Position numbers and translations under genes: made by a program
Notes under the pieces: generated by a model
Database searches by the model: none
What the model was told of the DNA's origin: nothing
Seen by the model: the letters and a program-made list of their open reading frames with translations, nothing else
Part shown: positions 1 through 64,000 of the stretch, one piece after another
How the letters are laid out: every line of letters starts with the position of its first letter
How positions within the stretch are numbered: the first letter of the stretch is position 1
NCBI GenBank assembly: GCA_963845755.1
Contig: CAWJTV010000011.1
Span: 768,001-832,000 of the forward strand
Origin: an uncultured Planctomycetota bacterium
Lineage (GTDB): Bacteria; Planctomycetota; Planctomycetia; Isosphaerales; Isosphaeraceae
DNA length: 64,000 nt
Direction: 5' to 3'

Positions 1-623
1 CTGCCGGTCCGCGAGGCCTCGATCTTCAGCCGGGTCATCCTCGATCCGAGACAGAATACGTCGGTGACCTGGGCCACTCCTCAGCGGCACGGCCGGGTGC
101 GCAACGGTCGCTTCGAAATCCACGGGCTCGATCCCGATACCGAGGTCCCCGTCTACTTCCTCGAGCCGAAGCGCAAGCTGGGCGGCGCGGTGAATCTGTC
201 GGGCAAGTCGTCGGCCGGCGGGCCGGTCACCATCCGGCTCGAGCCCTGCGGAGCCGCCAGGGCGCGGGTCGTCGGTCCCGATGGCAAGCCGGTCGCGGGC
301 GTCTTGCCACGCAACACATCCAGATGGTCGTCACCCCCGGTCCAACCTCCAGCTCGGCGCCAGACCAGGCCGGCCTCACCTTCGCCGACGAGGCCGACCT
401 GTCCCAGATTGACGCGGTCAACTACAAGTCGGAGCTGGTCTCGGATGCCGAGGGCCGCATCACGCTCCCGGCCCTGATCCCGGGCTCGACGTATCGATTC
501 ATCGACTTCACCACGCGCCGGCGCGGTGTGGCCGGCCCTCAGGTCCGCAAGGAGTTCACCGTCAAGCCCGGCGAGACGCTCGACCTGGGTGATGTCCGGA
601 TCGAGAAGCCACGGCCACAGTAG
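1..623 (+). CDS. 3' end of ECF sigma factor/carboxypeptidase-regulatory-like repeat paralogue (copy 0; truncated by window start, frameshift near 320)
   Basis: GRFEIHGLDPD..PVYFLEPKRKLG..GPVTIRLEPCG and EFTVKPGETLDLGDVRIEKP match the C-termini of the four downstream paralogues. Confidence 0.85.
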   Translation, partial: AGPRGLDLQPGHPRSETEYVGDLGHSSAARPGAQRSLRNPRARSRYRGPRLLPRAEAQAGRRGESVGQVVGRRAGHHPARALRSRQGAGRRSRWQAGRGRLATQHIQMVVTPGPTSSSAPDQAGLTFADEADLSQIDAVNYKSELVSDAEGRITLPALIPGSTYRFIDFTTRRRGVAGPQVRKEFTVKPGETLDLGDVRIEKPRPQ

Positions 624-636
624 GGTGTTCTCCCCG

Positions 637-906
637 TCAATCCTGAGATCCGAGGAGTCGCTCACGAACCGATTCGATCGAGGAGACGCGACCACTCCGG
701 ACATCCTCGTGCGCGTGCTCCACCAGGTCCCGGAACGACGGATTACGTTCGATCAAACCCTCGAGGAACCCGGAATCGTCCGGACGGATGGGCAGCAGCT
801 CGAAGATCGGTTGGCCCTCCCGGGTCACGACCACGGGCGAGGTCTGGCACTCGTCCGCGTAGCGTTCAAGGTTCGCTTTCGCTTCCTTCAGGTCGATCAC
901 TGTCAT
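637..906 (-). CDS. Phd/YefM-like antitoxin
   Basis: MTVIDLKEAKANLERYADEC..PVVVTREGQP has the Phd/YefM N-terminal pattern; overlaps the upstream toxin. Confidence 0.75.
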   Translation of the reverse strand: MTVIDLKEAKANLERYADECQTSPVVVTREGQPIFELLPIRPDDSGFLEGLIERNPSFRDLVEHAHEDVRSGRVSSIESVRERLLGSQD

Positions 907-1213
907 GAGCCGTGTACTCCTTCCCCAGGACATAGAGCTGATTCCCTCGCTTCTCGCCCACCACGAGCACGTTCACGTTCACGGTCCGATCCTCTTCCGC
1001 GACATCGTACAAGACACGAGAGTCGCCCAGACGTAGTTCCCAGGTCGCCACTTCATTCGGACGCATGAGTTTGACGCGACGCGTCTCCAGTGTGGGCTGA
1101 TGGCGGCGGTGATTCTCGATACCATGGAGTACGATCCGCTGCGCGTATCGAGAGAGCCCGCCCAGATGTCTGGCCGCTTCATCCGCGATGTTGATAGCAT
1201 ACGCCTCGGCCAT
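866..1213 (-). CDS. RelE/ParE family toxin
   Basis: 115 aa; YAINIADEAARHL..WELRLGDSRVLYDV..VLVVGEK is RelE-like. Confidence 0.8.
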   Translation of the reverse strand: MAEAYAINIADEAARHLGGLSRYAQRIVLHGIENHRRHQPTLETRRVKLMRPNEVATWELRLGDSRVLYDVAEEDRTVNVNVLVVGEKRGNQLYVLGKEYTAHDSDRPEGSESEP

Positions 1214-1275
1214 GGGCGGGCTCGGAGATTGCGACGATCCTCCAATGCATTATGGCGCGTCCTTCGTTTTCCGGA

Positions 1276-1325
1276 CAACCCGGGACAAGCGGATCGGCAA
1301 CCGGGCAGTATCCGGCAAGGGATGA
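1276..1325 (+). promoter_or_regulatory. Conserved ECF-type promoter motif CAACCYGGGANA-N18-CAGTAY..GGGATGA (copy 1)
   Basis: Same bipartite motif with an identical 18-nt spacer precedes all four complete sigma genes. Confidence 0.65.
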
Positions 1326-1361
1326 GCAGGAACCCAGTTTGGCGTCAGGGAGCCCACGGGG

Positions 1362-4334
1362 ATGGCGAATCTGTTGACAGCATCCGTGGTCCGTCAGCTC
1401 GGTTCGCTCTTCGAGGGCGGCTCGGTCGCCGGGCTTTCCGACCGACAGCTCCTCGATCGGTTCGTCACCAGACGCGATGCCGCCGGTGAGGCGGCCTTTG
1501 CCGCACTGGTGGCGCGGCATGGACCGATGGTCCTGGGCGTCTGCCGGCAGCTCCTGGGCGATCGCCATCATGCCGAGGACGCCTTCCAGGCCGTCTTCCT
1601 CGTGCTGGCGCGCCGGGCGCGGTCGATCCGCGACCCCGACCTGCTGGGCAACTGGTTGTATGGCGTGGCGCTGCGGACCGCGCGCAAGGCGAAAGGCCGG
1701 CTGACCCGCCGGCGTCGGAACGAGGAGGAGGCGGTCCTGAGACTTCCGGAGTCGCGACTTCGTCCCGGCCGATCACGCCGCGATCGTTCGCGAGCAGGCC
1801 GAGGCCCTGCACGACGAGGTCGAGAGATTGCCGGTCGTCTTTCGTATGCCGGTCGTGCTCTGCTACTTCGAGGGGCTCTCGCTCGACGAGGCGGCGCGAC
1901 GGCTGGGCTGTCCGGCCGGGACCGTGCACAGCCGCCTGGCCCGGGCGCGCGACAAACTCCGCCGCGGCCTCACCCGCCGCGGCGTCGTCTTGCCCGCCGC
2001 CGCACTCGCCGCGATCCTCGAAGCCAAGACCGTGTCGGCCTCCGTGTCGGCCTCCGTCTCATCCTCCCTGTGCGGCATCACAACCCAGGCCGCGATTGAG
2101 TTTCGCGGCCGGGCAGGCCAGCCTCGGCCTCCGCGTCGCCCTGGCCCAGGAGGTGCTGAGATCCATGCTGGTCCAAAAAATAAAACTCGTCACTTTGACC
2201 TTGCTTGTTCCTCGGCGCCGTCGTCAGCGTCGCGGGCTCTCTGGCTCACGCCCTGGCCATGAACGATGAACCCAAGCGTTCCCCGGCCGGGCCACAACCG
2301 CCGATCGCCGCGAAGACCGGACGACGCCGACCCGAAGCCGGCGCCGGGCCGGATGTTCGTCGTCGGCCGCGTGCTCGATCCGTCGGGCAAGCCGGTGCCG
2401 AGCGCGACGACCATGGTCTACGCGCGGAGCAAGGCGCTGGGAATTCACCGAGCATGTCGCGGATGAAGCCAGGTCCCCATCGGCGATGCCCGCGCCGACG
2501 GAGCGGGACGGTTCCGCATCGACGCCCCGCGGATCTCGTCGTCGCGGTACGATCAGTTCGGCGCCGTCGCGATCGCGCCCGGCTATGGCGCGGGCTGGGT
2601 CGACCTCGACCCCGACGCCGATCGGCCGGCCGCCGACATCACGCTCCGGCCCGAGCAGGTCATTCAGGGCGGGCGTTTGACCTGCAGGGCCGGCCGGTCG
2701 CGGGCGTCGCGATCGTGATCGAAGTGATGGGTCGAGTGAAGAGCCCTGACCTGGGCAACCGGAACTGGACTTCGCGGAGTGCTCTTCTGGTGGCTCGAAC
2801 CCCCGGCCTACCCGCGTGGCCCAAGCCGGCGACCACCGACGCCGAGGGACGATTCGCCATCCACGGCGTCGGACGGGGCTTGCGGGTCGTTCTCCGACCG
2901 ATGACCCGCGATTCGCCACACAGCGAATCGTGGTCGATACGGACGACGGACCCACCGAAGCCATGACCATGGCGCTGGAGCCTGCCAGGATCATCAAGGG
3001 ACGCGTGACTTATGCCGACACCGGTAGGCCCGTTCCGCATGCGCTGCTCGGGGCCCAGGTCGTATACAGGTAGTGCCGGCCTCACGGAATTCGAGACCGA
3101 CGCCGAGGGTCGGTTCCGCATCAATCCCTCATCCGGCGATGTCTATTTCGTCCTGGCCTATCCCCCCGCGGGTGAACCCTACCTGACCACGAGTCATCGC
3201 CTCGACTGGCCCAAGGGCGCGGTCGAGCAGTCGCTGGACCTGGCCCTGCCGCGCGGCGTTCTGATCCACGGTACAGTCACCGAGGAAGGATCCGGCAAAC
3301 CTATCGCGGGCGCGGCGATCCGCTTCATCGCGTTCGAGGAGCGGCAACTCAACGCCGCCCTGCGGAGCGGCAGCTCCGTCCTTGACACCGGAGCCGATGG
3401 CTCGTTTCGATTCGGGGCCCTCGCCAGCCCGGGCTATCTCTCCGTCATGGCCCCCAATGACGATTACGTCTTCCAGGAGATCAGCCGCCGGATGGTTGTC
3501 GATGGCCATCCCGGTGGCCGGCGGTTCTATTCGCATGCCAACATCCGGCTGGACCTGAAGCCGGGCGTCGGCGAGAAGGAAGTCCGCGTCACGCTCCGGC
3601 GTGGGATCACGGTGAGAGGTCGGGTTGTCGGGCCGGACGGCCAGCCGGTCCACGATGCGCGGATGATCAGCCGGGGCCTCCTCCAACCGTCACCCAGTCC
3701 CTGGCGGTTCTGGCTGGTCGACCACGCCTACGGCCACGTGCGCGACGGACGGTTCGAAGTCCACGGGCTCGACCCCGATGCCGAGACCCCTGTCCATTTC
3801 CTCGAGCCGAACCGCAAGCTGGGCGCGACGGTGATCCTCTCGGGCAAGTCGATCGCCCTGATGACGATCGCGAACCGCTCAGGTGGGATTGCGGCGGGCG
3901 CGACGGATGGTTTCTCGGACAAGGCCACGACCCGTGGGCCGATCACCGTCCGGCTCGAACCCTGCGGCGCCGCCAAGGCCCGACTGGTGGAACCCGACGG
4001 CAAACCGATCGCGGGACGTCCACTCCGTCGGGTCGTCACGATGGTCGTCACTCCCGGTTCACTCGGCACTCTCGCGAACGAGAAGGCCGGCCTCCTCGCC
4101 GCCGACGAGGCCTACCTGAACCAGGTTGACCCGGTTGACTACGAGAATCCGCCCGCGTCCGATGCCGACGGCCGCATCACGCTCCCCGTCCTGATCCCGG
4201 GCGCGACGTATCGCCTCGTCGACTTCACGACCGCCCGCGATCCGGGAGGTCCTCAGATCCGCAAGGAGTTCACCGTCAAACCCGGCGAAACCCTCGACCT
4301 GGGCGACATCCGGATCGAGAAGCCGGAGCGATGA
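1362..4334 (+). CDS. ECF sigma-70 factor with TM helix and long extracytoplasmic carboxypeptidase-regulatory-like (beta-sandwich) repeats, ECF57-like (copy 1; frameshifted)
   Basis: Region 2 (RHGPMVLGVCRQLLGD.HHAEDAFQAVFL) and region 4 (VVLCYFEGLSLDEAARRLGCPAGTVHSRLARAR), hydrophobic segment, GRV.DP.GKPV and TDAEGRF repeats. Confidence 0.88.
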
Positions 4335-4388
4335 CCGATGCGGCGATCCCATCTGGGTTTCCATCGCGGATTCGCCGATAATCGAACT

Positions 4389-4439
4389 CAACCCGGGATA
4401 AACGGGGCCTCGGCACCACAGTATCTCGCGAGGGGATGA
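4389..4439 (+). promoter_or_regulatory. Conserved ECF-type promoter motif (copy 2)
   Basis: CAACCCGGGATA-N18-CAGTAT-..-GGGATGA. Confidence 0.65.
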
Positions 4440-4452
4440 GAAACGATCGGAC

Positions 4453-4615
4453 TGATTCACCACAGAGTCACAGAGAACACAGAGAAAACCGTCTGCTGCA
4501 TCCTGGTCTCGTCGAGCGCCTGGGAATCGCCTCCTGCCGGAGGATCGCACCGAAGACCAGGATTGGCGAGTCATTCTGTCTTCTCGGTGCTCTCTGTGTC
4601 TCTGTGGTGAGTCAT
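4453..4615. repeat. Inverted CACAGAG-type repeat element (MITE-like) in the 5' leader
   Basis: tgattcaccacagagtcacagagaacacagag ... ctcggtgctctctgtgtctctgtggtgagtca; a second member lies at about 15872-16053. Confidence 0.75.
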
Positions 4616-4652
4616 CCGGGTCTTCGACGTTTCGCCGAGAGAGTCTGCGTTC

Positions 4653-7518
4653 ATGGCGTACCTGGCATCGGGGTCGTTGGTCCGTCAACTCGGTTCGCTC
4701 TTCGAGGGCGGCTCGGTCGCCGGGCTCTCCGACCGGCAGCTCCTGGAACGGTTCAGCACCGGCCCGCGCGATGCCATCGCCGAGGCGGCCTTTGCCGCCC
4801 TGGTGACCCGGCACGGGCCGATGGTCCTGCACGTCTGCCGGCAGACCCTCGGCGACCAGCACCATGCCGAGGACGCCTTCCAGGCGGTCTTCCTCGTGCT
4901 GGTCGCAAGGCCCGGTCGATCCGCGACCCCGACCTGCTGGGAAACTGGCTCTATGGGGTCGCGCCTCCGCACGGCCGCAGTGCGCCCGGCTCCAGCTCGC
5001 CCGCCGGCGCCGGCGCGAGGAGGGCGAAACTATGAGGCGAGGTGGTCCTGGTCCGGGCTGGTCGGCCCCGGTCGAATCGACGGTCCCGCCGGCCGAACAG
5101 CCGGTCCTGGACCGCGAGCAGGCCGAGATCCTGCACGACGAGATCAGCCGCTTGCCGAAGTCGTTCCGCCGGCCGGTGGTGCTCTGCTATTTCGAAGGGC
5201 TCACGCTCGACGAGGCCGCGCGGCGGCTCCGCTGCCCGGCCGGCACGCTCCGCAGCCGATTAGCCCGGGCGCGCGACAAGCTCCGCCGCGGCCTCACCCG
5301 CCGCGGCATCGTCTTGCCCGCCGCCGCCCTGGCCGCAGCGTTGAGCCACCGATCGGCCTCGGCATCCGTCTCATCGCCTCTGTGCGACATCACGACCCGG
5401 GCCGCGATCAGCTTCGCGGCCGGAGACGCCGCCGCGCCCGCCGCGACGGCCCTGGCCCGGGAGGTGCTAAGGTCCATGCTGATTCACAAGTTGAAGCTCA
5501 CTGTGCTGACGATCCTGTTCCTCGGCGCCGTCGCCAGCGGCGCGGGTTCATCGGCCAGGCACCGGAGCGTCAGGCTGGGAAGCCCGACGAGCAAGACCGT
5601 CAGGCTGGAAAGCCGGACCTACGACCGGCCCCGGGCCGGATGTTCGTCGTCGGCCGCGTGCTCGATCCTCAGGGCAATCCGGTGCCGGGCGCCGCGGTGA
5701 TGGTCCATGCGCGGCTCAAGCTGTCGGGACGGGGCGACCCGTACGCGAGATTGAGTCCGGTCCCGATCGGCCACATGGAGAGCGACGGCTCGGGCCAGTT
5801 CCGGATCGATGCGCCCCGTCTCTCATCGTCGCGGTATGACACGTTCTGCGCCGTCGCCCTGGCCCCCGGCTATGGCGTCGGCTGGGTCGAGCTCGATCCC
5901 GACGACGATCAGCCCACCGCCGACATCGCGCTCCGCCCCGAACAGGTGATCCACGGCCGCCTCTTCGACCTGCAAGGCCGGCCCGCCCGGGACGTCACCG
6001 TCTCGGCCGCGTCCATCGGCCGCGACCTTCCCGATGATTCGGCCTCGCGTGGTCGGCGCTTCGAAGGGCTCTCTTATCGATGGACAAATCTTAATCATTT
6101 CCCGGCCTGGCCCAAGCCGGCGACCACCGACGCCGACGGCCGCTTCACACTTCGTGGCGTGGGTCCGGACTCGCGTGTGCGCCTCACCGTCAACGATCCC
6201 CGGTTCGCCCTGCAACGCATTCAGGTCGACACGGATCGCGCCTTGGATTCCAAGCCGCTGACGATGGCACTGGCTACCGGCCCAGACCATCACCGGCCGC
6301 GTGACTTATGCCGACACCGGCCGGCCGGTTCCTCATGCCCGGCTCGAGGTCGGGGCGACCCATAAGGGCGCAACCCAACCCCTCGAATACGAGACCGACG
6401 GCGAGGGACGATTCCGCGCGAATCCCTCGCCAGGTGACCGCTATAGCGTCTCGGCCTATCCCCCGGAAGGGCAGCCCTACTTGGGCGCTGGCCAGTCTTT
6501 CGAGTGGCCAAAAGGGGCGGTCAAGCATTCGGTCGACCTGGCCTTGGCTCGGGGCGTCGTGATCCGCGGCAGGGTCACCGAGGAAGTTTCCGGCAAGCCG
6601 GTCGCCGATGCGAGGGTCTGGCTCACGGGACGGCGCTCGACCGACCGTTCGAATTCACGCAACGCCGAGAGCTGTTCGGGTCCGGATGGCTCGTTCCTGC
6701 TCGCGGTCCAGGCCGCACCGGGCTATCTCGTCGTCGAGGGACCCAGCGACGATTACGTACTCCGGGAGCTCGGCCAACAGATGATCAGCCAGGGCCGGCC
6801 GGGTGGCCAGCGCGTGTACTCTCACAGCTTCATCGCCTGCGACCCCCGATCCGGCAGCAACGGCCTGAAAATCAACGTCGTGCTCCGCCGAGGCATCACC
6901 GTGCAGGGGCGAACCCTCGCGCCGGATGGACAGCCCACCCAGGACACCCGCCTGTTCAGCCGGATCCTGCTCGAACCGTATCCCATACCCTGGCGGAGTT
7001 GGAGCTTTTCTTCCCGTATTGGCACAGTGCGCGACGGCCGTTTCCAGATCCACGGGCTCGACCCCGACATCGCGGTGCCCGTCTACTTCCTTGAGCCGAA
7101 GCGCCGGCTCGGCGCCACGGCCCATCTTTCGGGCAAGTCGGCGGCCGGCGGGCCGGTCACCATCCGCCTCGAACCGTGTGGCACGGCCAAGGCTCGACTG
7201 GTCGAATCCACGGGCAAGCCGATCGCCGGATATCGCGGTTCGCGCCTGATCGCGGTGGTCGTCACTCCCGGCTCGTTGTCCAGCCGCCGACCCCAACCGA
7301 ACGATGACCGCCTGGCAGCCGATGTCGCGAGCATGGGGGAAATCGACCCGATCGACAACGGGAATGGGCCGGTGTCCGATGCCCAGGGACGGATTGCGCT
7401 CCCTGGCTTGATCCCGGGCGCGACCTATTGGGTCTCCCGACTCGGTAAGGAATTTACGGTCAAGCCTGGCCAGACCCTCGACCTGGGCGATATCTTGATC
7501 GAAAGACCACGACCGTAG
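4653..7518 (+). CDS. ECF sigma factor with extracytoplasmic repeats (copy 2; frameshifted)
   Basis: Same architecture as copy 1, reconstructed from ORFs 4653, 4864 and 6301. Confidence 0.88.
5568..5623. repeat. REP-like palindromes (CGTCAGGCTGGAAAGCCTGACCTAC family) translated in frame
   Basis: Two tandem units encode RQAGKPD..RQAGKPDLR; same family at 8568, 12164, ~42530 and 51133/53466. Confidence 0.75.
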
Positions 7519-7593
7519 AGTGGGTGGAGCTGAACCCCTGTCGGCGCAACCCCTCGATCGGCCGAGCCTTGCGTCAGGCGCATTTTTCGGACC

Positions 7594-7644
7594 CAACCTG
7601 GGATACGATGACCTAGGGCGCAACAGTACCTCGCGTGGGGATGA
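7594..7644 (+). promoter_or_regulatory. Conserved ECF-type promoter motif (copy 3)
   Basis: CAACCTGGGATA-N18-CAGTAC-..-GGGATGA. Confidence 0.65.
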
Positions 7645-7671
7645 GTTTCACTTCCAGAGAGGTCCGCGGTC

Positions 7672-10517
7672 ATGGTGTATCTGGCATCGGGGTCGTTGGT
7701 CCGGCAACTCGGGCTCGCTCTTCGAGGGCGGCTCGGCCGCCGGGCTCTCCGACCGGCAACTGCTGGAGCGGTTCAATGCGCGGTCGCGATGCCGGCGCCG
7801 AGGCGGCCTTCGCCGCCCTGGTGACCCGGCACGGACCGATGGTGCTGGGCGTCTGCCGGCAGCTCCTCGGCGATCGACACCATGCCGAGGACGCCTTCCA
7901 GGCCGTCTTCCTCGTCCTGGTCCGCAAGGCGCCGGTCGATCCGCGATCCCGACCTGCTGGGAAACTGGCTCTACGGCGTGGCCCTCCGCACCGCCCGGTG
8001 CGCCCGGCTCCCGGCTCGCCCGTCGTCGCAGGAACGAAGTCTGACCCCGGCGACGGTCCGCCAGCCCCGGTCGAGCCGACCGTCCCGCCGGCCGAGCAGG
8101 CCGTCCAGGCCCGCGAGCAAGCCGAGGCGTTGTACGACGAGATCGAGCGGCTGCCCACGGCCTTCCGACTGCCGGTTGTTCTGTGTTACCTCGAGGGCCT
8201 CACCGTTCACGAGGCGGCGCGACAGCTCCGATGGCCACACGGCACGGTCCGCAGCCGGATGGCCCGGGCACGCGAAAAGCTCCGCCGCGGCCTCACCCGC
8301 CGCGGCATCGTCTTGCCCGCCGCCGCCCTGGCCGCAGCGTTGAGCCACCGATCGGCCTCGGCATCCGTCTCATCGCCTCTGTGCGACATGACCACCCGGG
8401 CCGCGATGAGCTTCGCGGCCGGAGACGCCGCCGCGCCCGCCGCGATGGCCCTGGCCCGGGAGGTTCTGAGGTCCATGCTGATTCACAAGTTGAAGCTCAC
8501 TGTGCTGACGATCCTGTTCCTCGGCGCCGTCGCCAGCGGCGCGGGGTTCATCGGCCAGGCACCGGAGCGTCAGGCTGGGAAGCCCGACGAGCAAGACCGT
8601 CAGGCTGGAAAGCCTGACCTACGACCGGCCCCGGGCCGGATGTTCGTGGTCGGCCGCGTGCTCGATCCTCAGGGCAATCCGGTGCCGGGCGCCGCGGTGA
8701 TGGTCCATGCGCGGCTCAAGCTGTCGGGACGGGGCGACCCGTACGCGAGATTGAGTCCGGTCCCGATCGGCCACATGGAGAGCGACGGCTCGGGCCGGTT
8801 CCGGATCGATGCGCCCCGTCTCTCATCGTCGCGGTATGACACGTTCTACGCCGTCGCCCTGGCCCCCGGCTATGGCGTCGGCTGGGTCGAGCTCGATCCC
8901 GACGACGATCAGCCCACCGCCGACATCGCGCTCCGCCCCGAACAGGTGATCCACGGCCGCCTCTTCGACCTGCAAGGCCGGCCCGCCCGGGACGTCTCGG
9001 TCTCGGCCTTTTCCATCGGCCGCGTCCTTCCGGGAGATCCGCGCCTGCCCCGTGCGCGGTTCGAAGGGCTCTCTTATTTCTGGACACAAATCAATGACTT
9101 CCCGGCCTGGCCCAAGCCTGCGACCACCGACGCCGACGGCCGCTTCACCCTGCGCGGCGTGGGCCGGGACCTGCGTGTTCTCCTCACCGTCAATGATCCC
9201 CGGTTCGCCCTGCAACGAATTCAGGTCGAGACGGATCGCACCTCGGATTCCAAGCAACTGACGATGGCACTGGAGGCCGCTCAGATCATCACCGGCCGCG
9301 TGACGTATGCCGACACCGGTCGGCCGGTTCCTCATGCCCGGCTCGAGATCGAACCGATTCTGAGGGGCGCAACCCGACCCCTCGGATACGAGACGGATGG
9401 CGAAGGACGCTTCCGGGTGAATCCGTCGCGAGGTGACCGCTGTGTCGTCAAAGCCTTCCCCCCGGAAGGGCAGCCCTACCTGACCGCCCGCCAGGATTTC
9501 GAGTGGCCCAAAGGGGCGATCGAGCATCCGGTCGACCTGGCCCTGTCTCGGGGCATCGTGATCCGCGGCAAGGTCACCGAGGAAGGCTCCGGCAAGCCGG
9601 TCGCGGAGGCGAGAGTCTGGTTCCATGGACGGCGCTCGACCGACCGTTCGAATCCGCGCGTGGAGATGAGCGGCTCGGGGCCGGACGGCTCGTTTCTCCT
9701 CGCGGTCCCCACCTCCCCGGGCTATCTCGTCATCGCGGGCCCCAGCGACGATTACGTACTCCGGGAGATCGGCCGGCGGATGCTGGACGAGGGCCTGCCG
9801 GGTGGCCGGCGCATGTACTCCCACGGCTTCATCGCCTGCGATCCCCGATCCGGCAGCAAGGGCCTGGAAATCAACGTCGTACTCCGCCGAGGCATCACTG
9901 TGCAGGGTCGGGTCCTGGCGCCCGATGGGCAGCCAACCCAGGAGACCTGGATGTTCAGCCGGATCATGCTCGATCCCGCTCCCGTATCATGGCGGATTTG
10001 GGGGGTTCCTTCCAATTACGGCACGGTGCGCAACGGCCGCTTCCAGGTCCACGGACTCGACCCCGACATTGAGGTGCCCGTGTATTTCCTCGAGCCGAAG
10101 CGCGGACTCGGCGCCGTGGCCCATCTTTCAGGCAGGTCGGCGGCTGGCGGGCCGGTCACCATCCGACTCGAACCGTGTGGCACGGCCAAGGCTCGGCTGG
10201 TCGACTCCATCGGGAAGCCGATCGCTGGATATCGTGGCTCGCGCCTGATTGCATTTGTCGTCACTCCCGGCTCATTCTCCAGTCGCCCCCAGGATAACGA
10301 TGGCCGTCTGGCAGCCGATGTTGCAGGCTTGAGCGAAATGGACCCGATCAACTTCGGGAATAGCCCGGTGTCCGATGCCCAGGGGCGGATTGCGATCCCG
10401 AGCTTGATCCCCGGCGCGACCTATCGGGTCTTTCGACTCAGTAAGGAATTCACCGTCAAGCCCGGCGAGACGCTCGAGCTGGGTGATGTCCGGATCGAGA
10501 AGCCACGGCCACGGTAG
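7672..10517 (+). CDS. ECF sigma factor with extracytoplasmic repeats (copy 3; 5' frameshifts)
   Basis: The 960-aa ORF covers most of the gene; sigma regions 2 and 4, TM helix and repeats are present. Confidence 0.9.
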
Positions 10518-10530
10518 GGTGTTCTCCCCG

Positions 10531-10800
10531 TCAATCCTGAGATCCGAGCAGTCGCTCACGAACCGATTCGATCGAGGAAACGCGACCGCTCCGGACATCC
10601 TCGCGCGCCCGCTCCACCACGTCCCGGAACGACGGGTCGTGTTCGATCAGGTCCTCGAGAAACCCGGAGTCGTCCGGACGAATCGGCAGCAGCTCGAAGA
10701 TCGGCTGACCCTCCCGGGTCACGACCACGGGCGACGTCTGGCACTCGACCGCATAGCGTTCAAGGTTCGCTTTCGCTTCCTGTAGGTCGATCACTGTCAT
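10531..10800 (-). CDS. Phd/YefM-like antitoxin (second copy)
   Basis: Close paralogue of 637-906. Confidence 0.75.
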   Translation of the reverse strand: MTVIDLQEAKANLERYAVECQTSPVVVTREGQPIFELLPIRPDDSGFLEDLIEHDPSFRDVVERAREDVRSGRVSSIESVRERLLGSQD

Positions 10801-11101
10801 GAGCCGTGTACTCCTTCCCCAGGACATAGAGCTGATTCCCGCGCTTCTCGCCCACCACGAGCACGTTCACGGTCCGTTCTTCTTCGGCGACATCATACAA
10901 GATACGATAGTCGCCCAGGCGGAGTTCCCAGGTCGCCACCGGATTCGGACGCATCCGTTTGACGCGACGTGTTTCTTGCGTGGGCTGATGGCGGAGATGA
11001 AGCTCGATGCCATCAAGTACAATCCGCTGTGCGTATCGAGTAAGCCCGCCCAGATGACTGGCCGCTTCATCCGCGATGTTGATCGCATATGCCTCAGCCA
11101 T
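10760..11101 (-). CDS. RelE/ParE family toxin (second copy)
   Basis: WELRLGDYRILYDV motif; close paralogue of 866-1213. Confidence 0.82.
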   Translation of the reverse strand: MAEAYAINIADEAASHLGGLTRYAQRIVLDGIELHLRHQPTQETRRVKRMRPNPVATWELRLGDYRILYDVAEEERTVNVLVVGEKRGNQLYVLGKEYTAHDSDRPTGSESEP

Positions 11102-11162
11102 GGGCGAACCCGGAGATTGGGACGGTATTCCCATGCATTATGACGCTCTTCCCTTTTCCGGA

Positions 11163-11213
11163 CAACCCGGGAGAAAATCATCGGCATCAGGGCAGTATCC
11201 CGTGTGGGGATGA
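11163..11213 (+). promoter_or_regulatory. Conserved ECF-type promoter motif (copy 4)
   Basis: CAACCCGGGAGA-N18-CAGTAT-..-GGGATGA. Confidence 0.65.
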
Positions 11214-11269
11214 AAACGACACCGCGTGCGACGCTCGGAACGATCTCGACCAGGAGAGGGCCTGACGGT

Positions 11270-14191
11270 ATGTCGCCTGTGACAACTCCATCGGTGGTCC
11301 GGCAGCTCGGGTCGCTGTTCGACGGCGGTTCCGTCGCCGGACTCTCCGACCGTCAGCTCCTCGAGCGGTTCAACGACCGCCGCGATGCCACCGGCGAGAC
11401 CGCCTTCGCCGCCCTGGTGGCCCGGCACGGGCCGATGGTCCTGCACGTCTGCCGGCAGATCCTCGGCGACCACCAGCATGCCGAGGACGCCTTTCAGGCC
11501 GTGTTCCTCGTCCTGGCGCGCAAGGCCCGGTCGATCCGCGACCCCGACCTCCTGGGAAACTGGCTGTATGGGGTCGCGTTGCGAACCGCCCGCAAGGCAC
11601 GAACCCAACTTGCCCGCCGGCGCAAGCATGAGGAGGGCGACGCCATGAACCGTCCCGGCACATTGGTCGAACCGATGGTCGAGCCGGCCGGAGGGTCGGT
11701 CCTGGCGCGCGAGCAGGCCGAGATCCTTCACAGCGAGATCGACCGCCTGCCCGGCCCGTTTCGCCTGGCGGTGGTGATGTGCTATCTCGAGGGCCTGACC
11801 CTCGACGAGGCCGCCCGACGGCTCAAATGCCCGGCCGGCACGATCCGCAGCCGCCTGGCCCGGGCCTGCGACAAGCTCCGCCGTGGACTCACGCGCCGGG
11901 GCGTCGTCGTGTCTGCGGCCGGCCTGGCCGCCACCTTGAGCCCTCGAGCCGCATCGGCAGCCGTCTCATCCCCCTTGTGCGAGATGACGACCCGGGCCGC
12001 GTTCGCGTTCGCGGCCGGACAGGCCGCCGCGCCCGCCGCGACGGCGATTGCCCAGGAGGTGATCCGATCCATGTTCGTGACCAGACTGAAATTCACCGTG
12101 ATGCTCTTGCTGTTCCTCGGTGCCGTCGCCGCCGGTGCGGGATTGGTTGGGCAGGAGCCAGACCGTCAGGCTGGAAAGCCTGACGTACCGCGTCAGGCTG
12201 GAAAGCTTGACCGACACGCTGCCCCGGGGCGGATGACCGTCGTCGGCCGGGTGTTCGACCCGTCGGGCAAGCCGGTGCCGAACGCGTCGGTGATGGTTTA
12301 CGCGCGGCTCAAGCAATTCGCGAATCCGGTCATCCGGGCCGGCGGCCTCGGCCTGGGCCCGCCGGTGACCGATTCCGGGCGCGTGCGAGGATTCGGGCCG
12401 GTTCCGGCTCGACGCGGCGCGGACCGCGTCGTCGCGAAACAGCCTGCTCGTCGCGGTTGCCCTGGCGCCGGGTTACGCGATGGGCTGGGTCGAGCTCGAC
12501 CCCGACGCCGATCAGCCCACCGCCGAGATTGCACTCCCGCCCGAACAGATCGTCCGGGGCCGGCTCTTCGACGTACAGGGCCAGCCCGTCCCGCGCGGCG
12601 GTCGTGGTGCGGTCGGTCAGCCTGATCGTCGATCGCCAACTGGGCAGTCCGCTGTTCCGGCCCGATTACTTCGATCGGCCGACGATCGACCTGCCCGCCT
12701 GGCCCAGACCGGCGATCAGCGATGACGCGGGCCGCTTCACCCTCCGCGGCCTGGGGCCCAAATTCGTGACCCAGGTCACCGTCGATGACGCGCGGGGCGT
12801 CCTTCCGCCAACCCTGATCCAGACCGACCACACCATCGACCCCAGAGACTTTGGCACGCTCTTACCCGTGATCAAGGTCGACACGGGCCCGGATCCCAAG
12901 CCGCTGACGATCGCCTTGCAGCCGACCCGCACCGTTTCCGGGCGCGTCACTTACGCCGATACCGGCCAGCCCGTCCCCCACGCTCGGCTCCTGCTCGGGA
13001 CCACGCTAGTCCAGGCCGATGGCGAGGGACGGTTCCGCGCGACCACGCCTCATGGCCGCGAGTTCGGGAACATCAAGGCTCAGTCGGCGGACGCACTGCC
13101 ATACCTGAATGTGTCGAAGTCGTTCAACTGGCCCAAAGGCGCGGTTGAGCATACGGTCGACCTGGCGCTGCCTCGCGGCGTGGTGATCCGCGGCAAGATC
13201 ACCGAGGACGGCACCGGAAAACCGATCGTCGGTGCGGTCGTGCTGTTTACCCCCTACAGCTCGGCACGAGCGAACAAGCAGGAGAGACACAATCCGACCT
13301 CGTCCGCCACCGACCCCGACGGCGCGTTCCAGGTCGTGGCGCCGGCCGGTCCGGGCTACCTGGTCGTCCAGGGTCCCAGCGACGATTACGTGCTCCGGGA
13401 GTTCGGCGCGAAGGGTGGGGAGTTCTATGCCGAGCCGGGCAACCGGCGTTTCTACGCCCACGCCTACACGTTCCTCGACCTCAAACCCGAGAGCGTCAGC
13501 CAGGACGTCAACCTCACGCTCCGTCCCGGCACGACCATCACGGGCCGAGTCCTCGGGCCGGATGGCCAGCCCGTCCGTGACGCATGGATCTTCAGCCGGG
13601 TCATCCTGCACGAGGTCCCCTCGGGAGGGTGGAAGATCTGGAATGTCAACTACGGCCGAGGCCGAGGCCAGGTTCACGACGGCCGCTTCGCGCTGCACGG
13701 GCTGGGTCCGGACGAGGAGGTCACGGCGTACTTCATCGAGCCGAAACGGGACTGGGGCGCCGCGGTCAAAGTCTCGGCCAGATCGGCCGCGGCCGGGCCT
13801 CTCACAATTCAGCTCGAGCCCTGCGGCACGGCCACCGCGCGGCTGGTCGGACCCGATGGGAAGCCGCTCGTCCGCTACACCTACCCGTTGATCTCGATGG
13901 TCGTCACGCCGGGCCTGCCATTCCAGGGCAACCTGGCGAAACCCGGCGGCCTCTTGGCCAACGCGGTGCGACTCGACGAAGTCGCCCCGCGCCATTACCA
14001 GAACCCTCGCGAATCCGATGCCCAGGGGCGGATCACGTTCCCGGCCTTGATCCCGGGTGCGCACCTATCGCCTCATCCACCCCAGCCAAGACGCAGGTGG
14101 ACGCATCCAGATCCGCAAGGATTTCACCGTCAAGCCTGGCGAGACCCTCGATCTGGGTGATATCCTGATCGAGAAGCCGCAAGCCCGGTAG
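11270..14191 (+). CDS. ECF sigma factor with extracytoplasmic repeats (copy 4; frameshifted)
   Basis: ORFs 11204 and 12457 plus a terminal frame DFTVKPGETLDLGDILIEKPQAR*. Confidence 0.88.
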
Positions 14192-14229
14192 AGATGTTCG
14201 AATCCATCCGCAAAGGCGAGGCACACGCC

Positions 14230-14309
14230 TATGCTAAAAATCCAGCACTTAAGTATTGACAGCTCGGTCGATCCTGCTATTCTTTTAGCATAATGCTAGT
14301 TTTCTAGCA
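14230..14309 (+). promoter_or_regulatory. Sigma70-like promoter with overlapping operator-like palindromes
   Basis: TTGACA(14256)-N16-TATTCT with an extended -10 TG; TATGCTAAAA/TTTTAGCATA inverted pair; TAGCATAATGCTA and TGCTAGTTTTCTAGCA palindromes. Confidence 0.55.
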
Positions 14310-14367
14310 GGAAAGGAACCGTAAGTGCAGTAGGATGCACGGATCCAAGGGACGGTCCGAGAACCCC

Positions 14368-14429
14368 GTAGGGTGGGTGAAACCCCACCAAGAAGAGCCC
14401 CCGGTACTGGTGGGTTTCACCCACCCTAC
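14368..14429. repeat. GTAG-class REP doublet
   Basis: GTAGGGTGGGTGAAACCCCACC ... GGTGGGTTTCACCCACCCTAC inverted pair. Confidence 0.8.
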
Positions 14430-14472
14430 AAAGGCCGAAGCGAAGGTCTCCCGACGGGTGGAGTCACACGAT

Positions 14473-15854
14473 ATGCCGAGATCCACAACGAATTCCCCCT
14501 GGGCTCGCTACGAGCCGAAGCCGGACGACCCGTGGGACCTCCGCAAGGTGGCGCACCTGCACCGCCGCGCCGGCTTCGGGGCGACGCGGGCAGAACTGCT
14601 CCGCGACCTCGAGGCCGGCCCCGAGGCGAGCGTCGCGCGGCTATTCCACCCGCCCCAACTCGCCACCGAGGAGGCCGAGGCGATCGACGGACTGCGCCAG
14701 ACGGCTCGGACCTCGTCGAACCTCGACTTGCTCAAGGTCTGCTGGCTCAACCGCATCCTCCACGGGCCCGACCCGCTCCGTGAGAAGCTCACCCTCTTCT
14801 GGCACGGGCACTTCGCCACGAGCAACAAAAAGGTCGAGTCCGTCGCGCTGATGGACCAGCAGAACGAGACCCTGCGCACCCACGCCCTGGGCCGATTCGC
14901 CGCGCTCCTGGAGGCGATCATCCCGGATCCGGCCATGCTCGTCTGGCTCGACGGCGGCACCAGCAAGAAGGACAAGCCCAACGAGAACTTCGGCCGCGAG
15001 TTCCTCGAGCTGTTCACGCTGGGCGCCGGCCATTTCACCGAGCGCGACATCCGCGAGGCCGCCCGTGCGTTCACCGGCTGGGTCCGCGAGGATTCCCAGC
15101 GAGGCTTCCAGGAAACGCCGAAGTTCCACCACGATCCCGCGCAGGTCAACAACGGCACCAAGACCTTCCTCGGCAAAACCGGAGCCTGGGGACCCTCGGA
15201 CATCGTCCGGATCGTGCTCGAGCGCCCCGAAGCCGCGACGTTCCTGGCGCAAGCTCTACCGCTATTATGTCAGCGAGGCCGGCACGCCCGGCCCCGAGCT
15301 GATCGAGCCCCTGGCCGATGAGATTCAACAACACGACTTCGCGATCGGCCCGGTCGTCGAGGTCGTCCTCCGCTCGCGGCACTTCTATGCCCGGTCCGTG
15401 TATCGCCAGCGGATGAAGTCGCCGGTGGAGTTCAGCGCGGGGCTCGTCCGGATGCTCGAAATCCCGCGCTCCGGGATCAACCCCCTGGCGCTCTCGGCCG
15501 CCTGTGACACCCAGGGCCAGGAACTCTTCGCCCCACCAAGCGTCGAGGGCTGGGTCGGCGGCCCGCTCTGGATCAATCAGCGCCACACTCCTGGAACGGA
15601 CCAACTGGGCCGCCGACGTCGTCTGGGGCCGCGCCGAGAACGGACTCGCGCCGTTCGACCCCGCGGCCTGGGCCGCCGAATACCTGATTGAACCCGACCG
15701 TGCCGCCGCCGCCCTGATCGACCTGCTGTTCCAGGGCGACCTCGGTGACGAGGCCCGCCGCCTCGCCCTCGACGCCGGCCGCGACGGCAGCCCCAACGCC
15801 CTGCGCAAGTCCGTACAACGCCTCGCCAACTGCCCTGAGTTCCAACTAGCTTGA
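14473..15854 (+). CDS. DUF1800 family protein (frameshifted)
   Basis: HLHRRAGFG, LREKLTLFWHGHFATS, PAML.WLD, PNENFGREFLELFTLG, KSPVEF, PPSVEGW, terminal PEFQLA. Confidence 0.9.
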
Positions 15855-15871
15855 TACGGTAACAGATCAGG

Positions 15872-16053
15872 ATGATTCACCACAGAGACACAGAGAACAC
15901 AGAGAGAATCCAGACAACAGTCCGGTCGCTTGCAACACAGATGCTGATCCGGTCCGGCAGCATCCTGAGGATCGTGACCTGGAATCCGGAATTTGGAGTT
16001 TGGAATCTGGAATTGTATTCGTTTTCTCTGTGCTCTCTGTGCCTCTGTGGTGA
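15872..16053. repeat. Inverted CACAGAG-type repeat element enclosing TGGAATY heptamer repeats
   Basis: caccacagagacacagagaacacagagag ... ctctgtgctctctgtgcctctgtggtga; tggaatc cggaatt tggagtt tggaatc tggaatt inside. Confidence 0.75.
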
Positions 16054-16108
16054 AAAAACTCCGGTCTTCTCCGTCTCTCCGAACTGAGCAACAAGAAGGA
16101 GCCCCCCA

Positions 16109-17357
16109 ATGCACCCGACACGCCGCGAGATGCTTCGCCTGGGCCTGGGTTCGTCCGCGCTCCTGGCCTGCGGCCCGACCGTTCCGTTGTTCCTCGCCCG
16201 GTCCGCAAGTGCCATGGCGAACATGAAGGGTCGGATCCTCGTCGTGGTCCAGCTCGATGGGGGCAACGACGGGCTCAACACCGTGGTGCCGTATCGCGAT
16301 GACGAGTATCGCAAGCGGCGTCCCAAGATCCAGGTCGGGGCAGGGGAGGTCAAGAAGATCGACGACCACGTTGGGCTTCATCCGGCGCTCGAGGGCTTCT
16401 CGAAGCTGCTGGAGCAACAACGGCTGGCGATCGTGCAGAGCGTGGGCTATCCCAACCCGAACCGGTCGCACTTCGAGAGCATGGCGACCTGGCAAACCGC
16501 CCGGCTGAACCCGGACAAGGCGGCTCCCGGCTGGCTGGCCCAGGCGATCGACCGTCGTCCACGACCGGAGGGCGATGCGCCCGGCCTCCACATTCACGAG
16601 GCGATGCCGCTGCCGCAATCGCTGGCCGGCGGCCGACAAGTGATCCCTTCACTGGCCCGGCTGGAGCAGTTCCGCCGCCGGCTGGGCGTGCCCGAAGGAG
16701 CCGATCCCGCCGCGCAGGTCCAGGCCCTCGATCGCCTGGCCCGGCAGGACCGTGGCGAGCCCGGCTCGCTCCTCCAGTTCGTCGAGCGCTGCTCCGTCAT
16801 CACGTATGCTAGCAGCGCAGCGCCTGGAACGATTACATCAAGACAAGACGTCCGCATCCTCGAATTATCCCGATTTTTATGGCCTGGCCCGGCGGCTGCG
16901 CCTGATCTCCCAGTTAATCAAGGCCGGATTGTCAACCTCGATCTATTACACGCATCTCGACGGCTTCGACACCCACAGCGGCCAGCTCCAGCGGCACGCG
17001 GGCCTGTTGCGCGAGCTGGGTGGCTCACTCGGGGCGTTCCTCGACGACCTGGAGAAATCGGGCGAGTCGGAGCGCGTGCTGGTCCTCGTCTTCTCCGAGT
17101 TCGGCCGCCGGCTCGGCGAGAATGGCAGCGGCGGGACCGACCACGGCACCGCGGCCCCCGTCTTCCTACTGGGTCGGCCGGTCAAGTCCGGCCTCCACGG
17201 GCCATACCCCGACCTGACTTATTTGGACGACGGCGACCCCAAACACGCGATCGACTTCCGCGCCGTCTACGCGGCCGTGCTCGATCGGTGGCTGGGCGTC
17301 CCCCATCGCGAAGTCCTCGGCGCGGCGTTTGAGCCGGTGCCGGTGCTGCGGAGATGA
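16109..17357 (+). CDS. DUF1501 family protein, Tat signal (frameshifted)
   Basis: TRREMLR; LVVVQLDGGNDGLNTVVP; NRSHF; GFDTH; SEFGRR..ENGSGGTDHG; canonical partner of DUF1800. Confidence 0.9.
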
Positions 17358-17536
17358 GGAGTCCTTCGAAACATCGCCGGAAGATCGGCACGACCCACAA
17401 ACCGGTTGCGCGCAGACTACATCAAATGTGAATAGTGTAATAATAAATCAACTATATTGACACTGATAAAATCAGTGTACCCTTGCTCCACCTGTTAGCA
17501 GGAGCATGGCCCTCGGGCGATTGGCGGCCGGAAACC

Positions 17537-20500
17537 TCACGACAGAAGGAACTCGAGGTCCTCGCGGGTGAGGTTCTGGATGACGCCCTTGTTGTCGGCG
17601 TTGAGGATCGCGTCGGCCAGGTCGCGCTTCTTCTGCTGCAATTCGAGGATCTTCTCCTCGACCGTGTCGCGGCAGATGAGGCGGTAGGCGAAGACATGCT
17701 GGGTCTGGCCGATGCGGTGCGAACGGTCGATGGCCTGGGCCTCGACGGCCGGGTTCCACCAGGGGTCGAGCAAGTAGACATATTCGGCGGCCGTCAGGTT
17801 CAACCCCAGGCCGCCGGCCTTGAGGCTGATCAGGAAGATCGGGCAGTCGGGATCGGTCTGAAACCGCTCGACCTTGGCGGCGCGGTTGCGGGTCCGGCCG
17901 TCCAGGTATTCGTAGACGATCTTCTCCTGGTCGAGCCGCTCGCGGACGATCGCCAGGAAGCTGGTGAACTGGGAGAACACCAGGACCTTGTGCCCCTCCT
18001 CGACGACTTCGGCGATCGACGGGATCAAGAGGTCGAGTTTGGCGCTGGCCTCGCCGCCCAGCTCGGCGCTGATCAAGGCCGGGTGGCACGCGGCCTGGCG
18101 GAGCCGCAACAACGCCTCGAGGACCTCGATCTTCGAGCGATTGAGCTCGGCGGAGTCCTTGCGCAGGAGGGCATCGCGGTAATGTTTCCGGAGCTCGTCG
18201 TAGCAACGCCGCTGGTCGGCTTCCATGTCGCAGTAGAGCGTCTGCTCGGTCTTCTCGGGCAGGTCCTGGACGACCTGCTGCTTGGTCCGGCGGAGGATGA
18301 ACGGCCGCAGCGACTTGGCCAGGAGCGTGCGGTCGATCTCCTCGAGCGTCCCGCTGCCGGCATACCGCTTGAAGACCGTGTCGCTGCCCAGCATGCCCGG
18401 GTTCAAGTACTCGAAGATCGACCAGAGCTCGCCGATATGGTTCTCGATCGGCGTGCCGCTCATGGCCAGCTTGAAGCGGCTGCGCAAGAGCCGGGCGGCC
18501 TTGGCCGACTGGCTTTCGGCGTTCTTGATCGCCTGCGCCTCGTCGAGGATCGCGTAGTCGAACTCGATCGGGGCCAGTTCGGCGATATCCGTGCGGACCG
18601 TGCCATAGGTGGTAATGATCAGGTCATAATCCGAGAACGACTCGCGGAGGGCGTGGCGGCCGGGCCCGGTATAGTCGAGCACGCGGAGCCGCGGCGTGAA
18701 CTTGGTGGCCTCCTGGTGCCAGTTGAACACGAGCGAGCGGGGGACCACCGCCAGCGACGGCCCCTTGGCCTGGCAGTGCGCCCGCCGCCTTTGCAACAGC
18801 GCCAGGACCTGGATCGTCTTGCCCAGGCCCATGTCGTCGGCGAGGATGCCGCCGAACCCGAACCGCTGGAGGTAGTCGAGCCAACCCAGGCCCTCGCGCT
18901 GATAGGGGCGGAGCTCGCCGTGGAAGCCCGGGGGCGAGTCCAGCGCCACGACCCCCTCGAACTGGCGGAGGTTCTGTCGCACCTTCTCGAACGCGGCGTC
19001 GACCCGGATCTCGGGCTGGGCGGCCAGGAGCGCATCGAGCATGCCGGCCTGGGCCGAGCTGAAGCGGAGGTTGCCGTTCTCGTCGCCGGTGGCCAGGTCG
19101 GCGAGCATGCCGTACTTCTTGAGCCATTCCTCGGGCAGCATGCCCATCGAGCCGTCGCCCAGCTCGATCATGGCCTCGCCGCGGCGGGCGGCGGCCAGCA
19201 GGTCGGGGAGGCTGACGCGCTGGTCCCCGTAATCCACGCCCCCCTCGAGCTCGAACCAGTCGATGCCCGTCGACAGGGCCAGCTTGAACTCGCCGGCCGG
19301 CCGGATCAGCTTCCCTTCGGCCTCGATCCGCCAGCCGACGGCGACCAGCTCCTTGGTCACCACGGGCATCCGCTTGGCCGGCAGCTCGAGGGTGCCCGGG
19401 TCCAACCGCGGGTCCTTCGCCTCGCGGAAGCCCAGCTCGAAGAGCTTGACGTCGGCGGCACTCTCCGTCCGCGGATCGCGGCGGATCACCAGCCCCAGCT
19501 CGGTCGAGACCGCCAGCGGCGTGGTCCGGCCGGCCGGGATCACGGCGCCGTCGTAGTCGAATTCCAGCTCGCCGATCAGCTTGTCGGAGCCCAGGCCCCA
19601 GTTCTGGCGCGGGGTCCGCAAGGTCAGGCAGGGCCGCGGCTTGGCGACGATCTCCTCGAGGTTGAGCGTCTCGACCAGTTCCAGCGGGGGCACGCGCGGT
19701 CTCGGCCAGGATCCGGCCGAGCATCAGGTCCTGCTGCGGCTCGACGAACGTGATCTCCTTCTCGTAACGGAGCCGGAGGATCCAGGGCATGACGCCCAGG
19801 TCGTCGAACCGCGCGGCACGGCCGACGCCCAGGACCAGCAGGCCGGGGAGCAGGACCAGCGGTTCGGAGAGGTCCATGCGGTTCTCGCCGCGGCGGAGCG
19901 TGCCCCGCCAGGCCCACCGCTTGCCGCCCGCCTCGGAGCGGACATCCAGGACGAACCGCCAGGGCTGCCCGTCATCCCAGCGCACCGTCGGCGGGTCATC
20001 TTCCCCCTCGGTACGCCTCAGCCGCAACCGGCCGGTCCGCGCCAGCCGCTCCACCAACCCGGCCTGGTCTTTCCGCAGCACGAACCGACGTGTGCCGCGC
20101 AGCGCGCGATCGGCCGCCGCTCGCGCCGCAGCCGATCGATAGGCCGGAGCCGGAACCGGAGTCGCACCCGCACCGTTGGTTGTCTCGCCGCCCACCGACG
20201 GGCCGACGCCCCCGGCCGACGGGAGATACCCGGTGTGCTGTGGGCTCCCCTGGGCCTCATCCAGCAGGGCCAGGATCAGGCGGTCCTCGGGATCGTACTT
20301 GACGTGGGCGGCCCGAGGCGCGTAATACCAGGGACGCAACGGTCCCCACTCGCCGGTCGTCTTGCGCTGGCGGCGGGCCAGATCGATGACCACCTGGTTT
20401 TGCGCCAGGGTGGCGGCCACGTCCAGGACGTAGACCAGCAGCCGCTTGCCGTTGCGGTTGACCGCCTTGACCCGGCCCGTGCCGGTACCCACGATCCCCG

Positions 20501-21097
20501 AGCCGGGTCTTGCCGCCTTGACCTTGGCCCGGCGGTCCCTCGGCGCGGGGCCCCGGTCGCCCTGGCTCCAGGGTCCGGCCTCGCCCAGCGGCTCACCCCG
20601 CATCCCCCGGTGGTCCTTGCGCGCGGCCGGGCGCCCCGGCCTCCGCTGCCACCCGCGGGGCGCGGCGAACCCAGGCCGACCACGCCCAGCTCCGAATCGA
20701 TCACGTACGGCGGCTGACGCTCCATCCCCGGCTCGTTGCGGATCTCGGGCAGCCCCGACGGCGACGTCGGCCGCCGCGGCGCCTCCACCACCAACCGCAC
20801 CGGGAACACCGGCGGCGATTGCAGCAGCCCCCGCGAATCGGCCAGCAGCAGGGTCGCCCAGAGGTGCTTGCACGGCTCGCCCTGCGGGCTGAAATACGGG
20901 CAGGTGCACGAGGCCAGCAGCTTCGAGCCTCGCAGCCGCACACGCACCCGGTACTTCGCCGTCCCGCGCACCCGGGCCACCAGCTCGCCGGCCCGGGCCG
21001 CCATCACGGTCACCCGGCCCTTGATGAAATACGACTGGCCCCGCGTCCGGACCGCGTCGCTGAAATTCCGCGCGACTTTCTGGGCTATCCCCATCAT
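17537..21097 (-). CDS. SWIM zinc-finger SNF2/DEAD-box helicase (frameshifted)
   Basis: CTCP..CKHLWA SWIM; LRPYQREG, LADDMGLGKT, DEAQAIKN, SGTPIEN, SLKAGGLGLNLT, DPWWNPAVEAQAIDRSHRIGQ. Confidence 0.92.
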
Positions 21098-21118
21098 ATG
21101 TCCGTCGTCCGTTTTTCC

Positions 21119-21366
21119 TTGGTCATTGGTCATGGGTCATTGGTCACTGGTCACCGGCTCAGGGCTTGGCGCGATGGGGGCCTTCTCCTCACCGGGCACC
21201 GTGGTCTCGAGGCATACGGGTAAGCGGGTCAGGAGTTCGTCTTTTGCTTCGTCGCGAGAGGACCGCCGAATTCTCCCGCCGCGCGGTTCGTCAAGACGGC
21301 CGAAAACCGACGGGGATCGGCATCATGATTTAATGATCAATGACCAATAACCAATGACAAGTGACG
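21119..21366. repeat. Inverted arrays of TGGTCAT/ATGACCA heptamer repeats
   Basis: tggtcat tggtcat gggtcat tggtcac tggtcac at ~21120-21154; aatgatc aatgacc aataacc aatgaca agtgacg at ~21332-21366. Confidence 0.75.
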
Positions 21367-21367
21367 A

Positions 21368-24030
<2,663 letters not shown>

Positions 24031-24382
24031 CGAAGGTTTCCCTTGATCCATGCGTCTCGTCGTCCCAAGTCGAGCCCGACCGGGCCGGGTCGGACGAGAT
24101 TGGCTATCCTCGGTCGCCGCGGGTCGCGGCGCGTCCCGGCCTCCGGCTTCGTCTCATCCCGTATCGCGCCCCGCCCGCTCATGCCGGGCGGCCGTATCCC
24201 GCGGGCGCCCCCGCCCGTGGCCATGCCGTCGCCGGAAGTCCGGACGGGCACGGCAGGTCCAAATCCGGTCTGTTCCCAGCATTCTCGATTTCCGATGCCC
24301 CATGAGGAATGAGGAGAGTTCGGGAATCCGGGTTTCCGAAATCCCGGATCGCCCATCCGGAATCGCCAGCCCGGAATCGCCG

Positions 24383-24836
24383 TCATGCCTGCGCGGGCCC
24401 GCGGTCACCCCGACGGTTCGGGCCCGCGCCGGGTTCCGTCCCGGACCAGGGCCGGGCGCGCCCCGGAGACGTACCACCCGCCTCGGCCGCCGACTCACCG
24501 GCGCCGCCGCCCTCGTCGGGCCCCACAGTCCCGACCCGGAAGCGGATGTCGTGAATCGCCGTCCCCGGCGCAGCCCGAGCGCAACGCCGCCAAAAGGGCC
24601 GGCTTGCGAAACGCGGCCAACTCCTCCAACAGCGCCGGATGGGACACTGTCACGTTCAACACCCCTCGCCGCACCTCACCCAGTTGGGTCTGACGGCACT
24701 CCGGCTCGCCCACCGCCGCGTTCCAGGCATCCTCCAGCTCCTGCCGGACCCAGAACCGCCCGTATCCCCGCACGGTGAACAGCTCGCCGAGAATCTCCGA
24801 CAGCGCCTTGGGCCCTCGACGATTCGGGATTGACAT
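24383..24836 (-). CDS. DUF721/DciA-like protein (frameshift near 24570)
   Basis: PKALSEIL..LEDAWNAAVG..VRRGVLNVTVSHPALLEEL..IHDIRFRVG; located between dnaN and gyrB. Confidence 0.8.
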
Positions 24837-25333
24837 GCTCCCTCAATCCAATGAAACCACGGATTCCCACGAGCCACGGAGAGTCACAGATTGCGGATAA
24901 ATGAATGATTTCTTCGGATCGCTCTCCCGCGGCTGGTCCTCGTTCGGTGTGATCGCGCGTCCGGCGGCCCTCGGTCCTCTCCTCCACGCCCATCTCCACC
25001 TCGGGGAGAAACCCGACCGGACCGTCCCCACGCCCTTGCGGCGCCCCTGGCCCTCAATGCTCGACGTGAACGCCTCTTCGGCTATTCTGATTTTACCGGC
25101 CTCGTCCAGAATTTTCACCGGTTGGCGGCGCGTCGATTGCGGATTCCCGTACGCCGTGTGAGGTAAGCCGCAAGCCGTAACCGGAAATCCTTGCTCGAGT
25201 CCAGCTTGTAGAATCCCAGCTCGGCCCGTTCGCGGTGGCGTCGTTCGATACGCAACGCGGACCCGTGATTCCGTCCGGCCGTCGCAGTCCCCGTCTTTCC
25301 TGCGTATGGCGTGCCGGGTCCTGCGGACTGAAC

Positions 25334-26456
25334 TCATGACCGTTCGCGGGTCAAGGGCATGACCACGTAGGTATAATGATCGTCGGTCTTGAAAACGGCG
25401 GCGTTCTTGGCGTCGATCAGCTCGGCCGTGATGGCGGCGGTCTCGTCCAGGGTCTTGAGGGCATCCACCAGATATCGGGGGTCGAAGGTAATCTCGACGG
25501 CCTTGCCGTCGTAGGCGATCGGCAACTCGACGTGCGAGCTGCCGACGTCGGCCGACTGGCTGGTGAGTCTCAGCAACCCGCCGCCAAACCGGAAGTCCAC
25601 GCCGCGACTCTCCTCGCTGGTGACGATGGAGGCCTGCTCGACGGCAACCCGGAGCGAGCCGACTTCCAGGGGGATCCTGACCTCGATGTTGGTCGGGAAG
25701 ACATCCTGGTAGCGCGGGAATCGGCCTTCGACCAACCGGCTGTAGATCACGGCGCTCTCGGTCCGCATCAATACGGCGGCACCTGACTGGATGGCCAGGT
25801 GCACGGGTGGGTCATCGTCGGCCAGATGGCGCTCGATCAATTTCAGCGCCTTGACCGGGATGACGGGAGAGCCCAGCGGGGCGACCGGGCTGTTCTCGGC
25901 GTCGGCCGGGGCCGACATCCGGGCTAACCGTTGACCGTCAGTACCCACCATGGCGATGGACTCGGCGGTCATCTCGACCAGCACTCCTCCCAGGCGCATA
26001 GCGGGTGCTCTCGACGTCCGTGGCGAAGATCGTGCGGCGGATCAGCCGCTTGAGATCGGCGGCCGCCACCACATGATAGCTCGTCGCGGTGAAGTCGGGA
26101 ACCTCTGGGAAGAGGTTGGCGTCTTCCACCGGCAGGGTGAATTCCGAATGCAAACCCCGGACCACCAGTCGATCGTCCTCAGCCTCGATCGCCAGCTCCG
26201 AGTCGCTGCTCGTCCGGAGGATCGAACCCACCTGGGAGGTCGGCAAGATCACCGCGCCGGGCCGCTCGACTTTCACGCCCAGCACCCGGTGGCGAATCCC
26301 GACTTCCAGGTCCGTTCCCATCAGGACCGAGCCATCGTCGGCGTCGGCAATCAGCTTAACGTTCTGCAGGATCGGCTTGGGGCTCCGTGCCGGAACCACC
26401 CCGCTGACCGTGCCGAACGCCGTGAGTAATCCCTCACGGTCGCAGAGCGCACGCAT
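25334..26456 (-). CDS. dnaN: DNA polymerase III beta clamp (frameshift near 25995)
   Basis: KPILQNVKL, GTDLEVGI, FPEVP, TRYAL.GV, VGTDG.RLA, SRLVEGRFPRY, FDPRYLVDAL, YVVMP. Confidence 0.95.
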
Positions 26457-26462
26457 GCATTA

Positions 26463-26553
26463 AACGCCTTTCGGCATTACTGAGAGAGAACGTCGTGAGT
26501 GATTCCTCACGGTTTGCTTTGCTTTGCACAACGCCTTTTGGCATCACTGAGAG
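26463..26553. repeat. 24-bp direct repeat upstream of dnaN
   Basis: AACGCCTTTCGGCATTACTGAGAG (26463) and AACGCCTTTTGGCATCACTGAGAG (26530), 22/24 identical. Confidence 0.7.
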
Positions 26554-26559
26554 TGGTAT

Positions 26560-26950
26560 GAAGGAAAGAACTTACCATCGCCTCAGTCATAGCGACAGCA
26601 TACCGCCGTGGATAGCCGCGGACGGCACTCGAACAAACCGATGATACCAAAGTGCTTAGTCGGACACAACGTCCTTTGGGCGCCGGAGGGAAAGTTGTGG
26701 ATAACCCGGTCGGCGGTCCCGGCACGGCCGGCATGGGTGTGGCCGGGCGACGATTGCGCGTGGCCGGGGTCGTTCACGGCACTCGCGCCGCCTACCGATG
26801 ATCAACCGGTTATCGACAGGTTTTCCCCTGGGGCCTGTCGATCGTTTGCCCGCCGGATTGGGGCGATTCTGACGGTTGGATCGCGGGGCATCGGCCGGCG
26901 GGAGATCGGCCGAATCTCCTGGTTGCTTGCCGTTGACACCTTGGGGCGAT
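26560..26950. promoter_or_regulatory. DnaA-box cluster, candidate oriC or DnaA-regulated dnaN promoter
   Basis: Perfect TGTGGATAA (~26696), TTATCGACA (~26810), CGTGGATAG (~26607) in a non-coding stretch directly upstream of dnaN. Confidence 0.55.
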
Positions 26951-26979
26951 TCTCGCATGATCCGCCGTAGTCGAACGAC

Positions 26980-27210
26980 ATGAGGTGGTCCCCCTCATCG
27001 AGCTGGACGCTGCAATCGGCGATTGCCATCAACGACAAGGGCCCGATCCTCAGTTCCGGCATTGGTCCCGACGGCAAGCCAGGCACCTTGGTGCTGACGC
27101 CGGTCTCCAGGCCGCCGCCGGTCCCCGAACCGAGCACGCTGGCGTTCTTCGGCCTGGTGGCCGCGGTTGTAGCCCTTCGGAGGGCCAGGCCGCGTCGCCG
27201 AGCCGAACGG
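26980..27210 (+). pseudogene. C-terminal remnant of a HAF-repeat PEP-CTERM protein
   Basis: WTLQSAIAINDKG..LVLTP..VPEPSTLAFFGLVAAVVALRRARPRRR; no N-terminal part or signal peptide. Confidence 0.65.
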
Positions 27211-27238
27211 ATCGTCGGATCACGGAGGATTCGTCGCG

Positions 27239-28910
27239 ATGGGGGCTATGCGACTGGGAATGGTGCCGTTGGCCGGGCTGCTGGTCCTATCGGCCCTGGT
27301 ATTCTTGCCGGGGCTGGGCAGTTCGGGACGGTTGAGTTACCACGAGGCATTCGTCGCGCAGGGGCGCGCGGGAGATGCTGGACTCGGGAATCTGGGCCTA
27401 TCCGACGATCGGCGGATTGCCCTGGCTGGAGAAGCCTCCCTTGCCCTGGTGGCTGACCGCCGCGCTGGGCCGCCTGGCCGGCGGGGTGGACGAGACGGTG
27501 GCGCGGCTCCCCTCGGTGCTGGCCGCGACGCTGCTGGTGCTGGGGGTGGCCGCGGTCGCCGCGCGCGATTACGGAACGGGGATCGGCATGCTCGCCGGCG
27601 CCATTCAGGCGACGACAGCCTGGACGGTGTTGCGCGGCCGGCTGGCCGAGGCCGACATGCTGCTGGCCTGCCTGATCACCTGGGCGATCGTCGCCTTCGA
27701 CCGGATGCGCGATGACCCGGCCGATCCCGACGCACGGAGGGCGGGATGGAGTTGGGCGCGCTGGGCTTTCTTTGTGCTGCTGGGCGCCACCTCGCTGGTC
27801 AAGGGGATCGGCTTCGGCGCGGTGCTGATCCTGTCGGTCGTGGCGGCGGCCGTGCTCTGGCGTCGCGACGGCACCACGATGCGCCGGCTCCGGTTCCCGG
27901 CCGGCTGGGCCGTGGCGACGGCGTTGTCGATGGCGTGGCCATTGTCGATGGTGGTCTGGCACGGATTCGGGGCGCTGGCGCTCTGGACGACGCACGTGAC
28001 CGATCGACTGGCCGTACACCCGGGCGAGTTTGCCGGCGAGCGCTGGTGGGAGTACACCCCGGGCCTGTTGATCCAGGCGATGCCGTGGACGCCCCTGGCT
28101 GTGATCGGGGCCTGGCACTCGTTACGGCGGGCGATCCGGCCTCCTTCCCCCGAAGGAGGGAAGGTCATTGCCGGCGACCGCTTGCTCTGGGCCTGGTCGG
28201 CGGCGCCGCTGGCCTTGCTGGCGCTGGCCACCGTGAAGAACGCGCATTATGCGATCGCTGCGCAGGTCCCATGGTCGATCTGGGCGGCGCTGGGACTGGC
28301 GCGGGTGAGTAGCCGGCTGATCCGCCGCGGCCGGACGCCCCTTCAACTGCGGCGTCTCGCGGTCGCCGGCTTTGCCATCTTGGGATTCGTTACGGGATCG
28401 AGCTTCTGGCTACTCGGCCCCTGGGTCGACCGCCGCGGCGTCGAGTGGGCCTTCTACGAAACAGCGGCTCATCACCTGCCGCCCGGCGCGCCGCTGACCC
28501 TCCTCTACGACGACTGGGACCGCAACCCGTACGAGAGCCCGTTCGGCGCGTTCCCGCACGACCTGGCCGTCCGCTTCTTCTACCTCGGTCGCACCACCTG
28601 CTGGCACTCGGGAACGGAGGCTCTCGCGGCGCATCGACACGACACATCCCGTGGCACGCCGGCGAGCCCTGGACCGGCCGGACAAGACGAGAGTCGTACT
28701 CACGGAGCAGCCGATTTGCCCGCCATCTACGTGATCGGCCGCGATCGTGACCTGCCGGCGCTCGGGAATCTCGGCGGCGTGGAGGCCGTGGCCCAGGGAC
28801 CGAGCGGGCGCTTCGACCGGACGTATGCCTTATTCCGCATCATGCCCGCGACGAACCTCGATCCGGAGTCATCGGTCGCCCGCGCCGGCAATGAGGACAT
28901 TCCACGTTGA
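27239..28910 (+). CDS. ArnT-like glycosyltransferase family 39 (frameshift near 27365)
   Basis: HEAFVAQ..EMLDSG.W..PT..WLEKPPLPWW, ARLPS, multiple TM helices, LVKG. Confidence 0.88.
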
Positions 28911-29130
28911 CTTTCCGGCTCGAGCAGGGTTCTCCGATTGCCGGTGCGAGGAGTCGGTCTCGGATCAACGGCCGGGCGGCAACGCGGTGAGACGGGACGC
29001 CCCGCACCCGTGAGCAATGGGAATCTTCCCGATAGCGCTCACCCGAACCGGACCTTATGCTAGAATCGCCCTTGATCCGTTTTCCACCGATGCCACCCCG
29101 GGCGGAAGTGAGACGAAGCGAGGTGTGCGC

Positions 29131-30040
29131 ATGAGTACCGTATCGAAATCCGGGCCCAAGAAGTCCCGGAAGACCGACCCCTTTCGCTACGGCTGGCGGG
29201 ATGTGCGCGTCAAGTTGCCCGACGGGACCGTCACGGACGATACCGTGCCGTTGACCGAAGAGGACGTGCTCTTTCCCAAATTCGGGGATTTCATCGTGCA
29301 GACCACGCGTCACAACAGCGACGTGGGATACCTCAAGTATGTATTCGAGGCGCAACTGACGGGCGACCGCACGGCGGTCGTGATCTCGGATTGCCTTATC
29401 CAATGGAACCTGCCAGGCGTCCGTCCCTTGGGCCCGGACGCCGCGGTCTTCGTGGGCGTGAAGCTTCCCAACGAGTGGAAGACCTTCAACGTGAAGGCCG
29501 AGGGCGCGATCCCGAAGCTGGTGGTCGAGGTGACCTCGCCGAGCACGCGTCGGAACGATCTGGGCCGGAAGGTCGACTTCTATCATCGAGCCAAGGTGCC
29601 CTTCTACCTGATCGCCGACGCGGTCGGAGAGGCCACGGAACGCCGGATCGAATTGATCCTCTATCAGTACGCTCCCGAGGGATTCCGGCGGATCGAGCCG
29701 AACGCCCAGGGCCGGCTCTACCTGGAGGCCGTTCGGCTCTGGATCGGCGTCACGCACGACCGCCGGACCGGCTTCGAGCGGCTGGCGTGTTATGACCCCG
29801 AGACCGGAGCGGAGATCGGCGATTACCTGGCCCTGACGGAAGCCCACGCTCGTGCCGAGGCCGAGGCGCGCGAGGCCAAGCGTCAGGCCCAAGCCGCCCA
29901 GCGTCAGGTGCGCACCCAGACGAAGCGCGCCGAAGCCGAAACTCAGCGCCGAAGCCGAAGCCCAGGCGCGGGCGGCGGCCGAGGCCCGGATCCGCGAGCT
30001 GGAGGCCGAGCTGAAGCGATCTCACGGTCGCGGACGATAG
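29131..30040 (+). CDS. Uma2 family (DUF820) endonuclease-fold protein with coiled-coil tail
   Basis: PDAAVF..PKLVVEVTSPSTRRNDL..K..Y....VPFY; AEARIRELEAELKR tail. Confidence 0.85.
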
Positions 30041-30103
30041 GGCCCCTGCATCGAGACCCGCTTTCCCGAGAGACCGACTGCCTATCGAAGAGGAGACTCC
30101 GCG

Positions 30104-30844
30104 ATGATGACACTCCGATCGGACCCGAGCTTCACGCCAGCCCCGCTGTCCCCTCCTCGCCCGTGGGCCCTCGCGATCGCGGCCGCGGGCCTGGTCATCG
30201 CATCGCTCGGGTTTGGCCAGACCGCGAAGGACCAACCGGGCGCCGGGTCCCAATCCAGCAAGCTCGTCCTCTTTGACGGCAAGAGCCTCGACGGCTGGAA
30301 GAAGGCCGACTTGCCCCGGGCGGGCGAGGTCAAGGTGGAGGATGGCAAGATCGTCATGAAGACCGACGACTCGATGGCCGGCATCACGACCACGCGCAAG
30401 GATCTACCTACCCTGGACTACGAATTGACCTACGAGGCCATGCGGCTGGATGGCTCCGACTTCTTCGCGGCGGCGACGTTCCCTGTCGGCAAATCGTACA
30501 TCACGCTGGTCAACGGCGGCTGGGGCGGCAACGTGACGGGTCTCTCCAGCCTCAACGGCCAGGACGCGTCGGAAAACGAGACCACGTGCGTCGTCATGTA
30601 TAAAAACAAGACCTGGTATCGGTTCCGCGTCCGCGTTACCGGGAAGGTGATCCGCTGCTGGGTCGACGACAAGGAGATCGTCGCCGTCAACTACCAGGAC
30701 CGGCACGTGGGCACCCGGCTCGAGACCCGGGACAATGAACCGCTGGGCTTCGCCACCTGGCACACCAGCGGCGCCTTGCGGAAGATCGAGATCCGTCCGC
30801 TGAAACCCGACGAGGTCGCGGCGGCGAACAAGATCGAGGAATGA
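30104..30844 (+). CDS. DUF1080 (3-keto-disaccharide hydrolase-like) secreted protein
   Basis: Signal peptide, LFDGKSLDGW, DYELTYEA, GGWGG.VTGLSSLNG. Confidence 0.85.
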   Translation: MMTLRSDPSFTPAPLSPPRPWALAIAAAGLVIASLGFGQTAKDQPGAGSQSSKLVLFDGKSLDGWKKADLPRAGEVKVEDGKIVMKTDDSMAGITTTRKDLPTLDYELTYEAMRLDGSDFFAAATFPVGKSYITLVNGGWGGNVTGLSSLNGQDASENETTCVVMYKNKTWYRFRVRVTGKVIRCWVDDKEIVAVNYQDRHVGTRLETRDNEPLGFATWHTSGALRKIEIRPLKPDEVAAANKIEE

Positions 30845-30969
30845 CGCCCTCCGGTTGGGCGGAAGCGGGGGATCAACCTGCTAACGGCTCAAGGTGGTGA
30901 ATGAAACACAGGACTGGCCATGCTGTGCCGGCGGAGTCTTGCCCCGGCCACAGGGAGGTCCGGGACGGC

Positions 30970-32828
30970 CTAGGGTGCCCCGCTTGACGGGAAGTCGACG
31001 AAGAGAAGGCCGTTGACGACGTTATCCTTGAAGCAGGTCGGTATCGACGCGTTCACGTTCGGCGGCTCGGAGAACCTCAGGTCCACGATCCCCGTCGGCC
31101 GGCCGTCGAGCACGTCGAAGGCGATCTGGCAGAGTTCGGTCTCCTGGCCCGCCTGCCAGGGCCGCGGCGTGCCGGCGCCGTCGAAGAAGAGGATCAATAG
31201 ATCTTCACCCGACATGGTCCCGTTGAGGCTGACCGTGCCGGGCAGGCCCGCCCCGGGGTCAATTCTGACGAACCTGAGGGTGTCGGCGGGGAGGCGGACC
31301 TTCAGCTTCAACGAGCTGACGGCCACGTCGTTGCGCGGGCGCGCGATTACGCGGCAACGGGCCGGCTTGCCGAGCTGCACGCTGGCCGGGACCAGCCGGA
31401 GCGACTCTCCGAGGAGTTCCGACTGGCGGTTGAGGGTCTCCGAGAGCTTCTGCTGCAACTCCTTCAAGAGGACCATCAGGTTGGTACGCACGTCCGGCGG
31501 GGAGGTCCGCATGGTCCCGTAGAGTTCGAGGAGTACGTTCCTCCGGACGTCGAGCTCGGGCCTCAGCTCGCCGAGGGCCCTCAGGGCTGTCGCGTCGAGG
31601 CCGCACATGGACCGGAAGACCAGGCCGTCGCGACAACGCCACAGGAGTGTGGGGTTGGCCCAGGCCCGGTGGCCCTCGCCGAACTGCCCACGCTCGATGA
31701 CTTTCTTCCGGGCCCGGTTCAGCACCAGGTCGAGGCGTTCCCCGGAGAGCAACCCGCTATAGATCGCGCCCGAGAGGATCTCGGCGGCCTGCGACTCCAG
31801 GTCGAACTGCATCGCGATGACCGCGCCGACCGTCGTGTTCTTCAGCAAGTGGGCCGCGACCGAGTCGAAGCCGCGCTTCGACGACTTCGGTGGGCCTTGC
31901 GGGGCGGGCGCACCGGGTTGTTGGGCGCGGCGCAAGCGGTCAGGACCACGAGCCGCAGGTCGCGCGCGTCGTTGAGGTTGATCCCGAGATTCTCAGCACG
32001 GACCTTGTGCGACTGGGGGTCCGGGCCGTTCGCGACGGTCGGGTCAACGAACGCGAGGTACGCCTGGGGCAGATTGTTCTCGTCGGGCTCGACTCCGCCG
32101 TGTCCGGCGAAGTGGAGGACGTGCCAGGTGCCGGACCTGAGCCGGTTGTTGAGCTCCTCCAGCGTCGGCGGCTCACAGAACTCCAGTACGGCCTGCCCCC
32201 GGTCGACGGCCGGCTTCAGGGCGTTCTGGATCGCGAGCTTTTCCTTGGCCGTGTCGGCGGGCGGGAAGTCGGCCGGCGCCGAGACGACCGCCAGGTACCG
32301 GAGTGGCCCGGCGACGTCGAGGGGGCTGACGGTCGGGCGTTCCTCGAGCGCCCGGCTGATCGGGGTCGTGGTGTCGGTGGTGACGTACAGGGGAAGCGTC
32401 GCGGTCTCGGGCCGGCGGAGCAGCTCGAGCGGCAGGTCGGACAGCGCGGCCATGGTGTCCGAAGGCGTGTCGGCCTGGTCGGGGCTCTTGAAGACGACCA
32501 CGATGGGCAGGAGCGCGTGACTGCGGGCTTGCTCGTTATAGCATGCGTTGAGCGAACCCCTCAGGTCGGGCGTCAGGATCGAGTCCCAGACCTTGTGGCC
32601 AAGGTCGTGGAGGAAGTTCGAGTCGGCCCGGAACGCGGGGCTGCGGAGCTTCGCGAGGTCGGCGGCCGGCAGCTTCGAGGTCGTCACCCCCTTGTCGCCG
32701 ATCTCATCCGGGAGCGGGCAGACGTCGAGGTGGACGCGCCATTCCCGGGGCGTGGAGGTTGCTCCCGACGTTGGGACAGGGTCCGCCGGCGAGAGGATGA
32801 TGCGGAACTCGCTCGATTCGGTCGGCAT
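30970..32828 (-). CDS. CHAT (caspase-like) protease with helical linker and C-terminal cohesin-like beta-sandwich (frameshift near 31925)
   Basis: LSDLPLELL, HVLHFAGHG, LVVLTAC, AVIAMQF..WANPTL; tail ELCQIAFDV..IVDLRF. Confidence 0.82.
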
Positions 32829-32834
32829 CGGACG

Positions 32835-34085
32835 TCACTCCCGGGGGGTCTCGAGTTTCTTGGCGGCCTCCTCGGCGCGTGTCTTCTCTTGGATGAAGTG
32901 GGAGATCTGGCTCTGCGGCATCACGCCCCCGCTCTGACGGAGCTGATCGGCGAGCTGGTTCGTGAGCTTGGCCCGAAGCGCGGCTTCGATCTCCAGGGCC
33001 TTGCGCTGCGCCGGGTTGGCCGACGGCTGCCCTGGTCGGAAGTCGAAGGGGCGCCCGACCGGGTCGCGCAGGTAGAGGGCGAAGGCGGGAAGGTCGGGGA
33101 CCACCGCGTTGGCTGCGTCGGGCTGTCCAGCCCTCCAGGCCGCCTCGATGAGGTCGCACTGGGTGTGGGCGAGGGCCTTGTAGAACGCCTTCCAGAAGCG
33201 GGTCGAACGGTCACGGTTAACCTGGTACTGGTTCGCGACCATCGACGGCAGGCTGAGGGCGGACGACGACTGGGCGAGCCGCGGGAATCCGAGGATCTGG
33301 TAGTTCCTGACCTCCGACGGCGAACTCAGGCAGAGCAGGCCGACCGACGGGGGCAGCATCCCGGCGAGCCGCGAGGGGGTCACCCAGTCGGACAGCTTGC
33401 GCTCGTCCTCGCAGACCAGGCACCCCTCCCCACGGCTCAGCGCGGCGTGGCCGATGAAGTGCAGCACATGGGGCTGGTGTTCGGCCAAGGCCCGGGACAG
33501 CGGCAGCATGATGGGGACGCTGAATAGCGCTTCGAAGCCAGCTTCCCTGATCGCCGAGCGGGCGATCTCGATCTCTTCGCGCGTGTCGTAGCCCACCTTG
33601 ACATCCGGTGCGCTGGCCACGACCATCACCCGAAGTTTGGAGACAGCCTGCGGCGGAGGCGCCAGCCGGCGCGGGACCCACCTCGCGAGGCGATAGGCCG
33701 GCCGCAGCGCGAATGGTGGCCCGGCGCCATCGGTCAGCCACTCCCAGGGAAGCTCGTAGGGCACATGGGAGCCGCTGCTGATCTTGATCCGCAGCACCAG
33801 GGCGCCCTCAGGCCCCGGGGGCGATAGGATAGCCCGCCGTACCGCCTCCGGCAGCGCGTCCCAGAGGCGGGGGCCGCACTCGGGCGGGGGTACGCCTCGG
33901 ATACCGCCGTCCGGCCCGCGGCGTTCCCCCTCACGTCGCCACAGGCCCCCGGGGACGAGAAACGACCCGACATCTTCCGCCCGCTCCTCGAACAGGTCCT
34001 TCTCGGTGCGGCCGAGAAGGACGTGATAGGCGCCTTCCCGGCGCGGGGAGGGCGAGAAGTCGAGACAAAGCTCACGGAATGGCAT
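32835..34085 (-). CDS. CHAT-domain protein lacking the canonical catalytic Cys (pseudo-caspase)
   Basis: ELPWEWL, HVLHFIGHA, but LLCLSSP where L-[ST]-A-C is expected; FWKAFYKAL; FALY. Confidence 0.75.
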   Translation of the reverse strand: MPFRELCLDFSPSPRREGAYHVLLGRTEKDLFEERAEDVGSFLVPGGLWRREGERRGPDGGIRGVPPPECGPRLWDALPEAVRRAILSPPGPEGALVLRIKISSGSHVPYELPWEWLTDGAGPPFALRPAYRLARWVPRRLAPPPQAVSKLRVMVVASAPDVKVGYDTREEIEIARSAIREAGFEALFSVPIMLPLSRALAEHQPHVLHFIGHAALSRGEGCLVCEDERKLSDWVTPSRLAGMLPPSVGLLCLSSPSEVRNYQILGFPRLAQSSSALSLPSMVANQYQVNRDRSTRFWKAFYKALAHTQCDLIEAAWRAGQPDAANAVVPDLPAFALYLRDPVGRPFDFRPGQPSANPAQRKALEIEAALRAKLTNQLADQLRQSGGVMPQSQISHFIQEKTRAEEAAKKLETPRE

Positions 34086-34123
34086 GGGCGTTGACCCCTT
34101 CGTTGCGGCGCATCGGGCCGGGC

Positions 34124-35600
34124 TCAGAGCTTGTCCGCGAACCCTGAAATGAACTGCTTGTGACGGGCGCTGTTGTTGCCCCAGCGAAGGCCGAACTGGC
34201 CGTTGGCTCGGATCAGCTCCGCCGTGCGCTCGCCGACCTTCTTGAGGTTGTCGCTCAGGTCGCCCGCCTCGGCCGCGTCGTTCGCCGCCAGCCGTGCGGC
34301 GGCGGCGCAGTACCGTGGCCGGAGCTGGCTCGGCCGGTTCTGGCCCGACCTCAGGTAAGCGGCCGCGTTGCGGATCATCGCGTCGCTGCCGGCGGTGTAA
34401 GGGATGAGCTCGCGGACTGTTTTCAGCCTCAGAGCCGGCCGTTTCGAAATCCATGAGGGCGCGGAACACCGCCGGGAAGTCCGCCTGGAACTTGCGCAGC
34501 GGCTCCGGGTCGCCGTACGTGGCCCTCCAGGCCGCGTCGATGCGGTCGGCGTGCCTGGCCACCACGTCGCGCTGCGCTGCGGCGGCCGGCCCGTCGGGGA
34601 TGAGGGTCCGGATATAAGTGGTGTTCATGAGGATCCGCACATAGTGCGTCGGGTGCGGGTCATCCTTGTCGTAGCTCGTCACCTCCTTGGCGGGCAAGAG
34701 CAGCAGGCGCATCAGGGTGTCGGTGTAGGCCGGTCCGACGAGCTGGAGTGCGACGAGGTCGGCGAAGGTCTCGGCCTGCCAGTCCTTCCAGACGTCGACC
34801 CGGTCGTTGGGCGCGCCCGCGGCCCTGAGCTCCGCCTCCAGGGCTTGAAGCAGCTCGTCGCGCAGGGCGAGGTCGGATTCCAGGTCGTGCCCGACCTCAT
34901 GCGCGAGGGTGAGGAAGTCCCAGGGGGTCTCGGCGTGATCCCAGGGGAGCTCGATGACCGGGATCGGCGTGCGGTACTCACCGCGTCGGGGCCGCCTGAG
35001 GCCCTCCGGGTAGCTGCCGCGAACCCACGTGGCCGGCGAGAACTCGGACGTGAAGTAGCACAGGGGCGGCTCGCGGAAGTCGTCCCGCTGGATGATCCCG
35101 GCCGTCACGGCCTTCTCCATGGTGTCCCGGTAACAGTCGAAAGCGATGGTGTCGGCCAGCCAGAGCGAATCCTTGTAGCTCGGGTCGAACCGGAGCTGGA
35201 GCTTGCTGCGGAAGAAGTCCCAGACGAACTGTGACCGGAGGATCTGGTTCACCAGCTCGGACGACTGGTCGAGGTATTCCGTCAGTCCGCCGGCCGGCTG
35301 AAGTCCGTTGATCAGGTCGGCCTGGCCGTCCTTGAACACGTCCATGAGGATCTTGACGGCCTCGATCTGGCTGAAGTGGACGTCCATATCCAGGATCGTC
35401 CGGGCGCGGGTCTGCCAGTAATAAACTTCTGTGGGGATGGCGCTGACGCGCCGCCTCAGCTCCTCCTTGTGGACGGTGAGGACGGCCTTGAGCGGCTCGT
35501 CGGCCGTCTCGGCCAGGACGTCCGCCGAGGGGAGCGAGACACCGGCCAGGCCGATGGCCGCGCCGACCTGGCAGAGAAACTCACGACGGTCTGTCTTCAT
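34124..35600 (-). CDS. HEXXH zinc-metallopeptidase-like protein with Tat-like signal (frameshift near 34440)
   Basis: MKTDRREFL + hydrophobic stretch; LAHEVGHD, AETFAD, DPHP. Confidence 0.72.
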
Positions 35601-36139
35601 GAGGTCCACCCTCCGGAGGATCCAGCGTCATCGACAGGTCCTTGGCTCGCACGATGCGTCCGGCTCGAAGCAGGAGGCCGTGAACGGGTGCCGTGCCGGA
35701 TCATCCTCCCGAGCGGACGTCGCCCAGGGACGACCGGCAAGGCGTGGCTACGCTTCGCCGACGCGCTTCTCTAGGGTAGTCGGGAAAGCGCGGCTTTGCC
35801 CGCCAATTCTAGCCCAATGCTAGATATTGGTTAATGTGAACATTTGTAATATAATTGACAGCAGCCCCGATCTCGGCGCCGTTCGGCATGTAAGAACAAC
35901 TTGTATCGCACCCGGGCCGGGAATTGTCGAATTGAAGCCGAATCCCCTGCACTACGGGGAAAAAAGGCTGTCGCCGCGGATGGCCGATACACGATGAGCA
36001 ATACGTCGTCCATCGAATCGACCGTGATTTCCATGGCTTCAACACCGGTCTCCGTGCTATCCCGGAGAGTGCAAATCCTACCGCCCGTGCGAAAGTGCCG
36101 CACGGCTCGACCAATCGGCACGCTGGAGTCACGCCCATC

Positions 36140-37683
36140 ATGAAATATGCGCTCCACGATCTGACGCCGCTGTTGGCCTCCGCGGTGATGACGGTCCTGT
36201 GCGCCTCGGCAGTCGGCCTCCAGTGGCCGGTCCCTTCGCCCCAAGCCGTGACTGCGGCGGCCCAAGCAGGCGAACGCCGGAGCCTCTTGCTGATCACGGC
36301 GGGCCCCGGCCTCGACTACCGGAAGCTGGGCCCGGCCGTCGCCATCCACGACCACTATTATGAGAGCGAAGGGGGTACCTTGCGACATCGTCTCCTGGCC
36401 GTGCCCCGGAATGCCGATCTCTCCGGGCTCGAGGCGCTGCCACTGACGTACAGGGTCCTCGATCCGAGGCCCGCCGCGGGTGGCTACGCCTGGGTGTCCG
36501 GGGCGGCTCGGAACCGGCCTGGGATCGAGCGGGCGGGGGGCCGTGTGCTCCTGGAACGGGCCGGCTCGTCGCACCTGGTCGCGCTGCCAGAGCCCGGTGG
36601 GGAACGACGGCTGGCGGAGGTGCTCCCGTCCGCGCGTGTCCGGGCGATCGACCTCGCCCGGGAAATCCGCCCCGACTGGATCGCGCCGGGCGCCCCACGC
36701 GTCGACCTGCGCCGTAGGGCCGCAGGCCGTAACGCCCAGGTCGAGGCCCTGCTTGCGGGCGTAAGCGACGACGACTGCCGCCGGCTCCTCGAACAGCTCA
36801 CCGGCGCCACGCCGATCACGCTCGGCACGGAGTCGCGGTTGATCCGCACCCGGTTCGCCGGCGGAGACGATATCGTCCCGCTGACGAACTGGCTGGCGGA
36901 GGAGTTCCGGCAGATGGGACTGGACGCCCGGATCGACACGTTCCCCTCGTCGCAGGGCCGCGACCTGCCCCAGGTCGAGGCCACTCTCGTGGGGGCCGAC
37001 CTGAAGGATGAGTTCGTGCTGATCACGGCCCACCTCGACGCCGTCCGCGGGACCCCCGGCGCCGACGACAACGCCTCGGGGATCGCCGCGATGGTCGGCG
37101 CGGCTCGCCGGCTCGCCGGGCAGACCCTGCGTCGTTCCGTCCGCTTCGTCGCCTTCAATGACGAGGAGCAGGGGCTGGTCGGCAGCGTCAACTACGCGCG
37201 TCGCCTCGCCTCCGAGGGCGCGCGATCGCGGGCGTCCTCAACATGGACATGGTCGCCTACGACCGGGACGGCGACGGACGCATCCAGCTCCAGGCCAACG
37301 GAACGCCCGAAGGCGACCGGCTCTGCGAGGCGCTCACGACCGGCGCCCGCACCTACGCGCTGGCCCTGAACCTCGTGAAGGTGGTCGACCCGGAGGAGTC
37401 CAGCGATTACGCTGCGTTCTGGCGCGTCGGCATTCCGGCGATCAACATCGGTGACGAGTATTTCCTGTGCAAGGGCGACTGCGTCACGCCGCCCGACCGC
37501 GGGATCACGCCACCGAAAGGGGATTTTACCCCGTGCTATCACCGCCCGTGCGATCGCCTTGACGACCCGGGATTCCGCCGCGACCTTGTGCTCGCGGTGA
37601 CGCGCATGCTCATCGCCGGGGCGAGCGAACTGGCCGAGCTCCAGGCACCCGGCAGCGACCATTCGTCGAAGCCGTCGCGTTGA
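36140..37683 (+). CDS. M28 family aminopeptidase, secreted (frameshift near 37220)
   Basis: AHLDAV..PGADDNASG..FNDEEQGLVGS..NMDMV..SD..YH. Confidence 0.88.
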
Positions 37684-37739
37684 ACGAGGGCGTGCGAGGG
37701 ACAACGTCATCCTCCGAACTCCAGAAAAGGACCGAACCC

Positions 37740-38245
37740 ATGCGACCTCCCTTGACGATCGCTGCGTGTCTCGCCCTCATCGCCACCCCCGGCCTCGCGC
37801 AGCGCAACGGGTTGTTTACCTCGTTCGCCACGCCGAGAAGACCGATGACGCGACTGACCCCTCGCTGACCGACGACGGGGTCAAGCGGGCCAAGACGCTG
37901 GCCCGCATGCTGGGCCAGGCGCGCGTTGACGCGATTTACGTCAGCGGCGCCCGCCGTACCCAGCAGACCGCCAAGCCGCTGGCGACCGCCCTGGGAATCA
38001 CCCCGGTCGTCATCGGCGACGGCGACCCCCAGAAGACATTCGACGCGATCCGTAAGGACCACGCCGACGACGTCGTGCTCGTCGTGGGCCATTCCGACTC
38101 GGTGCCAGACATGATCAAGCTCTGGGCGCCGGGGGCCGACGCCAAGATCCAGGATCCCGAATTCGACAAGCTGTTCGTCGTCGTGCCCAGGCCCTCCGGC
38201 CCTGCGGGTTGGACGATGTTCCGCTACCGGATCGACTCGCCCTGA
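37740..38245 (+). CDS. Histidine phosphatase (phosphoglycerate mutase/SixA-like), probably secreted
   Basis: VYLVRHAEK..L...G..RA..RTQQT..LVVGHS. Confidence 0.85.
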
Positions 38246-38290
38246 GCGCGGGGCATCCGCGTGGTTTTCCAGAGTCGACATCGGCCAGAC

Positions 38291-38875
38291 TCAGAAGTCC
38301 TGGGCCATCTCGATGGCGGCAACGAACTCGCGGCCCAGCCGACGGGTCAGGGCCGTCCGCTGCTCGTCGTTGAGGGCCTTGAGGACATTCTCGCGGGCCA
38401 GCTCGAACGCCTGCTTCTTGAGTTTCATCAGTCCCTCCTTCGAGTGCCTCTCGGCCGCCAGGCGCCTCTGGAGCGTGGAGAGAACGCGCGCGTTGTCCGC
38501 CCGGGCCGCGCGTAACTTCTTCTCCTGTTCCGGCGCGAGCCGCAACATGCCGAGGTACTCGGTCGGCAACGACCCGCGGATGACCTGAACCTGGCCACGG
38601 ATCTCGTCGAACCGCTTCCTCTGGGACGGGGTGAGGACCTCGGCCGTGCGCCGGTCGAGCTCCGACGGCGGGATCTTTCCGTCCGCGGACCGCTCGAACA
38701 GGCGCCCCAGAGTCTCCTTCTGGGGCAGCTCGAGCTTGAGGTCCTCCTGCACCTGGGCGTATCGGAGCAGGTAGGGCCACTTGGCGGGCGTGGTCTGCTG
38801 GCCCGGCGCGGGAGCTGACAAACCGGTCGTCACAAGGAGCGCCGCACCGAGGATTGCTGATCGGCTAACTCTCAT
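38291..38875 (-). CDS. Secreted helical hypothetical protein (LTxxQ/Spy-like repeats)
   Basis: Signal peptide; VQEDLKL..QK, VLTPSQRKRF, LNDEQR. Confidence 0.6.
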   Translation of the reverse strand: MRVSRSAILGAALLVTTGLSAPAPGQQTTPAKWPYLLRYAQVQEDLKLELPQKETLGRLFERSADGKIPPSELDRRTAEVLTPSQRKRFDEIRGQVQVIRGSLPTEYLGMLRLAPEQEKKLRAARADNARVLSTLQRRLAAERHSKEGLMKLKKQAFELARENVLKALNDEQRTALTRRLGREFVAAIEMAQDF

Positions 38876-39100
38876 CGATCCCTCCTGTTGAGATTGACGT
38901 CGGCTCGCACGCGCTCCGGGAGGCGGAGCGATCCGCGAGGAAGCGTCGCCGGAAAAACCGGTGGCAAATTCCTCCCGGCCCCGCGGACCAACGGCCCGAC
39001 GCCCCGCCCCCGGTCGAGGACCTTGAGCGGGGCGTCGATGGTGGGTTGGAGTTTTCCTCCGTAGGATCCCTGCCGCATGCCGCGCATCGGCGGGATCCTT

Positions 39101-39347
39101 GATTCCGATTCCGGATTCCGGATTCCCGAAACCTCCTTCATCCGGAATCCGGAATTGGGAATCGTGAATGCCTCTTCGGCTGCGGCCGAAGGCCGCGTTA
39201 GAGTCGTCCTCCGTAGGCTCCCTGCGCCGTGCCGCGCCTCTGGGGATTCCGAATTCCGGATTCGCGATTCCGGATTCCCGGATCATTCCCCTTCGGGAAT
39301 CCGGAATCGCGAACGGGAATATGGATTGCGGCCGAAGGCCGCATTAG
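39101..39347. repeat. Two repeat units of GGATTCC/GGAATCC heptamer hairpins, each ending TGCGGCCGAAGGCCGCRTTAG
   Basis: Units at about 39101-39201 and 39244-39347. Confidence 0.7.
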
Positions 39348-39367
39348 GGGGAAACCCTCCGCTCGGT

Positions 39368-40454
39368 TCATCGCCCGGCCGCGCGGGCGGCGCGACGGAT
39401 GTCGGCGCGGAGCGTGGACGGGATATCATAGAGCTTCGGCCGGAAGGTCGTCGTCTGTTCGCGGGTCCGCCGGATCTGACCGGAAGTAAACTCGCTCATG
39501 CAGGCGTCGTCTGTATAATTCATGAAGTTATGAACGGGGTCGAGCCACGGCTTCGTCGAATCGCTCGGGTCCATGTCGCCGGAGCAGGAGTCCGGCACCG
39601 GCGAGGGGCAGCCGAAGTTCACCTGGTGCGGGGGAGTGTCCTTCACGTCGTCGTCCGGAGGCACGCAACCGCCCTGGAACGTGTGGAACAGGCCCACCCA
39701 GTGGCCCACCTCGTGCGTGGCCGTCTGGCCGAGGCCGAACGTGCCGCCCGCGGGGTTGGCGGAGCCGTCCTCGGCCGGCAGGCTCGTGTGCAGGATGACA
39801 ACCCCGTCCATGTCGACGTCGGCGGCGAGGTCCGACGGGAAGGTCGCCCACCCGAGCAGCCCGTCACCGAGGTTGGCCGTGTAGAGATTCAGGAACCGTT
39901 CCGGGTCCTTACCCAGAGTCGTCTTGGCCTCTCGTTCTTCCGCACTGAGGTGGCCCATCGTATACCAGTCCGCGCGGTCGGCGTCGGCGTCAACGTCGGT
40001 GTAGTCGGGGTCGCCGGCCAGCGCGAAATTGAATCCGAAGGTCCGGAATTCTTTGTTCAGCACGTTGATCTGCTGATCAATGCGGGCGCGGCTGACCTTG
40101 CCCTCATTCCCCTTGTGGATGACGTGGAAGGCGACGCGGATCGTCACCTTGTTCGAGGGATTGAGCGAGTCTTCCACCCCGGCGACCCGGCGGACCGCCT
40201 CCGCCGCCAGCCGTGCTCGGCGCATTTGGTTGTCGGTGGGAATCGGTGTGTCGCAACGCCGGCCCGACTCGACGAACTCGCGTACCGTCAACTGCTTGCC
40301 TGCAACCTCCACCTTCCCGGCCTGATCTTGCGGGGCCCCTTGCGCTCGGGCGGCTCGCCATCGGGCGGCCGAACGGCGCCAATGCGAGCAAGCCGAGGGC
40401 CACACCTGTAGGTACGGCAAGCAACAGCGCAAACTTCCTGGCCCTGTACATCAT
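39368..40454 (-). CDS. M43 (pappalysin/ulilysin-like) zinc metalloprotease, secreted (5' frameshift)
   Basis: VAFHVI, LLGWATFP, DGVVI, HEVGHWVGLFHTF, NFMNYTDD, FTSGQ. Confidence 0.92.
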
Positions 40455-41004
40455 GGTTGTCTCCCTTTTCCCGATCAGGAAAGCCTGTGCGACTGCCGAA
40501 ATGAACGCGATGCCCCTCCCGCTCGGCAGATTCAGAGGGGGCAGCTCCAAACCGAGGTGATGGTCCCATCGCGGTCGAGAGTGACGAGATCTCCGCCATG
40601 GAGGCCGAATTGCACGAAGAGATGGTTCGAACAGGCCGTGCGTCGCGCCTTCTCCCGGGCGTCAGCGCGATTGCACAGTCGGCGAGCGACAGAACGGACG
40701 GCGAACGCCGGGAGAATCCCGATCGGGATTCTCCCTTCGAGAGCGTCCACTCGGCGCTCTCGCTTTCGAACGGGCGAGGCCATCGCGGCTGGCTTCTCAG
40801 CGACACCTGTCGGCCACGGCCGGCGATTGAGCCGGCGGGAGTTCGAAACCGGTCAAGGAATCCGTGTCAGATAGGTCTGGGTCTCACCGACGGCGACGAT
40901 ACTCTCCGTCCCGGCGATCGGTGGATCGCGGCGTAACACGCTCAGGGTGCGCTGAAACCGATCGTCGATCCAATATTCCTATCGAAATCCCGTCCCCGGT
41001 CGCG

Positions 41005-41275
41005 TCACGGCCCGGAGACGAACTCGACCACGACACTGGGGATATCGCGGGCGGTGTCGGGGACTCGCCCCTGGCGCTCGGGCAAGGTCAGGTCCAGGGT
41101 GGTCCCCTGGGAATGATTCGCCCGATAGTTCCTCAGCATCACACCCAGTTCTTCATCCGGATCGCTCTCGGCTTCCGACGGGATCGGTGTTCCGGCCACG
41201 ACTCCGCTGATCAACTCGTGGCCGTGCCGTTCGTCGTAGGTTGTGACGGCGTCCAGATCAGCCGGATCAATCCTC
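41005..41275 (-). pseudogene. Uma2-family fragment
   Basis: ELISGVV..P.PSEAESDPDEELGVMLRNY..PSVVVEFVS followed by early stop; internal deletion apparent. Confidence 0.55.
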
Positions 41276-42304
41276 GTCCGGGTCGGTCGGGGTACCGAGG
41301 ATCTCGGCCACATCCCAGAGCCGGACGTGGTTGTCGCCGCCGCAGGCGGCGAGCGTTCGGCCATCGGCGGAATACGCCACCTGGGTCAGCCGCGAGGATT
41401 GTCCATCGAGGCGGATTCGCTGGCTGCCGGTGGCAACCCACCAGAGTCGGACCATGCCGTCGTTGCCCGCCGTGGCCAGGGTCGATCCATCCGGCGAGAA
41501 ACCGACTGCGGTGGTGCCATAGGTATGTCCCGCGACCTGACGGCACAACCGGCCGGTCGTCAGGTCTCGGATCCGGACTGCCTGCGCTCGACCGGACATG
41601 CGGCGGCGAGCAGGGTGCCGTCCGGCGAGAAGCGCGATCGAGGAGATCGGGCCTAACGACCCGCTCCCCAACAGTCGGCTACGGCCAGTCTCGAGATCCC
41701 AGAGGTTGATCCGTTGCTCCTCGCGTTCTCCCGATAAGAGGGAACTGCCCGTCGGGCGAGAACGCCAGACACAAGGCCGGAAATCGGCCGTGGAGTGTCG
41801 CCTGCACGCGGTCTCGCGGCGAGGTCCCAGAGCAGGATGTCTCCATTGCGTTCGGTCGTCGCCGCGAGGGTGCGGCCGTCGGGCGAGAAGGCCAGGGCCC
41901 GGGTCTGGCATATCGGCGCGTCCCGCAGTCGTCGTGTTCCACACGACGCCAGGTCGAAGAGCGAAGAGGTCGGCCTCGACGCCTCCCATCGCCAGGAATC
42001 GGCCGCTGGGCGAGAAGGCCACGCCCCAGGCCCGGCTGTGGTCGTCGAGGAATCGCGGGAGGCCCCAACCGTCCTGAAGATCGCGCAAGGCCACGCGCCC
42101 CTCGTGATTCGTGGTCGCGACCGTCTTGCCGTCCGGAGCGAGCGCGAAGCCGAGCGTCAGGACGCCGGGCTGGCCACGAGCCAACCGCATTCGAATCGGC
42201 TCGCGGCTCGGCTCGCCACTCGAGAGCCACGCCAGACCGAAGAGCCCCAGCAGGATGAGACTCTTGAGTCCCCAGGACGGGAACACGACCCATTTCCGTC
42301 CCAT
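41267..42304 (-). CDS. WD40 repeat protein (frameshifted)
   Basis: VAFSPSGRFLA, GH...VGFSPDGSTLATAGNDGMVRLW, DNHVRLWD. Confidence 0.88.
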   Translation of the reverse strand: MGRKWVVFPSWGLKSLILLGLFGLAWLSSGEPSREPIRMRLARGQPGVLTLGFALAPDGKTVATTNHEGRVALRDLQDGWGLPRFLDDHSRAWGVAFSPSGRFLAMGGVEADLFALRPGVVWNTTTAGRADMPDPGPGLLARRPHPRGDDRTQWRHPALGPRRETACRRHSTADFRPCVWRSRPTGSSLLSGEREEQRINLWDLETGRSRLLGSGSLGPISSIALLAGRHPARRRMSGRAQAVRIRDLTTGRLCRQVAGHTYGTTAVGFSPDGSTLATAGNDGMVRLWWVATGSQRIRLDGQSSRLTQVAYSADGRTLAACGGDNHVRLWDVAEILGTPTDPDED

Positions 42305-43071
42305 GCCCGCTCCCTCCCGATGCCACGGGTTGGATTCAACCCGGCGGGCGTCTCGTTCGAGGTTACAAAATTCGTCGTACGACTACAATAATAGTCATAA
42401 GGGGCCGTTTGTCAACGAGGTACATCGGATTCTCTTCCACGGGCGAGCGCGTCGAGGCGGCTCGTCGGATCGGCCGGTGTTGGATCGATCACTGCCTTGG
42501 ATCGAGCTTTCCCGCCGGGTGCTCCGGGGCGTCAGGCTGGGAAGCCGGGGGTTACGAATGTTGTGGCCGTGGGCCGCGTGAAATGCCGCTTCCTATCAGA
42601 CAAGGCGCCGTCCGGCCCCCGATGAGGCGAGCGCGATCATGGGCATTCTCGTTTTTCCGCTCGGTCGCTGCCTTCAAGGGTCGATATCCGAGTGGCTCTG
42701 ATCTCCGAGGGACATAGGACTCCAACACACTGGTCAACACAAGAGCCCTCTTCGCGCCGGGTGGCACACGAGGGCTTCGTGGTTGCCTCCGGGCTTCAAC
42801 GAGCGGCGGTTGGCCGTTTGCCAGGGTCATTCACGAACCACCGCGAGCGTCGCGGTGTCCATGGCATCGGGACGATGTTCCCGCACGAGGAGGCTGGACC
42901 GATGACCGCGCGACGAATCGTCACCGTGTTATCCGACAAGATCGCTGCCCACCGCTCCGCGTTCGCCACCTGAAGGACGGGGACCGGTCGGGGATCGAAT
43001 GCGCAACCGTAGGAGCACGCTCCGCCGTCGCTTCCTGGTCGCGTACGTCTATCTTCAAGAGGGCCGATCCC

Positions 43072-44293
43072 ATGTCCACGACGATCCCCCGAGAGAAGGC
43101 GGCGAGGGTCCGCATCGATGAACTCATCGGCAGGGGTTTGAAGCTTGCCGGCCCGGAGGTCCGGGCGAAGCGCGCCTTCGAAGGCTTGCTGCACCGGGTC
43201 CGGAGCCGGACGGACCTCTTGCGTCCCAGGGTCGGCAGGAACCGTTACTCCGACCTGGGGCAGGTGAATTTGCTCTGTGGATTGCTCGCATTGGCGGCCG
43301 AGCATCGCGATTGGCTGCGGCGGGCTGGCGATTGGGTGCCGTCCGGCGACGGTCCCATCGGGCAATTCGCCTCGCTGGCCCAGCATCTCTTATCCCATTA
43401 TCCCCTGCCGGTCTTCATGGCCTCGGTCTGGTTCCCGGGCCGCGATCCCGAGGCGATCCGCCGGCAGGGCTGGTACAAGCACCTCGGGCTCGGCCGGAAC
43501 ATCCGCACGGCCGACATTCCGCTGATGCTCACCAAGCGGATGGCCCACGAGTTCAGCCTGGCCCCCGACCATTATTCGATCGACAAGGCCTTACGCTGGG
43601 GGCAGGTCCGCGGCCTGGGAGGCTCGAAAGACTTGGCCCGAGCGATCGTGGCGACGCGCCTGGGCCGATCGTTCGCGCACGAAGACTTCTGGCGGACCGT
43701 GGTCCACTTCTTCGTGAACCACCCCGAGCTCGAGCTGATGCACATCAAACCGATCGTCGCGTACCTGCATGAGCAGAAGTTCGAGCCGCGGAAGGACCTG
43801 GTCGAGGACGGTGAGATGTCGGTCAACCCGCCGCAGCCGAGCCTGTCGATGAAGGGCCGCACGCCGCGATCGCTCTTGCGGCAGATGGGCGAGTGGCATA
43901 CCTGGCTGCGGCGTACCGAGCGGGTCCAGGCGCTCCGTTGGGCACGATCGGGAATCGGCGAATTCCGGCTCGAGGTCGAGCTCGACGAAGGCCAGCCGCG
44001 TTGCTGGACGATCCGCGAGCTGCTCAGCAGCGGCGAGCTCTACCGCGAAGCGGCGGCGATGCGGCATTGCGTGGCGTCGTACGCGCGGGCCTGCCGGTGC
44101 GGCTACACCTCGATCTGGTCGATGCAATTCGGCGAGCGACGGGCGGCGATACCGGGCCCTGACGATCGAGGTGGACCCCGCCACCCGAACGATCCGTCAG
44201 GCCCGCCGCCGCGCCGATGCCCAGCCGAACGCCAGGCAGCGGGGTATTCTGGAACAGTGGGCGCGGCAGGAGGGGCTGACGATCGAGTGCTGA
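43072..44293 (+). CDS. PcfJ domain protein (3' frameshift)
   Basis: SMKGRT.RSL..WH, WTIRELLSS.EL..EA..MRHCVASY..C..G..SIWS, TIEV. Confidence 0.8.
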
Positions 44294-44415
44294 GGGGCGA
44301 GCCTCGGCGAACATAGCTCACGGCTCGTCGATCGCTCTCGCCGGGTCTGGACGACTCTGGTACGATCACCGGGGATCCCATCCCGACCGAATCCCGCGCC
44401 CGGCGAAGGAGAGGC

Positions 44416-45412
44416 ATGGCCATGAGCACGGTCTCGAGATCCCGATCCGAGAAGCCGGTGAAGCGCCGGAAGCCGCAATCCGCCCCGTATCGCTACGGCT
44501 GGCGGGAGGTGTTGGTCACGGCCCCCGACGGCACCCAGACGCTCAAGACCGTGTCCCTAACCGAGGAGGATATCCTGTTTCCCCTGGTGGGAGATTTCAT
44601 CGTGCAGACCACCCGCCACAACGAGGATGTGGGATACCTCAAGTCGGTATCCGAGGTGCAAGTGGCCGGCGATCCAGGGGCGGTGGTGATCTCGGACTGC
44701 CTGGTGGACTGGAACCTGCGGGGCCGTCGCCCGCTGTGCCCGGACCTCGCGGTCTTCTTCGGAGTGGAACACGATCCGGACGAAGAATGGGATACGTTCA
44801 ACGTGGCGGCGGAAGGAGCGGAGCCGGCGCTGGTTGTCGAGGTGACCTCGCGGAGTACGCGGAAGAATGACCTTGTGGCCAAGGTCGAGCTCTATTATCG
44901 AGCCAGGGTGCCGTTCTATCTGATCGTCAACGTCACCGATCGAGGGAAGAAACGTCGCATCGAATTGATCGGCCGCCGGTACGCGCCGCGGGGGTACAAG
45001 GACGTCAAGCCGGACGCCCAGGGTCGGATTTACCTGGAGGCGTTGCGGCTGTTTGTCGGCGTGACGCGGGATCGTGCCGGCGGCGAGCGGCTGGCGTGCT
45101 ACGACCCGGATACGGGCGGCGGAGCTGGGGAATTATATGGCGGTGGTGGAGGCGCTGGCCGCGGCTGAAGCCCGCGCCGATGCGGAGGCCCGCCGCGCCG
45201 ACGCGGAGGCCCGCCGCGCCGAGGCCGAGGCCCGCCGCGCCGATGCGGAGGCGCAGGCCCGGGCCGCCGCCGAGGCGCGAATCCGCGAGTTGGAGGCCGA
45301 GCTGAAGCGGCTGTCGCGGCCGGCGGCCGTGACCAGTCCGAGCGGGGATCGAGGACCAGCCGGTACCCGCCCCGCTCGGACCGATTGCCAGACCATCCCC
45401 GATCAGTACTGA
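44416..45412 (+). CDS. Uma2 family protein with 21-bp (AEARRAD) repeat coiled coil (frameshift near 45120)
   Basis: Paralogue of 29131; PDLAVF, PALVVEVTS.STRKND. Confidence 0.85.
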
Positions 45413-46453
45413 ATCAGAACTGACCACCTCCCCGCCGTTGCGGCTCGAGAGCATCTGGTAGACGCCGTACCGCGTCCCGGGGGCGAGGGTCAGGAACCCG
45501 TTGACATCGGACACACCATTCGGGAAGCCGGTCGCCGGGTTGAACGGCCAGGTCTGGATCGAGTCCTTGAGGAACCGCACCGAGCCGTCGCAGAACGCGA
45601 AGTTGCGCCCCCGGGATGGAAGCTCGACGCCGAATCGTCCCAGGAGAACGAGTATTCGCCGGAGATGACCGGCACCTTGTTGAACGGGTTCATCGGATAG
45701 AGCGTGGTGAAGATGGTGTCGGTGGAGATCGCGTCGCCCCACCAGCAGTAGCAGTTCATCGAGGCCGCGGCCCCGAACTTGCCGTTGGCCCGCTCGCTGA
45801 AGATGATCGTGTTGCTCGTGCCGTCCGTGACGCTCGAGAGCGGCAGCGCGATGTTGTATGTGAACATCCCCGACCAGCGGCGTTGGCCCGCGACGTGATG
45901 TTCGGGTCGTTGGCGGTCGCCCCGCTCCAGTAGAACTCGATCCCGGCCAGAACGTGCCGGAACAGCCGCCGTAACTGCTGAACCGCGTATACCAGTCGGT
46001 CAAACCCATGTAAGCGCCAATATCCACGATCCGGCTGATCGTCGGGTCGCTCGGGCACCAAAGGGTCGACAACCCCGTCCTGTAGGCCGTCTGGTTCACC
46101 GAGTCCTGGATGTTGATGCTGAAGTTCACGAGGTTGTACAGGGGCTGCTGCTCGAGGTCTCCCAGCATCGAGACGAAGACGCTCTGCGATTCGGGTAGCA
46201 GACCTGGTAATACGGGTCCCACTGGATCGGGCAGCCGATCGGGAATGTCGTATTCGAGCTCACATAGTTATGCGTCGCCAGGGCGATCTGCTTGAGGTTA
46301 TTGGTGCACTGGGAGCGACGAGCGCGCCTCGCGTGCCGCCTGCACGGCGGGCAACAGCAGCGCGATCAGCACCGCGATGATCGCGATCACGACCAGCAGC
46401 TCGATCAGGGTGAAGCCTCGGTATCCGAAGATCCGACGTGGCGAATGGGACAT
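45403..46453 (-). CDS. DUF1559 prepilin-like protein with H-X9-DG motif (frameshifted)
   Basis: [57 protein letters not shown]. Confidence 0.92.
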
Positions 46454-46591
46454 GGACGTTCATCCTTTCTGAGGGAACGTGAGAACAGGGAAACCGTCAG
46501 AGGCGAAGGGAAAAATAAACGAGTGTTCATAACATTGGTCAAGCGGCAACGACGACCGGGACCGGGCCGAGCTCCGTGGGTCAGCTCGGGA

Positions 46592-46792
46592 TCAGGGAGC
46601 CTCCTTCTTTCCGGATTTGCGAGTCAGGTCCGCCTTTTTCTGGAGCTCCTCGGCTCTCCTGCGCCGCTTCTCCCCGGCTTTAGGGTCGGCGGTGACACCC
46701 TCCCCGCCGCAGCCGAGGCAGGCCATCGGCGCGGCCAGCAGGGAGAGGAGAAGGGAACGTCGGGTGACCGACTGCATCGGCCAAGGGATCAT
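46592..46792 (-). CDS. Small putative lipoprotein upstream of DUF1559
   Basis: RRSLLLSLLAAPMACLGCGG lipobox-like, followed by a Lys/Arg-rich tail. Confidence 0.55.
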   Translation of the reverse strand: MIPWPMQSVTRRSLLLSLLAAPMACLGCGGEGVTADPKAGEKRRRRAEELQKKADLTRKSGKKEAP

Positions 46793-46916
46793 GGTGGATT
46801 CCTCCAGGAACAGGATGGATTGGTGGCTCTCGGTCGTCATATCTGGCGTGGCGTCGTCCTCATGGTGTCCTGTCGCTGACTCAATAGGAACTCAGTCATA
46901 TTACTATTTAATCATA

Positions 46917-49900
46917 TTATTGTAATCGTGGCGCGAAGGGATCGTCGGGGAACTCCAGGTCCATCAGGTCCATCATCAGGCGCCGGAACCGGGGATGGGT
47001 GCGGAGCGGATCGAGGAGGGCTTCCTTCCGCATCTCGTCGAGGTGGATCATCCCCTGGAATTCGTGGGACGACCGGGCCTTCTCGAGCAACTCCAGGGCG
47101 CGCGTCCAGGTCCCGATCCGGCGAGCTGCCGGCGCTCGGCCGGCGGTCTGCGTGGATCTTCAAGCGCGAGTTCGGCCAGGGCCGCGTGGACGCAGGCCGC
47201 GTCGTAGGAAAGCATCCAGTAATTATAGGCGTGCTCTCACCTCCTTTTGCCGCGTTCACCGTGTCGCGGATCTGGTCGCCCCGGAGAGCCAACTCCGACA
47301 GATCGCCCAGTCGGGCCTTGGTCAGTGCATGAAAGGCCCGAAAGACCTCTTCATCCTTGCTGCCGAGTCATGAGCTAACTCGAAGGACCTCTTGGAAGTC
47401 GGGGAGGGCCTCGGCAAGGCGGCCGAGACGCATCCGCGACTCGCCTTTCTCTGCTGAGGGATTCTGCGAGTCGTCTCCGGCCAATCTGAAGGTTGTGGGG
47501 ATCGCGGCGCGCGAGGAAGCGGAGCAGGTGGATGCAACGCCCTGACCACTCGAGGGCGGATTGTTCATCGCCGCGAGAGCTAGAATTGTTTTCATATGTC
47601 CCGTACGCAATGACGAGAGCCTCGGCGATCCTGATATCCTGCGGGATGGTCGGCGGCAAGCTTTTCCAGGATGGCGATGGATCGTTTGACCGCCGCCTCA
47701 GCCTGGGGGAACTTCCTTTCCCATAGCGAGGCCATGCCCTAGACTTGCAAGGTTATGGCCAAGACTCCAATTGGTACTTGGTCACCACGGGGTGATCCCG
47801 AGCGAGCTTCTCCGTGATCTCCACGGCCCTTTGATGCGACACGATGCCGCCGGGCCGGTCGTGGAGCTTATTCGCTTGCAGGCGTGCGAAGGAGTGGAGG
47901 ATCGTCGCCAGCGATTCCTGGTAGGCGGTCACCTCGGCGTGTTGCCGCGCCAGCCGGTCCGCAAGGCCCAGGGCCTGGCGGAACGCCGCGTCCGCCTCCT
48001 TGACGCGTCCTTGAATTCGGTACTGGTCGCCCAGACGGCCGTAAGCATCGGCCAGTTTCGACCGGTACTTCGCGATCGCGGGCTGCTCGCGCGCCAGCCC
48101 ATCCCACAGCGCCGCTGCCGCCTGGATCTCCCGTTCGGACTCGGTCCAGCGTTGTTCATCGCGGAAAACGGCGGCCGATGTTTCGAATGCGCCTGGGCCA
48201 GAGCATCGCGATAAGTCGGCTCGGCCGGGACGATCGGCCACCAATCCCATTCAGGACTTCAACCGCCTGCCGACCGGCCTGCTCGGCTGCGGCGGTTTCT
48301 CCCAGTCGGGCCCGGATCCCGCCCACTGCGCATACCGGCGTTGGCCGCCTCCAGCCTCATCGAGGGATCCCGACTCTGTGGGAGGGCGAACCGCTCATAG
48401 AACCCCAATGCCTTTTCCAGGATCTCCCGCTGGTAATCATCCATCTCCTTCTGGTCTTCCAGCTTGTCAGCCACGCCGGTGTACATCTCGTCGACGACCC
48501 GGCGCGCGAAGGCGAGGTTCTGCTCGGCGATGTCGCGCTGGCGGGCGACCAGGACATTGCCGATGGCCAACGCCCCTACGGCCATGATCAGGGTTGCGGC
48601 CAGGCCGGTCACGAGCAGGCGATGGCGGCGGCCCCATCGCCGCAGCCCGACGGATCATCGGCTCGCGCCAGGCCGAGACCGGCTCATCGGCCAGCCAGTG
48701 CTCGACGTCGTCGGCTAGGGCCCGCGGCGTGCGGTAACGCTTTGCGGCCGGCTCGGTCGCCATCGCCTTGAGGCAGACGGCCTCTAGCGCCGGGTCGATC
48801 CAACCTTGGAGCTTTCCTCGGTGGCGGGAAGTCGCCCCGCTCGACCCGGCGGAGCAGCTCCAGGCATGTCCGGGTCGTTAAAGGGGCCCGGCCGGTCAGC
48901 AGGCAATAGAGGGTGGCGCCGAGGCTATAGACGTCGCTGGCCAGGTCCCAGCTCGTCGATCCGCCCGGCGGCCTGCTCGGGACTCATGTAGGCGGGCGTC
49001 CCCAACCGGGCCCCTAGCTCGGTGCCGCGCAGGTCGCTGCCCGACTGCGGGATCAAGGTGCGATCGTCCATCGTCGCCGCGGTCGGTGCGGGATCGGGCC
49101 GGCCCAGGCTCTTTGCCAGTCCCCAGTCGACGACCAGGGTCTCGCCGAACTTGCCGAGCATGATGTTGCCGGGCTTGAGGTCGCGATGGAGCACGCCGCG
49201 GCTGTGGGCGTAGTCGATCGCGTTGCAGACGTCGAGGAACCGCCGCAACAGCTTCTGGAGCGCCAGCGTCCGTGCGCCGGGGTCTGCGGCCCTGGTCCTC
49301 CTCCTGGTGGAATGCTCGATGGCGGCCTTGAGGTTGTCGCCGCGGATGAACCGCATGGCATAGAACGGGCGGCCGTCGTCGTAGGTCCCCAGGCCGTAGA
49401 CCGGGACGATGCCGGGATGTTCGAGTCGTCCGGTGATCTCGGCCTCGACGACGAAGCGCGCGACCTTCTCTCGGTCTGACGGCGTGATCGAGCTTGATGC
49501 GCTTGAGGGCGACGATGCGATGGAGCTGCTGATCGCGGGCGACGTAGACCTCGCCGAGTGCGCCGCGGTCGTGGATGCGGACGATCTGGAATCGGCCCTC
49601 GGCGTCGGAGGCGACTCGCATGGTCCCAGCTCGCGGTAGTCTCAGGGCCGCAGTCTCCGCCATCGGTGGTCAGGCCAAGGTAGAGGAGGCTGGCCTGGAA
49701 GTCGAGATCGGGGACGACTTCGAGCCGGTCGCGGACGGCGGGCAGGACGGCCAGCACGGCGAGGCTGCGCTCGGGGTCATGGCCGTGCTGCTGGATGTGC
49801 TCGCGGACCAGCTCGGCGAGGACGGCGTGCCGCGCGGGGCTCAGCGCGCCGCGATCGAGGAGAATCTGCCCGAGGGACAGGGACTTGTCGGCGACCCAGG

Positions 49901-50285
49901 CGCCGAAGGCGGCCAGGAGGGCGTCGCGATCGATGAAGTTGTTTTGTAAGGCCAGCAAGCCGAAGAGCAGGCTGTGGGCCGCCGTCCTCGGCTTGCTCGT
50001 CGGCCTGTCGTGCGGATTCGCGAGCCCGAAGGCGGCGACGACAGCGGCAGGGTCGTCGGGGAAGCGCCGTTGATATTCGTCCAGGGTGGGCGTTTCGCCG
50101 GCGCCACGTCGCAACTCGCGCTCGACGCGGATCAACTCCTCCAGGAGCGGAGCGCGCCGGGTTCCGGACTGACCGTCCAGGTAGTCCTCGATGCGGGGCC
50201 GGTCGCCGCCCCGTTTCCAGTCGGCCTCGAAGCGATCGGCCGCTTCGTCGATCCAGGTCCGTTCGCCTGCCTGAACAGGGCTCAT
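46917..50285 (-). CDS. Ser/Thr protein kinase with TM and TPR region (multiple frameshifts)
   Basis: RGALGEVY, VALK, HRDLKPGN, VDWGLAK, GTPAYMSPEQ, TPR-like repeats, terminal DLEFPDDPF. Confidence 0.88.
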
Positions 50286-50494
50286 CTCGGTCTCCTCGGA
50301 CGCTCTCTGAGGCTCTCCGGTGAACGGTGAACGGGACGATCGCTTCCTGTCAGCCATGTTCAGGGCACCGCGGCGCACAGTCGCCCCTTCTCGGGAAGAC
50401 TGCGCCGAGGCCGTTTGGGGACAGGGCCGCCCGGAATTCCTCTCGTCGGATCCGGATTTGCCATCGAGATCGACGCACGACTCCGCCCCAACTC

Positions 50495-51112
50495 TCAATC
50501 GTCGCCGCTTCCCCAGTAAGCCCGGATCCGCTCCAACTTGCGCTCGACGGTCCGGAGCGTGCATTCCAGCGTCTGGGCGATCTCGGCGTTGGTATAGCCC
50601 TCGAGCTTCCACTGCGCGATCTGGCGCAAGGCGGGGTCCGCGAGCATCTGGAAGCGCCGTTCCAGGGCCTCGTTGAGCAAGGCGGCCTCCAGCGGGGTCG
50701 GACCGTCGGAGTCGATCTGGTCGAGGATCGAAACGGCCTGGTCCCCCGCGGGGTCATCCGTCGATGGCTCGGTGTCCTCCCGGCGAACGTCCCGCTTGGC
50801 TTGCCGGTGGCGGTTCGCCGTGTTCCGGGCCTTGCGCAGGGTGATCTGCACGAGCAAGTTCCAGAGCTGATCCCGATTGGACAGGTCAAAGTCACCCCGA
50901 CGCTGGCGTGCGCAGAAGCTCTGGTACATGCTCTGGAGCACGTCTTCCGCATCCTCTCGACTGCGGATCCGCGCCGAGAGGTGGTTGCGGGCCAAAACCA
51001 GCAACTCCTGGAAATAGCGTCCCCAGACCAGCCGGGCCGCAACCTCGCGCACCGCCGGTTCGTCCGACCGCAAATCGATGATCAGCCGCGTGACCGAACC
51101 CTGTGCACCCAT
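50495..51112 (-). CDS. ECF sigma factor of the kinase-associated type
   Basis: GSVTRLI..L, DAEDVLQS...SF, KLEGYTNAEIAQ.L.C..RTVERKL; adjacent to the kinase. Confidence 0.88.
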   Translation of the reverse strand: MGAQGSVTRLIIDLRSDEPAVREVAARLVWGRYFQELLVLARNHLSARIRSREDAEDVLQSMYQSFCARQRRGDFDLSNRDQLWNLLVQITLRKARNTANRHRQAKRDVRREDTEPSTDDPAGDQAVSILDQIDSDGPTPLEAALLNEALERRFQMLADPALRQIAQWKLEGYTNAEIAQTLECTLRTVERKLERIRAYWGSGDD

Positions 51113-51132
51113 CAAACCCCCGGTCGCCGCAA

Positions 51133-51176
51133 GTCGGTCAGGCTTTCCAGCCTGACTTTCTGACACGTCAGGCTAG
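51133..51176. repeat. REP doublet, left part, interrupted at CTAG (remainder at 53462-53479)
   Basis: gtcggtcaggctttccagcctgac..cgtcaggCTAG | CTAGaaagcccgacctac. Confidence 0.75.
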
Positions 51177-51387
51177 AGCGCTTCACATTTGGGTTGCGCA
51201 CACAAACGGCGTCACTTCGGCGGCCTGAGGGGCCGCGGGAGCCCAGCCCGGGGTGCAAACCCCGGGACTCGGTCAAACCGCGCCTCCAGGTGCACCCTGA
51301 AGGGGTGCCGGAGGGCTCTCCCGCGGCCCTATAGGCCGCCGGAATGTGGGTTTGCGTCGGACCCCGGGTTTCACCCGGGGCTGGGCT

Positions 51388-53398
51388 CCTATGACCCCAA
51401 CAGAGTGGCATATAGCCCGTTGATACCTGATACTGTCATCCCTCTGAGCCGCCTCAGAGGGCGTTGAACCCGACCCTGACGCCGGATTGCTGCTTGCATG
51501 GAGGTGATCGTCCTCGCGACGTCCTACCACGGAGAGCGGACATGACACGACGATCGGCCTTGGGACGGCACAGCCTCCGCATCCACCGGGAGTTCGTCCC
51601 CTCCCGCTGCCAGCTCCGCGCCCTGGCCTTGGCCTTCGAGCAGGCCCTCCCCATCATCCGGAGGCCGCTGACGACGCCGGCACGACCACAAATGTTCGTT
51701 GATTCTGATTTGAATTCGTTCACACAACCAGGCCGTTCGGGGGCCCTCCGATGACCGAACCCATCGACCGCCGCGCCGCCTTGTACGCCAGGGTCTCCAC
51801 CGAACAGCAGGCCCAAGAGGACACGATCGCCAGTCAACTCGATCTGTTGCGCCGGCGGATCCAGGCCGATGGCCTGACCGTCGCCCAGGAACTCCAATTC
51901 GCCGACGACGGTTATTCGGGCGAGACCTTCCGGCGCCCCGCCCTGGAACGGTTGCGCGACACGGCCGCCGCCGGGGCGATCGACCGGATCTACATCGAGT
52001 GTCCCGACCGATTGGCACGGGATTACCCGTATCAGATGGTCGTGGTCGACGAGCTGCGCCGCCAGGGCGTCGAGGTCGTCTTCCTCAATCACGACCTCGA
52101 TGAGAGCCCCGAGGGTTGACTGCTGTTGCAAGTCCAGGGGATCATCGCCGAATACGAGCGGGTCAAGGCCCGTGAGAAGTGTCGCCGCGGCCGGCTCTAC
52201 GCGGCGCGGTCGGGCCAGGTCAGCGTCCTGGGCGGCGCCTTACGGATACCATTACCACACCAAGCAGGAGGGAGGTGGCGCGGCCCGGTATGTCGTCCAG
52301 TTCGCCGAGGCCCAGGTGGTCCGAGAGATCTTCACCTGGGTGGGGATCGAAGGATGTTCGCTCAGTCAGGTGTGCCGACGATTGCGAGAACGCGGGCTCC
52401 TTACCCGCACGGGCAAGGTGCATTGGGATCGGGCCACGGTCCTGGGCATGCTGCGCAACCCGGCTTACATGGGGACAGCCCACTTCAACAAGGTCCATTG
52501 CGTCCCGGCCCGTCCCCGGTTGCGCCCGCGTCGGGGAGTCCCCGAGTTTCCACGGCGACACACCGCCAAAGCGGCGACGCCCCCCGAGGACCAGATCCCG
52601 ATCCCGGTGCCGGCGATCGTGGAGCCGGCCCTGTTCGAGGCCGTGCAGGAGCGGCTGGCGGAGCACCGCCGACATCCCGGCCAGGCGGCCCCCCGGCCGC
52701 GCCATCTGCTGGCGGGCTTGGTGGTGTGCCAGCGGTGTGGTTACGCGTATCGCGGTCGGGCCATGAAGAAGAAGGGAGGGAGTCGCTATGGCTATTACCG
52801 CTGTTATGGGGCGGAGGCCGAGTCCTTCGCCGGCCGGGCCCGGATCTGCGACAATCCGGCGATCCGGATCGAACGTCTGGACGAGGCGGTGTGGTCCGAT
52901 GTGCGCGGGTTGTTGCTGGAGCCGGAGCGGTTGGCTGAGGAATTCGAGCGGCGGTTGAGTCGGGCGAACCGAGGCGAGGGGACGACTCAGTCGAGTCGGA
53001 GCCTGGACAAGTTGATCGGTCAGGTCCGCCGCAGGCTGGCGCGGCTGGTGGAGATGTACGCCGACGGATACATCGAGAAGGAGAAATTCCAGAGAGATAT
53101 GGATATTTCTCGAACACGAATGTCAGAATTGGAGTTGGAGCGTCGGGCGATGGACCAGGAGGAACAGCAACGGGAGGAGTTACGGTTGGTGATGGGTCGG
53201 ATCGAGGAATTCGGGGCGCAGGTACGCGCTGGTTTGGATACCAGCGACGTGGCGACGCGTCGTCGGATCATTTGTGCACTGGTCAAGAAGGTCGAGATCG
53301 ATGCCGAGGCGGTTCATATTGTGTATCGTGTGAGCCCTCGCCCTTTTGCCCAAACGGCCCCGACAGACGGTAACATGCCACACTGTTGGGGCCGTTCC
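51388..53398 (+). mobile_element. Minimal large-serine-recombinase element, copy A
   Basis: About 2.0 kb, nearly identical to 59478-61489; CC core at both junctions; sub-terminal IR CCCCAACAGAGTGGCAT / ATGCCACACTGTTGGGG. Confidence 0.88.
51542..51754 (+). CDS. 70-aa protein translationally coupled to the recombinase
   Basis: GGAGAG RBS; ATGA overlap with recombinase start; identical in copy B. Confidence 0.65.
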   Translation: MTRRSALGRHSLRIHREFVPSRCQLRALALAFEQALPIIRRPLTTPARPQMFVDSDLNSFTQPGRSGALR

Positions 53399-53617
53399 CG
53401 CGGCCCTACAGGCCGCCGGAGATCGGCTCGCCTCGTGTCTGCAACTCGATCGTTACGCGCGCTAGAAAGCCCGACCTACTGGTCAATCAAGTTCTCCAGC
53501 GAAAACCCGACAGGTCGCTTCAAGATATTCTTGGCAAACATCGCATCAACGAGCAATTTAAGAGACCCAGCTTTTTCGACCGTTGTATATGAGCGGCTTT
53601 CAAAGGCGTCGTCGTAG
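51751..53617 (+). pseudogene. Large serine recombinase, copy A (CGA>TGA at 52117-52119 plus 2-nt deletion near 52235)
   Basis: YARVS, DDGYSG, RPALERL, DRLAR, PYGY, CQRCG..YYRC zinc ribbon; lesions seen by comparison with copy B. Confidence 0.8.
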
Positions 53618-53779
53618 GGTGGGTCGAACGCCGCTTTGGGGCGTCAGGCCCACCGGACACCGCTCGCATCACGACAGGCTCGCCGCCATCGCGGGGCCGG
53701 AACGCTTCTGGTACGATCGCGTAGGATTGGAGCTAGCACTTCCGCAGGAGAACACCCGAGCGCTCCCGAGAGAATCGCC

Positions 53780-56700
53780 ATGAAACGACCACTTTCGGCC
53801 TCGCATCGATCCGGTCGATCCGCGTTATGGCCTCGAGGCGAGCGACTCGAAGACCGATCTCTGATGAGCGTCCAGTTCACCATCGACCCGCTCCAGGACG
53901 TCCATCCCATCTCGCGATACATCTACGGCGTCAACCAGCCCCTGGCCGGATATACCAATTTTACCTACCAGCGACTGGGAGGCGATTTGACGACGGACTG
54001 GAACTGGGAGAATGGCGACAGCAACGCCGGCCACGACTACTACTATCAGAATGAGAGCCTCAGCGATTTCACCGGCGGCACCGATGGGCCTGGCGGCGCG
54101 GCCGTCCCGATCATTCAGAGCGACCACGCCCAGAACGCCGCCACCTTGCTCACGGTTCCCATCAACGGCGACGTCGCCGCCAACACGGCCAATGACGATG
54201 TCCTGTACGACCCCGTCACCACGGTGACGACTTCCGTCAGCTCCACGGCCACAGTCATCCCGGTCGCCAGCGCCGCCGCCATCCCCACCACGCCCTACTA
54301 CATCGTCGATCGATGGCGAGGAAATGGAAGTCACCAGCGTCAACCTGACGCAGAATGACCTCACGGTGGTCCGAGGGATCAGTGGGAGCACGGCGACACC
54401 CCAGGCCAACGACCCGGTCTATCTTTCCCCGGATGTGAGGAACAGCGGGGCGAATTACTTGCAGACCCAGTTCGAGCAAGAGCTGCCGATGAAGCCCGGC
54501 GCCCCCGGCTCGTTCACGCTCAATCCCACCCCCGGCGGCCCGGTCTACGCGGACGAGTTCGTCAACTGGGTCAATACCATGTATCCCTACGGCGAGACCA
54601 GCACGACCACCCCTATCTGGTACGAGCTGGACAACGAGCCGGACCTCTGGAACTCCACGCACACCGAGATCCAACCGAACCCCGTGACCTACGCCGAGGT
54701 CGTCCAGGATAGCATCGACTACGCCGAGGCCATCAAGTCGGTCGAGCCGAACGCGCTGGTCTTCGGGCCATCCAGCTACGGCTGGGAAGGATTCACCTCG
54801 CTGCAAGACGCGCCGGACGCCGATGGCCGCAACTGGCTGGATGATTATCTCCAGCAGATGCAGCAAGCCTCGGTCACCGCCGGAGAGCGGTTACTCGACG
54901 TGCTCGATATTCACTTCTACACATCAACGCCCGACGACCCGGCCGACATCGTGCAGGCCCCGCGCTCGCTCTGGGACCCGACCTACATGGAAAATAGCTG
55001 GATCGCCCAGAGCATTCCCGGGCCGATCGAGCTACTACCGCGGTTGCAAGCCGCCATCAACCAGTACGACCCCGGCACGAAGCTGTCGATCAGCGAGTAC
55101 AACTACGGCGGCGGCGACGAGATCGCCGGCGCGATTGCCGAGGCCGACGCCCTGGGGATCTTCGGCGAGCAAGGACTGTACGCCGCCAGCGAGTGGCAGT
55201 TGAGTTCCAACGAATCCTACATCGCTGCCGCATTCAACATGTATCGGGACTTCGACGGCAACGATAGCACGTTCGGCGACACCTCCGTTTCCGCCCGCAC
55301 CAACGACGTCACCGACACCTCGATCTATGCGAGCGTCGACTCGTCCGACACCAACGTGATGACCCTGGTCGCCATCAACAAGAGCACCCAACCGCTGACG
55401 GCGACCTTGCAGCTCGATCACGTTCAGCCGGGCGCGACGGCCGCCATTTACCAATTGACCAGCGGCTCGACGACGCCGCAGTATGCCGGCACGGTCACGA
55501 TCACCAATCCGGCCGACTTCAGTGACCTGATGCCGGGCTCCAGCGTAACGACGATCCGCATCATCTCGCCGAGCGGCCTGGGCGACGCCCCGACCGTGGC
55601 CACGCCCGCCCAGGCTTCGCCTCCCACCGTCATGGGCGTCACCACCGACCTGAGCGTCGTGGGGGCCGATGCCGGCGGGGCGTCAAACTTGACTTACACC
55701 TGGAGCACCACCACGGCGCCGGCGCCGGTCACCTTCTCGGTCAACGACACCAACGCCGCCCAGGATACCGTCGCCACGTTCCATGCGGTTGGCACCTATT
55801 CCTTCCTGGTGACGATCGCCAATCCCGGCGGCTATTTCGCGACCAGCAGCGTGAATGTCACGGTCGATCCCACGCTGAGCCACATCACGCTGACCCCTTC
55901 CGATCCGACGGCGACCGAGCAGGGAGACCAGCAATTCACAGCGACGGGCACCGACCAGTTCGGCAACGCACTGAGTGCCCCACCGAGTTATTCCTGGTCG
56001 GCCGGCGCCGGCTCCATCTCCAGCGCCGGCGTATTCGTGGCCCCGGCCGCGCCGGGGAATGTCACGATCACCGCGTCCGCCGACGGCGTGGAGGGCAGCA
56101 CCACGGATTCCGTGGTCAACCCGACGACGATCACCGTCAGCGCCCCGACCGACCTCGCCCTGCGCAACGCCGTGGCCCAGGCCAACACCGACGCCGCCAA
56201 CGGCGACGCGGCCACGATCGTCTTCGCCCCCAGCCTGGCCCGCGACATCATCGCGCTGAGCTCCGGGCCGCTGGACCTGACCGCCGGCACCGGCGCCATC
56301 CGGATCGAGGGCGGCGGCCTGATCACCCTCAGCGGCGACGGCGACACCCAGGTCTTCCAGATCGACAGCGGCGCCCAGGTCACTCTGGACGGGCTGACGA
56401 TCGAGGGCGGCAGCGCCGGCAGCAGCGGCGGCGGCATCGACAACTCTGGCACCCTGACCATCACGAACTCCACGCTCGCCGATAACACCGCCGGCACTTC
56501 AGGCGGCGGCATCGACAACACGGCAAGTCTTACGGTGACCAACGTGACCTTCACGGGCAACTCCGCTCCGACCGGCGGCGGCATCAACAATGCCGGCACC
56601 GCGATGATTGCGGATGCCACGTTCAACGGCAACGATGCGACCGGTACCAGCGGCACCGGCGGAGCGGTCGCCAGCACGGGCACCCTGACGCTGACGAACT

Positions 56701-58586
56701 CCACCCTCGCCGACAACTCCTCATCGAATGCCGCCGGCGGCATCGCCAATACCGGCCAGATGACCGTGACGGATTCCACCATCGACGACAACACCGGTTC
56801 CTACATCGCGGGCGGCATCAACAATGTCGGCACCATGTCCGTAACGAACTGCACCCTCGCCGGGAATGATGCCTACCTGGGCGGCGGCATCTACAACGGC
56901 AACTATTATGGCGCCTCCGGCAACTTGACACTGACGAATGACACGATCACGAGCAACTTCGCCGCCTATGGCGCCGGCGGTGGCATCTACATGGCGAACG
57001 GCTCTTACAGTACAACCGGCGGTAGCACGCTGACCCTGTACAACACCCTGATCGCCGGTAACTACGCCTCGGGCAACAGCGGCGATCCCCTCAGCAATCC
57101 GGTCCTCCCCTTCGGCCCGGACATCCAGGTCCATAGCGGCACCGTCACCGGCTCGAACAACCTGATCGGAGACGGCCAGGGCCTGACGGGCATCAGCAAC
57201 GGCGATGCCAACCACAATCAGGTCGGCACACCCGCGGCCCCGATCGATCCGCTCCTGGCCGCGCCGATCGAGAACGTCGATTTCACGCTGGCCCTCACCG
57301 CTCCGGTCGTCGCGTTCAATATCGCCCAGATCCCGCTGATGAACAACGGCGGGCCGACCGAGACGATCGCGCTGCTCCCCGGCAGCCCGGCCATCGGCGC
57401 CGGCACGGCGATCACCGGCGTCACCACCGACCAGCGCGGGCTCCCGCTCGACTCGCCCCCCGACATCGGGGCCTACCAGGTCCAATCCGCCTCGTCCTCG
57501 CTCGCCATCGCTTCGATCGGACCCATCGCGCCCGCCACGCGCAACACGCCCGTCACCGCGATCGATGTGACTCTCAGCGAGCCCGCCGGTCCCGGCGGAT
57601 TCACCGCCGGCGCCCTCATCCTGACCGACGACGGCGGCCCGAACCTGATCACCGGCGCGGTCGCCGTCACCCTCGTCTCCGGCTCGACCTATCAGATCAG
57701 CGGCCTTTCCAGCCTCACCGGCGCCGAGGGCTCCTACACGCTGACGGTCCACGCGGCCGACATCCCGGACTCATCAGGCAACCTGGGGTCTGGCTCGGCG
57801 TCGACCTCGTGGCTGATGGACACCACGCCGCCCACCAGCACGGTCAACGCCCTGCCGTCCCGGACGACCGCGATGGCCTTCACCGTCTCGGTGACCGCGT
57901 CCGACCCGGCCGGCGCGAACGGCAGCCCGCCCTCCGGCGTCGCCTCGATCGCCATCGACGTCTCGACCAATGGTGGACCGTTTATCCGATTTGCCACGGT
58001 GACGCCGGCCCAATTCTCGGCGACATTCACGGGCCAGGCCGGCAACACCTATGCCTTCTACAGCATCGCGACCGACAGGGCCGGCAACGTCCAGCCGACT
58101 CCCACCACCGCCCAGGCGACCACGACCCTGATCGGCACGACCTCGCCCACCCCCACACCAACACCGACTCCCACCCCCACGCCAACCCAGACGGTGATCA
58201 TCGGCGAGCAACCGCTTTTCCAGCGCAGGCTCAAGAAAGGCAAGCCCGTCGGCAAGGCGGTCCTATCCGGCTTCACGCTCGACTTCAGCGTCCCGCTCAA
58301 CTCCACGGCCGCTATGAACGCCGCGAACTATCAGCTCGACACCATCACCACCAAGCGGGTCAAGAAGGCAACTCATCAAATTCTACATACGATCACAAAT
58401 TTAAGAATATCATATCTTGTGACCAGCGACACGGTCGAGATCGCGTTCAGAGCCAAGGAGACGTTCCCGACAGGCGGTCAACTCACGGTCCTCGGCGGCC
58501 TGACGACGGCCTCGGGCGGCACGCTGAGCGGCAACGCGGTGTTCGCGATCTCCAAGGGCGGGAAGAGCCTCGGCCCATCGTCGTGA
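53780..58586 (+). CDS. Secreted multidomain GH44 endoglucanase/xyloglucanase with Ig-like, GGAI beta-helix and choice-of-anchor Q regions (frameshift near 54310)
   Basis: ERLEDRSLMS (LEPR-XLL), ISRYIYGVN, WNWEN..SNAG.D, LDNEPDLW, ISEYNYGG; GGGI.N repeats; NNGGPTET.ALLPGSPAI..TDQRG..DIGAYQ; PT linker. Confidence 0.88.
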
Positions 58587-58680
58587 GTCCTCGATCCCGA
58601 CTCCCGACGGCGGGGATACCGATGCGCGAATCCTGGCGAGTTGGTGGCGGTGATGTTAGAGTAGAAGCCTGGAGGGTCCC

Positions 58681-58947
58681 ATGAACATCACGCCCGAGAT
58701 CCGGCAGGCGATCGAACGATCCGGAGGCGAGCCACTCCGGCTGGAAGATCCCTTGAGCCGGGAGTCGTACATCCTCCTGAAGGCTTCCGCTTTCGAAAGG
58801 ATCCAGCAGCTCCTCGCTCCGCTCATCAGCAAACAGGATGACTGGCAATGGGCGGACGCCTATCCCGCAGCCGATGAGGCGTTCCGCGAGGGTTGGGAAG
58901 CACCCGGTATGTCGGATTACGACGAGTACGAGAAACACCGGCCGTGA
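58681..58947 (+). CDS. Putative antitoxin
   Basis: 88 aa, acidic C-terminus (GWEAPGMSDYDEY); GTGA overlap with the toxin. Confidence 0.65.
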   Translation: MNITPEIRQAIERSGGEPLRLEDPLSRESYILLKASAFERIQQLLAPLISKQDDWQWADAYPAADEAFREGWEAPGMSDYDEYEKHRP

Positions 58948-59294
58948 ACCGTGGCGATGTCGTGCTGGCGTTCTACCCGTTTGCCTCCGGATCCGGCGGC
59001 AAGAGACGCCCAGCTCTCGTCGTGCAAAACGATGCCGACAATGCGCGGATGGGGGCCACGATTCTGGCCCAGATCACGACGAACCTGGCCCGAGCGGGCG
59101 AGCCAACCCACCTGCTGATCGAGGCGTCCACGATCGAGGGCCAGCAATCCGGTCTGCTGCACGATTCACTCATATCGTGCAATAACCTGGTCACGGTCGA
59201 ACTGACGCGCATTCACAAGGTGATCGGTCGCCTTCCGGCAACGACGATGCAGAAGATCGACGATTGCCTGAAGGCCGTACTCGGTCTGCCGTGA
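58944..59294 (+). CDS. PemK/MazF family toxin
   Basis: RGDVVL..YPF..G.KRRPALVVQND..ITT..GL..DS...IGRL..CLKAVLGL. Confidence 0.88.
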   Translation: MNRGDVVLAFYPFASGSGGKRRPALVVQNDADNARMGATILAQITTNLARAGEPTHLLIEASTIEGQQSGLLHDSLISCNNLVTVELTRIHKVIGRLPATTMQKIDDCLKAVLGLP

Positions 59295-59410
59295 CTCGGG
59301 GATGGCCAGAAGCGCTCCGTTGGCCTTCATCTGGCTTCACCAAGCGGGCAACCTCTCGAAGTCAGGGCTGCCCCTGGGCCGGCAAGCCCAGTCATCCTCA
59401 TCCCAGGTCG

Positions 59411-59477
59411 TTAGAGCGCGTAACGATTGCGTTGCATACACGAGGCAAGCCGATCACCGGCGGCCTATAGGGCCGCG
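59411..59477 (-). repeat. End of a second member of the MITE-like host repeat
   Basis: Reverse complement closely matches 53399-53464 and ends CGTTACGCGCTCTAA. Confidence 0.7.
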
Positions 59478-61126
59478 GGAACGGCCCCAACAGTGTGGCA
59501 TGTTACCGTCTGTCGGGGCCGTTTGGGCAAAAGGGCGAGGGCTCACACGATACACAATATGAACCGCCTCGGCATCGATCTCGACCTTCTTGACCAGTGC
59601 ACAAATGATCCGACGACGCGTCGCCACGTCGCTGGTATCCAAACCGGCGCGTACCTGCGCCCGAATTCCTCGATCCGACCCATCACCAACCGTAACTCCT
59701 CCCGTTGCTGTTCCTCCTGGTCCATCGCCCGACGCTCCAACTCCAATTCTGACATTCGTGTTCGAGAAATATCCATATCTCTCTGGAATTTCTCCTTCTC
59801 GATGTATCCGTCGGCGTACATCTCCACCAGCCGCGCCAGCCTGCGGCGGACCTGACCGATCAACTTGTCCAGGCTCCGACTCGACTGAGTCGTCCCCTCG
59901 CCTCGGTTCGCCCGACTCAACCGCCGCTCGAATTCCTCAGCCAACCGCTCCGGCTCCAGCAACAACCCGCGCACATCGGACCACACCGCCTCGTCCAGAC
60001 GTTCGATCCGGATCGCCGGATTGTCGCAGATCCGGGCCCGGCCGGCGAAGGACTCGGCCTCCGCCCCATAACAGCGGTAATAGCCATAGCGACTCCCTCC
60101 CTTCTTCTTCATGGCCCGACCGCGATACGCGTAACCACACCGCTGGCACACCACCAAGCCCGCCAGCAGATGGCGCGGCCGGGGGGCCGCCTGGCCGGGA
60201 TGTCGGCGGTGCTCCGCCAGCCGCTCCTGCACGGCCTCGAACAGGGCCGGCTCCACGATCGCCGGGACCGGGATCGGGATCTGGTCCTCGGGGGGCGTCG
60301 CCGCTTTGGCGGTGTGTCGCCGTGGAAACTCGGGGACTCCCCGACGCGGGCGCAACCGGGGACGGGCCGGGACGCAATGGACCTTGTTGAAGTGGGCTGT
60401 CCCCATGTAAGCCGGGTTGCGCAGCATGCCCAGGACCGTGGCCCGATCCCAATGCGCCTTGCCCGTGCGGGTAAGGAGCCCGCGTTCTCGCAATCGTCGG
60501 CACACCTGACTGAGCGAACATCCTTCGATCCCCACCCAGGTGAAGATCTCTCGGACCACCTGGGCCTCGGCGAACTGGACGACATACCGGGCCGCGCCAC
60601 CTCCCTCCTGCTTGGTGTGGTAATGGTATCCGTAAGGCGCACCGCCCAGGACGCTGACCTGGCCCGACCGCGCCGCGTAGAGCCGGCCGCGGCGACACTT
60701 CTCACGGGCCTTGACCCGCTCGTATTCGGCGATGATCCCCTGGACTTGCAACAGCAGTCGACCCTCGGGGCTCTCATCGAGGTCGTGATTGAGGAAGACG
60801 ACCTCGACGCCCTGGCGGCGCAGCTCGTCGACCACGACCATCTGATACGGGTAATCCCGTGCCAATCGGTCGGGACACTCGATGTAGATCCGGTCGATCG
60901 CCCCGGCGGCGGCCGTGTCGCGCAACCGTTCCAGGGCGGGGCGCCGGAAGGTCTCGCCCGAATAACCGTCGTCGGCGAATTGGAGTTCCTGGGCGACGGT
61001 CAGGCCATCGGCCTGGTTCCGCCGGCGCAACAGATCGAGTTGACTGGCGATCGTGTCCTCTTGGGCCTGCTGTTCGGTGGAGACCCTGGCGTACAAGGCG
61101 GCGCGGCGGTCGATGGGTTCGGTCAT
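59454..61126 (-). CDS. Large serine recombinase, copy B (probably intact; one G missing in a homopolymer near 59660)
   Basis: 527-aa ORF with all LSR motifs; terminal frame ..LVKKVEID..HCWGRSRGPIGRR*. Confidence 0.9.
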
Positions 61127-61489
61127 CGGAGGGCCCCCGAACGGCCTGGTTGTGTGAACGAATTCAAATCAGAATCAACGAACATTTGTGGTCGTGCCGG
61201 CGTCGTCAGCGGCCTCCGGATGATGGGGAGGGCCTGCTCGAAGGCCAAGGCCAGGGCGCGGAGCTGGCAGCGGGAGGGGACGAACTCCCGGTGGATGCGG
61301 AGGCTGTGCCGTCCCAAGGCCGATCGTCGTGTCATGTCCGCTCTCCGTGGTAGGACGTCGCGAGGACGATCACCTCCATGCAAGCAGCAATCCGGCGTCA
61401 GGGTCGGGTTCAACGCCCTCTGAGGCGGCTCAGAGGGATGACAGTATCAGGTATCAACGGGCTATATGCCACTCTGTTGGGGTCATAGG
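59478..61489 (-). mobile_element. Minimal large-serine-recombinase element, copy B (inverted)
   Basis: Same ends and the same target context GGGCTGGGCT-CC-CGCGGCCCT as copy A. Confidence 0.88.
61123..61335 (-). CDS. 70-aa protein coupled to the recombinase (copy B)
   Basis: Identical to 51542-51754. Confidence 0.65.
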   Translation of the reverse strand: MTRRSALGRHSLRIHREFVPSRCQLRALALAFEQALPIIRRPLTTPARPQMFVDSDLNSFTQPGRSGALR

Positions 61490-61665
61490 AGCCCAGCCCC
61501 GGGTGAAACCCGGGGTCTCCGGCGCATCCCCCAGATCTCCGGCGGCCTGTAGGGCCGCAGGAGTCACCTCCCGGCACCCCTACAGGGTGCACGAGCATGG
61601 CGCCGTCCGACCGAGTTCCCGGGGTTTCACCACCGGGCTGGGCTCCGGCGGCCCTTCGGGCCGAG
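61490..61665. repeat. Palindromic host repeat, other part
   Basis: gcccagccccgggtgaaacccgggg..gcacccctacagggtgc..gggctgggctccggcggccc; same family as 51220-51387 but diverged. Confidence 0.7.
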
Positions 61666-61974
61666 GGAGGACGTCTGCGGTTCCGGTCCCAACCGCATTC
61701 CCTCACCGTCCCCGTCTCAGGATGCGTCAGAACGGACGCGTCGGGCTGGCGGGGCGAGTGTGCCGTCCAGGCGATAGACGCTCCAGGGCAGCGAGGTGCT
61801 GCTCATGGGTCCTGGACCTGGTAGACTCCAGCGATGAACGATCGACCAGACAGGCCGGTCCCAGTTCGCCCGTTCGGCCCAACGGCGGCCTGGAACGCCT
61901 GACCGACTTGAACGGGCCGGCAACGACGAGCGTTCCGGCGGATTGATGCAGGCCAGGCCGGTGAGTCCTCGACC

Positions 61975-64000
61975 ATGTCCAAGTTCTTCATCTCCTACCG
62001 CCGCGACGACAGCGCGGCCGATGCCGGGCGGCTCCATGAGAAGCTGACGGACCACTTCGGGCGCGGCAGCATCTTCATGGACATCGATGCCATGAGCCTG
62101 GGCCGCGATTTCCGCAAGCAGCTCGCCGACGCCGTCAACCAGTGCGATGTCTTGCTGGCGGTCATCGGCGACCACTGGCTGGATGCCCGCGATCCCAAGA
62201 AGGGCACTCGGCGTCTGGATGACCCGGAGGATTGGGTGCGGATCGAGATCGCGGCGGCCCTGGCACGGGACATCCCCGTGGTGCCCTTGCTCGTGGGACA
62301 CCAGACCGCGATGCCGCGCACGGCCGATTTGCCCGACGATTTGAAGGAGCTGGCCTATCGCCACGGCACCACCGTCCGTTCCGGGGAGGACTTCCATGGC
62401 CAGGTCAACCGGCTGATCAAGGGCCTTGAGGGTCTCGGCAAGGCGGGCCGCATCGCCGACGAAGACCCGAAGATGGCCCTGCGGCGTGCCTACGAGATGC
62501 TGGAGCTGATGGTCCGTGAGGTTTATGAACGGCGGTTCCACGAGCCGCCCGGGACCCGTTCCCTGGAGAACCTCGTCCAGCGCCTGGACCAGGCGGGTTG
62601 CCTTCCGGCCCGGTTCGATCTCGCCGCGATGATCCAGAAGCTCGGCGAGACGGGGACCGCCCAACGGGACGAGGTGTTCACCCCGGGCGACGTCCACCAG
62701 GCGCTGGCGCAACTGACGGAGGTCCTGAAGTGGTACATGGAAGGGGAGCCGCCGGAATCGCTCGGCCCGCATCCCGGACCGGAGCCTCCGCGGCCGACCG
62801 GACCTGAGGCGCGGATCGCCGTCGTACCCAAGGGACTGCGGTCGTTCGACGCCGACGACAGTAGTTTCTTCTTGCAACTCCTGCCCGGCCCGCGCGACAC
62901 GGACGACCTGCCCGAGAGCCTCCGCTTCTGGAAGCACCGCATCGAGGCTCGGGACGATCCGGCGTTCACTGTGGGGGTGATCTACGGCCCTAGCGGTTGT
63001 GGTAAGTCCTCGCTGATGAAGGCCGGGCTGCTGCCGAGATTGGCCCGGCGGATCATCCCCGTCAACATCGAAGCGACGCTCGAGGAGACCGAGATCAAGC
63101 TGCTCAACACCTTGAGGAGACGCGTCCCCGGGCTCCCGGGCGATCGCGACTTGACCCGGTCCCTCGCCGCGCTCAGGGCGGGCGAGGGCCTGCGATCCGA
63201 CCAGAAAGTCCTCATCGTCCTCGATCAGTTCGAGCAGTGGCTGCACGCCCATCGGAGCGATCGCGACACAAAGCTGACCCGGGCGCTGCGGCAGTGCGAC
63301 GGCGATCGCGTCCAGGCCATCGTCATGGTACGGGATGACTTCTGGGTCGCCCTGAGCCGGTTCATGGGCGAGCTGCGCATCGAGCTCGTTCAGGGCCGGA
63401 ACGCCGCCCTGATCGACCTGTTCGACCCGATCCACGCCGCGAACGGTGCTGTCGGAATTCGGCCGGGCGTACGGCCGCCTGCCCCGCGGCAACGAGGCTC
63501 TATCGGGCGACCAGGAGAGCTTTCTCACCCAGGCCATCGGGGGCCTGGCACCGGATGGGCGGGTCATCCCCGTCCGGCTGGCCCTGTTCGCCGAGATGGT
63601 CAAGGGCCGGCCGTGGTCGCCGGCGACGCTCAAGGATGTGGGCGGCACCCAGGGGATCGGTGTCGCCTTCCTCGAAGAGACGTTCAAATCCACCGCACTG
63701 AGAAGTCACCAGAGGGCCGCCCTGGTCGTGCTCAAGGCTTTACTCCCCGAGAGCGGCACCGCCATCAAGGGCCACATGCGGTCGCACGATGACCTGGCCA
63801 TGGCGTCGGGATACGCCGCGCGCCCGAGCGACCTGGACAACCTGCTGCGGACCCTCGATCGCGACATGCGACTGATCACGCCCACCGATCCCGAAGGGTC
63901 GGAATCCGAGGGCATGGAGGGTCTCGCTCGATCGGGCCGGTTCTACCAACTGACGCATGACTATCTCGTCCCCTCGATCCGCGACTGGTTGACCCGCAAG
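61975..64000 (+). CDS. TIR + DUF4145/HEPN-like + nSTAND1-type NTPase protein (runs off window; frameshift near 63440)
   Basis: FFISYRRDDS..FMDID..DWVRIEI (TIR); PKGLRSF..GPSGCGKSSLMKAGLLPRL..VLDQFEQW..VRDDF. Confidence 0.85.

Follow-up and report, generated by a model that had tools for sequence, protein, structure and literature searches.

Three genes lie side by side on the minus strand of the window, as we call the whole stretch of 64,000 nucleotides analysed here, separated by gaps of 38 nt (genes 1 and 2) and 6 nt (genes 2 and 3). This bears out the tight, co-directional packing described in an earlier note made from the sequence alone. Gene 1, which starts with GTG, encodes a zincin-type metallopeptidase, whereas genes 2 and 3 encode two proteins with the caspase-like CHAT fold, CHAT-A and CHAT-B (Table 1). 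In CHAT-B, an N-terminal domain is followed by the CHAT domain, in which the His-Cys dyad is intact, then by a helical segment and finally by a beta-rich C-terminal tail. A scan for sigma-70-like consensus sequences returned one site against 0.4 expected. The neighbours of the trio in the window code for peptidases of the M28 and M43 families, for a histidine phosphatase and for a 3-keto-disaccharide hydrolase; genes of phages, mobile elements or defence systems were not found flanking it there.

Table 1. Positions of the three genes and of their features in the window
Feature	Position	Strand	Remarks
Sigma-70-like promoter match	35806..35834	-	weak; ~200 nt upstream of gene 1; consensus match only, 9/12 positions
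Gene 1, zincin-type metallopeptidase, unclassified family	34124..35609	-	~495 aa if read through; one-base frameshift
Twin-arginine-like leader of gene 1	35496..35609	-	residues 1-38; RREFL, then mildly hydrophobic stretch
RREFL of the leader	35574..35588	-
HEVGH of gene 1	34887..34901	-	zinc-binding and catalytic motif; invariant in alignment A5
ETFAD of gene 1	34758..34772	-	probable third zinc ligand (Glu), gluzincin-type site; E275 and D279 invariant in A5
DPHPTHY of gene 1	34641..34661	-
Frameshift site of gene 1	34423..34442	-	one extra base in ...GAAACGGCCGG...; from frame of 35609 to frame ending at 34124
Gene 2, CHAT-A, caspase-like fold	32835..34085	-	416 aa; intact
HFIGH of gene 2	33447..33461	-	His motif, kept
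CLSSP of gene 2	33318..33332	-	Pro at catalytic Cys position; CLSTC in relatives
Two C-terminal helices of CHAT-A	32850..33014	-	residues 358-412; predicted docking onto CHAT-B
Gene 3, CHAT-B	30970..32828	-	~615 aa if read through; one-base frameshift
HFAGHG of CHAT-B	32097..32114	-	catalytic His motif; H and G nearly invariant in A4, A8
LTAC of CHAT-B	31932..31943	-	catalytic Cys motif
Frameshift site of gene 3	31923..31931	-	apparently one base missing in GCCGCGCCC; start of variable loop behind catalytic Cys
C-terminal tail of CHAT-B	30973..31419	-	homologous (A4) to tails matching Pfam Cohesin weakly in some relatives

Interrupted reading frames

The earlier note spoke of frameshift-corrected proteins, and the two breaks that this implies are present, one in gene 1 and one in gene 3. 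Alignment with 19 full-length relatives locates the frame change of gene 1, whose two pieces align to these relatives on either side of an ALMD...LK..TVR..P block. The frame of gene 3 changes two to three codons past the catalytic Cys, as judged against the intact relatives P0129 and P0130, which read C-A-G-A-Q... and match the first frame up to LTACA and the second from AQQPGAP. The frameshifts also explain a 924-aa open reading frame in the program-made list, in which the front part of gene 1 runs on into gene 2.

If both frameshifts were real, and if the Cys to Pro change in gene 2 marked a loss of function, the cluster would be decaying here and would yield no functional product. Two of the three genes are indeed out of frame, and the most similar database proteins, P0067 and P0121 (89-93% identical), are fragments as well. 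However, the essential gyrB gene and the M28 peptidase gene are also split in this window, and genes for DUF1501 and SWIM/SNF2 proteins look split, which points to indel errors of the assembly. The reading is open on both sides of each break and aligns over its full length with relatives, the codon-position GC bias runs on across both sites, and the Cys to Pro change is common to six related sequences (five in alignment A6 and the fragment P0121) in which the protein is otherwise conserved. We consider decay very unlikely. Because two or more genes of the window that are unrelated to the trio, gyrB among them, are split in the same way, the frameshifts are most likely assembly errors, and the genes are therefore probably intact in the organism.

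The metallopeptidase and the CHAT pair

Gene 1 encodes a zinc metallopeptidase that looks active and belongs to an unclassified family, probably a gluzincin-like one. The HEVGH, ETFAD and HP motifs and the twin-arginine-like leader that the earlier note had read in this gene were all located on the minus strand, and the residues H, E and H of HEXXH, the D at +5, and E and D of ExxAD are invariant in 60 zincin sequences (alignments A1 and A5). By analogy with the gluzincin pattern, the Glu of ETFAD is the probable third zinc ligand. The family comprises 3926 cluster representatives at E ≤ 0.001 and is covered by no Pfam or NCBIfam model; it gave no sequence-level match to a Pfam, NCBIfam or PDB family, and of the 122 gene-1 relatives found at E ≤ 0.001, all 120 that were listed are without a Pfam domain. 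The AlphaFold model of the relative P0001 has a pLDDT of 91, and Foldseek returned no match for the zincin model at E ≤ 0.001. Structural alignments of the catalytic core (residues ~140-395) to gluzincins reach Z scores of 5.5-6.8, and values below 7 are not above those common for helical models [M13 neprilysin 4cth, Z 6.7, rmsd 4.6, 180 aligned; M13 PepO 4iuw, Z 6.7, rmsd 4.2, 183 aligned; M48 BepA 6sar, Z 6.2, rmsd 5.3, 169 aligned; M4 thermolysin 4m65, Z 5.6, rmsd 4.5, 185 aligned]. The zincin shares HEXXH and a downstream Glu in ExxAD with the M13 (neprilysin/PepO), M48 (BepA/Ste24) and M4 (thermolysin) gluzincins, but the three-helix bundle at its N-terminus and the helical domain at its C-terminus are specific to its family.

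The first piece of gene 3, which we compared with relatives in alignments A4 and A10, matches Pfam CHAT with 46.6 bits (cut-off 24) and the second with E 0.0045. The motifs HFAGHG and LTAC, both reported before, are in place, and the His-Cys dyad is kept in all relatives aligned. The cohesin-like tail attributed to CHAT-B in the earlier note finds some echo among relatives, 5 of 22 of which match Pfam Cohesin weakly (E 4e-5 to 2e-3, with the cut-off reached by one only), whereas the tail in the window itself has no such match at E ≤ 0.1.

CHAT-A likewise passes the Pfam CHAT cut-off of 24 (30.6 bits), and its AlphaFold model (mean pLDDT 87.9, pTM 0.90) finds SAVED-CHAT 8tl0 as its best Foldseek match (E 2.5e-8), with Csx29 8eey (E 9.9e-8), separase chains and the anti-sigma factor DdvA also among the matches. 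Pro occupies the position aligned with the catalytic Cys of gene 3, BLASTP of the CHAT pair of locus L004 aligns STC with TAC, and no other reading frame at the CLSSP site yields a Cys. The description of gene 2 as a pseudo-caspase is thus apt for the gene in the window, which keeps HFIGH and lacks the Cys, but not for the family, since 17 of 33 CHAT-A relatives keep both catalytic residues; five have Pro for the Cys, ten retain neither residue and one is without the His alone. The Pro occurs only in the clade with the twin-arginine-like zincin leader, and a distant clade has lost both residues. Judged from these alignments, CHAT-A is a protein that has lost its catalytic residues in several lineages, though not family-wide.

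The upstream LLCL Cys of gene 2, which the earlier note had raised as a possible occupant of the catalytic position, is unlikely to be the catalytic residue, because it sits within a predicted beta-strand (250-254) of the AlphaFold model and because distant relatives have G, S or A in its place.

Behind the protease domain, the CHAT-A model has helices at 358-384 and 391-412, which correspond to the short helical segment noticed before. Modelling of the CHAT pair as a complex, also proposed at that time, was carried out on the orthologous pair of L004, in which CHAT-A is of the active type, and gave an ipSAE of 0.79 (runs 0.77-0.79) against 0.00 for the best of three controls; at least 83% of contacts agree between runs, and the partner pLDDT is at least 79. 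The mark used for complex models is reached by 116 of 157 solved complexes and 2 of 215 mismatched pairs, counts that are only approximate because our own alignments were used. In the L004 model, binding involves the helices behind each protease domain (CHAT-A interface residues 366-403) together with protease-domain contacts. The model supports a predicted heterodimer of the paralogous caspase-fold proteins CHAT-A and CHAT-B that would be held together through their post-protease helices.

Recurrence of the trio and exchange of partners

The earlier note had proposed neighbourhood conservation as a check, and the trio is conserved. We fetched 69 zincin loci, 21 from genomes and 48 from metagenomes, of which 28 contain a close relative matched by both gene-1 pieces. 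Among these close loci, 21 extend at least 1400 nt downstream, and gene 2 comes next in 19 of them, as it does in four of the seven that extend less far. Both gene-3 pieces are present in all 16 that reach at least 3300 nt downstream. In several loci the genes adjoin or overlap by 4 nt. At locus G221 the zincin is divergent from gene-2-like and gene-3-like genes, and at L025 the gene-3 relative is on the opposite strand; the association thus persists where the genes have been rearranged. In P0282 and P0291 a CHAT-like region precedes the zincin in one fused protein (Atlas score 0.96, 175/256 features). According to their record titles, the loci from genomes belong to Acidobacteriota, Myxococcota, Pseudomonadota, Chloroflexota and a Bacteroidota-labelled MAG. 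By sequence comparison, the trio is a conserved unit that recurs in several bacterial phyla.

After more distant zincins we find genes for patatin (L018, L019, L053, L054), an alpha/beta-hydrolase (L021), DUF7379 (L024) or an EAD7-CHAT protein (L020), and at L036 the gene-3 relative has an EAD2 tail. Separase and the cyanobacterial CHAT protein HetF control pathways through site-specific cleavage, and the trio might similarly be a regulatory or housekeeping complex that steers a developmental or stress pathway and has no role in conflict. Separase and DdvA are among the fold matches, the carriers are bacteria with large genomes (14.3 Mb here) and environmental versatility, and gene-3 relatives from L004 and L015 match NCBIfam HetF (E 4e-12 to 5e-12), but weakly, with 45 bits against a cut-off of 1200. 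Unlike a core regulator, the zincin family is patchy in the phylum (6 of 301 sampled genomes, this one included), the zincin with gene 2 was not found in the same-genus genome G001, where the ~9.7 kb segment containing the trio has no counterpart at the syntenic place, and the partners of the zincin are swapped for phospholipases and hydrolases. We regard this explanation as distinctly unlikely.

The leader raises a further alternative, in which the module, in this clade at least, is a protease complex that is exported, the zincin being carried by Tat, possibly with the folded CHAT pair, and that acts on envelope or external proteins in nutrition, surface processing or inter-bacterial antagonism. 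The RRxFL motif is conserved in seven sequences (the window, P0001, P0002, P0005, P0112, L025 and L026) and suggests export of the zincin in this clade; the gene-3 relative of L025 has an N-terminal signal-like sequence of its own. Cohesin domains are typical of extracellular scaffolds, so that the weak matches among gene-3 relatives point the same way, as do the M28 and M43 peptidases in the variable segment of the window and the M10/astacin-like, trypsin-like and subtilase genes that adjoin zincin relatives elsewhere. However, most zincin relatives have no leader (13 of 19 in A1 start ~40 residues later, without any other N-terminal extension), CHAT-A and CHAT-B carry no signal in the window or in the close relatives P0122-P0124, P0129 and P0130, the neighbouring M10-like and PLD proteins of other loci are also without signals, and co-export of the CHAT pair is conjecture throughout. 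An exported complex of this kind seems to us unlikely.

The leader on the zincin and the signal peptide on the L025 gene-3 relative indicate a role outside the cytoplasm in this clade and fit poorly with a cytoplasmic suicide protease.

Proposed function and relation to known systems

We favor, at about even chances, the view that the three genes, probably intact in the organism, form a conserved proteolytic module of the conflict class, made up of a heterodimeric CHAT pair and a zincin. CHAT-B would be the cutting enzyme, and CHAT-A would regulate or scaffold it, much as cFLIP does for caspase-8. The zincin would be the fixed element and would control, via proteolysis and most likely by activating cleavage, an effector that can be exchanged; the module would serve in anti-phage defence or cell death. 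Signs of the conflict class are the patatin, hydrolase, DUF7379 and EAD7-CHAT genes after distant zincins, the EAD2 tail at L036, the matches of zincin family members to a PADLOC model, the patchy occurrence of the family and the segment that has no syntenic counterpart in G001. Against this class speak the neighbours of the trio in the window, among which no phage, mobile-element or defence gene was found, and the lack of EAD and SAVED domains in its proteins. In the leader-bearing clade, the zincin may be exported and may perhaps carry the signal-less CHAT pair along.

The earlier note did not recognise the trio as a named system, and we found no match to one in PADLOC, Pfam, NCBIfam or the literature searched. 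The PADLOC model 'peptidase_U41', for which no parent system was found, has matches in six of 60 members of the zincin family (E 1.3e-14 at best), and the zincin piece of the window matches no PADLOC model at E ≤ 0.1. The CHAT proteins of the window match PADLOC SAVED_CHAT weakly over the protease part. The trio appears to be an undescribed protease module that possibly serves defence or cell death.

Among known systems, the EAD-coupled conflict systems of multicellular-type bacteria (Kaur et al. 2020, eLife, PMC7159879) resemble the module in that variants of it carry EAD7 (L020) or EAD2 (L036) on CHAT and in that the carrier phyla are similar. The paper likewise reports that catalytically inactive caspase domains are frequent in effector positions; the sole zincin system in the passages drawn on here is a peptide-processing pair, which differs from the zincin-CHAT trio. 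Unlike these systems, the trio has no STAND, MoxR-vWA or other NTPase core beside it, and its proteins in the window show no EAD at E ≤ 0.1.

In Craspase (type III-E gRAMP with TPR-CHAT/Csx29), a CHAT protease is likewise restrained by a partner, and Csx29 chains rank high among the fold matches of gene 2 (E 1e-7 to 1e-5, TM ~0.5 on the query); the trio, however, is without TPR repeats, gRAMP and RNA guide, its partners being a second CHAT protein and a zincin. In the SAVED-CHAT/PCaspase cascade of type III CRISPR-Cas, two caspase-like proteins act one after the other; this cascade and SAVED-CHAT effectors share the CHAT fold with the trio, 8tl0 being the best match of gene 2. Unlike this cascade, the trio has no SAVED sensor domain (none by Pfam) and no adjoining cas or cyclase genes, a zincin being present instead, and its two CHAT proteins are paralogues with a predicted heterodimer.

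Caspase-8 with cFLIP, and separase with its pseudo-protease and active protease domains, combine an active caspase-fold enzyme with an impaired paralogue. The trio departs from these pairings in the many CHAT-A relatives that keep both catalytic residues, in a predicted interface made largely of C-terminal helices and in having no death-fold adaptor domains, but the pairing of an active CHAT-B with an impaired paralogue, CHAT-A, follows the same arrangement, and the complex model supports the heterodimer.

Gene layout and genomic surroundings

The region 30970-35609 holds three genes, all co-directional on the minus strand, that code for a putative zincin (gene 1) and for two CHAT proteins, CHAT-A (gene 2) and CHAT-B (gene 3), with intergenic gaps of 38 nt (genes 1-2) and 6 nt (genes 2-3). 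The genes, motifs and spacing read from the bare DNA in the earlier note are confirmed, because the coordinates and motifs are present and because Pfam CHAT (PF12770) is matched above its cut-off by both gene 2 (30.6 bits, cut-off 24, E 3e-7) and the first piece of gene 3 (46.6 bits).

Positions of the trio, its motifs and neighbouring features in the window
Feature	Position	Strand	Remark
Gene 1 (zincin)	35609 (GTG) to 34124	-	frameshifted
RREFL, gene 1	residues 8-12	-	
HEVGH, gene 1	34901-34887	-	
ETFAD, gene 1	34772-34758	-	
DPHPTHY, gene 1	34661-34641	-	
Frame change, gene 1	near 34423-34442	-	one base too many in the DNA
Gene 2 (CHAT-A)	34085-32835	-	416 aa, intact
HFIGH, gene 2	33461-33447	-	
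CLSSP, gene 2	33332-33318	-	
Gene 3 (CHAT-B)	32828-30970	-	frameshifted
HFAGHG, gene 3	32114-32097	-	
LTAC, gene 3	31943-31932	-	
Frame change, gene 3	about 31923-31931	-	directly behind the catalytic Cys
DUF1501 ORF	16109-17332	+	match limited to profile 4-104 of 390; looks split
SWIM zinc finger and SNF2 helicase	17537-21133	-	in different frames; may be one split gene
gyrB	21368-23978	-	two ORFs in different frames
gyrB, one ORF	23184-23978	-	HATPase_c
gyrB, other ORF	21368-23152	-	DNA_gyraseB (from profile position 38), Toprim, C-terminal domain
Small protein with PEP-CTERM sorting motif	26980-27456	+	Pfam E 9.8e-6
PMT-type glycosyltransferase gene	27375-28910		match from profile position 42
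M28 peptidase gene	36095-37683	+	split at about 37200; profile 4-79 in one frame, 139-176 in another
Palindromic element, two copies	39045-39161 and 39197-39313		74% alike

The breaks in genes 1 and 3 are probably assembly errors, since the gyrB and M28 peptidase genes are split too, the DUF1501 and SWIM/SNF2 genes look split, and the codon-position GC bias runs on across both breaks in a frame plot, which we take as support only. The broken gyrB is an essential gene, and therefore points to indel errors in the assembly. Nineteen full-length relatives can be aligned to both pieces of gene 1, one piece before and the other after a conserved block, and the continuation residues of two intact CHAT-B relatives (P0129, 614 aa; P0130, 603 aa) are those of the window's second frame. 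A GC3-based ORF filter over the whole window was too strict to be of use. Public contigs matching 30900-35700 came from three DNA-type metagenome runs of one study, covering 12, 4 and 5 of 30 bins, and reach neither frameshift site; the run search gave no RNA data set.

The trio is flanked by a 3-keto-disaccharide hydrolase gene and the M28 peptidase gene, both in opposite orientation to it, and no mobile-element or known defence genes lie adjacent to it in the window. At the syntenic place in a genome of the same genus (G001), in which gene 2 was not found, the match to window 40533-41253 lies no more than about 270 nt behind the hydrolase gene, so that about 9.7 kb including the trio have no counterpart there. 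This stretch (about 30846-40532) holds, besides the trio, the M28 peptidase, a histidine phosphatase, an unknown ORF of 331 aa and an M43 peptidase. The palindromic element, which is rich in GGAATCC/GGATTCC and has internal hairpins, is a dispersed repeat, as judged by short matches at many places in G001. Next to the PEP-CTERM gene, the PMT-type glycosyltransferase may have its N-terminus in another frame.

The zincin family and the CHAT pair

Gene 1 has HEVGH with ETFAD downstream, which gives HEXXH plus a probable third-ligand Glu. A protein search with its first piece gave 122 matches at E ≤ 0.001, with no Pfam domain in the 120 relatives listed, which their sources label hypothetical. A profile of 60 members retrieved 3926, 1821 and 893 cluster representatives at E ≤ 1e-3, 1e-10 and 1e-30, respectively, and across these 60 members the H, E and H of HEXXH, the Asp five residues further, and the E and D of ExxAD are invariant. 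Neither gene-1 piece of the window matched any Pfam family at E ≤ 0.1; among the 60 members the best Pfam match was Zn_peptidase (four members, E at least 0.039), NCBIfam gave no match, and PDB chain sequences were hit through the HEXXH motif only (E at least 0.76). The zincin is a new family without a Pfam or NCBIfam model.

The AlphaFold model of P0001, a relative 61% identical to the first piece of the window gene, has a pLDDT of 91.1, and Foldseek with this model returned nothing at E ≤ 0.001. For the zincin the ESM Atlas gave unnamed clusters only (score 0.86). VIA-align placed gluzincins of the M13, M48 and M4 families among its best rows, with Z of 5.5-6.8 over about 170-190 residues [neprilysin 4cth, Z 6.7, rmsd 4.6, 180 aligned; PepO 4iuw, Z 6.7, rmsd 4.2, 183 aligned; BepA 6sar, Z 6.2, rmsd 5.3, 169 aligned; thermolysin 4m65, Z 5.6, rmsd 4.5, 185 aligned]. 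Unrelated helical proteins score no lower, in the same Z range, and for this reason a gluzincin-like character is no more than likely. Two further parts, a three-helix bundle at the N-terminus (about 35-138) and a helical domain at the C-terminus, are peculiar to this family.

CHAT-B appears as the active partner. In an alignment with 21 full-length relatives, its HFAGHG and LTAC fall on H, G and C positions that are nearly invariant, and the His and Cys are kept by all 21. The cohesin-like tail proposed for it stood in part: Pfam Cohesin (PF00963) matches five of 22 gene-3 relatives weakly in the same profile region (E 4.4e-5 to 2.3e-3), one of them reaching the cut-off (24.1 bits), but the window's own tail has no match at E ≤ 0.1. 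In locus L036 the tail of the gene-3 relative is replaced by EAD2 (24.6 bits against 23.8).

The AlphaFold model of CHAT-A (pLDDT 87.9, pTM 0.90) gave 60 Foldseek matches in the PDB at E ≤ 0.001, led by SAVED-CHAT (8tl0, E 2.5e-8) and including Csx29, DdvA, separase, MALT1 and caspase-9. Its His is kept (HFIGH), and a Pro occupies the Cys position (CLSSP, against CLSTC in 17 relatives). In the orthologous locus L004, BLASTP of the two paralogues pairs HYIGHAG with HFVGHGA and LSTC with MTAC, and therefore the window's Pro stands at the catalytic Cys position. The window's CHAT-A has the CHAT fold by its model, but judged by its residues it probably lacks cysteine-protease activity. A local double frameshift as the source of the Cys-to-Pro change is ruled out, because no other frame holds a Cys motif at 33270-33370. 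We also rejected the upstream Cys of 'LLCL', a catalytic role for which the earlier note had named as fatal to its pseudo-caspase: the model puts this residue mid-strand, it varies in distant relatives, and it is the downstream position that aligns with the CHAT-B Cys.

Among 33 CHAT-A relatives, the window included, His and Cys are both kept by 17 (most close relatives), the His is missing from one (L032), the Cys is replaced by Pro in five (window, P0122, P0123, P0124, L030), and both residues are gone in ten, which form a distant clade; the fragment P0121 reads CLSSP too. These residue states limit the proposed pairing of a pseudo-caspase with an active caspase to this genome and the distant clade; as a description of the whole family it fails, since 17 of the 33 keep the dyad. 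The chemistry of CHAT-A appears dispensable from this comparison, but its presence usually does not.

Complex modelling of the L004 pair, orthologous to the window pair and with a CHAT-A of the active type, gave a score of 0.79 (runs 0.77, 0.79 and 0.79), the best of three controls scoring 0.00; the runs share at least 83% of contacts, with partner pLDDT of at least 79. Of the solved complexes, 116 of 157 pass the mark used, against two of 215 mismatched pairs; these rates hold only roughly here, as our own alignments were used. The contacts predicted with most confidence are those of CHAT-B helices 401-438 with CHAT-A helices 366-403, and further ones are predicted between the protease domains and with the CHAT-B N-terminal domain; the CHAT-B tail lies outside the interface. 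The short helical segments pointed out in the earlier note are thus found again as the main interface helices of this model, which supports binding of CHAT-A and CHAT-B to each other as a heterodimer.

The motif RRxFL with a mildly hydrophobic stretch, a putative twin-arginine (Tat) signal peptide, is common to seven zincins of one clade, the same clade in which the CHAT-A Cys has become Pro (window, P0001/P0123, P0002/P0122, L030). No signal is seen on the CHAT proteins of this clade except on the gene-3 relative of L025, which carries one itself. This leader suggests an extracytoplasmic turn in the clade, which might include joint export of a complex already folded, and is the main fact at odds with a simple cytoplasmic suicide module.

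Conservation of the trio and exchange of its partners

Alignment scans gave 69 loci with the zincin family, 21 from genomes and 48 from metagenomes, all of which were searched with the five window pieces; in 28 of them both gene-1 pieces match, which defines a close zincin. Gene 2 comes next in 19 of the 21 close loci with at least 1400 nt downstream, and its start is visible in four of the seven with less room. The two exceptions (L036, L037) are near-identical contigs in which the gene-3 relative directly follows the zincin. Both gene-3 pieces are found in every close locus with at least 3300 nt downstream (16/16). Adjacent genes frequently touch or share 4 nt, and linkage is kept even where the zincin is transcribed away from the gene-2-like and gene-3-like genes (genome G221) or the gene-3 relative lies on the opposite strand (L025). 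Going by their record titles, the carriers include Pyrinomonadaceae, Solibacteraceae, Vicinamibacterales, Polyangiaceae, Ramlibacter and Anaerolineales, with one Rikenellaceae-labelled MAG; related loci among them do not count as independent, yet the distribution across phyla is genuine. The three genes make up a conserved and as yet unnamed module. Within the phylum of the window, the zincin occurs in six of 301 sampled genomes, that of the window counted.

Distant zincins (25-37% identical) have other genes downstream: patatin-like phospholipases (L018, L019, L053, L054), a PGAP1/DUF676-like hydrolase (L021), DUF7379 (L024), an EAD7-CHAT protein (L020), or a pair in which CHAT-A is fully degenerate and CHAT-B active (L014, L016, L045/L046, L052, L061, L063). 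P0282 and P0291 (about 1200 aa) are fusions in which the zincin comes after a region that has only CHAT clusters as its nearest Atlas neighbours (score 0.96); a profile comparison of CHAT-B with P0282 gave no signal, and the CHAT-like nature of its middle part is read from the Atlas match and from motifs seen by eye.

Several further observations concern the surroundings of the family. Residues 48-126 of P0282 have a weak CBS-domain match in a PDB sequence search (E 0.005 to 4gqw), which hints at a ligand-sensing domain. In four Pyrinomonadaceae loci (L007:11587-12797, L008:11561-12879, L014:11613-12899, L016:11535-12732) the trio is followed by an ORF of 99-146 aa and a signal-less M10/astacin-like peptidase, which have a common N-terminal segment (IDGE..Y.V.GD..GDEDDL) and may be an adaptor pair. 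Immediately before the zincin and in its orientation, L011 (5688-6974) and L013 (5484-6860) carry a gene for a signal-less phospholipase D with two HKD motifs, at gaps of 11 and 125 nt, that may be a fourth component there. The window's own genome has a distant second zincin-family gene (G000:C36:279948-280544; L081, L090; E 3.3e-20) in an open frame of 445 aa, beside which the queries used revealed no recognisable partner.

Proposed function and comparison with known systems

Caspase-like proteases, CHAT among them, increasingly turn out to be executioners of bacterial immunity. The examples known to us are controlled by a nucleic-acid or nucleotide sensor. We infer that the trio ranks among the caspase-like protease modules of bacterial conflict systems. 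That its parts serve defence or cell death as a relay of proteases, as proposed in the earlier note, is a reasonable reading to which we give an even chance. In such a relay, the zincin would sense a signal, or pass it on, by cleaving the CHAT-A/CHAT-B heterodimer, within which the repeatedly degenerating pseudo-caspase would restrain or position the active caspase; a candidate for a cleaved site is the loop that follows the CHAT-B Cys. In other loci this zincin would serve to arm phospholipases and hydrolases, and in the leader clade the complex, once assembled, would pass through the Tat pathway by 'hitch-hiking' on the zincin leader. That all of this holds jointly, as an undescribed immune or cell-death protease relay with zincin reuse and Tat hitch-hiking, seems to us rather doubtful.

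Here the constant partner is a large zincin family without a model, and of the two CHAT paralogues one has been stripped of catalytic residues in more than one lineage. If the trio is a defence or death system, its control logic would be new, a metalloprotease coupled to a heterodimer of pseudo- and active caspase, and it would offer a bacterial model for the regulation of active caspases by inactive paralogues. Intact trios of about 4.5 kb each exist in several phyla, as in the loci labelled Ramlibacter (L009), Polyangiaceae (L006) and Anaerolineales (L015), which makes the module directly testable.

A search of the trio against PADLOC-DB v2, a check for known systems that the earlier note had called for, matched no one system's models to its components; the CHAT parts weakly match SAVED_CHAT, and the close zincins P0001 and P0073 have no PADLOC match. 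The PADLOC model 'peptidase_U41' matches six of the 60 zincin members (P0053 and distant ones; best E 1.3e-14), and the term was not found in the literature searched, including the main text of the 2021 PADLOC paper and one supplement of that of 2022. At the level of abstracts no description of the trio was found, and the supplements of PMC8195603 and PMC7159879 may list such neighbourhoods.

Kaur et al. 2020 (PMC7159879) describe conflict systems with a constant component, swapped hydrolytic partners and EAD adaptors. The zincin family is likewise constant, with swapped partners and EADs in variants (EAD7 and EAD2, found only in L020 and L036), but the window proteins have no EAD and no NTPase gene lies beside the trio. 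The arrangement may resemble cFLIP/caspase-8 in that pairing of the paralogues is predicted for the L004 orthologues (0.79 against 0.00 for the best control). If the relay is true, it would be a prokaryotic counterpart of cFLIP/caspase-8, or of separase with its pseudo-protease and active protease domains.

Follow-up and report, generated by a model that had tools for sequence, protein, structure and literature searches.

Large serine recombinases (LSRs) are best known from phages, ICEs and SCC elements, where they act as integrases at single-copy targets. They also move the clostridial transposons Tn4451/Tn4453 (by TnpX) and Tn5397 (by TndX), which are 6-21 kb long, carry resistance or conjugation cargo and use GA-type targets with loose specificity. 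Small elements that target REP sequences have been described among the IS110/IS1111 types (ISPpu9, IS621) and for IS1397/ISKpn1, as far as the accessible portions of the reports go (PMC1525189, PMC12288879, PMC8450116, PMC11208160). A two-hairpin motif, Acido-Lenti-1 (Rfam RF01687), was proposed as an sRNA in the available part of the work of Weinberg et al. (2010, PMC2864571).

The locus described here lies in a window of 64,000 nucleotides from an uncultured Planctomycetota bacterium (GCA_963845755.1, CAWJTV010000011.1:768001-832000). The initial annotation of this window had proposed an LSR-carrying mobile element that targets a dispersed repeat, and our analyses support this reading.

Six near-identical copies of a 2.0-kb element

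The window belongs to a soil MAG of 14.3 Mb and 87.9% completeness, whose contigs are written C9, C11, C13, C42 and so on; adding 768000 to a window coordinate gives the coordinate on C11. The two near-identical, inverted units of ~2.0 kb that had been noticed in it are real. The inverted repeat, 51360-53464 against 59412-61517, aligns in three blocks of 879, 981 and 251 nt that are complementary at 100, 100 and 97%, and the breaks between the blocks are small indels only. Using exact termini and leaving out the CC cores, the body of copy A was delimited to 51390..53396 on the plus strand (2007 bp; C11:819390-821396) and that of copy B to 59480..61487 on the minus strand (2008 bp; C11:827480-829487). 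The bordering CC cores, read from the flanks, are found at 51388-89 and 53397-98 for copy A and at 61488-89 and 59478-79 for copy B. The boundaries first assigned, 51388-53398 (+) and 59478-61489 (-), therefore hold, with the bodies inside the CC pairs.

A search of the MAG for exact termini identified six full copies, A and B included, with identical termini and lengths of 2006-2011 bp; the earlier count of two units was too low. Pairwise identities among the six copies range from 99.25 to 99.80% (99.55% between A and B), and their alignment contains 14 substitution columns in 2013 and 8 indel columns. An independent Logan contig matches the junction of the C42 copy. We also found a 44-nt remnant of the right end of the element at C9:40974-41017. 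The gene content is limited to two ORFs, one of 70 aa and one coding for an LSR. With a size of <2.5 kb, near-identical copies, terminal inverted repeats and no cargo, this is an insertion sequence (IS) in the broad sense, falling into none of the listed IS families with a known transposase type (DDE, DEDD, HUH or IS607-type small serine).

The insertion site is the linker of a dispersed two-hairpin unit

All six insertions are located in the linker of a non-coding unit of ~50 nt with two hairpins, which is dispersed through the genome. They share position and orientation in six different, diverged copies of the unit, hairpin 1 and the linker always being at attL and hairpin 2 at attR. For copy A, the left half of the occupied unit (51362..51389, +) is composed of hairpin 1 (CCCCGGG TTTCA CCCGGGG), the linker CTGGGCT and the core CC, and the right half (53397..53420, +) of the core CC and hairpin 2 (CGCGGCC CTACA GGCCGCCG). 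The equivalent halves of copy B are at 61488-61515 and 59456-59479, respectively (both -). Hairpin 1 varies among the occupied units (CCCCGGG/CCCGGGG versus CTGGGG/CCCCAG).

Copies A and B are both inside copies of a composite repeat of ~260 bp, which has inverted units at its ends. The empty site that had been reported on the opposite repeat arm near copy A exists, at 51221..51266 (-), where the Acido-Lenti-1 model scores 27.6 bits (E 0.0062), and a second one is present at 61618..61663 (+), on the other arm of the composite holding copy B (22.4 bits, E 0.16). The right-arm unit of the composite is used by four of the six copies and the opposite arm by the other two (C13 and C18). Besides the six occupied units, the genome holds 80 full units that are empty, and the CC core is present in 62 of these. 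Hairpin 1 keeps at least 6 of its 7 pairs in 70 of these 80 units, with stems such as CCCCGGG/CCCGGGG (24 units), CCCGGGG/CCCCGGG (19) and CCCAGGG/CCCTGGG (14). As dispersed imperfect palindromes present in many copies and with compensatory changes in their stems, these units resemble repeats of the REP/BIME type. The empty units support the proposal that a multicopy palindromic repeat serves as attB and provides many non-coding landing pads.

Sequence identity drops at the element boundary, from ~99.5% inside to ~80-90%, or to different unit variants, outside. Because of this step, and because the same site is occupied in diverged units, the six copies fit an origin by independent site-specific insertions. 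The initial annotation had favoured independent insertions on the grounds that the outer flanks diverge; the conclusion stands by virtue of the step at the boundary, but simple divergence does not, since A and B are still 80-90% alike over ~190 bp of their left flanks and 75 bp of their right flanks. This likeness is accounted for by the location of both copies within the composite repeat.

Element ends and predicted att sites

The left terminal arm of copy A, TATGACCCCAACAGAGTGGCAT (51390..51411, +), is identical in all six copies and was taken as the right half of attP. Its right terminal arm, ATGCCACACTGTTGGGGCCGTT (53375..53396, +), taken as the left half of attP, also codes for the residues M-P-H-C-W-G-R of the recombinase. 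In copy B, the left and right arms correspond to 61466-61487 and 59480-59501 (both -). The arms form an imperfect inverted repeat that matches at 18 of 22 positions, in line with the symmetric attP-like site with 22-bp arms obtained earlier by joining the ends, and homologous arms are present in relatives of the element.

In four of the six copies, attL and attR share one central dinucleotide; the deviating bases are TC at attL of the C42 copy and, at attR of the C13 copy, CT or the loss of one base. The expectation that all copies sit at the same CC is correct for position, but not for the bases at these two junctions. In six metagenome relatives, read in the same register (5 nt + 2 nt + 5 nt from the conserved GGGG block to the CCCC block), the attL dinucleotide is always that of attR (GA, CT, CT, CT, AC and GT). 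Such lineage-specific dinucleotides, each identical at both junctions, support a crossover at the central 2 bp, which would be CC in this element, as first suggested. Inverted arms and a shared central dinucleotide, together with an uninterrupted site in the empty units, are typical of LSR att sites. The search for a circle junction, with which the initial annotation would have checked its reading, gave none in the assembly, and no skipping or circular joint was present in the contigs of four sequencing runs, a type of data that drops rare forms.

A damaged recombinase gene that spans the joined ends

Based on its predicted catalytic, Recombinase and zinc-ribbon domains, the protein belongs to the LSR family. 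The copy B ORF as assembled (59543..61126, -; 527 aa) harbours Resolvase (PF00239, E 4.1e-30, residues 9-156), Recombinase (PF07508, E 2.5e-21, residues 187-305) and Zn_ribbon_recom (PF13408, E 2.3e-13, residues 320-386) domains. The YARVS serine motif is kept in 28 aligned relatives, with Y12, A13 and R14 invariant and S16 conserved in at least 90%. E, R and L abound in residues ~400-480 of the copy B translation, which at most hints at the coiled-coil motif that LSRs carry within the zinc-ribbon domain and that governs directionality. Identity with CcrB or XisF was rejected, as the NCBIfam scores (102.7 bits) are far below the cut-offs of 900 and 375. The same holds for an IS607-type identity: the NCBIfam model for the IS607 transposase, whose cut-off is 110, gives 31.2 bits, and the domain order is LSR-like.

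The copy B ORF follows the frame of the family over residues 1-482. One G of a G run is missing near 59660, and its last ~45 codons are out of that frame; the missing G costs the C42 copy the same conserved codons. As assembled, the copy B recombinase is consequently unsuitable as the enzyme of the recombination assay for which it had been put forward. The copy A gene (51751..53396, +) is interrupted by a TGA, located after codon 122, and by a 2-bp deletion, from which point the frame of the family continues to the right end, and its 3' part codes for the Recombinase and Zn_ribbon_recom domains. Stops or frameshifts affect the genes of copies A, C13, C18 and C20, and none of the six copies as assembled has an intact LSR in a single frame. 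Hence, the units do carry the two genes ascribed to them, but not an intact LSR frame. As only about two of the eight indel columns are within homopolymer runs, sequencing error is no easy excuse for the broken frames. A version of the G run that restores the C-terminal frame occurs in the contigs of all four runs; it could derive from copies A, C13 or C18.

The LSR ORF exits through the right end of the element, and a conserved tail of 26-30 aa is coded at the left end. This tail-coding stretch (YDPNRVAYSPLIPDTVIPLSRLRGR plus stop; 51390..51467, +) is in the recombinase frame only when the ends are joined. In the joined frame the tail is conserved in five relatives, and in codons 2-9 of LIPDTVIPL all five variable sites are silent third positions. 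Homologous LSRs are alike up to '...VYRVSP...HCWGR', beyond which their sequences, coded by the flanks, differ. The tail-coding stretch includes a conserved hairpin, CCCTCTGA-N6-TCAGAGGG, and some of its conservation may therefore be at the DNA or RNA level. We infer that the full-length LSR gene would be whole only in the circle, and that an integrated copy would give rise to a protein with a foreign tail.

The small ORF of copy A (51542..51754, +) codes for 70 aa and ends with a stop codon that overlaps the ATG of the recombinase gene (ATGA); its copy B equivalent is at 61123-61335 (-). Its stop is always on the LSR ATG. The small protein is conserved in six relatives, at 31-47% identity and with 12 invariant residues, as well as in the sister elements, and it has no family match in Pfam, NCBIfam or Atlas.

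Relatives and a sister element

The LSR family to which the element belongs, as one of several branches, is very large, and we found no description of it in the literature searched. A sister element of the same genome sits within group II intron RT genes, in the codons between GTPQGG and ISPLLAN; its copies likewise contain stops. Alphaproteobacterial relatives are inserted in IS4/IS5 transposase genes, and the branch nearest to the element adjoins GC-rich hairpins. Relatives are found in cultured Microvirga, Rhizobium and Nitrobacter plasmids. Among 36 clusters of full-length proteins at 64-85% identity, 27 have flank-coded tails of the hairpin type and none of the RT type, the remaining nine being unclassified by the regular expressions used on the tails.

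Judging from these insertion sites, multicopy selfish DNA seems to provide the landing pads for the entire family. Whether it is specialized on such DNA and has been repeatedly retargeted, to intron RT codons, IS4/IS5 transposase codons and two-hairpin MITE-like units, is a tentative idea that we consider rather doubtful. If it were correct, the 'Acido-Lenti-1 sRNA' motif of Rfam would, at least in part, be a repeat that acts as DNA and to which a recombinase attaches elements, and the split recombinase gene would be a built-in directionality switch with no need for a classical RDF. With such a switch, the full-length protein, made from the circle alone, would integrate, and the tail-less form that an integrated copy makes, perhaps together with the 70-aa protein, would excise.

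Discussion

The observed anatomy, copy number, domains and family context, the fidelity of site and orientation, and the fact that both the small ORF and the tail are conserved are best explained, very probably, by a minimal, IS-like integrative element of ~2.0 kb, present in six copies and moved by its LSR into the linker of a repeat. The element would excise as a circle, in which its two imperfectly inverted ends would form an attP of ~46 bp. The LSR would then exchange strands at the central CC between this attP and an attB that corresponds to the linker between the hairpins of an Acido-Lenti-1-like unit of ~50 nt, itself part of the MITE-like composite. The non-palindromic core would set the orientation of insertion, and full-length LSR would be made from the circle alone, the integrated copy yielding the foreign-tailed form. 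We infer recombination and its chemistry, excision of the circle, the roles of the protein forms and the rise in copy number from sequence comparisons. A point of its own against this mechanism is that conservative site-specific recombination alone does not increase copy number.

The presence of all six copies within the same composite family, the A/B homology that continues beyond the element for ~190 bp on its left side and 75 bp on its right side and the MITE-like inverted units at the composite ends would also be expected if the composite were a MITE mobilized by another transposase, with the LSR element inserted a single time and then moved along as a passenger or with the empty composites as internal-deletion derivatives. 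The identity step at the element boundary, from 99.25-99.80% in the cores to ~80-90% in the flanks, largely refutes this scenario, which we hold to be very improbable. Moreover, the occupied units differ in their hairpin-1 variants, two of the six copies occupy the opposite composite arm, and relatives with homologous termini are found in unrelated hairpin repeats, intron RT genes and IS transposase genes. Even less credible is an invertible cassette in which A and B would flip the 6-kb segment 53397-59479 as a phase-variation switch. The two copies are inverted and do lie on either side of one large gene, which codes for a GH44-domain protein; nevertheless, the four further copies stand single elsewhere, and no inverted form was present in the contigs examined, whose cover is sparse and concerns copy B only. 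In addition, LSRs are not known to recombine two attR or two attL sites with each other unless special conditions apply.

LSR-driven movement could also be a matter of the past, the copies being dead relics that owe their near-identity to a recent burst followed by inactivation, or to homologous recombination between units. The lack of an intact frame in all six assembled copies, the failure to find circle or excision junctions in the assembly or in the contigs of the four runs, the stops in the sister element and the right-end remnant on C9 are in favour of this possibility. Against it, the high identity of the copies, with so few substitution columns, points to very recent activity, the frame-restoring G run occurs in all four runs, with the reservation on its origin given above, and an intact master copy may be missing since the MAG is incomplete. 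We regard immobile relics as unlikely on balance, though well short of negligible, and retain the LSR-moved, IS-like element as the preferred reading.

In this element, an LSR would thus drive a cargo-free, IS-sized unit, for which the ~80 empty hairpin repeats of a single genome would be neutral landing pads; until now, such a strategy has been described for insertion sequences with DDE and DEDD transposases. Together with its sisters, it offers a natural series of homologous attP arms facing unrelated attB sites, which is useful for understanding how LSR specificity can be retargeted, and the predicted attP and attB are each short (~46 bp), giving it potential as a tool. A gene completed only by circle formation offers a simple idea of regulation that lends itself to bench tests. 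The target units also suggest a DNA-level reading of the orphan Rfam motif Acido-Lenti-1.

Comparison with known systems

Like the TnpX and TndX transposons, the proposed element would have an LSR as its sole 'transposase', excise as a circle and cross over at 2 bp with no duplication beyond the core. Compared with them by description only, it differs in its size of 2.0 kb with no cargo, in its highly specific 46-bp site in a hairpin repeat and in a recombinase gene that spans the joined ends. Phage serine integrases (phiC31, Bxb1, A118/LI, SPbeta, TP901-1) have the same domain set, and the best solved relatives of the LSR are the catalytic domain of TP901-1 integrase (E 2.2e-12) and SPbeta integrase (E 9.3e-07). 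They also share inverted attP arms around a dinucleotide that matches attB. Unlike in these systems, the element is not in a phage, and in place of a single-copy gene its attB is a non-coding repeat present in many copies. No RDF is recognizable in the element.

In an alignment, the target unit has the architecture of Acido-Lenti-1, with an 8-bp hairpin, 'GGCU' plus a 12-nt linker and a 5-bp hairpin. At the gathering cut-off of 37 bits the genome contains 33 matches, two of them in the targeted subfamily (37.9 bits) and 31 in a second unit family; in the targeted subfamily, the majority of units remain below it, at 22-36 bits (33.8 bits for the C19 unit). In contrast with the sRNA proposed in the available part of the original description, the units here act as DNA repeats, arranged as inverted pairs at the ends of the ~260-bp composites.

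The RT-targeting elements have homologous LSRs, 48-54% identical to relatives in the same bacterial family. They share both the layout, a tail stretch followed by the small ORF and an LSR that exits through the right end, and the homologous terminal arms (CA.TGTTGGGG.CGT). They differ in their use of RT codons, the present element being in the non-coding two-hairpin linker in all six copies. As the accessible portions of the reports on REP-targeting IS describe them, those elements resemble ours in that they land safely in extragenic palindromic repeats, of which many dispersed copies exist. They rely on DEDD or DDE transposases, with an RNA guide in IS110, whereas the element described here has an LSR, which probably reads its site by protein-DNA contacts.

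Copies of the element and their boundaries

The pair of near-identical ~2.0-kb units proposed in the initial annotation is real. Alignment of 51360-53464 with 59412-61517 revealed an inverted duplication composed of three blocks of 879, 981 and 251 nt, with 100, 100 and 97% complementarity, respectively, that small indels alone separate. These two units are nevertheless not the only ones in the genome. Searching the assembly (14,266,732 bases in 49 contigs, 87.9% completeness), in which the window corresponds to C11:768001-832000, for the termini yielded six left ends and seven right ends, every one exact, which pair up as six full copies of 2006-2011 bp. They are copy A (51390-53396, + strand; C11:819390-821396), copy B (59480-61487, - strand; C11:827480-829487) and one copy on each of the contigs C13, C18, C20 and C42. 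Their pairwise identities range from 99.25 to 99.80%, with 14 substitution columns and 8 indel columns among 2013 alignment columns. The seventh right end is a 44-nt remnant (C9:40974-41017) with right halves of the target unit, in inverted orientation, at both flanks. Its inner break is at an internal AACGGCCCC, the mirror of the terminal GGGGCCGTT, and the remnant may have arisen by aberrant recombination with a pseudo-site.

Copies A and B, which are inverted, bracket a 6-kb segment (53397-59479). Its main gene (54324-58586, +) codes for a 1420-residue protein with a GH44 domain.

Insertion site and target repeat

All six genomic copies share the same position, as the initial annotation had anticipated, and the same orientation, in a dispersed repeat unit of ~50 nt with two hairpins. 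At each left junction, hairpin 1 (e.g. CCCCGGG TTTCA CCCGGGG) is followed by a 7-nt linker (CTGGGCT and variants), two bases, usually CC, and the element. At each right junction, the element is followed by two bases and hairpin 2 ((C/T)GCGGCCC TTCA GGCCGC). The occupied units are distinct, diverged copies of the repeat that also vary in their linkers, and the stems of hairpin 1 are CCCCGGG/CCCGGGG at A, B, C20 and C42 and CTGGGG/CCCCAG at C13 and C18. A fuzzy regular expression retrieved only 3 units, and iterated nhmmer, used in its place, detected 108 matches in the genome, 80 of which are full and empty. CC is present at the core of 62 of these 80 units, in the form of TCC in 58 cases, and at least 6 of the 7 pairs of hairpin 1 are kept in 70 of them through compensatory variants.

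The units lie in inverted orientation at the two extremities of a ~260-bp composite repeat. Four insertions are found in the right-arm unit and two, those of C13 and C18, in the opposite arm. The empty site proposed close to copy A is present at 51221-51266 (-), in the other arm of the composite that contains copy A, and its counterpart beside copy B is a second empty unit (61618-61663, +). The composite repeat of copy B is adjoined by an ORF (61975-63792, +) coding for TIR_2 and nSTAND1 NTPase domains, whose product looks like a defence-type STAND protein.

Given this arrangement, the composite repeat might have carried the element around as a passenger. The flanks of A and B had been described as diverging, and they are far below the ~99.5% identity found inside the element. 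They do not simply diverge, however: a resemblance of 80-90% extends ~190 bp to the left and ~75 bp to the right, since both copies lie inside composite repeats. The step in identity between the element and its flanks argues against passive transport, as do the insertions in both arms of the composite.

The target unit aligns end to end with the Rfam family RF01687 (Acido-Lenti-1), in the order 8-bp hairpin, GGCU and 12-nt linker, and 5-bp hairpin, with the crossover within the linker. Most units score between 22 and 36 bits and two reach 37.9 bits, for a cut-off of 37. The 33 genome matches above the cut-off mostly represent a second unit family (TCCAGGGGCTCACGCCCCTGGCTACG...), organized as inverted pairs ~120-170 bp apart (e.g. 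C36:467899-468114, C19:192920-193135 and C11:1285327-1285471). No LSR (large serine recombinase) insertion was seen in these second-family units, which look more like MITE ends than sRNA genes. Acido-Lenti-1 was originally put forward as an sRNA found in Acidobacteria and Lentisphaerae (PMC2864571). In this genome, the Acido-Lenti-1-like units look like DNA repeats.

Crossover dinucleotide

LSRs make a staggered 2-bp cut at the centre of their sites, and this dinucleotide must match between the two partners. The sequence TCC is common to attL and attR, the left and right junctions, and the register was defined as 5 nt + 2 nt + 5 nt between the conserved GGGG and CCCC arm blocks. In this register, the CC core initially put forward was recovered as the central dinucleotide at both junctions of four of the six copies. 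The deviating junctions are attL of C42, with TC, and attR of C13, with CT or the loss of one base; an independent Logan contig of 1305 nt reproduces the C42 junction, TC included. That CC is non-palindromic also accounts for the fixed orientation of insertion. The same register gives GA, CT, CT, CT, AC and GT for six metagenome relatives, including the near-duplicates L032 and L033, with a match between the two junctions in each case, and AG/AG was found by hand from the sequences of locus L035. This pattern of the relatives is what the LSR mechanism would predict.

TC was also considered as the crossover, based on its spacing relative to the GA of the sister element, a related LSR element of the same genome, and on the C13 junction. 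It was ruled out because three of the six relatives (L032, L033 and L034), inspected by hand, fit the central register only.

A recombinase gene split between the two ends of the element

The LSR harbours Resolvase (4.1e-30), Recombinase (2.5e-21) and Zn_ribbon_recom (2.3e-13) domains and the conserved YARVS motif. Its nearest solved relatives are the TP901-1 and SPbeta integrases, and its scores with the NCBIfam CcrB and XisF models are far under the cut-offs. Homologues end with '...EIDEQEVRIVYRVSPSPFE..QHCWGR' and are divergent beyond. In the element, the family frame corresponds to GGGG at alignment column 1830, which is present in A, C13 and C18. This frame reads '...RRIICALVKKVEIDAEAVHIVYRVSPRPFAQTAPTDGNMPHCWGRS', and therefore the right terminal arm encodes MPHCWGR and the ORF runs off the element. 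At the left end, the frame of the joined junction codes for YDPNRVAYSPLIPDTVIPLSRLRGR followed by a stop, a tail that is shared by five relatives. In the sister family, the homologous tail is longer (HAPNNVAKLSLIPDSVISR...) and its stop codon overlaps with the ATG of the small ORF. Since the ORF leaves the element at the right end and its tail is coded at the left end, the sequence implies that the full-length LSR could be made from a circle only.

In codons 2-9 of the LIPDTVIPL portion of the tail, all five variable sites are silent third positions, with the caveat that part of the tail-coding stretch is a conserved hairpin as well. That hairpin, CCCTCTGA-N6-TCAGAGGG, is located at 51456-51477 in copy A and has equivalents in relatives, with invariant stems and a variable loop in all six elements compared. 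It might be a terminator or a binding site, or merely reflect the codons.

The 70-residue ORF

The small ORF (51542-51754, +, in copy A; 61123-61335, -, in copy B) has a stop codon that overlaps the ATG of the recombinase gene. It is kept in six metagenome relatives, with 31-47% identity, 12 invariant residues and the core motif PSR.QL..LAFAFEQALP, and in the sister elements as well. Pfam (0 of 7 members matched) and NCBIfam gave no family assignment, and the best matches of a protein Atlas search were unnamed clusters of 64-71 residues, at 0.87-0.89. Prediction of a complex between residues 140-482 of the LSR and the 70-residue protein, with alignments as input, gave 0.00 and 0.11 relative to a mark of 0.32 and was uninformative either way. 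The protein is a candidate RDF or regulator.

Target classes in the recombinase family

At E <= 1e-20, 5902 of the 8000 candidate proteins scored match the LSR family. The closest branch forms a tier of its own, with clusters at 64-85% identity, all other clusters being at <=56%. Using regular expressions, we assigned hairpin-type, flank-coded tails to 27 of its 36 full-length members and RT-type tails to none, with nine unclassified; 53 of 115 proteins remained without such a tail-based target label. The hairpin-type tails (..APSG.., ..TPSA, ..SPGQRP..) are such as would be encoded by GC-rich hairpins. At the DNA level, eight related loci have homologous termini and GC-rich hairpin repeats in their flanks, and the layout of L031 and L036 is as in the present element: hairpin, GGCT.., 7-nt linker, core and hairpin.

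The sister element (2.02 kb, ~48% identity between the LSRs) is present in six copies in the assembly, on C3 (156925-158946), C16, C24, C47 (14624-16640), C6 (31937-33954) and C22 (803-2827), which include loci L014, L016 and L017. Its ends are perfect 24-nt inverted repeats. Its host is a 2.5-kb multicopy group II intron (Rfam D1-D4-7, 105 bits; domain V, 61.8 bits) whose IEP contains RVT_N, RVT_1, GIIM and HNH domains, and it is inserted in both orientations between the RT-gene codons for GTPQGG and (I)SPLLAN. The central dinucleotide is AT at attL and AC at attR, suggesting that a mismatch at the core was tolerated during insertion. The GTPQGG/SPLLAN site is also the target of relatives found in four further genomes of the same bacterial family. 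At locus L009 (2953-nt contig of G022), the flanks on either side of the element are exact reverse complements, which is probably an assembly effect of insertions in both orientations at the same intron site.

Alphaproteobacterial relatives (46-52% identity; L018-L021 on MAG contigs, e.g. L020:2110-4168) interrupt IS4/IS5 transposase genes at the motif VERT(I/F)AWL...RRLAKD, and their LSRs end with '...WQHCTGV'. These transposase genes are a third target class of the family. Cultured relatives occur on plasmids (Microvirga, Rhizobium, Nitrobacter and others), where they are annotated as 'recombinase family protein' only and are likewise preceded by the small ORF.

Activity and mode of movement

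As assembled, none of the six copies has its LSR in one frame. The gene is disrupted by a TGA and a 2-bp deletion in copy A and by other indels in C13, C18 and C20, while in B and C42 the frame is lost after 482 good codons. Only about two of the eight indel columns lie within homopolymer runs. Logan contigs from four soil-metagenome runs of one study, aligned to 58900-62100, contain an extra base that restores the C-terminal frame in all four runs; given their short length, it is not possible to tell which copy they derive from. The missing 12% of the genome may contain an intact master copy; alternatively, the burst may have ended.

No circle junction was found in the assembly. The Logan contigs revealed no joints over 58900-62100 at a sparse depth of 2-8, which cannot show the absence of circles or of excision, and one contig, from the C42 copy, provides the only flank cover.

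These analyses establish the anatomy of the element, its site fidelity and its family relations. We infer that it excises as a circle, from which the full-length LSR would be synthesized, and that attP, the joined element ends, would then exchange strands with attB at the CC of an empty unit. As this recombination chemistry is conservative, a rise in copy number would require a separate route, one possibility being excision behind the replication fork and reinsertion ahead of it.

Comparison with known systems

In searches of the open-access literature, we found no description of IS-like elements with an LSR only, nor of REP-like repeats or intron RT genes as sites of LSR insertion. Similarly, a term search of Durrant et al. 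2022 (PMC10083194) yielded no passage that deals with insertion sequences or with repetitive or intron RT targets. In its mode of action, the element would be similar to the LSR transposons Tn4451 and Tn5397 and to phage serine integrases, and its life-style resembles that of the REP-targeting IS110-type elements. It differs from all of these by the combination of its size, the lack of cargo, a non-coding, multicopy attB and a split recombinase gene.

Follow-up and report, generated by a model that had tools for sequence, protein, structure and literature searches.

Two copies of a 2-kb unit, A and B, lie in inverted orientation in the window (the whole stretch of DNA that was analysed, 64 kb), and the stretch flagged in the initial annotation is the right end of copy A (Table 1). 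The unit contains only two ORFs, orfA and the gene for a large serine recombinase. It is present in six copies in the genome, which share at least 99.5% identity and have different host flanks, so that the ends of the element are fixed. These ends are inverted arms, symmetric around CC; the dinucleotide is found at both ends in four of the six copies and has one mismatch in the other two. In all six copies, a dispersed palindromic repeat is interrupted at the identical point. Intact target repeats occur at 73 sites of at least 30 bits in the genome, and a reversed-sequence control gave none at 25 bits or more. The att sites are short, with a central dinucleotide and no longer target duplication, and intact empty sites are present in the genome. 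We infer that the unit is a minimal insertion element that is moved through a circle by its large serine recombinase. There is no tRNA or tmRNA gene within the 64-kb window, the target being the dispersed repeat. The named homologues suggest a host from the Planctomycetota. In 400 other genomes of the phylum no match was obtained at E ≤ 1e-50, a search with a partial query and at most four scored candidates per genome, which says little on the range of the element. A lone 47-nt right end, probably a deletion remnant, is located on another contig within a copy of the repeat (G000:C9:40974-41020). The target repeat (window 51221-51266) scored 27.6 bits against the Rfam family Acido-Lenti-1, under the gathering score of 37, and this RNA family may overlap with the target repeats of the element. 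A link of the repeat to a Y1 transposase was not found, six of the ten Y1 loci examined having no site inside 1.5 kb.

Table 1. Positions in the window of the two element copies, their genes and the sequences at their ends
Feature	Position	Strand	Remarks
Copy A	51388-53398	+	both CC cores counted in
Left part of interrupted REP-like palindromic repeat (host half of target)	51221-51387	.	repeat flanks 6/6 copies
Left crossover dinucleotide CC, copy A	51388-51389	+	
Left att arm	51390-51409	+	imperfect inverted repeat of right arm; 16/20 bases complementary
Stranded C-terminal recombinase tail (putative)	51390-51467	+	25 codons + TGA; in frame only once the ends join; core LIPD[TS]VI...[TS]xLR
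Hairpin	51440-51461	.	overlaps tail codons 17-24; stem kept, loop variable; no T run after it
orfA, conserved 70-aa ORF, candidate directionality factor	51542-51754	+	stop overlaps recombinase start (ATGA)
Large serine recombinase gene up to crossover	51751-53398	+	PF00239, PF07508, PF13408; 550 codons if intact, by arithmetic
Right att arm plus CC core (53397-53398)	53375-53398	+	codes MPHCWGRS
Host-derived 72-residue tail and stop (53615-53617), copy A	53399-53617	+	begins in right part of repeat
Copy B	59478-61489	-	cores 61489-61488 and 59479-59478; tail 61487-61410; 1-nt gap near 59660
Host-derived 7-residue tail and stop, copy B	59454-59477	-	

The recombinase has a PF00239 catalytic domain (E 4e-30, residues 9-156) with the motif YARVS, and the Pfam profiles also detected the PF07508 recombinase domain and the PF13408 zinc ribbon, with DUF4368 not reported. 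The model of a relative, P0147, has long helices and matches the structures of SPbeta integrase (Z 15.6) and LI integrase (Z 13.7). With a catalytic domain, PF07508, PF13408 and an inserted coiled coil, the enzyme is predicted to be a large serine recombinase. According to the initial annotation its frame is free of stops throughout the element; this does not hold for the assembled sequence, in which both window copies are broken: in copy A a TGA stands at 52117-52119 and 2 nt are missing near 52234, and copy B lacks 1 nt. The remaining four copies are likewise broken, so that none of the six carries the full ORF. The defects are not the same in all copies and are concentrated at GTCGAC, at GGCGCC and in one run of G; GTCGAC is also rarer than expected in the genome (observed/expected 0.5). 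In contigs assembled from short reads, a C at 52117 and an extra GC behind 52234 were each present in three of the four runs, the fourth having no coverage there. The defects of the six copies are thus probably assembly errors, and we regard them as long-read errors at methylated motifs and homopolymers. All four runs come from a single study, and the element copies are merged in their contigs, so that these present an intact consensus, not the intactness of copy A itself.

Re-reading of the letters bore out the frame across the crossover as first annotated: it gives MPHCWGRS over the CC core and is then continued by host-coded residues, 72 in copy A and seven in copy B. The lengths of these host-coded tails in the six copies are 72, 7, 18, 7, 21 and 32 residues. 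Since the crossover dinucleotide forms bases 2-3 of a codon near the 3' end of the gene, the integrated gene ends in arbitrary target sequence. Joining of the ends attaches a fixed tail that is kept at the left end of the element; past the left CC, the recombinase frame reads YDPNRVAYSPLIPDTVIPLSRLRGR followed by a stop, and the hairpin in this stretch lies where it had been placed. The residues next to the core are coded on both sides by the inverted att arms. By its reading frame, crossover in the coding sequence would create a new C-terminus, as in att-in-integrase systems. The three functional tail variants first proposed did not stand, because the tails taken from the host have random lengths and sequences, and the true contrast is therefore between presence and absence of the conserved tail. 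A 25-codon open frame at the left end is by itself no evidence for such a tail, for one is found at 68% of 20,000 random contig positions. Such frequent chance frames speak for a reading in which the tail is a by-product, with the att arm, operator and hairpin of the left end kept as DNA and any extension after the last folded strand tolerated by the enzyme; we think this very unlikely, for reasons given below.

The homologues behave as the initial annotation expected, with no stop before att: 105 of the 108 that could be scored (120 were listed, and 12 were not scorable) arrive at the core codon stop-free, and the other three end 1-4 residues short of it. Behind the core codon they carry a variable number of residues, from 0 to 229 with a median of 19, and this tolerance of host tails is again in keeping with a by-product. 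The fixed codon phase of the core argues against it. In eight of nine distant loci (32-48% identity) where the arms match clearly and the cores are identical, the core occupies codon bases 2-3, and in the ninth the gene is broken. Twenty distant loci were examined in all, 11 of which were ambiguous or mis-called by automatic end-calling. Applied to seven plasmid loci of isolates, the same end-calling gave the expected phase three times and an ambiguous result four times. At locus L043 a left arm shorter by 1 nt breaks the frame, which counts against the preferred reading given below. An in-frame fusion of recombinase and orfA in a Cupriavidus element was rejected, as four copies place the end elsewhere. 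Multi-copy relatives in culturable bacteria include Cupriavidus sp. KK10, with four copies on plasmid p1, and Rhizobium leguminosarum, with three places on pRL3.

A second family in the same genome, also of 2 kb with orfA and recombinase, has about 47% enzyme identity to the first, six copies, the core AT and the motif HCWGR at the end of the enzyme. Its arms are perfect over 20 nt, and its copies (G000 contigs C3, C6, C16, C22, C24 and C47) are inserted, in both orientations, at the PQG motif in the reverse-transcriptase genes of group II introns. In the right flank of one family-2 locus, L015, further att-arm sequence precedes the reverse-transcriptase gene, as if the element had inserted in the end of another copy. 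Distant subfamilies (L028, L030, L031, L055-L058 and L061; L001-L004, L032 and L087) seem likewise to have mobile genes as their targets, and what we take to be IS66 and IS5-like transposase motifs can be read in their flanks.

The circle-form tail had been proposed for comparison among homologues, and it is kept at protein level, with purifying selection in four subfamilies. Near-duplicates were removed before the selection tests (50 loci were reduced to 28), and L043 (broken frame), L017 (left end cut by the contig), L022/L040 (indel pair) and L024 (single) were left out. In tail codons 9-22, which are beyond the att arm, 38 elements from six groups together have 48, 26 and 76 changes at codon positions 1, 2 and 3 (P about 2e-5 by permutation); the per-family permutation tests of these codons were borderline (P 0.057 and 0.061). 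Codon models were fitted on element-body trees for the four groups that were large enough, with the null kappa fitted on a grid and several windows tried. They gave an omega for the tail of 0.35 in family 1 (eight elements, P 0.004), 0.41 in family 2 (15 elements, P 0.002), and 0.16 (five elements, P 5e-7) and 0.18 (six elements, P 9e-6) in two distant groups. For comparison, the end of the enzyme body has a pN/pS of 0.30-0.36, and in two neutral windows, one past the stop of family 1 and one in the distal tail of family 2, omega was 1.17 and 1.06. The motif LIPD[TS]VI and the pair LR are common to both families, with codons changed synonymously. The tail sequences of the distant subfamilies are widely different, and one distant pair, L032/L033, gave no selection signal in the tail (omega 0.94).

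Two parts of the tail agree with retention as DNA, as a by-product would require: codons 1-8 are the att arm and their omega is not below 1, and codons 17-24 of family 1, whose third positions are invariant, form the hairpin. A strong hairpin stem is present in eight of nine family-1 left ends, and no terminator-like or sigma-70-like site was called, in a search of the left end for one promoter type. The family-1 signal is more than the hairpin, because codons 9-16, which lie upstream of it, by themselves give an omega of 0.19 (P 0.001), compared with 0.33 for codons 9-25 (eight related elements, P about 8e-4). Moreover, four separate subfamilies show wobble at the third positions of the recombinase frame, for which a DNA site gives no reason, and indels within the tail are multiples of three (L026; L022 versus L040), while shifts of -2 and +1 occur past the family-1 stop. 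An antisense ORF across the tail was rejected, for its start codon is unconserved and upstream stops occur in many elements; in family 2, the antisense frame with shared third positions has an equally low omega despite its stops and unconserved start. From these comparisons, the tail is very probably both translated with the enzyme and kept by selection as a part of it. A conserved loop in the recombinase domain of P0147 (residues 128-140) is similar to the family-2 tail motif RLRPxxGxxxQPR; 14 of 3,000 shuffles were as good in a post hoc test that may overcall, for an unrelated family-1 match scored 1 in 3,000.

Alternatively, translation across the junction might matter and not the tail protein, ribosomes opening the hairpin or coupling to orfA and thereby setting expression from the circle. 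The family-2 tail stops at codon 52-53, overlapping the orfA start, in 15 of 15 elements; a four-copy Cupriavidus element has a similar 50-codon frame that ends on the orfA start; and the family-1 tail passes over the conserved hairpin, all of which would fit such a role. But coupling requires an open frame and not conserved residues, and in one and the same frame selection acts on codons 9-30 and codons 31-48 evolve neutrally; the family-1 tail, furthermore, stops at codon 26 or 30, well before orfA. We therefore hold translation without a function of the peptide to be improbable, though somewhat less so than a mere by-product.

The joined form itself was sought in proteins and contigs. Longer proteins with the family-2 tail gave 35 matches, most of which are fusions of target sequence and tail from left ends, and only two, P0147 and P0124, are junction forms. 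P0147, encoded on a metagenome contig of 1,509 nt, is a recombinase of family 2 whose junction and tail are exactly as predicted, and P0124 crosses the junction into the tail with one extra codon; each comes from one contig, and a tandem copy would yield the same junction as a circle. For family 1 no junction protein was found, the single match being host sequence plus tail. No circle or junction of the element is present in the assembly, and none is listed in the contigs of the four short-read runs, which drop rare forms. Viral contigs gave no useful junction or left-end match, and one match proved unrelated.

As to the position of the tail on the enzyme, alignments of the P0147 model with the LI, SPbeta, Bxb1 and phiC31 integrases end at residues 398-406, and the core codon is residue 420. 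The canonical recombinase fold thus ends about 18 residues ahead of the crossover, so that the integrated gene retains the whole of it and the tail is, in the model, an appendage behind a Pro-rich linker. In two AlphaFold2 runs of P0147 the tail was of low confidence, with pLDDT below 50 over residues 400-472 in one of them; the second had block means of 32-62 and a poorly folded body. The integrases of LI/A118, SPbeta, Bxb1 and phiC31 are like the element enzyme in domain order, coiled coil and inverted att arms around a central dinucleotide, and their ordered folds end where the linker of the element enzyme begins.

The product of orfA has no Pfam family, and its best atlas match (0.89) is a hypothetical protein. 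The gene is kept in all subfamilies examined, with 20 of 24 loci passing the motif filter, and because it is coupled to the recombinase gene, the element probably cannot make one protein without the other. Considering its size, position and conservation, OrfA is a candidate directionality factor. In the accessible part of PMC11722253, such factors (RDFs) are described as binding the second DNA-binding domain near the coiled-coil hinge and as functional when fused to the integrase C-terminus. We assume, with a probability of about one half, that the tail-less enzyme with OrfA excises and the tailed enzyme integrates. The integrated element would make a complete yet tail-less enzyme, which with OrfA as directionality factor would carry out excision, and the gene on the circle would make the tailed enzyme. 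There the Pro-rich linker would tether the tail next to the second DNA-binding domain, the binding place of directionality factors, and the tail would bias the enzyme to integration even with OrfA supplied from the same transcript. Since the tail is present on the circle only in this model, the state of the DNA would set the direction of the next reaction.

The evidence from selection and junctions would fit equally if the tail were a general activity or stability element, the integrated enzyme being weak or short-lived both ways and the rare circle making the fully active enzyme, so that resident copies stay quiet and the circle reinserts efficiently. The modest copy numbers agree with this, namely six and six for the two families in this genome and ten in another (G087), against about 70 free targets here, as does the proposal of McMurdie et al., in the portion of PMC3146451 available, that dsiB may be fully functional only on the circle. 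The integrated form, on the other hand, retains the whole canonical fold; near-identical copies occur at many sites, so excision or copying works; and the corresponding change in phage Mx8 alters specificity without inactivating the enzyme, according to the available text of PMC6070905. We consider a general role of this kind possible but about half as probable as a change of direction. Equally tentative is an extension of the preferred reading, in which the two families would belong to a widespread 2-kb class with a built-in switch, recombination adding or removing a short, conserved peptide, a tethered antagonist of the co-expressed OrfA, and the two-gene operon coding for an excisionase when integrated and an integrase when circular. 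If this were true, the enzymes in databases would be the excision-state form, mis-annotated with host tails.

The layout as such is already published, for Mx8, for archaeal integrases and, in 2011 and with the same hypothesis, for the serine recombinase DsiB. The Mx8 integrase is a tyrosine integrase. The initial annotation named tyrosine integrases alone as precedents; DsiB, a serine recombinase of about 540 aa from the ssrA islands of Dehalococcoides, is a serine precedent (McMurdie et al. 2011; PMC3146451, as far as its text was accessible). The same part of the paper states that the 3' end of dsiB always overlaps attL, with no stop within the island and a variable C-terminus, and offers function on the circle beside a trivial explanation and with no test. 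The serine recombinase gene of the present element is similar in that its 3' end overlaps att without a stop of its own. The main differences are that DsiB belongs to a six-gene module with ssrA as target, whereas the element here has 2 kb, two genes, several copies and a dispersed-repeat target, and that a conserved stranded tail is not described for DsiB in the accessible sections of PMC3146451, whereas the tail here shows selection. In the myxophage Mx8, attP lies inside the int coding sequence, and the gene acquires a new 3' end on integration while the enzyme stays active (PMC6070905, available part). The element's enzyme works like the Mx8 system but is not a member of it, having serine recombinase domains and not tyrosine ones; also, Mx8 is a phage with fixed attB sites and thus a replacement tail that is likewise fixed, in contrast to the arbitrary replacement tails of the serine enzyme here. 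In the archaeal SSV-type 'suicidal' integrases, which are tyrosine enzymes, the recombination site is also inside the gene, and an intact gene serves as a kind of directionality control; integration splits the gene into two inactive halves and cuts off the catalytic domain, as far as described in the accessible part of PMC8371274, whereas all canonical domains precede the core in the recombinase here. An att-dependent tail is not described for phage large serine integrases in the sections of PMC11722253 that were available.

Among serine-recombinase transposons, Tn4451/Tn4453 with TnpX and Tn5397 with TndX have circle intermediates and 2-bp cores. They are larger elements, and TnpX is controlled by a junction promoter and is not known to be controlled by completion of the protein. 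DUF4368 is common in the TnpX/TndX clade and was not reported for the enzyme here. The accessible main text of Durrant et al. (PMC10083194) mentions a TndX-like clade and does not mention an att-in-recombinase layout. In the full-text literature searched, which covers few subscription journals, no description was found of the 2-kb family or of selection on a stranded tail. Taken on comparative evidence, which is good, the tail appears to be a real and family-wide feature, and the mechanism is proposed. The choice between insertion and excision by serine integrases is central to their biology and to genome engineering, and a tail added or removed by recombination would give an element of two genes a covalent control encoded in the state of its DNA. 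Family members mined from genomes carry host-derived tails without the selected one, and it may thus be the wrong form of the enzyme that screens have assayed or dropped.

In the window, copies A and B enclose about 6 kb (53399-59477), and recombination between the copies could invert this segment. It contains a gene of glycoside hydrolase family 44 and, at 58893-59294, a PemK/MazF-like ORF. In window 1-14200, four to five paralogous units with many broken frames form an array at a spacing of 3.0-3.7 kb. A gene with a TIR domain plus a STAND NTPase adjoins copy B (61975-63792), and its product presumably resembles an anti-phage defence protein.
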